A stretch of DNA of 39,415 nucleotides from a virus (lineage: Duplodnaviria; Caudoviricetes): the IMG/VR virus record IMGVR_UViG_3300044987_001885, positions 1 through 39,415 of that record; one strand, written 5' to 3'. Made by a program: the position numbers and the translations under genes. Shown here piece after piece: positions 1-39,415 of this stretch (the stretch's first letter is position 1; each line of letters begins with the position of its first letter). The notes beneath the pieces were generated by a model that saw nothing but the letters and a program-made list of their open reading frames with translations, did not search any database and was not told the DNA's origin.

Positions 1-127
1 CTGACGACAAGGATATGTCGGAAGGATACGGACAGAATGTGGTATCCGTATATCTTAGCCTGCAAAACCCTGTGGTGGTTGATGCTGAAGGCAAAAGCTA
101 CATTGAAATGAATTGGACTACCATTAC
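1..127. repeat. Terminal overlap of circular assembly (identical to 39289-39415)
   Basis: ctgacgacaaggatatgtcg...ttggactaccattac occurs exactly at both ends; 127 bp is a typical assembler k-mer length and the overlap lies inside an ORF. Confidence 0.95.
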
Positions 128-3100
128 TCGGGCAAAGGAAAGTGGACACGATGGAGCAATTATCAGGAATGTGGATGATACCAGCGCCGGACGTGATAGC
201 AGGCCGATAACTACATTCGTCGCCTTCTCCCCCACCCAGATCAAATCCGTAAACAACCAGGGCGCGTGGAGCAAGGACGACCCTAGGATACTGTTCCAGC
301 CCGCCTACCACGGCACGCCCCACACCGTTGACAAGTTCTCCACCGACAAGATCGGCACGGGTGAAGGGGCGCAGGCTTACGGGTGGGGGCTTTACTTCTC
401 AAGCAATAGGGACGTAGCCCAGTTCTACCGGGACACTCTGACAAAAACAGCAGATTCGACTATCAATGGAAAGCCAATAAGCGCATTATATGAACAGCTT
501 GAGAAAAAAGCAGATAGGGCAAGTGGTAAAACAGCAGACGCCCTTTATGAGAAAATGGCTTTCCTTGAAGACCTTGAACTGACCCTGAGCTTTGATGAGT
601 CTATCGAAAGGATAGATAGCGATGCAACCAAAGAATGGGCGCTCTCATTGAGAGATAAGTACCAGCCAGCAGGAAATATTTACAAGGTTGAGCTGCCAGA
701 TGACGGGGATTATCTTGACTGGGATAAAAGCCAATTAGAGAACAGCAATGAAAAATTTATTGATGCTTTCGGAAGCATTACATCCAGCCGAGAAGCAAAA
801 AGAATATTATACACTCATAGCTTTTCTTTAACCGGAGAAGAAATATACGAAGATATTGTAAGCGCATACATGGAAACAGACGGAATAGACCGAGATGCAG
901 CTAAAAAATCAGCAAGCATGCTATTAAAATCCGTGGGCATACCCGGCATTACATACATGGGAGAATTCTCTAGGGTCAACGAAGGCGCTCGAAACTACGT
1001 CATATTTGACGAGAACAACGTCCAGATAACTGGAATCCTCTTCCAGCCCGATTCCGACCTGCTTGACGACGCCCGTTCCTTCCCCGACTGGCAGAAGTTC
1101 ATGGATGACTACGAGGAATTCCGCACCTTCGCCGACACAGCCGTGCCTGACCTTCCGCCCGAGGAGCTTGCCAAGTGGTACAAGGACACGTGGGAACGTG
1201 CGAGAAAAACACCCGTTGACCCCGTGGTGCAGGACGCCGAGTTCCTTGATATGATACGGGCCCCCGGTGGGGTGGAGCGCTTCATGGACGCCCTCGTGGT
1301 ATCCATGGGCTTCGACACTTCCAGGGGACCGATGGACGAGGAGGAGGCGCAGACCTTCGCTGACGCCGAGGCCCTGAAATCACGCATAAACCGTGAGGCC
1401 AACCCCACTATCCTGAACAACATCCCCCGCGTAGCCCAGGAAAAACCTCTCACCGAACGGGCCAGGAAGGCTATCGTCACCCTCATCAAGAACGGGACGA
1501 GGGATTACCGGGCATTGTACGCAGACGCCACCGGAGACCCCCAGTACCGTGTCACCGGCGACCAGCTACCCGAGATCGAGGGGCCGAGAAGCCGCGAGGA
1601 CATGTCCATCGACGAGCGCAACCTGATCGCGTTGCAGATCAAGGACGAGGCCACCCGCAATGCCCTGCTTTCAGGCGAGGACACCATCGAGGGTGGAGCT
1701 GTCGAGGGCTTCATCAAGCGCACCGAGGAGCGGGAACGCGACCTGAAGCGGCAGATAGCCGAGCTTGAGGAGGAGCTGAAGGACGACAACTCCATCATAA
1801 GCGCAGCCAACCGCCAGGCGGACAAGGCTTTGAAGGCTTCCAGAGAGGCCCAGAGGGCTTTCGAGAAGGCAGACCGGGAAGTGAAGCGGCTGATCAAGCG
1901 GGGCGAGGCCGTGTCGGAAACCCTTTCATCGGCGAGGCAGGAAGCGGCGCTCCAGCTCAAGACGGTGAAGAAGGAAGAAGCCGAGCTGAGGAAGGACATC
2001 CGGGTCGAGAAATCCATGGGCAAGAGGATTGCCCTGGACAACCTCCGAACCGAGCTGAGGGATGCCCAGGCCCAGAAGGACATCGCACGGAAAGAGCGGG
2101 AGCGCAAGGTCAAGCTGGCAAAGCGGATCATGCAGAAGCCGTCCGACTCCATCGAGTACGAATACCGCCAGAAGATAGCCGCCATCCAGAACCTTATCGA
2201 CGCCCACTTCAGGAAGACCTCCGTTTTCTGGGGGAAGGTGGACATCCAGCTGGACGACATCCAGAAGATACTCGCCGAGAACGCCGAATACGACCTGGAC
2301 AAGCTGCTCACCAAGAAGGTCGTGGACCGCATCACGAAGAAATCCCTGGACCAGTGGACCGTGGCAGAGCTTGAGGAGCTTGACGAGCGTGTACGGGCGC
2401 TGAGGACCGAGGGCAAGGCGATAAGGGACGCGTACAAGGAATACCAGAAGGCGCAGGCCCGGATCATGCGGAGCGAGATCCGCAACGCCCTTCTCGCATC
2501 CGGTAAGTACAAGGACCCGCCCCCCTCCGGCAGCGAGTCGGCGCAGAAACGGCTCAGAACCCCCGCGTACCGTGCCCAGCAGGCGTTCCTCTCGTCCATC
2601 AACATGGACCGCGTTGCCGACATGGCCGACGGAGGGAAGCCAGGGATGAACACCGAACTGCTTGTCACCCGCCACAGGGACGTACTGCGTGCCGAAATGC
2701 GCGAGACGAACCGCAGGCAGGCGGCAGTCATGAAGGCTTTCAAGGAGCTCGGGGTAGACCTGAAGGACTTCTACGAGACCCACGAGATCGACGGCAACAC
2801 CTGGACCACGGCGCAGCTGATGGGCGTGTACCTCGCCGACAAGAACGACCAGTCGCGGGAAGCGGTGCAGTTCGGCAACCTCATGACCGCCCAGGAACGC
2901 GCCACCCTTGACCGTGACGAGCTTACGGCAGAGGCGAAGGAGCGGTACGACGCGGTGATGGAAGTGGTTGACGCACTGCCCGAGGAGATCAAGAAGGCGG
3001 CGGATGCCATCGGGAAGGATTTCGACTCGAACTTTGACCGTATCCAGAAGACGAATATCCGCGAATTCAACGCCGGGGTGAAGAAAGTCCTGAACTACTT

Positions 3101-4499
3101 CCCCATATTCCGCCAGGAGGCCACCTTCGACGACCTGGCCGAGACGGTGGGGAACGAACTCCTGAACCGGAACGGCATCCAGCTCCAGAGGAACGCCGAG
3201 AAGGGCTTCACCGAATCCCGCATAGACATCGGACCCGAGCACCAGAAGCCCATGAGGCTTGACGCCATCGACGTATGGACCACCGCGATGAACGCCCAGG
3301 AACACTTCGTCGCATCCGCCGAATACGTGCGGGAGCTGAACCGTGTCTACAAGGGCCGGGGATCTGAAGCCACCAGAAGTGTAATGGAGGGAACATACGG
3401 CAAAGGGATGGTGGACAAGATCGACAAACACATCTCAGAGATAGCCAACCCCCAGTCCTTCCGCGTGAAGGACGGAACATCGGAAGTACTCAGGGCGATC
3501 CGGGGCAACCTGGGCATCGGCTACCTTGGCTTCCGGGTATCGAACCTCCTGGTGCAGGGTGTCACATCCCCCGCCCCGTACCTTGGATATGTCAACCCGC
3601 TTGAGCTTTCAGCGGCTGCGCTCAAGGTGGCATCCAACCCGCTGAAAGCCTGGAAGGAAATATCGGAGAAAAGCCCGATAATGGCCGGCAGGTCGGCCAA
3701 CGAGATGATGGAATCCATGAAGGAGGCCCAAAAGAGCATGACCGACGGTTCGGTCAAGGCCGGGTATGGAAAGATCATGGGCGCGACCATGATCGGGCTG
3801 GAGTGGGTGGACCGCGCATCTGTCATGGCTGGATGGCTGGCGGTGTACGACCGCACCATGGCCGAGACCAAGGGCGACGAGACCGCATCCATAGCGAAGG
3901 CCGACGACATCACCCTCAAGACCCAGCCCTCCGGGTACTGGTGGAACAACTCAAATATGTTCCAGCCCTCGGGGGACGCGAAGGGCGAGGCGTGGAAGAT
4001 CATCACCCAGTTCCAGAGCTCGCTGAATGTGATCTGGCAGAACCTCGCCTACGACGTTCCCAACGCTGTAAAGCAAAGGGACATTGGACGGGCCGTGGCG
4101 ATAGTCACCTCCTACGTGATTGCAGGGGCCGCTGTGGGCCTGCTGAAAGACGGGTACGACGATGACGACGAGGACGCGGTATCCAGGACGAGGAAGCTCC
4201 TGTACTGGGGAATGTCGCAGGGATGGGCAAGCTTCCCCATGGTCGGAGGGATCATAGACTCCACCGCGAAAAGCCTCATCACAGGTGAGAGGGAAAACCC
4301 CATTAGCACAGACCTGTACCCGGTTTTCTCAAGCGCCAACAAGGCCGTCGTGGCCGCGAGCGAGGGAAGCTGGAAAACAGCCATGAAAGAGTTCGGTGAA
4401 GCTATCGGATACTCGACCGGAACGCCTGTTTCGGGTATAAAGGAACTGGGGGCCGCACTCACGGGCGATCCAGGACGACTGATCGGCAGGAGGAAATAG
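1..4499 (+). CDS. 3' part of giant polyvalent/ejection protein (continues in frame from 34029 across the junction): end of ART-like domain 2, ART-like domain 3, coiled coil, large helical C-terminal domain
   Basis: Position 15 corresponds to 39303, in frame with ATG 34029. Motifs: GHDGAII..FVAFSPTQIKS..RILFQ; AYHGT..GEGAQAYGWGLYF..GIPGITY..NYVIFD..GILFQ; E/K/R-rich coiled coil; stop TAG 4497-4499. Confidence 0.9.
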   Translation, partial: DDKDMSEGYGQNVVSVYLSLQNPVVVDAEGKSYIEMNWTTITRAKESGHDGAIIRNVDDTSAGRDSRPITTFVAFSPTQIKSVNNQGAWSKDDPRILFQPAYHGTPHTVDKFSTDKIGTGEGAQAYGWGLYFSSNRDVAQFYRDTLTKTADSTINGKPISALYEQLEKKADRASGKTADALYEKMAFLEDLELTLSFDESIERIDSDATKEWALSLRDKYQPAGNIYKVELPDDGDYLDWDKSQLENSNEKFIDAFGSITSSREAKRILYTHSFSLTGEEIYEDIVSAYMETDGIDRDAAKKSASMLLKSVGIPGITYMGEFSRVNEGARNYVIFDENNVQITGILFQPDSDLLDDARSFPDWQKFMDDYEEFRTFADTAVPDLPPEELAKWYKDTWERARKTPVDPVVQDAEFLDMIRAPGGVERFMDALVVSMGFDTSRGPMDEEEAQTFADAEALKSRINREANPTILNNIPRVAQEKPLTERARKAIVTLIKNGTRDYRALYADATGDPQYRVTGDQLPEIEGPRSREDMSIDERNLIALQIKDEATRNALLSGEDTIEGGAVEGFIKRTEERERDLKRQIAELEEELKDDNSIISAANRQADKALKASREAQRAFEKADREVKRLIKRGEAVSETLSSARQEAALQLKTVKKEEAELRKDIRVEKSMGKRIALDNLRTELRDAQAQKDIARKERERKVKLAKRIMQKPSDSIEYEYRQKIAAIQNLIDAHFRKTSVFWGKVDIQLDDIQKILAENAEYDLDKLLTKKVVDRITKKSLDQWTVAELEELDERVRALRTEGKAIRDAYKEYQKAQARIMRSEIRNALLASGKYKDPPPSGSESAQKRLRTPAYRAQQAFLSSINMDRVADMADGGKPGMNTELLVTRHRDVLRAEMRETNRRQAAVMKAFKELGVDLKDFYETHEIDGNTWTTAQLMGVYLADKNDQSREAVQFGNLMTAQERATLDRDELTAEAKERYDAVMEVVDALPEEIKKAADAIGKDFDSNFDRIQKTNIREFNAGVKKVLNYFPIFRQEATFDDLAETVGNELLNRNGIQLQRNAEKGFTESRIDIGPEHQKPMRLDAIDVWTTAMNAQEHFVASAEYVRELNRVYKGRGSEATRSVMEGTYGKGMVDKIDKHISEIANPQSFRVKDGTSEVLRAIRGNLGIGYLGFRVSNLLVQGVTSPAPYLGYVNPLELSAAALKVASNPLKAWKEISEKSPIMAGRSANEMMESMKEAQKSMTDGSVKAGYGKIMGATMIGLEWVDRASVMAGWLAVYDRTMAETKGDETASIAKADDITLKTQPSGYWWNNSNMFQPSGDAKGEAWKIITQFQSSLNVIWQNLAYDVPNAVKQRDIGRAVAIVTSYVIAGAAVGLLKDGYDDDDEDAVSRTRKLLYWGMSQGWASFPMVGGIIDSTAKSLITGERENPISTDLYPVFSSANKAVVAASEGSWKTAMKEFGEAIGYSTGTPVSGIKELGAALTGDPGRLIGRRK

Positions 4500-6503
4500 A
4501 TGCTCTCAAGCAGCGACAATGTGGTCCGTTACGCGATTGTCACGACACCGGCGGCAACCTACACAATCCCCTTCAAGTACTGGGCGACCTCCGAGATAAA
4601 GGCTGTCATCTCATTTCTTGGCGAGGCGGACGAGGTGCTCGACTACACCACCGACTTCACCGTGTCAGCGGCAGGGGATACCGGAACCCTCACCCGGGTT
4701 GGCACGTGGACAGCCGACGCGATACGGCTGACCATCTACCGTGACATCGCCCTTGTCCAGGAAACCGATTACCGGAACGGAGACGTTATAGACGCAGAGG
4801 CCGTCGAGAAATCAATCGACCGGCTTACCGCCCTGTCCCAGCAGATCAACGAGATTGCCAGCCGGCAGATCAACGTGCCGATAACCGACACGTCGGCAAC
4901 GCTTGAGCTTCCATCGATAGAGGAGCGCAAGAACCAGTTCCTTGGCTTCGACGAGGATGGCAACGCCATAGCCGCCGCTGGTGCCGCCCCAGTGGTAGCA
5001 TCAACATGGATTGCCGAGAACATCCTGACAAAGGAGACAGCCGACGCGGTTTTGACCGCCCTTGAGGCTACATCGGTAGGTAAGGCCATGCTGAAAGCCG
5101 CGAACAAGGCCGCACAGCAGGCGCTGATTTCAGGGTGCGATGCGGGGACGGTGGATGGCCACGACCTGTCAGTCCAGACCCCCCTCAACTCCGGCCTCGT
5201 CTGCGCCCCGCAGGGCAACGTGAGCGAGTGGCCGGACAATGCGGCGGGGACGACGTACTTTCAGGATGCGTGGGCAACAGTAGATGGGTGGGATGGAGTC
5301 GGATTATGTACTTTGACATTCCCTTCAGGCACTTTGCTTGCCACTGTGGATGCGGCGCAGACAGAAATAAGGATAAGGAAAAATACCGTCGCTTGGGGTA
5401 CGCTGAAGACCATCCGTTTCAAGTATAAACCGAGTAAGACCGGAACGCTTGTAGTCAAAGGGACCGTAGGTGGATCAGCGAACACGACCATATCCTCACA
5501 TGCCGTGACTGCCGGAATCTGGAATATCATAGATACCTATTGCGCCGGAGACCTGACAGCGCTCTATGCGTCGCAGACAAGTTGTGTAACTGGAGACACT
5601 GGATACATCGACTGGGTGTACATCGGTGACGGCACCTACACCACCAAGGCCCTCGACGCCTCGGGTAACGGCAACCACGGCACGGTGGCCGGGGCAACTC
5701 CGGTCGATACGGTGGCAGGGAAGGGGTTCTCGTTTGACGGGGTGAATGACAGCATCACCCATCCAACGGTGACAATAGCCAACGGATCACCGTGGACAAT
5801 CGCTTGGTGGCAGACCGAGACAAGCACTGGATTACGTTTCCCTTGGGGCAACGGATCAAGCAAGTGTCCCGTGTTGTATACCGACAACGCGCTGTATTTC
5901 AGGGACGCCGGAAACACGTACCGAAAATGCACCAACGCGCTGACACGGGCGTCACTGAATCATCTGATGCTTGTGTGCGACGGGGCGACAATTACTGGAT
6001 ACGTAAATGGGGTTGTGGGACTTACCGTCACCCCAAGCTCGACAGAAATATCGCTGGCTAGATTCGCCCGTGGCTACGATCCAGCTGATGTTACCTACAT
6101 TTTCGGAGGCACCTTTTCCGACCCCCGCATCTACAACCGCGCCCTGAGTGCCGATGAAATCTGGGAACTCTACCAGAAGCCCGGCATGGCCCGCCTGAGT
6201 GGTCCCATCGACGCCGTGACCGCCGTGCCTGACTCAAGGGTGGTTCGGAATGCATCCGGGTTTGTGGAGGCCACTGATCCAACCAGCGTTGCCACCGCAG
6301 GGGCTGTCGGATACCAGACCGCCATCGACGTCGCCAGCGGCGGGACGCTCACCATGCCAGCGGGATCGGGAACCTACTTCTGGACGATACTCACCTACGG
6401 AGCGACGATCAACTCGGTCAAACTCGGCACGACTGCGGCAGGGGCGGCGGCTACCGGGACCGCAAGCGCGAACCTCACGGTACTCGTGAAAAGGATAGCC
6501 TAA
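4500..6503 (+). CDS. Tail fibre / receptor-binding protein (T7 gp17-like N-terminal anchor, LamG/concanavalin-like domain)
   Basis: N-terminal YTIPFKY..LTIYRDI..EKSIDRLTALSQQ anchor pattern; DASGNGNHGT..FDGVND..YVNG..PRIYNRALSADEI LamG-type signature; follows the ejection gene. Confidence 0.85.
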   Translation: MLSSSDNVVRYAIVTTPAATYTIPFKYWATSEIKAVISFLGEADEVLDYTTDFTVSAAGDTGTLTRVGTWTADAIRLTIYRDIALVQETDYRNGDVIDAEAVEKSIDRLTALSQQINEIASRQINVPITDTSATLELPSIEERKNQFLGFDEDGNAIAAAGAAPVVASTWIAENILTKETADAVLTALEATSVGKAMLKAANKAAQQALISGCDAGTVDGHDLSVQTPLNSGLVCAPQGNVSEWPDNAAGTTYFQDAWATVDGWDGVGLCTLTFPSGTLLATVDAAQTEIRIRKNTVAWGTLKTIRFKYKPSKTGTLVVKGTVGGSANTTISSHAVTAGIWNIIDTYCAGDLTALYASQTSCVTGDTGYIDWVYIGDGTYTTKALDASGNGNHGTVAGATPVDTVAGKGFSFDGVNDSITHPTVTIANGSPWTIAWWQTETSTGLRFPWGNGSSKCPVLYTDNALYFRDAGNTYRKCTNALTRASLNHLMLVCDGATITGYVNGVVGLTVTPSSTEISLARFARGYDPADVTYIFGGTFSDPRIYNRALSADEIWELYQKPGMARLSGPIDAVTAVPDSRVVRNASGFVEATDPTSVATAGAVGYQTAIDVASGGTLTMPAGSGTYFWTILTYGATINSVKLGTTAAGAAATGTASANLTVLVKRIA

Positions 6504-6649
6504 TGGACGTACGCGAACACCCCAACCAAGACGGATATATCATCACCATGACGGACGGGACCGAATACGCCACGCAGGAGGGCGACAGGTTCTACGAGGC
6601 GGCGCGGGAAGCGTTCGAGGGCGAGGAGATCATGAATGACCCGGCTTGA
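6503..6649 (+). CDS. Small hypothetical protein (48 aa), possibly tail-fibre associated
   Basis: ATG overlaps the tail-fibre stop (TAATG); MDVREHPNQDGYIITMTDGTEYATQEGDRFYEAAREAF..; below the ORF-track cutoff. Confidence 0.6.
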   Translation: MDVREHPNQDGYIITMTDGTEYATQEGDRFYEAAREAFEGEEIMNDPA

Positions 6650-7172
6650 GATATTCAACAGGTGTGTGAAAGGCCCGTGGAAAACAAGCGGACTCGGCGT
6701 GCAATGGCGATGGAAAGACGGCGTGCTGGCTTTCCAGTGTACCCGCGACAGGCAGGACTGGCTGTTCAACTTCTTCGCGGGACGGGCGACCATAGACGGC
6801 GACCTTGCCCACGCAGGGTTCGCTTCCCTGTGGGCATCGGTCCTGCACGAGGTGTCCATGTCTGTAGGTACCACTTCTGGCTTCCAGATCGAGGGCTATT
6901 CGCAGGGCGCGGCGCTTGCCACCCTTGCCTATCGGTACTTCGACAAGCGGGGACAGGCTCCACATGGCAACGTATTCGGAAGCCCGAAGGTGTTCGCCCA
7001 GAAAGTAACCTGCCCGGACCTTGAGAACATCCAGACCCACGGGGACATCGTTACCGCCCTCCCGTTCCTGAGCTGGTTCCACCACACCGGGACGATCATA
7101 CGGCTGGGGAAACAACAGATCATACCCACACCGATGAGGCACACGCCTGACGAATACAGGAAGGCATTATGA
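6636..7172 (+). CDS. Class 3 lipase-like alpha/beta hydrolase
   Basis: LAFQCT..DW, AHAGF, nucleophile elbow GYSQGAALA, FGSPKV, GDIVTALP, C-terminal H..Y: the Lipase_3 motif order with Ser-Asp-His. Confidence 0.85.
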   Translation: MTRLEIFNRCVKGPWKTSGLGVQWRWKDGVLAFQCTRDRQDWLFNFFAGRATIDGDLAHAGFASLWASVLHEVSMSVGTTSGFQIEGYSQGAALATLAYRYFDKRGQAPHGNVFGSPKVFAQKVTCPDLENIQTHGDIVTALPFLSWFHHTGTIIRLGKQQIIPTPMRHTPDEYRKAL

Positions 7173-7218
7173 TGGACATTATCCGGCAGAATACCGGAAG
7201 AACCTATAGGAGGAAACT

Positions 7219-8241
7219 ATGGATATGATGGCACGGGTAATGGGACGGGACGTTTCGGTCTGGGGCCGCAACGCTGTAGTCGGAAACGCCGCGACGGGCG
7301 AGGAGCTGTACGCATACGACCAGGCCCTTAGCTGGCCGACCATACTGGCGGCGGCGGCAAAGCTGGACATCTCGGCTGCCAACGCCGCCGACGCTTTCTT
7401 CGTGTCGAAGGGAACAGCCACAATGACCATAGCGGCCCCATGCGTGGCATCCCTGACAACCCACACACTGGCAACCGGGGACGCCGTGAAGTTCACCACC
7501 ACCGGGGCACTTCCAACCGGCCTGACGGCCAGCGCCACCTACTACGCAAAGGTCATCAACGCCAACACGTTCAACCTGCACACAACCAGGGCGGACGCTA
7601 TCGCGGGAACGAACCCGATCACCACGACCGGGACGCAGAGCGGAACCCACACCCTGTTCATCCCTGGGACCGGGGCGAATTCCATCATGGTGTTCGGGCT
7701 TGACGGCTCCTACAACCCTCAATGGGAAGAGATTGCGCTTGCGGGAACCACCCCCGTCACCACAGTCAAGTCATACCTGAGGCTTTTCGGGGCCGAGGTG
7801 ACCAGGTCTGGAAGCGGCAAGGTGAATGCCGGCAACATCCACATCATCAAGACCGGGACGGCTGGAGCCTACACCACCCCTGGAATCCCCGACACCCTCA
7901 CCTCCGCCTTGTGTCTCGTCCTTGCCGGCTGGGGATCATCCCAGAACGGCATGTACACCGTGCCCGCTGGAAAGACCGCTACTCTCAAGGGGCTTATCCT
8001 GAACGCCCGTTCCCAGGCCTGCACCTTCTGGCTCGTCTCCCAGAGGCTCGCCGACACCGAGGACAACTCACTGCACATCGACTTCCCGGTAGAGGTCAAC
8101 GTCACGAACGGAGTCCTGATCACCCCCGGAGACTTGGGCATGAAGCTTACCTACGGCGAAAAGACAGACATCCGCCTGAGGGTGTTCGCCGCCGCCGCTT
8201 CGGGAATCGCCACCGGGACGATCATCCTTGAGGTGGTCTGA
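7219..8241 (+). CDS. Putative virion structural protein, beta-rich, with an inserted small beta domain
   Basis: GGAGG RBS; Thr/Gly/Ala-rich; GTGA..VFGLD..EEIALAGTTPV and YTVPAGKT patterns typical of phage structural proteins. Confidence 0.6.
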   Translation: MDMMARVMGRDVSVWGRNAVVGNAATGEELYAYDQALSWPTILAAAAKLDISAANAADAFFVSKGTATMTIAAPCVASLTTHTLATGDAVKFTTTGALPTGLTASATYYAKVINANTFNLHTTRADAIAGTNPITTTGTQSGTHTLFIPGTGANSIMVFGLDGSYNPQWEEIALAGTTPVTTVKSYLRLFGAEVTRSGSGKVNAGNIHIIKTGTAGAYTTPGIPDTLTSALCLVLAGWGSSQNGMYTVPAGKTATLKGLILNARSQACTFWLVSQRLADTEDNSLHIDFPVEVNVTNGVLITPGDLGMKLTYGEKTDIRLRVFAAAASGIATGTIILEVV

Positions 8242-8549
8242 TGAACGAGATCACCATTGCAGCCGTGTCAGTCATCGCCGGTCTCGTGCTGGCGAGCATA
8301 TACGGCGCATTCACGACATTTGTCCGGAAGCGTGTCACCGTGCGGACACCGGAGGCCACCGCGATCACATCGCTCACGCCTGCCGTCAATGCCCTGCTTG
8401 ACTCCAACGGACCCATGATGCAGGGGATTATTGCTATTCTCGAAGCCCAGAAGGGCCAGTGCAACGGGAATGTAGACGAGGCCCTGCGTGTGAACCGTGA
8501 GGCAAAGAAGCGCTTCGACAAGTTCCTCGTCAGTCAGGCGAAGATATGA
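8241..8549 (+). CDS. Single-pass membrane protein, holin/antiholin-like
   Basis: N-terminal hydrophobic helix IAAVSVIAGLVLASIYGAF followed by basic RKR; coupled to neighbouring genes; GxCNGNV motif. Confidence 0.55.
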   Translation: MNEITIAAVSVIAGLVLASIYGAFTTFVRKRVTVRTPEATAITSLTPAVNALLDSNGPMMQGIIAILEAQKGQCNGNVDEALRVNREAKKRFDKFLVSQAKI

Positions 8550-8968
8550 AGCAAGCCATCCAGACGTTCCTTGCGGAGGCGGGGGAATCGGCGTGCTACG
8601 CGCTCGACATCATCAAGATAGCGGAGATATTCAGCCGTAGGGATTTCGACCCGCTCGTTGCCCTGCAAAGGGGCATCGAGACGGGCTTCATCGCCTACGA
8701 TCCACAGAACCCGAACGACAACAACAACTTCTACGTGAAAGACCCGGCCAGCTATCTTGGTATGCTGACCGGGGAGCTGTGGACGGTGACAAAGGAATAT
8801 CCCGACTACAAGCCAATGCTGACCGATTGGATTGTTGAAAGATGGGAGCGGACGAGGGGCCAGGTCACCACCAGTCATTTCAGGCTTCCCGACTGGGACT
8901 CCCTTCTGGACTCGCAGACGGTAAAGTATGGGAAGATAGCATCGCTCAGGGTATTCAGGAGGGCATAA
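8546..8968 (+). CDS. DUF261-like papain/C39-fold cysteine peptidase, candidate endolysin
   Basis: ACY..HF..WDSL..SLRVF resembles, from memory, the GCY..HF..YDSL..SKRIF pattern of Borrelia cp32 DUF261 proteins; lies between two membrane-protein genes. Confidence 0.55.
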   Translation: MKQAIQTFLAEAGESACYALDIIKIAEIFSRRDFDPLVALQRGIETGFIAYDPQNPNDNNNFYVKDPASYLGMLTGELWTVTKEYPDYKPMLTDWIVERWERTRGQVTTSHFRLPDWDSLLDSQTVKYGKIASLRVFRRA

Positions 8969-9444
8969 TGGGAGTTAAAAGCTGGCTTACCGACCTTGTG
9001 GGGGGAGGGGCGTCGAAGATTCTGGATACCGTATTCACCGGCGTTGATAAATTCATCACCACCGACGAGGACCGGCAGAAGCTCCTGGTGCTGAAGGCGC
9101 AGACCGACATGGAGATGCAGAGGCTCATGTTCGAGGCCGAGACGCAACGGCTGAAGGATGTCCAGTCGGCACGCACCATGTACGCGAGCGACAACATCAT
9201 CCAGAAAGTTCTTGCCCTGCTGTTCACGGGATCATTTTTCGGCTTCATGGTGTTCCTGCTGTTCCTGCTGAAGGACGCGAACCTGTCCAGCGACCAGACC
9301 AATCTGGTGTATGCCATGTTCGGGGCGGTCTCGGGAATCATGGTGACCATCATCGGGTTCTACTTTGGCTCCAGCCAGGGTTCCCGTGACAAGGACGCCA
9401 CGTTCGCGGAGGACGTGAAGAAGATAATGGGGCAGAAGGAATGA
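8968..9444 (+). CDS. Holin-like membrane protein
   Basis: Start at TAATG overlap; amphipathic N-terminus, DVQSAR, two TM helices ending IIGFYFGSSQGS, typical of phage holin-like proteins. Confidence 0.7.
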   Translation: MGVKSWLTDLVGGGASKILDTVFTGVDKFITTDEDRQKLLVLKAQTDMEMQRLMFEAETQRLKDVQSARTMYASDNIIQKVLALLFTGSFFGFMVFLLFLLKDANLSSDQTNLVYAMFGAVSGIMVTIIGFYFGSSQGSRDKDATFAEDVKKIMGQKE

Positions 9445-9803
9445 TCTGCGACCAGGCTTTTGACGCGGGGATTGCGTACCTCATCACCAACGGAAACGTA
9501 GTCCATATCTGCTCGGCAGAACCCACTGTTGTCGGTACGCTGAACAGCCTGGGAAACAAGACGGGCGTGACCCTTGGAGCGGCTGGCGATGGAACCCCGA
9601 GCGGCAGGAAAACCACCGTCCCGGCGATTACGGACGGCACATCGACAGCTTCCGGTACGGCCACCCACTGGGCTATAGTGGATACAGGGGCAACTATCCT
9701 TGTGGCAACGGGCCAGCTCGCATCCAGCCAGGGGATAACCTCAGGGAATCCATGGACCCTGGCTGCCTTCGACCTCACGATAAAGGACGCGGTAAGCGCA
9801 TGA
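9441..9803 (+). CDS. Putative small virion/tail protein
   Basis: AAGGA RBS, ATGA overlap; T/G/A-rich, GTATHWAIVD motif. Confidence 0.6.
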   Translation: MICDQAFDAGIAYLITNGNVVHICSAEPTVVGTLNSLGNKTGVTLGAAGDGTPSGRKTTVPAITDGTSTASGTATHWAIVDTGATILVATGQLASSQGITSGNPWTLAAFDLTIKDAVSA

Positions 9804-10045
9804 TGAAGACAAGGATGTGGTGGGATGGACAGGGCTGGGTTCTACAGACGGAGACGAACATCACGAAATCCAGACTCCTGCGAATGGTTGAGTACACCAA
9901 GGCTGACCAGGCGCGGCAGATGGGAACGATGCAGCCTGGTCCAACCTTCGATGTCTACGCAAAGGCTCTGGCGGCGCTGACCCCGGAGAATATCAGGATC
10001 GAACAGCCTCAAGGAGGGGCCAACAAATGTCAATTTATTCGATAA
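9800..10045 (+). CDS. Hypothetical protein
   Basis: ATGA coupling to the upstream gene; fills the gap before 10027. Confidence 0.5.
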   Translation: MMKTRMWWDGQGWVLQTETNITKSRLLRMVEYTKADQARQMGTMQPGPTFDVYAKALAALTPENIRIEQPQGGANKCQFIR

Positions 10046-10455
10046 GCAACAGGACGACCGGCGTCGGATCAGGAGCGGCGGGGCTTGAGATCCGCACCAC
10101 TGCGACCGAGCGGGCCAAGATCCTCGAAATCACCATCACGATGGCAGCGGCCACGGCCTCGTTGTTCGGCATCGGACGCCCCCAGGCCATCGGAGTCACC
10201 CCGACGACCCCCGTGACGGTAATCCCCGAGGACTTCGCCGAGCCAGCCGGTTCGACGACAACCGCCCTTGCGTGGGGTACACCACCCACCGTGCCACTGT
10301 TCTTCTTCCGCAGGATCAACCTTCCGGCCACCATAGGGGCAGGGCGCGTGATCACCTTCCCGCGTGGTCTCGTGATACCCGTATCGTCCAGTCTGGTGGT
10401 CTGGAACCTTGCCGCCAACGGCGTTTCTGACATCGACGTAGTACTGGACGAGTGA
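10027..10455 (+). CDS. Hypothetical beta-rich (probable structural) protein
   Basis: AAGGAGG RBS; beta-strand-rich composition. Confidence 0.6.
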   Translation: MSIYSISNRTTGVGSGAAGLEIRTTATERAKILEITITMAAATASLFGIGRPQAIGVTPTTPVTVIPEDFAEPAGSTTTALAWGTPPTVPLFFFRRINLPATIGAGRVITFPRGLVIPVSSSLVVWNLAANGVSDIDVVLDE

Positions 10456-10456
10456 T

Positions 10457-10954
10457 ATGGGCCAGCAATTTCTCCCGAATCTCAGCGCAGTAGCTCCTGC
10501 CATGTACCTTCGGGAGTCATTGCAGGACAGGATGGCGATGGAGACCGACGATCCGGTCCCGTGGCATTTCGTGGAATTCAACCCCTTCGACAGGAATCTC
10601 AGGTTTGGCCGGTGGCCGACGCGGGACAAGCTGTTTGGCGGGGCAGGATTTGCCGATGCCATGTTCGGTAATCCCTGGCTCGACTTGATACCCCAGGAGA
10701 TAACGGGCCACAGCGGCTTCATCTACCGGATAGTCGGGACCGTCGTGAACAACATCGGCACGCCCGTCGCTGGAATCACCTGTACGCTCTACAATACATC
10801 GGACAAGAGCGTGCAGGGAGTCACGACCACCAACGAGTTCGGACGGTACGGCTTCGGGGTTCCTGACTCATCGACGAAGTACTACATCATCGCTTCCCAG
10901 GAATCACCTGCCATCTTCGCCGGTTCGGTCAACACACTGGTAGGTTCCTTGTGA
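10457..10954 (+). CDS. Protein with C-terminal carboxypeptidase-regulatory/SdrD-B-like beta-sandwich
   Basis: IVGTVVNNIGTPVAGITCTLY..TTTNEFGRYGF is the prealbumin-like fold pattern. Confidence 0.6.
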   Translation: MGQQFLPNLSAVAPAMYLRESLQDRMAMETDDPVPWHFVEFNPFDRNLRFGRWPTRDKLFGGAGFADAMFGNPWLDLIPQEITGHSGFIYRIVGTVVNNIGTPVAGITCTLYNTSDKSVQGVTTTNEFGRYGFGVPDSSTKYYIIASQESPAIFAGSVNTLVGSL

Positions 10955-11148
10955 TAGTCAACCTGGTCGCATACCCCAAGGACGCGAGTCCCGCGCTTGT
11001 AGTGCGCGACCAGGCCGCACCACTGTCCAACATTAAAAACATCCAGAACAACATCGTCCTGTTTGTCCCGGGTCTGGCTGCCGAACCACCCACCCCGGCA
11101 GAGATCGCCGAGGCTGTATGGTCCAGGATAGGACGCACCCTCACATGA
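10951..11148 (+). CDS. Hypothetical protein with IAEAVW..RTLT motif
   Basis: GTGA overlap start; motif shared with the next gene. Confidence 0.5.
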   Translation: MIVNLVAYPKDASPALVVRDQAAPLSNIKNIQNNIVLFVPGLAAEPPTPAEIAEAVWSRIGRTLT

Positions 11149-11672
11149 TGACCGTCGATGAGATCGTAGACGCGATATGGGCGCACCCCTCACGCACTGT
11201 TGACGCATTAACCCCATCCGCTTCAAACGGGTCGTACATAGACAGCGTAGCCTACGCGGTCTGGACCTACCCGACCAGGACGGTCAGCGGTGGGGTAAGC
11301 CTTGTGGCCCTGGGCCAGATAGCCGAACCCACCACAGGGAAACCGGCAGTCGGCCAGACGCACACCCTAACCGCTTTGGGCCAGGTGTCGGAGCCCACGA
11401 CCGGGCAACCACAGATCGGGCAGACCCACACGCTCACCGCGCGCGGGCAATCCGCCCTTCCGGTAACAGGAAAGCCCGTGCTTTCCGTGCCCGTGAAGGA
11501 AGTATCGAGGACGGTCTACGGCACGGGCGGGATGGGGGACGGTGGGCAACCCGACAGCTTCAGGCTTGACGTTCCAGTGGGGCTAAGAAGCCCGTTCAGG
11601 AACGAATTCAGGGGGCTGTCAAAGCCGTTCTCGAAGAAGGTGTTTTCTGGGCTGTCCAAGGTTATCAAGTAA
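11145..11672 (+). CDS. Hypothetical repeat protein
   Basis: ATGA overlap; two A(V/I)W..RTV motifs and three ~21-aa LxAxGQxxxPxTGxP repeats. Confidence 0.55.
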   Translation: MMTVDEIVDAIWAHPSRTVDALTPSASNGSYIDSVAYAVWTYPTRTVSGGVSLVALGQIAEPTTGKPAVGQTHTLTALGQVSEPTTGQPQIGQTHTLTARGQSALPVTGKPVLSVPVKEVSRTVYGTGGMGDGGQPDSFRLDVPVGLRSPFRNEFRGLSKPFSKKVFSGLSKVIK

Positions 11673-12194
11673 CTACTTCCCAGCCCGGTACTTCTTCAAC
11701 AACCTCTCCACCGCCAGCCCCTCCCCCGCGTTGTAGACGGGTATGACGTAGGGAACAAGCCCGCCCTTCCTTGCTGAGTAGGCTTTCTTCACGAGGGACA
11801 GGATGGCCTCCCGCTCCTCCTTCGGCAGGCTCTCGCTGAACCTCGCCACCGGTTCCCCGTCGATGAGCAGGACGCCCGCCTTGATCGTGGCCGTCACCTC
11901 GGGCAACTCGTTCGACTTCCTAGGCCGTGACCACGCGGCGAATTCCTTGTTGGAATCCTCCCTGAAGTGCTTCAGGGTCTCCTTCTTGTCACCGCATAAC
12001 CGGAGCGCCTGGTTGAAGTACCGCAGTTTCGACACCCTTCCCTCCAGGGGGATGTTCCGCAAATCCTTCCTATGGTCGATCCACGCCTCCGCGCAGCGCC
12101 TCCTGGCCGAGATCGTGGCCGATGGCATACCCAGCCTCTCCGACTGCTGCACCCGGTAGGCCCTTAGGTTCGGGAACCCGCCCTGCCGCCACAA
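11673..12194 (-). CDS. Hypothetical leftward protein; start uncertain, possibly frameshifted from ATG at 12238
   Basis: Only substantial minus-strand gene; stop abuts the convergent gene at 11672; lies downstream of a leftward promoter. Confidence 0.55.
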   Translation of the reverse strand: MWRQGGFPNLRAYRVQQSERLGMPSATISARRRCAEAWIDHRKDLRNIPLEGRVSKLRYFNQALRLCGDKKETLKHFREDSNKEFAAWSRPRKSNELPEVTATIKAGVLLIDGEPVARFSESLPKEEREAILSLVKKAYSARKGGLVPYVIPVYNAGEGLAVERLLKKYRAGK

Positions 12195-12225
12195 CTTACA
12201 TATTGTTCCAAAGTATCGAATTGTT

Positions 12226-12333
12226 CTACCAGAGACATCGAATTGTTCCTAGTTCAATCTTCGTCCTATCCTTATCCGTCATGCGAATCTGCACCCGCTC
12301 CTGTTTAGGCTCAGGGTCTACCGATCTACCCAT
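12226..12333 (-). CDS. Short ribbon-helix-helix-like peptide (35 aa), possibly truncated
   Basis: GGAGG RBS 5 nt before ATG; MGRSVDPEPKQERVQIRMTDKDRTKIE looks like an RHH strand plus helix A. Confidence 0.45.
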   Translation of the reverse strand: MGRSVDPEPKQERVQIRMTDKDRTKIELGTIRCLW

Positions 12334-12356
12334 GTCAACCTCCGATACTTATTACC

Positions 12357-12385
12357 ATTGTATACCCAATATGTAAAAATAGCAA
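12357..12385 (-). promoter_or_regulatory. Leftward sigma70-type promoter
   Basis: TTGCTA (12385-12380), 17 bp, TACAAT (12362-12357) on the minus strand. Confidence 0.6.
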
Positions 12386-12403
12386 AAAATTTAATAAAAA
12401 GTG

Positions 12404-12432
12404 TTGACATGGAGCCTATTGTCAGCTATAGT
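12404..12432 (+). promoter_or_regulatory. Rightward strong sigma70-type early promoter with UP element and overlapping imperfect palindrome
   Basis: TTGACA, 17 bp, TATAGT; A-tracts upstream; TGACA-N10-TGTCA spans the -35 and spacer. Confidence 0.8.
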
Positions 12433-12438
12433 CCCGTC

Positions 12439-12630
12439 ATGATGTACTTGAATATCGTTATGGATCAGGAAATGAAGAGCCGGATCAGGCAGCTTGGACG
12501 CAAGCACAAGCGTTCCATGGGGTCTGAGGCCTACTACCTGATCGAGGTCGGCATGCAGTCGCTTGGTGAACTGCCTGCCAATGAGTCGGGTCAGTCCGCG
12601 ACTGACGTAGAACAGGGGGGTCGGGCATGA
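12439..12630 (+). CDS. Arc-like ribbon-helix-helix repressor, probably leaderless
   Basis: YLNIVMDQEMKSRIRQLGRKHKRSMGSEAYYLI parallels P22 Arc (..NGRSVNSEIYQRV); ATG 6 nt after the -10 box. Confidence 0.7.
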   Translation: MMYLNIVMDQEMKSRIRQLGRKHKRSMGSEAYYLIEVGMQSLGELPANESGQSATDVEQGGRA

Positions 12631-13151
12631 CCACGAAAGAGATCGCGCAGGCAGTCGGAAAGGACGAAAGGACCATCCAGAGGTGGGCGGCAAGTGTTGG
12701 CGACAAAATGTCGTCCATTAGCGACAAAATGTCGTCCAGCACATCAACGCATCCAGCAGACTTCACCCTTACGGAAACCATGGCTATCATCGAGAAGGGC
12801 ATGGGCAAGAACGCGGCTGACATCTGGAGGGAGAACGCCACCAGGAACGCGGTTGCCCGACCAGACGACCGCATGGCCCGCCTTGAGGGCATGGTGGAAA
12901 AGCTCTGCAACGTAATGGCTGCACAGATCAACCGCCCACAGATCGAGTTCGTGCAGGACTACTACACGATCAAGGGCTACGCCTCCAAGCTCGGGATGCA
13001 GATAGCCTTCTCCGACGCCCTTCACCTTGGACGTGAGGCCGGGAAGGTATCGCGGGAGCGGAGCATCGAGGTACGGAAGGCCGACGACGAGCGGTTCGGG
13101 CAGGTCAATTCCTACCACACCGACGTGCTCAGGGAGGTTTTCCAGCTATGA
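12627..13151 (+). CDS. Antirepressor/Rha-like DNA-binding protein
   Basis: N-terminal HTH (MTTKEIAQAVGKDERTIQRW); C-terminal YYTIKGYA..LGR..DERFGQVNSYH domain seen in phage antirepressor-type proteins. Confidence 0.6.
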   Translation: MTTKEIAQAVGKDERTIQRWAASVGDKMSSISDKMSSSTSTHPADFTLTETMAIIEKGMGKNAADIWRENATRNAVARPDDRMARLEGMVEKLCNVMAAQINRPQIEFVQDYYTIKGYASKLGMQIAFSDALHLGREAGKVSRERSIEVRKADDERFGQVNSYHTDVLREVFQL

Positions 13152-13231
13152 AAACCGACTGGCTTGACGTATACCGTGAGCTCCAGAAGGTGCTCGCCAA
13201 AAGTCGTATCCGCATAAGGGTACGCAAGTGA
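13148..13231 (+). CDS. Very small hypothetical protein (27 aa)
   Basis: GGAGG upstream; ATGA and GTGA overlaps at both ends. Confidence 0.4.
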   Translation: MKTDWLDVYRELQKVLAKSRIRIRVRK

Positions 13232-13416
13232 GAAAGGCATCAGCCCGTCTGGTCGGGGCAACAGAGGCCGCCGACCGTCTGGGCCTCGCACGGTCAACCA
13301 TGCTCGACTACGCGGAAAAGGGACGGTTCCCGAGCCACAAGATCGGCAAGCGCGTCCTGTTCGCCACCGAGGACCTGGACAGGATCATCCTGGAATCGCG
13401 GAGGGAAGCGCTTTGA
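13228..13416 (+). CDS. Excisionase-like / HTH_17 DNA-binding protein
   Basis: EAADRLGLARSTM..GRFPSHKIGKRVLF..DLD winged-HTH pattern. Confidence 0.8.
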   Translation: MRKASARLVGATEAADRLGLARSTMLDYAEKGRFPSHKIGKRVLFATEDLDRIILESRREAL

Positions 13417-13712
13417 AGTACGGGAAAGAAGCCAAGCGCAAGACGCCCTACGCCGAGCGGAAGGCCATGGACGCCTACCGCCTTGAGCACCCTATCTGCG
13501 AGGCGTGCGGCAGGGAGCAGTCCCAGCACACCCACCACATCGTCACCAAGCGTGCTGGTGGACCGGGGGAGACGTGGAACTTTTTGGCACTCTGCGCGGT
13601 CTGTCATTCGACGATACACGATGCAGGGTGGAAAAGCTCCTGCGACAGGTTCCCCCGGATAGCCGGGAAGATTGTAGCCGCCCGTGTCACGGACGGAAGA
13701 AGCCTGAAATAA
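13413..13712 (+). CDS. HNH endonuclease
   Basis: CEACG..HHI..N..LCAVCHSTIH. Confidence 0.85.
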   Translation: MKYGKEAKRKTPYAERKAMDAYRLEHPICEACGREQSQHTHHIVTKRAGGPGETWNFLALCAVCHSTIHDAGWKSSCDRFPRIAGKIVAARVTDGRSLK

Positions 13713-13740
13713 AAAGCCCCCGGGGAGGTAATCCGGGGGC
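13711..13740 (-). terminator. GC-rich hairpin with minus-strand T-tract (possible intrinsic terminator)
   Basis: AAAAA gcccccgg-N9-ccgggggc. Confidence 0.4.
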
Positions 13741-13768
13741 CCAGCGAAACGCTGGAAAGGAAAGCGAA

Positions 13769-13978
13769 TTGAAGAATATCAGAATGATGTACCGCCCGTC
13801 AATGCAGATCGAGGTCCTTGAGGACGTGTACCAGATGCACCGCGGGGAAAAACGCCCCAACGGCATCCCGGTATCCATCGGGGACATCTCCCTGCTTCCC
13901 GACTCCTACGGCATGGCGTTCGGCCCGTGGTTCGACCTCTGCAAGCAGACTGTGGACGTGTACGAGGTGGTTTTATGA
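13769..13978 (+). CDS. Hypothetical protein
   Basis: TTG start after AAAGGA; ATGA overlap with the next gene. Confidence 0.45.
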   Translation: MKNIRMMYRPSMQIEVLEDVYQMHRGEKRPNGIPVSIGDISLLPDSYGMAFGPWFDLCKQTVDVYEVVL

Positions 13979-14835
13979 TCGACACCCAAGCCCTCGTACT
14001 GACCAACGCCGGGACCATCAAGGAACTTACCGACATGGCCCTGGGCAAGGAAGCCATCATAGACGCCGCCATGCAGACATTCAGCGTCGAGGCGTACTAC
14101 GACAACCTGGACGACGCCAAGAAGGACCGGGCGATATTCAACAGCATCGCTTCAGACATCAACAGCTTCCGCTTGGCTCGTGAACGGGAATACATGGAGG
14201 CTTTCGACCCGTTCAAGGAAGTGATGAACCGTCTCGTGACCAAGGTGAAGGCCGGATCAAACCAGCTTGGCGAGATCGTGAAAGCCGTTGAGGAGACGGA
14301 AAAGAACGAGAAGCGGATCGAGATCGAATCCACGTGGAACGTGTTCGGCTTCACCCTCATACCATTTGACCGCATCTTCGACCAGAAATGGTTGAACAAG
14401 GGAACCAAGCTCAAGGACATCAAGGTCGAGATGGAACGGCGGATAGCCAAGACCTACGAGGACATCGCCATCATCGAGAACTTCGGGCAGGACCAGGATA
14501 CCCTCAAGGCGATCTACCTTGATACCCTGGACATCGGGCAGGCCCTAGCCAAGGGACAGCAACTCAAGGCCAACCGCGAGAGGATTGAACGCGACGAGGC
14601 TGAGCGCCCCGCCCGTGACAAGGCAGAGAGGGAGGCGAGGGAGCGTGCGGAGCTTGCCAGGGAAGCCGCAAGGGCCCTGGAAGCCGACAAGGCGTCAACC
14701 CTCGCATCCGAGGCCGACGAGGAAGCGAAAGACCCGCTGGTGACCATCACCCTTGAATTCACCGGGACCAGGGCATCATTAGTAGCCCTCAAGGCCTACA
14801 TGCTCGACCAGGGCATAACCTACAGGAAGCTCTGA
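13975..14835 (+). CDS. DUF1351-like coiled-coil protein of phage recombination modules
   Basis: AKKDRAIFN..F..E..KR..I..KWLNKGT..YL.TLD pattern; GAGGTGG RBS. Confidence 0.7.
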   Translation: MIDTQALVLTNAGTIKELTDMALGKEAIIDAAMQTFSVEAYYDNLDDAKKDRAIFNSIASDINSFRLAREREYMEAFDPFKEVMNRLVTKVKAGSNQLGEIVKAVEETEKNEKRIEIESTWNVFGFTLIPFDRIFDQKWLNKGTKLKDIKVEMERRIAKTYEDIAIIENFGQDQDTLKAIYLDTLDIGQALAKGQQLKANRERIERDEAERPARDKAEREARERAELAREAARALEADKASTLASEADEEAKDPLVTITLEFTGTRASLVALKAYMLDQGITYRKL

Positions 14836-14975
14836 TGGAGATAGATTTGAATCTGGTCCGGGAACACCTGGACAACAAGTACTACGAGGACTCGAACTTC
14901 CGCAGGAACGTGGAAGAGCTTATACGCATAGCCGAAAAGGCAAAGGAAGGACAAAATGGGAGTGATCGCGACTGA
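14835..14975 (+). CDS. Small hypothetical protein (46 aa)
   Basis: TGATG coupling. Confidence 0.45.
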   Translation: MEIDLNLVREHLDNKYYEDSNFRRNVEELIRIAEKAKEGQNGSDRD

Positions 14976-15522
14976 TACAGGTGGTGATTTTGAGCCTATC
15001 CCCCTCGGGCTTCACAGGGCAATCTGCCTGAACGTGTTCGACATCGGGTTCCAGCCCGGATACCAGGGCGCACCGCCAGCCCACAAAGTGGTTATCCTTT
15101 GGGAGATCGAGCCTAGAAACCGGCAGGGCAAGCGCTTCACCATCACCAAGTTCTACACCCTGAGCCTGTTCGAGAAGGCTACCCTTGGTGCGGACCTTAT
15201 CTCCTGGAGGGGCAAGCCCTTCACCGACGCCGAGCGGAAAGGCTTCGACCTTGACGCCATCAAGGGAAAGCCCTGCCAGCTCAACATCGTACCCAAGGGC
15301 GAGAAGGCTGCCATCGCCTCCGTTCTCCCGGCCCAGAGGGTAGCCAACCCCGCCACCGGGAAGAATGAGCCTACCATGCACTGGCAGCCCGAGACCCCGG
15401 CATCCTTCGTGCCCAACTTTGTCGAGCGGATGATAGCCCAGCAGCTTCCACCCCCGGCCCCTGCCACGGGAACCACCATGCGCGAGAGCGACGACGGGTT
15501 TACGGACGAGATACCGTTCTGA
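14956..15522 (+). CDS. Putative single-stranded DNA-binding protein (NGO0469-like family)
   Basis: FEPIPLGLHRAIC..DIGFQ..EKATL..L.SWRG..GFDL..GKPCQLNI and acidic C-terminal DDGFTDEIPF tail. Confidence 0.65.
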   Translation: MGVIATDTGGDFEPIPLGLHRAICLNVFDIGFQPGYQGAPPAHKVVILWEIEPRNRQGKRFTITKFYTLSLFEKATLGADLISWRGKPFTDAERKGFDLDAIKGKPCQLNIVPKGEKAAIASVLPAQRVANPATGKNEPTMHWQPETPASFVPNFVERMIAQQLPPPAPATGTTMRESDDGFTDEIPF

Positions 15523-15536
15523 TCCAGGAGAAAAAT

Positions 15537-15908
15537 ATGGACATGCAAGACCTGTTTGAAGAGAAGCGTGAAATAAGGATGATGGATCTAATAGAGGAAT
15601 ACTCACCTGCATTCTATGAAGAATACATGAACCGGAGAATAGACAGGTATGGAAGGAGAGGGAACACTCGCAGGTCAATGGAATTGCATCAATGGATGAC
15701 AAAGAATGGTCTGCTCCGCGAGGATCGTCAGGAGGTTGACTACTATTTCAACGTAACCAGGAAAACAGTTCATACGACTCGTGCAATATTCATTTCCACC
15801 CGTCCGGATATATTCTCCGTAAGGGCAAATTGCGTTTGGGTGGATTTTCGGATGAGGCACGAGTTCCTCTCGCTGCTTGGAATACCTGAGAGTAAAGACA
15901 GCAAATGA
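15537..15908 (+). CDS. Hypothetical AT-richer accessory protein
   Basis: AGGAG RBS; codon usage visibly AT-richer than its neighbours. Confidence 0.6.
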   Translation: MDMQDLFEEKREIRMMDLIEEYSPAFYEEYMNRRIDRYGRRGNTRRSMELHQWMTKNGLLREDRQEVDYYFNVTRKTVHTTRAIFISTRPDIFSVRANCVWVDFRMRHEFLSLLGIPESKDSK

Positions 15909-16402
15909 CCATACGGATAACCGCGCCCAACACATTCGAGGGGGACGAGCCCATTGTCGGGCGCGATTATTCGCTCACCGACGTGTCCGAAGGGACCGCC
16001 GCCCAGAACGCCGCATTCCACGGGCTTGTGTCGGCGTACTGGGTATCGGGTGCCCACAGCTACACGGCCAAGACCTATGACGAGTTCCGGAACCAGATCA
16101 AGCGGTCGTTGGGTGCGGGCTTCGAGTCCTACCTGTACGCCTGCTTCCAGGACGGAAAGGCGGTCGTCAGGGAAGTGGGGACTTTCGCCGAGATCCCCAA
16201 GGGCATACGGATCGACCCCGACTTCCGCCAGATGATACGGGGCAGGCTGAAAAGCTGGTCAACCTACACAAAGCGGGAGCGGACGGACACGATAGACCGG
16301 CTGATCGCCGAGATGCACCAGGCCGGGGTGAACACGAGGAAATTCCACGAAGTTCTTGCTGGACTAGAGGAGAAAGCTGATGACAGAAGCAGAGCAGGCT
16401 GA
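15905..16402 (+). CDS. NinB/Orf-like recombination-associated protein
   Basis: TAAQNAAFH near the N-terminus and KSWSTYTKRE..IDRLI near the C-terminus resemble the NinB/YbcN pattern. Confidence 0.5.
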   Translation: MTIRITAPNTFEGDEPIVGRDYSLTDVSEGTAAQNAAFHGLVSAYWVSGAHSYTAKTYDEFRNQIKRSLGAGFESYLYACFQDGKAVVREVGTFAEIPKGIRIDPDFRQMIRGRLKSWSTYTKRERTDTIDRLIAEMHQAGVNTRKFHEVLAGLEEKADDRSRAG

Positions 16403-16586
16403 AAAAGACATGGTTCACATAGGCATGAGGCTGGTAAAGGTGAGGCTGGGTATCATCCAGGACATGGTTGAGGCGGCTCGGGACTTCGACGGCCTGAACA
16501 ACCACTGGGACAACATGGACGGGATATGGTCCGCACTCGCGGACGGGATCAAGATACTCGGATCGGCGCTGGACGATGAAAAATAG
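16380..16586 (+). CDS. Hypothetical protein
   Basis: GAGGAG RBS; overlaps the upstream gene. Confidence 0.55.
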   Translation: MTEAEQAEKDMVHIGMRLVKVRLGIIQDMVEAARDFDGLNNHWDNMDGIWSALADGIKILGSALDDEK

Positions 16587-16725
16587 TTGCGATTTTCGTC
16601 CACCACTTCCGTGGATTCCGAAAACGGGACGCGGGTGTATTGCCCGCATTTGTGGCAAGGTGGATAATCTGATGGTCCGCGTATTGGCAGTACGTAGACA
16701 AATGGTCCTGCATGGGACAATATAC

Positions 16726-16794
16726 AGAGGGCTTGTTGACCGCAGGGGTGCATGCACATCCCTAACCCTGCCAAGGGCGGTCAACAAGCCCTTT
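16726..16794 (+). ncRNA. Candidate structured RNA (three-way junction) upstream of the replication initiator
   Basis: Perfect 16-bp inverted repeat 16728-16743/16777-16792 enclosing two small hairpins. Confidence 0.4.
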
Positions 16795-16810
16795 ATGTTT
16801 GGGTGACATA

Positions 16811-17587
16811 ATGGCGAAAAAGGCCGGGGTGATAATCCCATACAAATACCGAAAATTGCTTGAAGCCATCCCCAGGGAAGATAGGGGGGACATTCTTATG
16901 GCAGCACTTTTATACGACGAGACAGGCGATATACCTACATTCGAAAACCCTGCGACCAACATGCTCTTTATGGCTATGGTTATGGACTTCGACTACCTGA
17001 AGGACAGCTGGAACAGAAGGCAGGAAGCTCAGAAGTCAAACGGGATGAAGGGTGGCAGGCCAACCGAACCCAACCGAACCCAAGCTAACCCAAATAACCC
17101 AACCGAACCCAAGCTAACCCAAATAACCCCTCTTGATATTGGTATTGATATTGATATTGGTAATGATATTGGGAAAGAGAAAGAGAATATTCCTTTTTCA
17201 CTTTCCAGGGAATTGAACACAAACAAGGAAAGGATCGGAACCAGGATAGACAGGGCCATCGGGATATGGAACGACCTGCATATCAAGCCTCCCTGCCGCA
17301 AGACATCGCTGACCATACCGCAGGATAGGATGCGTGAGCTTATCGCCACCTTCACTTCCTATTCTGACCATGAGATCAAAGAAGCACTTGAGAACTATTC
17401 GGGTATCGGCTGCTCCACCTCCCATGACCTGTTCCCCGAGTACGGAAGCGCCGACGGGTTCCTGGCCTCAGGGGTGGAAAAGTACACTTCGGAAGCCGAC
17501 CCGTGGAAGCGGTGCGAGCGTGAAAAGACCGCCGACGAAAGATGGGACGAACGGGCCAGGGAAATCCTGGAACAGGAGGCACAATGA
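16811..17587 (+). CDS. Replication initiator (DUF6291-like N-terminus, lambda-O-type organisation)
   Basis: LLEAIPREDRGDILMAALLY..NGMKGGRP followed by a low-complexity iteron-encoded linker and DIDIDIG. Confidence 0.75.
   Translation: MAKKAGVIIPYKYRKLLEAIPREDRGDILMAALLYDETGDIPTFENPATNMLFMAMVMDFDYLKDSWNRRQEAQKSNGMKGGRPTEPNRTQANPNNPTEPKLTQITPLDIGIDIDIGNDIGKEKENIPFSLSRELNTNKERIGTRIDRAIGIWNDLHIKPPCRKTSLTIPQDRMRELIATFTSYSDHEIKEALENYSGIGCSTSHDLFPEYGSADGFLASGVEKYTSEADPWKRCEREKTADERWDERAREILEQEAQ
17060..17172. repeat. Putative replication origin: seven 9-10 bp iterons followed by AT-rich hexamer repeats
   Basis: CAACCGAACC x3, CAAGCTAACC x2, CAAATAACC x2, then GATATT/GGTATT repeats. Confidence 0.7.
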
Positions 17588-18195
17588 GCGAGCCGGACAG
17601 CGTATTCGACCTGTTGAAATACTATTCGCCGGGACAGCCGGACCCCATACTCATGCGGAAGGCCAACGCCATGCTGGGCAGATCGACGCCGGAAGTGAAG
17701 GCCGCCGCGATAGACTGGATCATCGAGCACATCCCCCGCCAGGACGGGAAATACCGGCATGACCTTTCGGTTACGGACATCAAGACCGCCCTGAAGGAAG
17801 TCGGCCAGCCTATCGACGACTACGTGCCGGCCGAGGAATGGACCTGCGATCTTTGCGGGCTGAAGTTCCAGTACGCGCAGGTCGTATCCTACGCCGACAA
17901 GCACGACAAGGGTATTTTCGACTACTGCCCACGATGCGGCTTCCAGCCATGCGACACCTTGCAGGCCAACCTGGAAGCCAAGTTGCAGGGAAAGAATATC
18001 CGGGCATGGTATGGACGCCGCATGGAAGAATTCAGGAAGTCGTGGGACATCCGGCAGAAATCGGGCAACGGGTGGATCTTCGACAAGAAAGAGGATGACG
18101 ACTTCGAGGCCAAGAAGCGAAAGGACTTGGTGGAAAGCATGAAGCGCGAGGCATCGGAAGCGATAGCCAAACTCGCAATGGAGCGGAAAGCATGA
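17584..18195 (+). CDS. Zn-ribbon protein downstream of the initiator (possible helicase loader/accessory)
   Basis: CDLC..CPRC; ATGA overlap with the initiator; function inferred from position only. Confidence 0.55.
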   Translation: MSEPDSVFDLLKYYSPGQPDPILMRKANAMLGRSTPEVKAAAIDWIIEHIPRQDGKYRHDLSVTDIKTALKEVGQPIDDYVPAEEWTCDLCGLKFQYAQVVSYADKHDKGIFDYCPRCGFQPCDTLQANLEAKLQGKNIRAWYGRRMEEFRKSWDIRQKSGNGWIFDKKEDDDFEAKKRKDLVESMKREASEAIAKLAMERKA

Positions 18196-18863
18196 TAACC
18201 ATGTTACATGAAAATTGCATGGATTTTATGGCAACCCTGCCTGACAAAGCCTTCGAGCTGGCGATTGTTGACCCGCCGTATGGGATAGGGGAGGCTGGCG
18301 GTGAGTTGCATTCAAACCGAGCTTTAAGTGGTGCCGGAAAGTTAAAAAATAGGGCGCTAAACACGGGTAACACAAAATGGGATTCCGCCCCTAGCGCAGA
18401 GTATTTTGCAGAGCTTCTCCGAGTATCCGAAAACCAAATAATATGGGGTGGCAACTACTTTCCCTTGCCGCCTTCCCGTTGCGTAATAGCGTGGGATAAA
18501 GTACAGCCATGGGAAAACTTTTCGCAATGGGAAATGGCGTGGACTTCTTTTGATTTCCCGGCGGCATTGTTTAGATTCGACAACCGAACAGGAGGCAAGA
18601 TTCATCCAACAGCCAAGCCCGTAGCCCTCTACAAATGGCTACTGTCCCGCTATGCCAAGCCCGGTAACCGCATCCTAGACACCCATGGCGGCTCCGGTTC
18701 AATCTGTATCGCCTGCCACGACCTAGGCTTTGACCTGACATGGATGGAGCTGGACGCCGATTACTACGAGGCCGCCGTAAAGCGCTACAAGACCCACGCG
18801 GCGCAAGGGCAGATGTTCATCCATGACAATCCGAAACCCGTGGGAAAGGAGCTGGAACTATGA
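18192..18863 (+). CDS. DNA methyltransferase (N6-A/N4-C, beta class)
   Basis: IVDPPYG motif IV, IIWGGNYF, IHPTAKPVALY, ILDTHGGSGS motif I. Confidence 0.92.
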   Translation: MITMLHENCMDFMATLPDKAFELAIVDPPYGIGEAGGELHSNRALSGAGKLKNRALNTGNTKWDSAPSAEYFAELLRVSENQIIWGGNYFPLPPSRCVIAWDKVQPWENFSQWEMAWTSFDFPAALFRFDNRTGGKIHPTAKPVALYKWLLSRYAKPGNRILDTHGGSGSICIACHDLGFDLTWMELDADYYEAAVKRYKTHAAQGQMFIHDNPKPVGKELEL

Positions 18864-19090
18864 GAAACTGCAACAACTGCGGTGAGTCGTACCGAAAGAC
18901 CTGCCCGACACCCTGCAACCGGGTCATGTGGGAACACGACGGAACTATCTGCGAATTCTTCCAGGCCCTCACCCTGGACGAGATCGCCGCGATAAACCAG
19001 GAGCGGTGGGAAGCCGCGACGGAGGCCGAACTGATGACCGCCAAGCAGAAGCACGACTACAACAACAGGATCAAGGGGCTGACATCATGA
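18860..19090 (+). CDS. Small Cys-rich hypothetical protein
   Basis: CNNC..C..C..C; coupled start. Confidence 0.55.
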   Translation: MRNCNNCGESYRKTCPTPCNRVMWEHDGTICEFFQALTLDEIAAINQERWEAATEAELMTAKQKHDYNNRIKGLTS

Positions 19091-19357
19091 GCAAAACCCT
19101 CCACGGTGATAAAAACAGGGGGTCTGGTCAACGCGACACCATAAAGACGGGTCCAACTACCACCCGGCCCCAAAAGACGCGCCAAAACAAACATACGGAG
19201 GTATTAGCATGACACACCACGAGACCCTGGCATGGTTCCGCGACAACCCCGGCCCGGACAACGTGGCTATCTCAGCCCCACGGCGCACAGCCTGCGGGCT
19301 ACCGGCGAACGTGGGGGCGGGAAGGCCGGACCAGGGAAGCAAGAAGAGGGGGAAGAA

Positions 19358-19609
19358 GTGAGGATTGACGAAATACTTGAAGTTGAACAACACGGCGTCA
19401 CCTATGACACGCCTTCGATGCACGGGACGTTCAGTCAGCTCGCCGCCGAGGTCAGGCGGTTGAGGGAGCGCGAGCGGGTGCTGGTGGAAGCGCTTGGATA
19501 TGTGGTGTGTTGCGACGTGAATCCAAAGACGTCGAGTATATCGCCTATATCGAGACTCAGGCTTGCGACAAATCGCGCACGTGCCGTCCTTGAAGCGGTA
19601 AAGGAGTAG
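19358..19609 (+). CDS. Hypothetical protein ending LEAVKE
   Basis: GTG start with purine-rich RBS; coiled-coil AEVRRLRERERVLVEAL. Confidence 0.55.
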   Translation: MRIDEILEVEQHGVTYDTPSMHGTFSQLAAEVRRLRERERVLVEALGYVVCCDVNPKTSSISPISRLRLATNRARAVLEAVKE

Positions 19610-19780
19610 GGGATGCTTGACGAAAAAGAGTTGCTGTTGCAAAGGGCTGAATTACTGTCAGAAATGGCTCAGGATGCAGAACGTATATCAAAAAGGTTAT
19701 TTCGTGAAGCAAATAACATATTTAACGAGTACAGGACTAAATACCCTAAAGCCCTTGAAGCGGTGAAGGAGTAGGGGATG
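19588..19780 (+). repeat. 28-bp direct repeat (1 mismatch) containing gene end, stop, RBS and ATG
   Basis: ccttgaagcggt(a/g)aaggagtaggggatg at 19588-19615 and 19753-19780. Confidence 0.9.
19613..19774 (+). CDS. Small AT-rich hypothetical protein (53 aa) ending LEAVKE, flanked by 28-bp direct repeats
   Basis: MLDEKELLLQRAELLSEMAQDAERISKRLFREANNIFNEYRTKYPKALEAVKE; AAGGAG RBS. Confidence 0.65.
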   Translation: MLDEKELLLQRAELLSEMAQDAERISKRLFREANNIFNEYRTKYPKALEAVKE

Positions 19781-20038
19781 GAGATAGTTTACCTTGATCC
19801 GAAAAGAGGACGCGATTACCTACCCATGCTCTATGAGATTGGACGCAGGCACAGGGCATATAAAGCCCTGATCTGGGAAATGTGCGCCGTGTTCGACAAG
19901 GCGGCGCTGACGGGGATGCTTGCAAGTGAAGCTGGTGGCTATTCGATTTACAACAGGGACTGCATAGGCACGACGGCCTATGACATCGCCGCCAACATGA
20001 TGTTCGAGCGGGCAAGGCGACGGGAGGCGGGCAGATGA
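19778..20038 (+). CDS. Hypothetical protein ending RRREAGR
   Basis: ORF track; RBS supplied by the repeat. Confidence 0.6.
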   Translation: MEIVYLDPKRGRDYLPMLYEIGRRHRAYKALIWEMCAVFDKAALTGMLASEAGGYSIYNRDCIGTTAYDIAANMMFERARRREAGR

Positions 20039-20166
20039 AAAGGAAAACAATTGTTGATCTTATCAAGGATTTGCTTCATGTCTACTCGAATTGGAGACTA
20101 TACAATAGACTTGTAGAAACATATTTTAAGTCGGTTGGGAAAAGGCGACGGGAGGCAGGGAAGTGA
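20035..20166 (+). CDS. Small AT-rich hypothetical protein (43 aa) ending RRREAGK
   Basis: ATGA overlap, GGAGG RBS; flanked by the 15-bp repeat aaggcgacgggaggc. Confidence 0.6.
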   Translation: MKRKTIVDLIKDLLHVYSNWRLYNRLVETYFKSVGKRRREAGK

Positions 20167-20270
20167 AGGAGGCTATTGAGGCACTCAAGCATATCGAACC
20201 CCGCATGATCCTCATACCCTTGATGCTGGCGCTGGTGGCGCTGGCGATCATAAACTGCTTCAGGAGGTAG
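20163..20270 (+). CDS. Small membrane peptide (35 aa)
   Basis: GTGA overlap; ILIPLMLALVALAII hydrophobic stretch. Confidence 0.5.
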   Translation: MKEAIEALKHIEPRMILIPLMLALVALAIINCFRR

Positions 20271-20272
20271 CG

Positions 20273-20569
20273 GTGATTGAAAAGAAACCATTCACTATGG
20301 AGATACTGGGAAAGCCGTACAAGATTGATTTTTCTGGTGAATTCGATCTACAGAACAATCTGGGAGCCGCGAACAGATCGCTCCAGGTAATCAGGCTTCT
20401 GAACACGCTGGCCGACGAGCAGGTCGAGGATACACTGCTTCACGAGGTGCTTCACATCATCGACAAGGAGCTTGTCATCGGGCTGGAAGAAGCCGAAGTT
20501 GCACGCCTTGCCGTCGGCCTTCACAGTGCGGGGTACAGGTACGATGGAGGACACTATGACCAACGGTAA
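20273..20569 (+). CDS. Small zincin-like metallopeptidase domain protein
   Basis: DTLLHEVLH followed by a downstream EE; AGGAGG RBS. Confidence 0.7.
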   Translation: MIEKKPFTMEILGKPYKIDFSGEFDLQNNLGAANRSLQVIRLLNTLADEQVEDTLLHEVLHIIDKELVIGLEEAEVARLAVGLHSAGYRYDGGHYDQR

Positions 20570-20666
20570 CAGGACAAACACACTGCTCGCGGTGTATCTT
20601 GTGGCTATGTGCGTGCTGCTGGTGGCGTTTGGCTACATCCTGGAGATGATCCAGGGGATACGGTGA
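20556..20666 (+). CDS. Small membrane peptide
   Basis: GGAGG RBS; LLAVYLVAMCVLLVAFGYIL. Confidence 0.5.
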   Translation: MTNGNRTNTLLAVYLVAMCVLLVAFGYILEMIQGIR

Positions 20667-20869
20667 GGACAGACGACCTCATCGCCGAGATACAGGCACG
20701 GGCATGGATAACCAACGACATGGGCCTGGCCAAGGCTGCCCTGGCCCTTGCCGAGGAATACATCATCATGCGCGACATGGCCCTCCGGATGGAGAGCACC
20801 ATACACCGCATGGTCAAGGAGGCCGAAAAGGCCGGGGAGGCGAAAATTGGCGGCATACAACAACCCTGA
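20663..20869 (+). CDS. Hypothetical protein
   Basis: GTGA overlap start. Confidence 0.5.
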   Translation: MRTDDLIAEIQARAWITNDMGLAKAALALAEEYIIMRDMALRMESTIHRMVKEAEKAGEAKIGGIQQP

Positions 20870-21080
20870 CGACGCGGCTAGAGCGAGCAAGAGGCACATG
20901 GCTTTCTGTGACCCATTCTTCGTGCATCTCCCCAGGGGAAGGATACAGGTGGAGATCGTGAAACCGTTGTACGGTGATCCATACGCGGTGTACCATACGG
21001 CCCAGGGCATCAAGGTCCACGACTGGAAGCCATCAAGCTCGGATGTTGACCGCATAAATATATGGAGACCATGGGTTTGA
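20847..21080 (+). CDS. Hypothetical protein
   Basis: TTG start after GGAGG. Confidence 0.45.
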   Translation: MAAYNNPDDAARASKRHMAFCDPFFVHLPRGRIQVEIVKPLYGDPYAVYHTAQGIKVHDWKPSSSDVDRINIWRPWV

Positions 21081-21733
21081 GAACCCGGAGCATAGACACC
21101 CACGAAAAGAAGGCCGAGATAATCAAGGCCCTGGTCAGCGGAAGGGAGTCATACCAGAATATATCGGAACGATATGGGATTTCAAAGACGGCAATATGCA
21201 CATACCTGAAGGACAGGCTGTACCCACAGGTAGCCTCTGCCAGGATCGCAGAGGACAAAAAGGCCGGCAAGACCATGCTCGAGAGGATCGAGAGGGAGAT
21301 GGTCTACAGCCAGAAGATGTACGAATCGTGCAACGACTGGCTCCAGGACCCCACCAACCCAGACCGATACGAGCTCGGGCCCAGGGGATACGAGATCAAC
21401 GTCGTCTACAGGGACGAGAATGGACACCAGCAGAAGGCCACCCTCCAGACCCTGCTTGACCGTATCTCCGGAAGCCAGGAGTTCAGGACATTCGACCTGT
21501 TCGCCAAGGTCGCTGACCCAAGACGGCTTATCCTGGAATCTGCCAACACGCTCAACAGGCAACTCGAGATGCTCGCCAAGGTCGAGGGCCTCATCAAGGA
21601 GAACACCACAGCCGCCCAGGACCCACAGACGATATACATGACCATGATCCAGATAGTCGAGAATGCCACGAAGAAGGCTCCGGAGGTACGAGATAGCATC
21701 ATCAAGGCCCTTGAGGCTGCCGGTAATACCTAG
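21071..21733 (+). CDS. Probable terminase small subunit
   Basis: N-terminal HTH (ESYQNISERYGISKTAI), helical C-terminus, directly upstream of the terminase ATPase. Confidence 0.6.
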   Translation: MGLRTRSIDTHEKKAEIIKALVSGRESYQNISERYGISKTAICTYLKDRLYPQVASARIAEDKKAGKTMLERIEREMVYSQKMYESCNDWLQDPTNPDRYELGPRGYEINVVYRDENGHQQKATLQTLLDRISGSQEFRTFDLFAKVADPRRLILESANTLNRQLEMLAKVEGLIKENTTAAQDPQTIYMTMIQIVENATKKAPEVRDSIIKALEAAGNT

Positions 21734-22619
21734 CAACGCATTCACCCATGCCGTCTACGGGCTGTCGCGTGACAGGTATATCCGCAGCCTTGGGTTCAAA
21801 CCGTTCGAGTGGCAGACAGACATACTCGAATCCCAGGCCCGCAGGAAGATCGTCAACGGGGCTAGGCAGTCGGGGAAGTCAACGATCATAGCCAGCACCC
21901 CCAGCCATCGGGCACGGTACTGGCCCAAAAGCCTGTCAATTGTACTGGCAGCCACAGAGCGGCAGGCGGTTGAGGACATCGAGAAGATCAAGGACTTCAT
22001 TTCCCGCGACCCCACATACCCTGAGATCATGCGCGACTCGGACAGCCTCATCGAGCTTTCAAACGGTTCACGCATCCTTGTCGTTCCGGCCACCGAGAAG
22101 GCAGCACGTGGATACTCCAACCCCGACATCATCATCCTGGACGAGGCCAGCCGCATCGAGGACGCCGTGTACAAGTCGGGGGTGAGGCCGATGCTCACCG
22201 ACAACGAGAAATGCGAGCTTATCGCCATATCGACACCCAACGGACGCATGGGCTTCTTCGCCAACGCCTGGGCATCGGACAGGTGGGAGCGGTACGAGGT
22301 GCGCTCCCCGTGGGAGATCGGCGAGGACAAGTGGACACTTGTCGAGACCATGCCCGAGCGGAGATACCGCGAGACCATGGCAAAAAGAGGCATAAAGGGC
22401 TATTATTCACCCAGGCACCATGTTTTCAGCGAACAGCAGGAGAACCTTATCGAGATGGGCGCGGATATGTACCGCCAGGAGTACCTTTGTGAATTCGTGG
22501 AACCCGACGAGCAGACCTTCACCTACGACGAGGTGGACGCAATAATGCACCCCGGCGAGGCCATCGAGTGCATGGACTTCGGGCTTGTCATGACTGATGA
22601 CAGGGCGATGGTGATCTGA
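21663..22619 (+). CDS. terL: Terminase large subunit, ATPase part (true start may be TTG 21711)
   Basis: PFEWQ, Walker A GARQSGKST, ARGYS, Walker B IIILDEA, coupling motif ISTPNG, RQEYLCEF. Confidence 0.88.
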   Translation: MPRRRLRRYEIASSRPLRLPVIPSNAFTHAVYGLSRDRYIRSLGFKPFEWQTDILESQARRKIVNGARQSGKSTIIASTPSHRARYWPKSLSIVLAATERQAVEDIEKIKDFISRDPTYPEIMRDSDSLIELSNGSRILVVPATEKAARGYSNPDIIILDEASRIEDAVYKSGVRPMLTDNEKCELIAISTPNGRMGFFANAWASDRWERYEVRSPWEIGEDKWTLVETMPERRYRETMAKRGIKGYYSPRHHVFSEQQENLIEMGADMYRQEYLCEFVEPDEQTFTYDEVDAIMHPGEAIECMDFGLVMTDDRAMVI

Positions 22620-23341
22620 TGCACGAGTACTGCGTATCCGTTGACATAGCCAAGAAGCGGGACTACACCGCGATAATGGTGTTCAGGGACAGGCCCAACC
22701 TGGTCGAGGGCATCGAGTCGCTGGGGCAGGGGCACAGGTTCATCCACACCTACGACATCATGCACATCGACAAGTTCCAGGGCGTGTCCTACCCGGAGAT
22801 AGCCGATATAGTTTCCAACATGATGGAGCACCACGACCTCAAGGCCAACGCCGACCTGCTGGTTGACGGCTCGGGAGTGGGGGCTGCTGTTGTGGATCTC
22901 ATGAGGGATATGTTCCTCACCCCCATACCCATCATCTTCACCGGACCCGGCAAGGCCAGGGAAGTGTACGCCGACATGGGGAACATCTTCAGCGTATCGG
23001 ACAGGCTGAAGGGCGCTAGGATACTGAACGAGATCCACGTGCCCAAGGTGGACATGGTTGCCGCCGCCCGTATACTTACCCAGCAGAGGCGATTCAGGAT
23101 GACGCAGGGCCTCAAGTGGGCGGACGAGTTCGAGCGACAGATGCTCAAGTTCAGGGGCAAGGTGAACGAGAAGACGGGCCACGTGAGGCACGAGGCCGAG
23201 ACGGAGGACACCCACGACGACCTTGTGGTATGCTTGCTCATGGCAGCATGGTGGTTCAACCGCGACCGCAGGGACACCGAGATTGTAGCGGCGAGGACGG
23301 GCGACTCCGTACCCGAATGGAACCCGATGGACTTTGCTTAG
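22619..23341 (+). CDS. terL: Terminase large subunit, RNase H-like nuclease part (separate gene)
   Basis: SVDIAKKRDYTA, LVDGSGVG, HDDLV acidic nuclease motifs; TGATG overlap. Confidence 0.85.
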   Translation: MHEYCVSVDIAKKRDYTAIMVFRDRPNLVEGIESLGQGHRFIHTYDIMHIDKFQGVSYPEIADIVSNMMEHHDLKANADLLVDGSGVGAAVVDLMRDMFLTPIPIIFTGPGKAREVYADMGNIFSVSDRLKGARILNEIHVPKVDMVAAARILTQQRRFRMTQGLKWADEFERQMLKFRGKVNEKTGHVRHEAETEDTHDDLVVCLLMAAWWFNRDRRDTEIVAARTGDSVPEWNPMDFA

Positions 23342-23353
23342 GAGGCTGGAAGT

Positions 23354-25012
23354 ATGGATATAGCGCGTGAATCGATGGACAAGCTGGTCAGGGTCAAGGG
23401 CCAGCTCAAGAGCGACCGGGCGAGGTACGACAGCCGATGGCAGGAGATTGCCAGGTACATCAACCCCGCATACGGGAACTGGGACGACTCGCACCCAGGA
23501 GGCACGGGGACCGACCCCTTCGACTACAAGGACATCTTCGACAACACCGCCCTGAAAGCCTCATCCCTGCTGGCTGATGGAATCCAGGGCTACGCTTTCA
23601 GCCGTGACGGATCATGGTTTCGCCTGTCCCTGGAGGACGAGAAGCTGATGAAGGTAGGCGAGTACGCCGAATGGCTCCAGTCGGTTGAAAGGTCGTTCTA
23701 CAAGCAGTTTTCAAGATCGAACATCTACGACGAGGGACGGGCTTTCGTGAAATGCGGGGCCGACTTCGGGACAGCTGTCATGTTCAGGACCGAGGACACC
23801 ATCCGGGGGATGCCGAGCTACAAGACCCTGCACCTGAAGGACTGCCTCATCAAGGAAAACAGGTTCGGCGAGGTGGACACCCTGTTCAGGGACTTGTGGC
23901 TCACCCCCGACGACGCCATGAGTTATTTCGGGAGCGATGCCCTGCCCAAATCCATAGTGGACGCGGCGGACGGCAACCCGACCAAGCAGTTCAAGTTCAC
24001 CCAGTACGTGGGACCGAGGGGCCAGTACTCCCTGGAAGTGGCCGGCACACAGCCCTTCGTGTCGGTCTACTACGCCGACATCGAGCAGTCCAAGCCTGTA
24101 TCCGTAGGCGAGTACCGATCCAAGCCCTTCTTTGTCTGGCGCTGGTCGAGGAACATGAACGGCGAGGTCTGGGGCTCCGACTGCCCGGGCATGGTGGAGC
24201 TTCCCAACGTGAAGCAGGCGAATTCCATGCGGAAGAACTTCAACCGCCTGGTGCAGTTGACATCCCAGCCCCCGCTCAAGGCGACCGAGGGATTGAGGGG
24301 AAGAATCAACATGACCCCGAACGGAGTCACCTATGTCAGGCCGGGCGAGGACTTCGCGCCCACCCAGATCATCGGGAACCTCCAGGGAGTGGCCGAGGAC
24401 ATGGCTCTCCTGAGGCAGTCAACGAACGAGACCTACCACACGGACTTCTTCCTCATCCTCACCCAGAACATCGAGCGCACGAAGACAGCCACCGAGGTTG
24501 CCGGCCTCCAGGGTGAGAAGGCCGCGCTGCTCTCGGCGTTCTTCGGACGGCTGGCGGCGGAGTTCCTGGAACCCCTGCTGGAAGACCTGTTCGCCCTTGA
24601 GCTGGCCTCCGGAAGGCTTGTGCAGCCACCCGCCACCCTTGCCGACGCGGACCTGAAGATCGACCTGGTATCCCCGTTGGCAAGCCTCCAGAAACGGGTG
24701 CACGAGCTGTCCGCCACCGACGAGGCCATCGCAAGGATAGTACAGGTCGCACAGATAGACCCGACCGTGATCGACACGGTGGACTTCGACCAGTACGTAA
24801 GGACCGTGGCCGAGAGCTACAACATGAAGCAGACCATCCTCAGGGACGAGCTGGACGTGGAACGGATACGCAAGGCGCGGCTCCAGCAGCAGATGGAGAT
24901 GCAGCAGCAGCAGATGGGCATGCAGGAGGCTTCAGTGAAGGCTGACGTTGCCCTCAAGGGGGCAAAGGCCATGGAAGCGGCGCAGGGAGTCCAGGGAGTA
25001 CAGGGAGCATGA
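23354..25012 (+). CDS. Portal (head-to-tail connector), T7/BPP-1 type
   Basis: WQEIARY, D.TA..LA.G, WFRL, DFGTA, RW..GEVWG..PG, TATEV..EKA..G..RL.AE.L.PL, SPLA motifs. Confidence 0.92.
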   Translation: MDIARESMDKLVRVKGQLKSDRARYDSRWQEIARYINPAYGNWDDSHPGGTGTDPFDYKDIFDNTALKASSLLADGIQGYAFSRDGSWFRLSLEDEKLMKVGEYAEWLQSVERSFYKQFSRSNIYDEGRAFVKCGADFGTAVMFRTEDTIRGMPSYKTLHLKDCLIKENRFGEVDTLFRDLWLTPDDAMSYFGSDALPKSIVDAADGNPTKQFKFTQYVGPRGQYSLEVAGTQPFVSVYYADIEQSKPVSVGEYRSKPFFVWRWSRNMNGEVWGSDCPGMVELPNVKQANSMRKNFNRLVQLTSQPPLKATEGLRGRINMTPNGVTYVRPGEDFAPTQIIGNLQGVAEDMALLRQSTNETYHTDFFLILTQNIERTKTATEVAGLQGEKAALLSAFFGRLAAEFLEPLLEDLFALELASGRLVQPPATLADADLKIDLVSPLASLQKRVHELSATDEAIARIVQVAQIDPTVIDTVDFDQYVRTVAESYNMKQTILRDELDVERIRKARLQQQMEMQQQQMGMQEASVKADVALKGAKAMEAAQGVQGVQGA

Positions 25013-25314
25013 CCAGAAACGAGCGGTATCTGATGGGCAGGGAGCGCAGGGCGATATTCCGCAGGGTGTTCGTCGAGAGCCAGGACGGCAGGACCGTGCT
25101 AGCCCTCATACTGAACCGCTGCGGGTACTTCTCCCTTGACCCATCCATCGTGAGCCCGGAGCTTATATCCCTGTCAAACTACATCCTTGCAGAGATGGGG
25201 AGCATAAACACGGCCAACATCTACGGACTGGCCGACGCGATAGCAAAGGCGTCCAACGACGCCGATCTTGACGAGTATCTGTCCGCAGGGGACAGGGACG
25301 AGGAGGTTGAGTGA
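25009..25314 (+). CDS. Bbp19-like small protein between portal and scaffold
   Basis: FRRVF..DGRTVL..IL pattern and synteny. Confidence 0.55.
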   Translation: MTRNERYLMGRERRAIFRRVFVESQDGRTVLALILNRCGYFSLDPSIVSPELISLSNYILAEMGSINTANIYGLADAIAKASNDADLDEYLSAGDRDEEVE

Positions 25315-25315
25315 A

Positions 25316-26101
25316 ATGAGCGATACAGAACAGGCCGCACCCGCTACCGAAGCGACACCGCAAAGCGCACCAGCGCAGGCCGCACCACAGGCACAGGCCA
25401 CTCCACAGGCTTCAGAGCCACCCAAATGGCTATCCCAGGTATCGCCCGAGCGGAGGGAGAACAAGGAACTGCACGGGTACGCCACCCTGAACGACCTGGC
25501 AGACGACGCCCTTGCCATGAAGCGCGACAAGGGACGCTCCCTGCTGATCCCCGACGAGAAAGCCACCCCGCAGGACATCCGGGCCTTCTACGACCGCCTT
25601 GGAGTACCCAAGGACGCACAGGGCTACGGGCTGAAGCACGACGGTGTACCCGAGGGTGAGAAGCTCTCATCCGCTTTCGCCGAGCAGGCCATCAAGGCAG
25701 GGCTCACCAAGGGGCAGGCCACCAAGCAGTGGGAATTCCTGTCCGGACTGGTTAAGACCGGGCAGGGCGAGCAGCAGAGGCAGGCCACCGAGACCCGCGA
25801 GACATTCGACGCACGGCTTGACCAGGCGCTCAGGGCCACCATCCCCGAGGACTCGAAGCGAGAGGACGCAAAGAAGGAGACGGTGAACATGCTCAAGCGC
25901 CACCTGGCCCGCATGGACAAGGCGGTGGGGAAGGCTTATGTGGATAAGGGATTGATCTACGACACCGATTTCGTGCTTGCCATCGCAGCTGACGAGAGGA
26001 AGCGGGGGGACGCACCCTTCGTGGACGGATCGGTGAGCCCGAAGAGCGACAGACCGGTTGGGAGCTACCACCCCGACTTCATCAACGCATACAAGCGATA
26101 G
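25316..26101 (+). CDS. Capsid scaffolding protein
   Basis: A/P/Q-rich N-terminus, W..., FYDRLGVPKDAQGY, A.KAGLT..QA; position upstream of the capsid gene. Confidence 0.75.
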   Translation: MSDTEQAAPATEATPQSAPAQAAPQAQATPQASEPPKWLSQVSPERRENKELHGYATLNDLADDALAMKRDKGRSLLIPDEKATPQDIRAFYDRLGVPKDAQGYGLKHDGVPEGEKLSSAFAEQAIKAGLTKGQATKQWEFLSGLVKTGQGEQQRQATETRETFDARLDQALRATIPEDSKREDAKKETVNMLKRHLARMDKAVGKAYVDKGLIYDTDFVLAIAADERKRGDAPFVDGSVSPKSDRPVGSYHPDFINAYKR

Positions 26102-26110
26102 GAGGGCATT

Positions 26111-26263
26111 ATGCTTCTTGACGACGTGATTGCCATGACCAAAGAGGAGAAACCGGTTGACACAGCCGCGCTTCCCGAGGACAAGCCGCGCAGGATGAAC
26201 GATTACCACCCTGAATTCCTTAAAATCCACGGTAAACTTGACAAGCAAACAGGTGTGAAGTAG
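26111..26263 (+). CDS. Small protein (50 aa) sharing the YHP(D/E)F motif with the scaffold C-terminus
   Basis: GGAGG RBS; MLLDDVIAMTKEEKPVDTAALPEDKPRRMNDYHPEFLKIHGK.. Confidence 0.6.
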   Translation: MLLDDVIAMTKEEKPVDTAALPEDKPRRMNDYHPEFLKIHGKLDKQTGVK

Positions 26264-26266
26264 TAT
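26238..26266 (+). promoter_or_regulatory. Sigma70-type promoter upstream of the major capsid gene
   Basis: TTGACA, 17 bp, TAGTAT. Confidence 0.55.
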
Positions 26267-26442
26267 CCAGAAAGAACCGCGTTGCGGTTCCAGTATCTGC
26301 TGGAATCGGACGCGCCCTAAATGGACCAATAAAGGCATCGGGCAGGCTAAACCGTGCAGGGAGTAACCATCGCCCCCGTAATTGGGGACAGGAAGGCGCA
26401 CACAGACCGACCAGCGCAAACTCCACATGACGAGGTTTTACC

Positions 26443-27420
26443 ATGGCTTCAACGCTACTGACGGCATACAGCCCGATGAACCTTGCCGAGGTGCAGAAGC
26501 GCGCAGGATTCGATGATGCTTCGGCAGTCATCGGCGAGCTCTCCCGGCGAAACGACTTCCTCCAGGACTGTCCCTGGTATCCCGCTTCCCACGGGGCCTA
26601 CCACAAGCACCTCCAGGCCACCCGGCTCGGTGACGGCGCTTTCGGCAAGGCCAACGCCCCTGTAACCGTGATTTCCTCCCAGGCGGAAGAGATGACCGAA
26701 CCCGTGAAGCTCTACGAAGGCGACAGCCCGGTAGACGAAAGGCTTCTCGCGTCATCCACCAACGCCATGAAGGTCCGCGACTCCGAGGACGCCCTCAACC
26801 TTGAGGGACTCATCCAGGGATGGATCAACAAGCTGCTCTACAACAACGAGGCTGACGCCCCCGACGGCTTCAAGTCCCTCTCCCGGCGCAGGCCCAAGCT
26901 GGACACCTACTGCAAAGGCGGCGGTGGAACCGGAGCGGACCTGACCTCCATGTACCTCATCGAGTACGGACCCGCCGGATTCTATCTCGCGTATCCCGAA
27001 GGATCGGGAACCCCCGGCATCAAGAACGAGGACAGGGGACGTGTCTACGTCGCCGCCCCCACCGGGACCGGCAACTACTGGGCATGGGTCAGGCACTACG
27101 AGATATGGTCGGCCCTGGTTCTCCGCGACGAGCGTGCGCTCCTGCGCTACGCCAACATCGAGAGCGCCGGAAGCTCCAACATCTTCACACCAGCCACGTT
27201 CATCACGCTCAAGAACAAGCTGCCCTCCATGGGAACCAACGCGGTGGCCTACGCCAACCGCACCCTGAAGGCGCAGATCGAGGCGGACGCGTACAACAAG
27301 TCAAACGCGGCCTACTCAGTGAGCGACATCGAGGGGTTCGGCCCCATCACCCGTGTTTCCGGCGTACCGATCCGCGTCCTTGAGGGATTGCTGGACACCG
27401 AGACCGCCCTGACGGCGTAG
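26443..27420 (+). CDS. Major capsid protein (epsilon15 gp7 / BPP-1-like)
   Basis: L.EV.KR..VIGEL...NDFLQDCPW, VDERL, YN...PDGF.SL, GGTG.DLTSMYL, LRD.R...RYANI, GVPIR...LLDTE motif series. Confidence 0.88.
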   Translation: MASTLLTAYSPMNLAEVQKRAGFDDASAVIGELSRRNDFLQDCPWYPASHGAYHKHLQATRLGDGAFGKANAPVTVISSQAEEMTEPVKLYEGDSPVDERLLASSTNAMKVRDSEDALNLEGLIQGWINKLLYNNEADAPDGFKSLSRRRPKLDTYCKGGGGTGADLTSMYLIEYGPAGFYLAYPEGSGTPGIKNEDRGRVYVAAPTGTGNYWAWVRHYEIWSALVLRDERALLRYANIESAGSSNIFTPATFITLKNKLPSMGTNAVAYANRTLKAQIEADAYNKSNAAYSVSDIEGFGPITRVSGVPIRVLEGLLDTETALTA

Positions 27421-27434
27421 AAAAAGGAGGATTC

Positions 27435-27842
27435 ATGAGAGACGCAAAGCTTCAGTTCGCGGACATAACCTGCGCCACCAAGACCACGCAGGTCTATTCC
27501 GGTACCGCGCTGGATTTCGGGGCCCTCCAGACCGGATACACCAAGTCATCCAAGCACCGCACCGGCGTCACCGAGGGCATGCAGGTCGTGTTCTCCATCG
27601 ATGCCGACGCCAACGCCGCCGATACATTCAAGTGTATCGTGCAGGACAGCGCCGACGACACCACCTACACCGACCTGGTGGGTGGGCCCACCTTGGCGAC
27701 AGTCAAGGAAGGGATTATAGCGGTGTTCAATCTGCCGCCCGAGCACAAGCGATACCTGCGGACATCGGTCTACCCCGATTCCTCGGGCACGCTGACCTCC
27801 ACCGTCGTGAATTCCTGGATGGAACCCGGGATAATGGGCTAG
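27435..27842 (+). CDS. Capsid cement/decoration protein (Bbp16-like)
   Basis: M.D..LQF, S..ALDFG, VQDSAD..TY, LP...KRYLR pattern; AAGGAGG RBS; follows the capsid gene. Confidence 0.7.
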   Translation: MRDAKLQFADITCATKTTQVYSGTALDFGALQTGYTKSSKHRTGVTEGMQVVFSIDADANAADTFKCIVQDSADDTTYTDLVGGPTLATVKEGIIAVFNLPPEHKRYLRTSVYPDSSGTLTSTVVNSWMEPGIMG

Positions 27843-27848
27843 ACCTTG

Positions 27849-27884
27849 GGCCGGGAGGGGTAAAACCTTCCCGGCCTCCTTCCT
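27849..27884 (+). terminator. Hairpin after the capsid/cement genes (weak terminator or stabiliser)
   Basis: ggccgggaggg-gtaaaa-ccttcccggcc followed by a pyrimidine tract. Confidence 0.5.
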
Positions 27885-27899
27885 GAAGGACAGATCAGA

Positions 27900-28124
27900 A
27901 TGCGCTATATGTGCGAGGCTACCATGCACGATTCCACCGAGGGCCGCTTCTATCGGATCGGTGATGTCTACGAGCTTACCCTTGAGACCTTCCAGAGGCT
28001 CGGGGCCAAGCGTTTCAGGCTTCTTGAGAACCCCAAATCCGTACCCGAGCCCGTCAGGGCTGAGCCTGAAAAGGCCGCAAAACCCGAGATGATTGTGCCG
28101 GCAAGAGGGGCAAAGGCTAAATGA
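27900..28124 (+). CDS. Small hypothetical virion-module protein
   Basis: AAGGA RBS; ATGA overlap with the next gene. Confidence 0.6.
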   Translation: MRYMCEATMHDSTEGRFYRIGDVYELTLETFQRLGAKRFRLLENPKSVPEPVRAEPEKAAKPEMIVPARGAKAK

Positions 28125-28687
28125 GCGTTGACTATGCCTCATCCTGGACGGTGATCGCCAACCGGGCGCTGTCACGGCTCGGGCAAAGCTCGATAACCTC
28201 GCTCGACGACGGCAGCGGGACGGCGAAGTACTGCTCCCAGTTCATCCCCGAGGCGGTATTGTCCGTTCTCGGTCAGTACGACTGGAAGGCCCACCGGAAA
28301 AGGGTCGTCCTGGCCCCGTTGGCCGAGGCCCCGGCATTCGGATACGACTACGCATTCCAGCTTCCCCCCGATTTCGTGCGGGTAGTGTCGGTGGAGTGCG
28401 ACGAGGGCTACTCACTCGAGGGCCAGACGATACTGACCGACTCCGACGAGGTGAACCTGGTCTACATCGCCACCATAAGCGACCCGGTGAAGATTCCCGG
28501 CCACATACAACACTTGATCATCACCTACCTTGCCTTTCTTCTCAGCACCCCGCTGACCTCCAACGAGGCAATAGCCGGGCGCATCTCACAGGAATTCATG
28601 ATGGCGCTCGAACGGGCAAAGACCGACGACGAGCGGGCCAGCCAGACCGACGACAACGCCACCTGGTACGACGAGGAACGCGGATGA
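28121..28687 (+). CDS. Tail tubular protein A / adaptor
   Basis: IANRALSRLG..ITSLDD..W..KRV.L..YDYAFQLP.DF pattern. Confidence 0.8.
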   Translation: MSVDYASSWTVIANRALSRLGQSSITSLDDGSGTAKYCSQFIPEAVLSVLGQYDWKAHRKRVVLAPLAEAPAFGYDYAFQLPPDFVRVVSVECDEGYSLEGQTILTDSDEVNLVYIATISDPVKIPGHIQHLIITYLAFLLSTPLTSNEAIAGRISQEFMMALERAKTDDERASQTDDNATWYDEERG

Positions 28688-30441
28688 CTGTAACCACCCT
28701 CCAGAACAACTTCACCTCGGGCGAGATTTCCCCCATGATGGAGGGTGCGATAGGAACCCAGCGCTACCAGACGGGGCTTTCCACATGCGAGAACTTCCTG
28801 CCTCTCAGGCAGGGAGGGATCAGGCGCAGGCCGGGGACGCATTACGTGGGGGAGCCGAAGAACGTAGGAAAGCCCAGGCTCATCGACTTCCAGGCCCCGG
28901 ACGGCAGCTACTATATCGCCGAGTTCACCCAGGTGACCACATCGAAGATCATACGGTTCTGGAAGGCCGACTTCACCCTCCTGATGGACGGGCTGAACCC
29001 GCTGGAGCTGACCAGCCCCTATTCAGAGACCGACTTCCCGCTCATCAAGTACGCCACCGTGAAGGGAATCATCTACCTGGTGCATCCATCATACGCACCA
29101 CGGACCCTCACGTTCAACGCAGGGACGGGGCTTTTCACCATCGCCACCCCCACATTCACCGGGGACAGGACTTTCGCCTCCACAAACAACTACCCTTCGA
29201 TCATAACCTTCAAGGGTGGGCGGCTGTACCTTGGAGGCACGAACGCCGAACCAAACGCCATATTCGCCAGCATGACTCCTGTTGCTGCCACAGGGGCAGA
29301 CAGGTTCACCACCTTCACCTTCGGGGCCGACGCCGACGATGCCATATACCTCCAGGAATCAGACATGTACGGCACCCACTTGCACTGGCTTGTCACCCAG
29401 AAACGTGTCGTGGCAGGGACCGACCGTTCGATATGGATGGACTCTGGCGCTGCCGCTACCCCCTCCACGTTCGACATGAGCATCGTGTCCTTCACGGGAT
29501 CGAGCAATGTCCAGGCTAAAATCAGTGAGAACATAATCGTCTACTCGGGGAGGAGCGAACATTCGCTGCACGCGATGATCTTCTCCGAGGAGTCGGGCGG
29601 ATACGTGGACATTGATCTTACCCGTGACGCGGACCACATCCTTGCCGGCGGGATAGACGACTTCTCGGTGATGTCCTTCCCCGAACCCATAGTCTGGGTA
29701 GTGAGGTCCGACGGGGTTCTGTGTTCCTGCACCATAGACCAGAAGAACGGCATAGTCGCATGGGCACGGCATCCGATGGGCGAGGGGGCCGTGGTCGAGT
29801 CCCTCACCACCGGAGTCTGCACCGCTGCCGATGATGTATGGCTATGCGTGAAGCGGGGGGCCAAACGTACCATCGAGTGCCTCAGGTTCTGCGACCTGTA
29901 CACGGGGGCAATCGAGGACGCCTTCTTCGTGGACTGCGCCATCCAGGTCGTGAATTCCCCGGCTGACGAGACAGTTTCCACGCTCTACCACCTCATAGGG
30001 TACGAGGTTGACGCCCTGGGGGACGGGGCTGTGCTCCCCCGCAAGACGGTTCCAGCCGGTGCGGAGATCACCTACGACAGGGAGGTGGCAAAGTGCGTGA
30101 TCGGGATACCGTACACCTCGACAATGGCAACCATGCGGCCCGAGCTTCCATCAAACGGCACGAGCCAGGGCAAGCTCAGGAGACTGGAGAAGATCATCAT
30201 CCGCTTCTACATGAGCCTTGGGGGCAAGGTGGGCGGTAGTCTGACAGAGCTTTCCGAGATACTCGACTCCACATGGGGCCTCTCTGTGTACGGATCTGCC
30301 AAGCCCCCGGTTTCAGGTGACAAGACCCTCGATCTTGCAGGGGGCAACACGACAGACGGCAGGGTGTACCTGGTGCAGGACTCCCCCGTTCCATTCAACG
30401 TCCTGGCCGTGATGACGCGGTATTCGGTCATGGAGGTATAG
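28684..30441 (+). CDS. Tail tubular protein B / nozzle
   Basis: QNNFTSGEISP, ENF....GGIRRRPGT, L.SPY, VHP.YAP, YPS..TF..GRL, W.VRSDG, AW.RH, F.D. Confidence 0.85.
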   Translation: MTVTTLQNNFTSGEISPMMEGAIGTQRYQTGLSTCENFLPLRQGGIRRRPGTHYVGEPKNVGKPRLIDFQAPDGSYYIAEFTQVTTSKIIRFWKADFTLLMDGLNPLELTSPYSETDFPLIKYATVKGIIYLVHPSYAPRTLTFNAGTGLFTIATPTFTGDRTFASTNNYPSIITFKGGRLYLGGTNAEPNAIFASMTPVAATGADRFTTFTFGADADDAIYLQESDMYGTHLHWLVTQKRVVAGTDRSIWMDSGAAATPSTFDMSIVSFTGSSNVQAKISENIIVYSGRSEHSLHAMIFSEESGGYVDIDLTRDADHILAGGIDDFSVMSFPEPIVWVVRSDGVLCSCTIDQKNGIVAWARHPMGEGAVVESLTTGVCTAADDVWLCVKRGAKRTIECLRFCDLYTGAIEDAFFVDCAIQVVNSPADETVSTLYHLIGYEVDALGDGAVLPRKTVPAGAEITYDREVAKCVIGIPYTSTMATMRPELPSNGTSQGKLRRLEKIIIRFYMSLGGKVGGSLTELSEILDSTWGLSVYGSAKPPVSGDKTLDLAGGNTTDGRVYLVQDSPVPFNVLAVMTRYSVMEV

Positions 30442-30442
30442 A

Positions 30443-31810
30443 ATGGACCCCTGGAGCATTGCCGCGATAGGCGGTTTCATAGCGAGCGGACTGAACACCC
30501 TTTTCAACTACGACTCCGGGACGAAGGCCATCAAGCTAGCCAAGGAAGGCCAGAAGATAGACCGGGCCCAGCTTGCCATAGATGTCAATGAATTCCTTAT
30601 CGGGATGCAGCAGGCCGAGCTTGACCTGGGCGGGACGCTTGACTCAGCGAAGGGAAGCCTGCTGGACCTCAAGGAGCGCCAGGGCTCACTCAAGATAACC
30701 GCCCTCGACTACTCAAGCAAGATAGCCAGCTACGACGAGTTCCTTGCTAGATACCCGGCATACTCAGAGCTTATGGTGTCCGAGATGGATGCCCAGGGCA
30801 AGGCTGAATTCCGCTCGCTGCGCGAGAATTTCGGGGTGTCGAACGTGGCAGCCGCTGAACGTGGCCAGTCCGGAGGCTCTGCCCAGGCCATGTCCTCCCG
30901 TGCCATGCAGGACCTTGCCGACTACGCGGGGGACGACCTTTCACTTGGAGAGATGACTACCGGGAACGTGGGCATGTTCCAGATGAAAAAGAGCGAGCTT
31001 GTCCTTGACCTTGACGCACAGTACCGCGAGGCCGAAACCCAGAGGGGCATATTCTCCACCGGGCTTGACCAGATCAACACCTCAATCGGCGACTTCGACA
31101 CCGCGATAACAGACTCCGAGGGACACATAACCGACATCGAGAACGCGATAGCAGGATGGGACGCCAACTACGACGCGATTGAGGCATACTTCGCCGACCT
31201 GCTGAAGGAGCCGGAGACACCTCCACCTGTGATTGCACCCGTGACAGATACGCCCGTAATCTCAGGGACTACGGATACAGGATCATCAGGGACCACATCG
31301 ACACCTGCTGTCGAGGATATACCAGTATCTCCGACACCTGCAGACACATCCATATCAGCTCCGGGGGCCACTGACGGGCTATCCGACCCTGCCAAGGAAA
31401 TGTTCGGAGTGGAGAATGGAATCGAGCTTCCAAATATCTACATACCAGATATAACCGCCCCCGTGATAACCGACATACCAACCTACGGAGAGGACAATCT
31501 TGCCGCAACTCCCAACCTGACCGAACTGGGAAACGAGGCGGTCCTGCCATCAGACCCATCCGCCAGCGACAGCGCACGGGCCGCAGGTACAGCCACCAAC
31601 GCTAAGAAGAAGAAGGAAAGCACCAGCACCACTTCTGCGAGTGACAAGGCACGGGCCGCAGGTACAGCCACCAACGCTAAGAAGAAGAAGAAGAAGAAAA
31701 GCACCAGCACCACTTCTGCGAGTGACAAGGCACGTGCGTATGGAACGAAAGCCAAGGCGGACGCCGCAGATAAAGCCAAGGCCATAGCTAACAAGGCAGG
31801 CATATATTGA
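30443..31810 (+). CDS. Internal virion (ejection) protein with acidic linker and Lys-rich repeat tail
   Basis: Hydrophobic Gly/Ala N-terminus, coiled coil, AAERGQSGGS; position after the nozzle. Confidence 0.6.
   Translation: MDPWSIAAIGGFIASGLNTLFNYDSGTKAIKLAKEGQKIDRAQLAIDVNEFLIGMQQAELDLGGTLDSAKGSLLDLKERQGSLKITALDYSSKIASYDEFLARYPAYSELMVSEMDAQGKAEFRSLRENFGVSNVAAAERGQSGGSAQAMSSRAMQDLADYAGDDLSLGEMTTGNVGMFQMKKSELVLDLDAQYREAETQRGIFSTGLDQINTSIGDFDTAITDSEGHITDIENAIAGWDANYDAIEAYFADLLKEPETPPPVIAPVTDTPVISGTTDTGSSGTTSTPAVEDIPVSPTPADTSISAPGATDGLSDPAKEMFGVENGIELPNIYIPDITAPVITDIPTYGEDNLAATPNLTELGNEAVLPSDPSASDSARAAGTATNAKKKKESTSTTSASDKARAAGTATNAKKKKKKKSTSTTSASDKARAYGTKAKADAADKAKAIANKAGIY
31574..31734 (+). 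repeat. Intragenic tandem repeat (75 and 81 bp units) with variable AAG tract
   Basis: gcacgggccgcaggtacagccaccaacgct(aag)n..agcaccagcaccacttctgcgagtgacaag twice, n=4 and 6. Confidence 0.9.
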
Positions 31811-34032
31811 AAGTCCCCGAGCTGTCATACGCGCCACTCCAGGAAGCGAATTCCGCCACCTACGCCGGGAAGAAAAGCTCCCTAGTAGCATCATCCCTCG
31901 GACGTATCGACGAGGGCATAGCCCTGAATTCCACGCGGATGGGTCTGGGGGCCTCCAGCCTTAAACTGGCAGAGCGCAGGCTTGACCTGAACGACAAGGC
32001 CATAAGGAACCGCCAGACCGATTCAGTCGCGCGTCTTGCCCTCAACCTCGGAGACCTTGCCCTTAAGGCCATCCCAGAGATAGCCAACATCGTGAAGCAG
32101 AGCCAGCTTGAGACGGCCAAGTCGGGGTTGCTGGACATCCAGGCCAAGTACAACGTGCTCCAGGAAACCAGCATCCTGAACGGCAAATCCTCCTTCGTGC
32201 AGGGTGCGGACGGGCAGCTTGAGTTCCAGGAGGACCTCGCCCTTGAGCAGTGGAGGAGCCAGAGACTCGCCGAGATAGACGGGACAAACGCTTTCAAGGA
32301 CGTGAAGGCGTGGACCACTGCCCAGGCCAAGGGCATGTTCATGGCCGGGCAGGACAGAGCCCTGACCGTTGCAGTGAACAACGCCCGCACCGTAGCAAAC
32401 GAGAGCTTCCAGACCAATATGGACTCGGCACGCACCGCCGACCTTGCGGGTGAAGGGTACGACACCGGACTGAGCCTCATAGAGTCCAACACCATGATTG
32501 GACCTGCCCAGAAAGAGTACATGAAAAAGGCGTACACGAAGGAGCTTGACTACCAGCGGGCATCATCCGCGATAACAGGCGTGGCAGAGAGCGACGGGGC
32601 CGAGCTTGCCCGCACCCTCATGAACGGAAAGTACAAGGGACAGCTGAGTCCCGAGCAGATCGACACCCTGGAAAACGAGATCATCAAGGCAGACAGGTCC
32701 GGTGACGTGGTCGTGTCGGAATCGGCATACTCGGCCATGTACAACGGCATGAAGGAAGGAAAGAGCCCCGACCAGCTCAAGGCTGATATAGCAAAGACTC
32801 TTTCCACCCAGCCTGACAACCGGAAAGCCCTTGCGTATGAATCTATCATCAAGGCGCAGACCCTCCGGGCCAGCGAGATCGGAGAGTCCAACTGGAAGAA
32901 GGACCGCGAGAACGCCACCATTATGGGCATGAGAGCAGCACGCGACCGGGTAGCCAGCGATCCATCGTACAGGGGCGTTGAGGACGTCCAGAACATCTTC
33001 CTGAACCGCTACGACTCCGACATAGCCGCGATGGAGAGGGCAGAGGCTTCTTCCCTGAAGAGCGCCGATGCCGTAAACGGAGAGCGGATCAACGCCGAAG
33101 CCACCTATACCATGTTCAAGAACGGGACCATATCCGGCACCGAGGCCATCACGCGGATGATGTCCTACAGCCAGACAGCGGATGATGTGACCATGGGAAC
33201 GATCAACGGGCTGATGGACAAGGTGAGGACCAACATCGTGCCCGAGAAGCACCAGAAGGCAGCAGGTGAGTTCTGGGACCGCGTGAAGGTCGGGATAGTC
33301 GGAGACAGGAAGCCATCCGACTTCACCGACCAGCAATGGAGCGAGCTGAGCAGCGCGAAAGCGTGGGTTGACGGGGCGATCCTTGACCTTTACTGGGAGA
33401 CCAGCGCCAACGACATGACCACCGAGAAGTTCTCAAAAGAGCTGGACAACATCAACATGATCTACACGTCAAAGGAATTGAAGGCCATCCAGTCGGGAAG
33501 CATCAACGTGGGTCCTGGCAACACGGGGGCCCTGAAGGACGCCCTTTCAAAGCAGGCGATCTTCGACACCGTTGACCCCGTTTACGTTGACCATGACGGT
33601 TCGGTGAACTGGGCCAAGCCTGAATACAAGGCCACCTACGACCAGATGAACATGGTATTCAGGGCTGACCTGGAGTCCAAGGGAATAACCATCAAGAGCC
33701 AGACCATGCAGACCGAGGGACTGAACGACGTTGTACCCAGGCAGATATTCCTGGACGACAAAGGGAACGAGTACTTCTACGACGGGAAGGGCCTGAACAG
33801 GAAGGCGAAGGGCCAGGACCAATTTCTTCCTGTTGACGCCAAGGTTGCCGCCGAGATTGCCGGCCAGTCGGTGAAGCCGCTTGAGAACAAGGTTAAACCG
33901 CCCGAACAGGTCAAACAGGAAGAGGCAGCCAAGAAACTTGCAGACGAACAGTCAACGTGGGCAGACGAACAGACCCTACGCGATGCCAAAACATCAGGGA
34001 TCAGGCTTGTGAAGCCGAAGGCCACCAAATGA
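31807..34032 (+). CDS. Internal virion (ejection) protein, helical
   Basis: 741-aa helical ORF between two ejection-type genes, overlapping both. Confidence 0.65.
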   Translation: MKVPELSYAPLQEANSATYAGKKSSLVASSLGRIDEGIALNSTRMGLGASSLKLAERRLDLNDKAIRNRQTDSVARLALNLGDLALKAIPEIANIVKQSQLETAKSGLLDIQAKYNVLQETSILNGKSSFVQGADGQLEFQEDLALEQWRSQRLAEIDGTNAFKDVKAWTTAQAKGMFMAGQDRALTVAVNNARTVANESFQTNMDSARTADLAGEGYDTGLSLIESNTMIGPAQKEYMKKAYTKELDYQRASSAITGVAESDGAELARTLMNGKYKGQLSPEQIDTLENEIIKADRSGDVVVSESAYSAMYNGMKEGKSPDQLKADIAKTLSTQPDNRKALAYESIIKAQTLRASEIGESNWKKDRENATIMGMRAARDRVASDPSYRGVEDVQNIFLNRYDSDIAAMERAEASSLKSADAVNGERINAEATYTMFKNGTISGTEAITRMMSYSQTADDVTMGTINGLMDKVRTNIVPEKHQKAAGEFWDRVKVGIVGDRKPSDFTDQQWSELSSAKAWVDGAILDLYWETSANDMTTEKFSKELDNINMIYTSKELKAIQSGSINVGPGNTGALKDALSKQAIFDTVDPVYVDHDGSVNWAKPEYKATYDQMNMVFRADLESKGITIKSQTMQTEGLNDVVPRQIFLDDKGNEYFYDGKGLNRKAKGQDQFLPVDAKVAAEIAGQSVKPLENKVKPPEQVKQEEAAKKLADEQSTWADEQTLRDAKTSGIRLVKPKATK

Positions 34033-37000
34033 GCGACATCTACCAGCGGATCATGGGTGAGGTTGACTACGACAACGCCAAGAAGTCCATGGAGCTGAAA
34101 CAGGCTGGAAAATCCTACACCCCGGACGTGTACGGCAAGGTTCAGGCCGATATTGACCAGGACAACACCACCAGAGCCGAGAACGTGGACAGGTGGAAGT
34201 ACACCGTCCCCGTGACCGACCTGGAATACAAGGTTCTCAACCAGGCTTTCGAGAATTCCAGCGACCCCGAGGCCGACCGATACCGCTACGCCGCCGCCAT
34301 GACCTTCGCCAAGGAGTACAACGCTCCATTGGATTGGGCGATCCAGAACCTTGACGCCCTCTCAGAGTACCAGCGGGGCGAGAAGTTCACGCCCAACCGC
34401 TCATGGCTGACCGCCACCATCGACAGCTTCGAGGTCGGGGCCATGGACGTGGAGATAGCCAAGCTCTCCCAGCAGTACAAGATCGACCACCTCGCCGGGA
34501 AGGACACGAAGGCACTCGACACCCAGATAGCCGCCCTTGAGGCCCTCCAGGAATCGCTTGAGGATAAGCAACCTCGTTGGGTGACCACCAAGGCCGCGAA
34601 GTTCGGCGCGAAGCTCCTGCCCTACACGGCATCCATCGCATTGCCAGCCGCCGCCGCAGGTGCAGCCGCCGCAGGTGCCGCTGTCATGATGGGAGCGGGA
34701 GCCGCCACCACGATAGGCTCGGGCGGGCTGCTCCTTCCTGTGGGTGCCGCCATGTCGGTTGCCGCGATATCAGCCGCAGCCGGAAAGGCCGTGTCCTTCG
34801 CAGAGGGCCTGAAGCTGATGGAGGGGGTAGAGTACCGGCGCATGATCAAGAACGGCATCCGCCCCGACATAGCCGCGCCTCTTTCGTCCATTTCCGGTAT
34901 GGTCCAGTCCGCCGCCGAGACCTTTTTGGGCACGATTCCCGGTGCTCTGGGCAAGGTTGCCGGCCTGAACGTCGGCACGCTCTCAACCAACCTGATGGGT
35001 AAGCTCGTGGTTTCCGGAAAGCTCGGAGCCATGGGGAAAGCCCTCATGTCCTACGGACTGGAGGCGGGGGAGGAAGGGCTTGAGGAGACCTTGCAGGAAG
35101 TGACCTCCTTCCTTGCTGACGAGGCCGCCGCATCCGTTCAGGGAGTGGCCAGCCCAGAAGATTCGAAACGCATCTTCACCAGGGCTTTCGAGGCCGCGAA
35201 GGGCGGGTTCCTGGGGGGATTGGTACTCGGGCTTCCCGGTGCCGCGATGGACACAGCCGGAACTTCCAAGGAAGTGAAGTCCCTCAAGAACATGGCTTCC
35301 TCACTCGACGAGGCAGATTTTGTCTACATGGCCAAGCGGGGGATAGCCGACGGCAGCATAACCGTGTTCGGTGACGCTTCCAACGGAGAACTGGGCACGT
35401 TCTGGAGGGCGAACAAAGACCGCGTGAAGGCCCAGGCCAAGGAAGCCGCTCCCATCGACATCAAGGAAACCCTGGAGACAGCCGACATAACCGAGGACGA
35501 CGAGGAACCCGCAGGCCCCGTCAAACGGTTGAAGGACGGCAAGCTCTACACCTCCGTATCCACCAAGAAGGAGACGAATTCCGACGGGTCCATGACAGGC
35601 TACTTCCTGACCGGAGACCCCGAGACCGCGAAAAGGCACGGATACATCCAGTACACCACCGACACCGATGGAAGGATACGTATCGACGCGGTGAAGATGA
35701 AGGACGGATACCAGACCATCCGCAAGGAACTGCTGACCGACTTCATAGCCAAAAACAAGGGAGCGGAGATTTCATGGGACCCCACCGACAAGGGGCTTAT
35801 TTCCCTTCGTGACGAGCTTGTTGCCGGGAACCCCCGTGGGGCGGACAAGGGACTGTCATGGTTCGGAGAGGACGACGACCCCGTACAGGGCATGAGGATG
35901 AAGGCCCTTGAGGAGAAGATAGCCAAGCGCCTCCCCAACATAACCCCGGACCAGAGGGTAGGGGCCATGCACATTGTGTCCGGTGCAGCCAACTATCTTG
36001 GAATCACCCCCGACGAGTTCATCAAGCGTGCCTACACGGACGAGGTGTTCGGGGACGACCCCAACGTGACCGTGGCCCAGGGCAAGAAGGGCGGGGTATC
36101 CTGGAAGGACATCGGTGGGATGTCCAAGGCTATCATCTACACGACCGAGAATTCCGACTTCTCGACTTGGGCGCACGAGAACGCCCACGTAATGCGACGG
36201 CTTTTGAAGGACGAGGACCGCAAGCTTGTCGAGGAGACCTACGGGGTCGAGGGCAAGTGGACCGTGGAGTCCGAGGAACGCTTCGCCACCGACGCGGAAA
36301 AGTACCTCATGAGCGGCGAGGCCCCATCCCCCAGCCTCAAGAACCTGTTCGAGAAAATCGCCAAGTGGATGCACGACATCTACAAGGGCATGACCGGGAA
36401 AGTGGACATAGACCCCCGCATCAAGTCTGTCATGGAAAAGCTGTATGCGGATAAGGCTTCCCCCCTCTCAAAACAGGCCACGGCAAGCGTGGATGGGCAA
36501 GGGCAAACGCAGGACGGAAAAACGTGGAATGATGCCGACCTTCCTAACGATGTGGCTGCAATCAATCCTGCGAGTTTCGTAGATGAAAGACAGAAAAGCA
36601 TCGAGGAGCTCAAGAAAACCATATATGATTTGGCGGTCAAGAAAAACCGTGCAGATCATGTATTCAAGAAATGGATAGCTACCCATTGGACAGAAGAAGA
36701 TAATCTGCGCGGCAACAGCAAGACCAGAAAAGGAAAGCAGGTTGTAACAAGAGAGGAGATCGACAAAAGAAAAGAAGAATACGAGCAAGAGGATGATATT
36801 CTTGAGAAGAAAGGAATCGCTCTGACCGGAGAGCTCATGAAGCTTGAGGACATGGCCGTCAAAGGCGCGGACACGTTGTTCCAGTACGTCGGCGAGAAGG
36901 CAATGCTTGACGACATCGAGCGCCAGAACCTTTCGATAGCACGCGAGATGGACGCGGCAGGGAAAGACGCGGAGACGATCCGGCTTGCGACTGGATGGTT

Positions 37001-39415
37001 CAAGGGCAAGTACGACGGAAAGTGGAGGATGGAGGTATCTGGAATAAAATGGAAGAAGGCAGGAATAGATAGCAAGGCAGAATATCTTGGAGATGCAATA
37101 TCAGCCCCAGAGATATTCAGGAAGTATCCTGACCTGAAAGAAGCCGGGTTCTCGTATGGAGGCACCTCTGAAGGAATTATTAAAAATGAGAATCTGAAAG
37201 GATCATTCACACCAGGAGGATTTTTCAAGGTAGGACACATAAAGATTGATCCTAAGATAGATAATAATGAAGCATTAAACATACTTGAGCATGAAATACA
37301 ACACGCGATACAGAGCATAGAGGGTTTTGCGACCGGAACCACAACAGGAGTTGGTGCCTGGATGAGATTTGAGAATAGGCCATCACTAATTAAGGCAGCC
37401 AATAGGACTCTTGAGGAATGGAAACCTGCCTCCTATGAGCTATATTGGGGAAAGGAGCATACAGAAGAAGGAGATGCTGCATATAAAGAATATCTAGACA
37501 ACTGGAATACACCGGATGCCAAGAGAAAACGTGAGATACTCGCACAGCAAGGTGCTGGAAATAAGGTATACAAACTATCAGCGGGAGAAATAGAGGCTAG
37601 AGATGTGGCGCTTCGTGCCAGCCTGACACCAGAAGAGCGCAGGTCGTTGCCACCGTATTCAAGCGAAGATATCAGTAGTGATGACGCCGTGGTGCTCTTC
37701 CAGACGGAAGAAGATTTCAAGAATCTAAGGGACAGATGGGAAGCGAAGGGCGTTTCACTTGACATATTTGCCAGCGATAGGAGTGACCACGCAGGCCTTA
37801 CGATAAAGATGGCAAAAGAATCGCGGAATCAGGGTCTTGGCACATCCGCAATGCAAGAATCAGTAGCACTCGCAGACAAACATGGAATACGTCTGGATTT
37901 GAGCCCAACCAACGAGTGGGGATCATCGAAAGAAAGATTGGTCAAGTTCTATAAAAGATTCGGATTTGTTGAGAACAAGGGCAGGAATAAGGATTACCGA
38001 ATATCGGAGACCATGTATCGACTGCCTCAGAACGACGGCGTTGTATCGGAAACGCTCTTCCAGTCCGACGACATACGCGCCATGTACGAGGGTACGGACA
38101 AGTGGATGAAGGCCCCCAACGGCAAGCCCACCAACCTGAACGAGCGGCAGTGGTTACAGGTCAGGACGCCCGAGTTCAAGGCGTGGTTCGGGGACTGGAT
38201 CAACGACCCGGAGAACGCTTCCAAAGTGGTGGATGAGAACGGGGAGCCGTTGATTGTCTACCATGGAAGCCCGAACGCATCTTTCACAGAGTTTTCGCTT
38301 GATTACTCAGAAGATGAGACGCTTGCATACGGAAAAGGTGTCTATCTTACCGAGTCAACCACAGCGGCATCAGGGTACGCAAGACCAGGTTCATCATGGG
38401 GAAATGATAATGCTATGGGGGTCGGTGGAGTCTATCCTCTTTTTGCCCGTATTGTTAATCCTTTTGACTTAGATAAAGCAATTACTAATAAAGAAGCTAT
38501 GCGTATTATTGATCTAAGCGGATACGAGGTATCTGGTGCTGATATAGACGGAATGAACGAGGAATCTACTTTCGATGGAAATTATCTTTACGAAGAAATA
38601 GAAGATGCAGAGAACGCTCTAATTGAATTCGAGTCCAACCCAGACGAAGAAATTGACCCAGATGATTATGATGATGGGTATGCTGATGCTGATTACCAAG
38701 AAGATTATGACAAAGAAGTTGAAAGGCTAAAAAAGAAAATAGAAATAAAAAGGTCTAAACTTGACGATGCAATCAAGGAACATGATGGGCTTGTTAATAC
38801 TGGGAAACGAGGCTCTATCATGGGACGGAAATTGTGGGAATCAATATGGAAAAGCTCAACAGAGTACCAGGATTGGAAAACAGAAAGAACGCTCATAGGC
38901 GGCGTTTCCAATGAAATGGAGTTCAAAACCGTTGCAAACGATATTTTACGCATTGCAGGGTATGATGGTATCACACATACCGACGCATACAACCCAGGGG
39001 GTGGAGAAAATCATCAGGTTTACATAGCTTTCGACCCTTCATCCGTAAAATCAGCTATCTCCAACACCGGCACCTTCTCCAATGACAACCCCTCTATCCT
39101 CTTCCAACCCTCCCCCCCCACCGACAGCCCCGCTTTCCGCGAGTGGTTCGGCGACAGCGCCGTGGTGGACGCTGAGGGCAAGCCGCTGGTCGTGTACCAT
39201 GGGACAAGAAGCCCAAAAGTCGAAATATTTCACGGGCGATCTTCATGGAAAGCGGCATTTCCATCCGAGATAGGTGCGACATGGTTCACTGACGACAAGG
39301 ATATGTCGGAAGGATACGGACAGAATGTGGTATCCGTATATCTTAGCCTGCAAAACCCTGTGGTGGTTGATGCTGAAGGCAAAAGCTACATTGAAATGAA
39401 TTGGACTACCATTAC
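34029..39415 (+). CDS. 5' part of giant 3252-aa polyvalent/ejection protein: hydrophobic N-terminal region, zincin (HENAH), LPD23-like plus zincin (HEIQH), GNAT, ART-like domain 1 and start of ART-like domain 2; continues to 4499
   Basis: ATG at 34029 (ATGA overlap); manual translation finds no stop before the window end. Motifs: STWAHENAH..EERFA; TGWFKGKYDGKWRME; LEHEIQHAIQ..GEIEARDV; RNQGLGT..LVKFYKRFGF; VYHGS..GVYLT..GYDGI..YIAFDP; VYHGT..TWFT. Confidence 0.9.
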   Translation, partial: MSDIYQRIMGEVDYDNAKKSMELKQAGKSYTPDVYGKVQADIDQDNTTRAENVDRWKYTVPVTDLEYKVLNQAFENSSDPEADRYRYAAAMTFAKEYNAPLDWAIQNLDALSEYQRGEKFTPNRSWLTATIDSFEVGAMDVEIAKLSQQYKIDHLAGKDTKALDTQIAALEALQESLEDKQPRWVTTKAAKFGAKLLPYTASIALPAAAAGAAAAGAAVMMGAGAATTIGSGGLLLPVGAAMSVAAISAAAGKAVSFAEGLKLMEGVEYRRMIKNGIRPDIAAPLSSISGMVQSAAETFLGTIPGALGKVAGLNVGTLSTNLMGKLVVSGKLGAMGKALMSYGLEAGEEGLEETLQEVTSFLADEAAASVQGVASPEDSKRIFTRAFEAAKGGFLGGLVLGLPGAAMDTAGTSKEVKSLKNMASSLDEADFVYMAKRGIADGSITVFGDASNGELGTFWRANKDRVKAQAKEAAPIDIKETLETADITEDDEEPAGPVKRLKDGKLYTSVSTKKETNSDGSMTGYFLTGDPETAKRHGYIQYTTDTDGRIRIDAVKMKDGYQTIRKELLTDFIAKNKGAEISWDPTDKGLISLRDELVAGNPRGADKGLSWFGEDDDPVQGMRMKALEEKIAKRLPNITPDQRVGAMHIVSGAANYLGITPDEFIKRAYTDEVFGDDPNVTVAQGKKGGVSWKDIGGMSKAIIYTTENSDFSTWAHENAHVMRRLLKDEDRKLVEETYGVEGKWTVESEERFATDAEKYLMSGEAPSPSLKNLFEKIAKWMHDIYKGMTGKVDIDPRIKSVMEKLYADKASPLSKQATASVDGQGQTQDGKTWNDADLPNDVAAINPASFVDERQKSIEELKKTIYDLAVKKNRADHVFKKWIATHWTEEDNLRGNSKTRKGKQVVTREEIDKRKEEYEQEDDILEKKGIALTGELMKLEDMAVKGADTLFQYVGEKAMLDDIERQNLSIAREMDAAGKDAETIRLATGWFKGKYDGKWRMEVSGIKWKKAGIDSKAEYLGDAISAPEIFRKYPDLKEAGFSYGGTSEGIIKNENLKGSFTPGGFFKVGHIKIDPKIDNNEALNILEHEIQHAIQSIEGFATGTTTGVGAWMRFENRPSLIKAANRTLEEWKPASYELYWGKEHTEEGDAAYKEYLDNWNTPDAKRKREILAQQGAGNKVYKLSAGEIEARDVALRASLTPEERRSLPPYSSEDISSDDAVVLFQTEEDFKNLRDRWEAKGVSLDIFASDRSDHAGLTIKMAKESRNQGLGTSAMQESVALADKHGIRLDLSPTNEWGSSKERLVKFYKRFGFVENKGRNKDYRISETMYRLPQNDGVVSETLFQSDDIRAMYEGTDKWMKAPNGKPTNLNERQWLQVRTPEFKAWFGDWINDPENASKVVDENGEPLIVYHGSPNASFTEFSLDYSEDETLAYGKGVYLTESTTAASGYARPGSSWGNDNAMGVGGVYPLFARIVNPFDLDKAITNKEAMRIIDLSGYEVSGADIDGMNEESTFDGNYLYEEIEDAENALIEFESNPDEEIDPDDYDDGYADADYQEDYDKEVERLKKKIEIKRSKLDDAIKEHDGLVNTGKRGSIMGRKLWESIWKSSTEYQDWKTERTLIGGVSNEMEFKTVANDILRIAGYDGITHTDAYNPGGGENHQVYIAFDPSSVKSAISNTGTFSNDNPSILFQPSPPTDSPAFREWFGDSAVVDAEGKPLVVYHGTRSPKVEIFHGRSSWKAAFPSEIGATWFTDDKDMSEGYGQNVVSVYLSLQNPVVVDAEGKSYIEMNWTTI
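39289..39415. repeat. Terminal overlap, duplicate of 1-127
   Basis: Exact identity with the window start. Confidence 0.95.

What the first reader, a model, noticed from the sequence alone, without database searches (positions are those of the whole stretch)
36876..39415. Effector polyprotein: five enzyme modules each bounded by the same [I/V/T]LFQ motif
Seen: LFQ occurs six times in the 3252-aa protein, each at a domain boundary: DTLFQ (36876-36884), VVLFQ (37695-37703), ETLFQ (38055-38063), SILFQ (39099-39107) and, past the junction, RILFQ (291-299) and GILFQ (1038-1046). The intervals (273, 120, 348, 160 and 249 aa) each hold one module: LPD23-like plus zincin, GNAT, ART-1, ART-2, ART-3. 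I saw no LFQ in the flanking ~950-aa N-terminal or ~1150-aa C-terminal parts (closest is NMFQP). The codons vary synonymously (ctc/ctg/ttg-ttc-cag/caa). Known: phage polyvalent proteins combine zincin, GNAT and ART domains. Inference: LFQ is either a processing site that releases separate effectors after packaging or injection, or a junction through which cassettes are added and swapped. It resembles the 3C protease site VLFQ, but three copies have Pro after Gln, so any cut may not be Q/X.
Basis: partly seen in the sequence, partly recalled or inferred. Interest (0 to 1): 0.92.

Follow-up and report, generated by a model that had tools for sequence, protein, structure and literature searches.

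The report
Cut-here code in phage cargo protein
A giant phage protein carries five swappable enzyme modules, each bordered by the same three residues (Leu-Phe-Gln), and across many phages this border tag changes in step with the protein's own zinc-protease domain, so it is likely the site where that domain cuts the modules free, although no cut has been observed.

Summary
Observation confirmed. The 3252-aa protein (identical and unbroken in L001) has six LFQ (0.23 expected), each at a border of LPD23/zincin, GNAT or ART-PolyVal modules. It is a polyvalent protein in the ejection-protein slot of a BPP-1/T7-like podophage. Relatives keep the N- and C-terminal backbone but carry 60-1700 aa of cargo in LFQ-to-LFQ units; one 232-aa ART cassette is gained or lost exactly at the LFQ codons. 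Among 85 ART-selected proteins, the ART tail ends in Gln in 27 of 29 that have this HExxH peptidase clade and in 2 of 56 that lack it; those use other self-consistent codes (IRFS, IRKS, IRES, INMA). ART cores 83% identical carry their own backbone's code. Best reading: a cleavage site read by the backbone zincin, which also fixes where cassettes can be swapped. Cleavage is not shown, the fold was not confirmed, peptidase and backbone are confounded, and 7 proteins have a code but no HExxH. Iyer et al. 2017 proposed such processing; I found no printed motif.

The parts
34029..39415 (+). Polyvalent protein gene, first part (aa 1 to about 1796); continues across the 127-bp terminal repeat
   Evidence: unbroken copy in L001
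1..4499 (+). Polyvalent protein gene, second part to the stop (bases 1-127 repeat the window's end)
34629..34769 (+). Hydrophobic Ala/Gly-rich segments (aa 201-247) of the N-terminal backbone, predicted membrane-inserting
   Evidence: hydropathy; role inferred
35901..36473 (+). Backbone zincin-like peptidase (MPTase), aa 625-815: HENAH at 36174-36188 and downstream Glu at 36276-36278; candidate motif reader
   Evidence: H, E, H, E invariant in 10 of 10 rows; HExxH in 186 of 189
36072..36080 (+). VAQ, possible degenerate seventh motif in a low-confidence loop of the peptidase domain; BPP-1-like relatives carry cargo at the equivalent spot
   Evidence: (read by eye)
36876..36884 (+). LFQ 1 (aa 950-952), border of backbone and cargo
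36885..37694 (+). Module 1: LPD23 plus a second zincin-like HEIQH domain (37290-37304)
   Evidence: SprT-like hits in relatives
37695..37703 (+). LFQ 2 (aa 1223-1225)
37704..38054 (+). Module 2: GNAT-like acetyltransferase
   Evidence: E 1e-3, below cut-off; PHROG hits over aa 1225-1341
38055..38063 (+). LFQ 3 (aa 1343-1345)
38064..39098 (+). Module 3: ART-PolyVal 1 with a large acidic insertion
   Evidence: (73 bits)
39099..39107 (+). LFQ 4 (aa 1691-1693)
39108..39415 (+). Module 4: ART-PolyVal 2 (continues to base 290 past the junction)
291..299 (+). LFQ 5 (aa 1851-1853)
300..1037 (+). Module 5: ART-PolyVal 3 (AYHG type)
   Evidence: 32.9 bits, over cut-off
1038..1046 (+). LFQ 6 (aa 2100-2102), border of cargo and C-terminal backbone; kept even in a relative with almost no cargo
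1047..4499 (+). Conserved C-terminal backbone (1150 aa; hydrophobic segment at 4083-4139)
   Evidence: (phrog_9880)
30443..34032 (+). Two upstream ORFs (455 and 741 aa) in the slots that hold internal virion proteins in BPP-1-like phages
   Evidence: gene order; no family hit

Best explanation
LFQ marks every border of five swappable enzyme cassettes in a 3252-aa phage protein, and it is likely the recognition site (hydrophobic-Leu-x-Gln) at which the protein's own backbone HExxH peptidase cuts the cassettes free. Shown: the motif, its place at borders, cassette gain and loss at it, and its covariation with the peptidase clade. Inferred: the protein is packaged as the last of three ejection proteins; its conserved ends would serve membrane insertion and DNA entry; the peptidase would cut at each site in the head or, more likely, after ejection, releasing pieces of about 30, 14, 39, 18 and 28 kDa that modify host targets; since a cassette helps only if it has a site on both sides, selection would keep only swaps that fall on the motif, and short homology in the junction codons would help such swaps. 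The scissile bond is unknown (before Leu or after Gln).
For: Six copies against 0.23 expected. Unrelated folds share it: LPD23/zincin, GNAT, ART, PBECR, RadC, methyltransferase. LFQ is the most enriched 3-mer in 174 related proteins, 297 against 57.9 (includes some LFQK from a peptidase helix). The cargo/C-backbone border has the motif in 41 of 46 hits (4 are duplicates), and 4 of the 5 misses still show xFQ or xYQ; cargo ranges from 60 to 1702 aa. A 696-nt ART cassette separates L021 and L022, with breakpoints on the 9-nt LFQ codons. ART tails end in Gln in 27 of 29 proteins with this peptidase clade and 2 of 56 without (Fisher p 1e-17, not corrected for kinship). Away from ART tails, L[FY]Q is enriched 2.2-fold in the first class and not in the second (0.83). 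In 69 of 77 cross-class nearest-neighbour ART pairs each tail follows its own backbone, including cores 83% identical (ILAQ vs IRFS). Leu and Gln are fixed (83%, 92%) with a free middle residue, as expected of an extended substrate. HExxH is intact in 186 of 189 proteins. Conservation is at protein level: codons differ across lineages and F/Y interchange. In the ART-2 model LFQ is coil and order ends at the Gln. Iyer et al. 2017 (PMC5512222) predicted MPTase autoprocessing.
Against: No cleavage data exist for this protein or, in what I could read, for any relative. Peptidase clade and backbone lineage are confounded, so another backbone part or a separately encoded protease could read the motif. 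The tree-based test had only 4 independent pairs on well-supported branches and was not significant (median p 1). Seven of 85 proteins have self-consistent codes but no HExxH at all, so a peptidase in the same chain is not required for such codes. Pro follows Gln in 3 of 6 copies here and in 9% of 119 tails, awkward for a cut after Gln. N4 vRNAP has an HExxH domain and stays intact (PMC13434306; PMC5512222), though that domain does not match this clade's profile (3.8 bits). In the ART-2 model the tail up to Leu-Phe is ordered (pLDDT about 80), so it may partly pack on the domain.
Confidence: 0.58

Rival explanations
1. The motif is a cleavage site, but the cutter is another protease: a separately encoded phage head protease, a host protease, or the cargo zincin of module 1.
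For: L-x-Q resembles head-protease motifs that cut after A-x-E or S-x-E (SPN3US, phiKZ; PMC5694885, passages read). Seven of 85 ART-bearing proteins without HExxH keep codes such as ITKS, LSKA and ISNE/IGNE.
Against: No prohead protease was found among the window ORFs scanned. The capsid protein has no LxQ-type motif. The LPD23-linked zincin occurs with both Gln-type and Ser-type codes and is missing from relatives that keep LFQ (P0002, P0003, P0007, L025). The code follows the phage backbone across very different phages.
Confidence: 0.16
2. The motif is not cut. It is a docking or threading signal by which the backbone (or a packaging or ejection partner) holds each module or feeds it through the tail, and the protein stays whole like N4 vRNAP.
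For: Backbone-specific covariation fits any backbone-encoded reader. N4 vRNAP is ejected and purified intact (PMC13434306). Pro after Gln is tolerated.
Against: The catalytic HExxH-E set is almost invariant. Near-empty arrays keep one site between the backbone halves (P0044). About half of the peptidase domains have the motif in the loop just before their strands (93 of 186 vs 24% of random windows), as a self-processing site would.
Confidence: 0.15
3. The motif is the translated trace of a DNA recombination junction (integron- or shufflon-like) and has no function in the protein.
For: Exact indel at the 9-nt repeat. In eight low-GC relatives 19 of 28 junctions read TTATTCCAG, and TTA is used in 25 of 28 against 29 of 80 background Leu-Phe pairs (related genomes, not independent). 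In the window GC3 is 76% near junctions, 36% in cassette cores and 79% in the backbone, so junction flanks are homogenised or native while cores are foreign.
Against: Across lineages only synonymous or conservative changes occur (CTC/TTA/TTG/CTG; TTC/TAC/TAT; CAG/CAA), always in frame. TTC before a C is a general context bias, 137 of 198. No recombinase family was hit among the ORFs scanned. This reading explains how cassettes move, not why Leu and Gln are kept.
Confidence: 0.08
4. LFQ is simply the last structural element of each domain.
For: The ART tail up to Leu-Phe is ordered in the model.
Against: It borders unrelated folds and acidic linkers, is coil in the model, and near-identical ART cores end in different codes in different backbones.
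Confidence: 0.03

Closest known systems
Phage-type polyvalent proteins with a zincin-like MPTase (Iyer et al. 2017, PMC5512222; abstract, part 3 of the main text and search passages read; supplements not seen)
   Same: Large virion-region protein joining MPTase, ART-PolyVal, GNAT and LPD23; MPTase autoprocessing and cassette-like mosaicism were proposed there.
   Different: Term searches of the main text for motif, linker, boundary and cleavage site showed no junction motif or cut site. Here a motif is defined, tied to one peptidase clade, and shown to be the breakpoint of cassette exchange.
N4 virion RNA polymerase gp50 (PMC13434306; passages read)
   Same: Giant ejection protein with N-terminal membrane helices, cargo enzyme and an HExxH domain.
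   Different: Stays intact; its HExxH domain does not match this clade's profile; no cassette array.
Large internal virion proteins of BPP-1-like podophages (Carin1 gp32, Pseudomonas phage AF gp16, Octadecabacter BD1 gp16)
   Same: Same gene slot and peptidase clade; modules bordered by LNQ, LDQ, LFQ, YNQ, FFQ.
   Different: Their cargo lies before the peptidase strands, apparently inside the domain (read by eye), whereas here it lies after the peptidase.
Prohead-protease maturation motifs A-x-E / S-x-E of SPN3US, phiKZ, T4 (PMC5694885; passages read)
   Same: Short x-spaced motif on head cargo that is ejected into the host.
   Different: Those are cut by a separate prohead protease, mostly to remove propeptides; none was found here.
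MARTX toxins and RNA-virus polyproteins (recalled, not looked up)
   Same: Conserved ends, variable effector array, release by a protease in the same chain.
   Different: Unrelated domains and protease class; an analogy only.

Membership tests
Phage polyvalent proteins (Iyer 2017) | Several domains of disparate activity in one large polypeptide | tested here: met
   LPD23, GNAT-like, ART-PolyVal x3 in 3252 aa
Phage polyvalent proteins (Iyer 2017) | Encoded by a phage among virion genes | tested here: met
   Terminase, portal, Gp7 capsid, Bbp16 and tail genes upstream
Phage polyvalent proteins (Iyer 2017) | Packaged and injected with the DNA | not testable with these tools
   Inferred from gene order shared with Carin1, AF and Ab9
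Zincin-like MPTase | HExxH helix plus a downstream Glu | tested here: met
Zincin-like MPTase | Zincin fold with three-stranded sheet | tested here: inconclusive
   Model came out all-helical from a gappy alignment; no clear match
Zincin-like MPTase | Proteolytic activity at LxQ | not testable with these tools
   Needs experiment
3C-like protease sites (consensus recalled) | Small residue (Gly/Ser/Ala) after Gln | tested here: not met
   1 of 6 here; S26 E13 P9 T9 D7 A6 G5 % in 119 tails
3C-like protease sites (consensus recalled) | A chymotrypsin-like cysteine protease in the genome | tested here: inconclusive
   None hit among the ORFs scanned; many ORFs have no family
Integron/shufflon-type cassette sites | Fixed DNA core independent of the reading frame | tested here: not met
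   Synonymous and F/Y variation across lineages, always in frame
Integron/shufflon-type cassette sites | Dedicated site-specific recombinase | tested here: inconclusive
   None hit among the ORFs scanned; not all ORFs were scanned
Prohead-protease maturation sites | Same motif in capsid or scaffold precursors | tested here: inconclusive
   None in the capsid protein; one LDQ mid-chain in the 277-aa ORF, at about chance level

The most novel reading that the evidence does not exclude
Podophage ejection proteins are self-processing polyproteins with a lineage-specific cleavage code: each backbone peptidase clade reads its own short motif (LxQ for this clade, whose profile hits 11,412 clusters at 50% identity; RFS, RES, TKS, NMA for others), incoming effector cassettes are recoded to the host backbone's motif, and the motif therefore delimits every injected effector, known or unknown, from sequence alone.
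Probability: 0.5. Interest if true: 0.88.

Novelty: new variant of a known kind. Interest (0 to 1): 0.73.

Why it matters
Processing of polyvalent proteins has been a conjecture since 2017 with no site to test. A defined motif, a candidate enzyme and cultured phages that carry both (Carin1, AF, BD1) make it testable with one gel and one proteomics run. The motif also cuts these giant proteins into their natural units, a direct way to list the enzymes phages inject at the start of infection, including unnamed ones, and it could supply new sequence-specific proteases.

Tried and rejected
AlphaFold model of the peptidase domain: high confidence but all-helical; Foldseek and VIA-align found no clear match, so the fold is unconfirmed. 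No solved relative by sequence. ESM Atlas gave only unnamed clusters at 0.94-0.95. The complex prediction of peptidase plus junction peptide returned no verdict. The ART tree was poorly resolved: 37 changes of tail state among 150 rows, only 4 independent pairs on starred branches, not significant. The ART alignment was too diverged for locus scans. The uniform TTATTCCAG in low-GC relatives first looked like a DNA site; the context control removed much of the signal. [RK][FY]S was not enriched outside ART tails in the other class (88 vs 97.9), so sharing of the code by non-ART borders there rests on single cases (RES in P0232, RKS in P0209, RYN in P0237). No virion gel for a member could be read: the Carin-1 structure paper is not held; the phi24B (section 5) and LME-1 (passages) papers gave no fragment sizes for the large protein. 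Ten literature searches listed no paper that describes the motif; subscription papers, the Iyer supplements on an FTP site and bioRxiv supplements were not seen and could hold it. The host was not established; one relative at 28% identity is labelled Treponema sp..

Full report
The window is a complete, circularly assembled phage genome with a 127-bp terminal repeat. Terminase, head-tail connector, Gp7 capsid, Bbp16 and tail genes make it a BPP-1/T7-like podophage. The giant gene follows two ORFs of 455 and 741 aa, the order of internal virion proteins in Carin1, AF and Ab9, so it is inferred to be the last ejection protein. Its 3252-aa product is identical to an unbroken ORF in L001, so the join is not an artefact.

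LFQ occurs six times (0.23 expected; 0 of 200 shuffles gave any 3-mer as enriched), at aa 950, 1223, 1343, 1691, 1851 and 2100. Pfam domains fall between the copies: LPD23, a GNAT below cut-off, and three ART-PolyVal stretches. Upstream, aa 625-815 hold an HENAH motif and a downstream Glu that are invariant in an alignment of ten relatives. This matches the MPTase description of Iyer et al. (PMC5512222, part 3 read). No Pfam model covers this domain, yet its profile hits 11,412 clusters at 50% identity.

Relatives show a constant backbone and a variable array. BLAST matches of P0003 and P0004 to the C-terminal part begin at aa 2099-2100, the last LFQ. Of 46 hits to the start of that part (4 are duplicates), 41 have the motif at the border and 4 of the other 5 show xFQ or xYQ; cargo length runs from 60 to 1702 aa with 1 to 6 motifs. 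Cargo includes ART, LPD23/zincin, PBECR1, PBECR5, RadC and a methyltransferase. L021 and L022 differ by one 232-aa ART cassette whose breakpoints are the nine LFQ bases. In the window, third-position GC is 79% in the backbone, 36% in cassette cores and 76% around the junctions: the cores are foreign, the junctions native or homogenised. The uniform TTATTCCAG of low-GC relatives is partly codon-context bias. Across lineages the changes are synonymous or F/Y, so selection acts on the protein.

To ask what dictates the motif, I took the 116 new proteins among the best 120 of 2337 hits to the window's ART-2, merged them into 86 groups and dropped one with no recognisable ART tail. Scores against the peptidase profile split cleanly (47 or more versus 13 or less). 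The ART tail ended mostly in Gln in 27 of 29 proteins with this peptidase clade and in 2 of 56 without. The others use different codes that are consistent within a protein (1.92 of 3 positions shared within proteins, 0.77 between), such as IRFS, IRKS, ITAS, IRES and INMA, and these broadly group with other HExxH clusters. The tail does not follow the ART core: in 69 of 77 cross-class nearest-neighbour pairs each ART carries its own backbone's code, none was reversed, and one pair is 83% identical over 139 aa. These pairs are not independent, and a tree-based test had too few supported pairs to decide. Outside ART tails L[FY]Q is enriched in the first class only (44 vs 20.4; 34 vs 41.0). In 119 distinct tails of this class the profile is I87 L83 x Q92, with a free middle residue.

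In cultured BPP-1-like phages the same peptidase clade goes with LNQ, LDQ, YNQ, FFQ and LFQ borders, and the last copy lies a few residues before the peptidase strands; by eye the cargo sits between the domain's N-terminal helices and those strands. The window has VAQ at that spot, in a loop modelled with low confidence. Such a motif is present there in 93 of 186 proteins against 24% of random windows, and HExxH is intact in 186 of 189. In an AlphaFold model of ART-2 both LFQ copies are coil, and confidence falls below 50 at the Gln.

The simplest account is a cleavage site read by the backbone peptidase, which also constrains where cassettes can be exchanged. It is an inference. Against it: no cut has been seen; the zincin fold was not recovered; peptidase and backbone cannot be separated here; 7 of 85 proteins have a code without any HExxH, which points to other proteases in other phage types (one reads S/G-N-E, like the S-x-E motif of phiKZ in PMC5694885); Pro often follows the Gln; and N4 vRNAP stays whole (PMC13434306), though with a different HExxH domain. 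I put cleavage by the backbone peptidase at 0.58, cleavage by another protease at 0.16, an uncut docking signal at 0.15, a pure DNA junction at 0.08 and a structural strand at 0.03.

What was read: PMC5512222 (abstract, part 3 of 14, term-search passages; supplements not seen); PMC13434306, PMC12407071, PMC5694885 and 10.1101/2020.03.07.982082 (passages); 10.64898/2026.04.10.717836 (section 5 and passages). Iyer et al. and the phi14:2 preprint propose zincin processing without naming a site in the passages seen. Ten searches listed no paper on the motif. The MARTX, 3C and integron comparisons are recalled. Earlier notes of this scan reported comparable junction motifs in other phage giant proteins; they are unchecked AI notes and not independent proof. 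The protein family is known. The motif, its exact use as a swap point and its covariation with a peptidase clade make this a new variant of a known kind, directly testable in cultured phages.

Noticed in passing
window 36474-36875: The 134-aa linker between the peptidase and the first LFQ is also low in GC (48%) and acidic; it may be a sixth cassette that lost or never had an upstream motif.
   Followed up: partly
L019 aa 1053-1065, L021 aa 961-971, L022 aa 970-980, P0040 aa 803-813: Two motifs only 8-10 residues apart at the start of the array, like scars of cassette loss.
   Followed up: no
L025 aa 1070-1084 and 1213-1223: The first cassette ends in a copy of the backbone's upstream junction peptide (FGE..VA.EEALFQ), suggesting insertion with a short duplication.
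   Followed up: no
P0233, P0211, P0201, P0223, P0177, P0231, P0242: ART-array proteins with no HExxH but their own border codes (ISNE/IGNE, LSKA/ITKS, IxFS); candidates for cutting by a head protease in trans. P0233 is labelled partial.
   Followed up: partly
P0241 aa 1639-1751: An ART-array protein that carries an Acb1/2'-5' RNA ligase-like domain as cargo (Acb1 hit just below cut-off), a possible injected anti-CBASS module.
   Followed up: no
window 21663-23341: The terminase ATPase ORF (318 aa) is followed directly by a 240-aa ORF; the large terminase may be split in two genes.
   Followed up: no
window 6636-7172 and 4500-6503: A class-3 lipase-like gene and a tail protein with a LamG domain follow the giant gene.
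   Followed up: no
P0098, P0132: Two members of the peptidase clade in which no HExxH was found in the matched stretch; possible inactive forms that would test whether the motif decays without catalysis.
   Followed up: no
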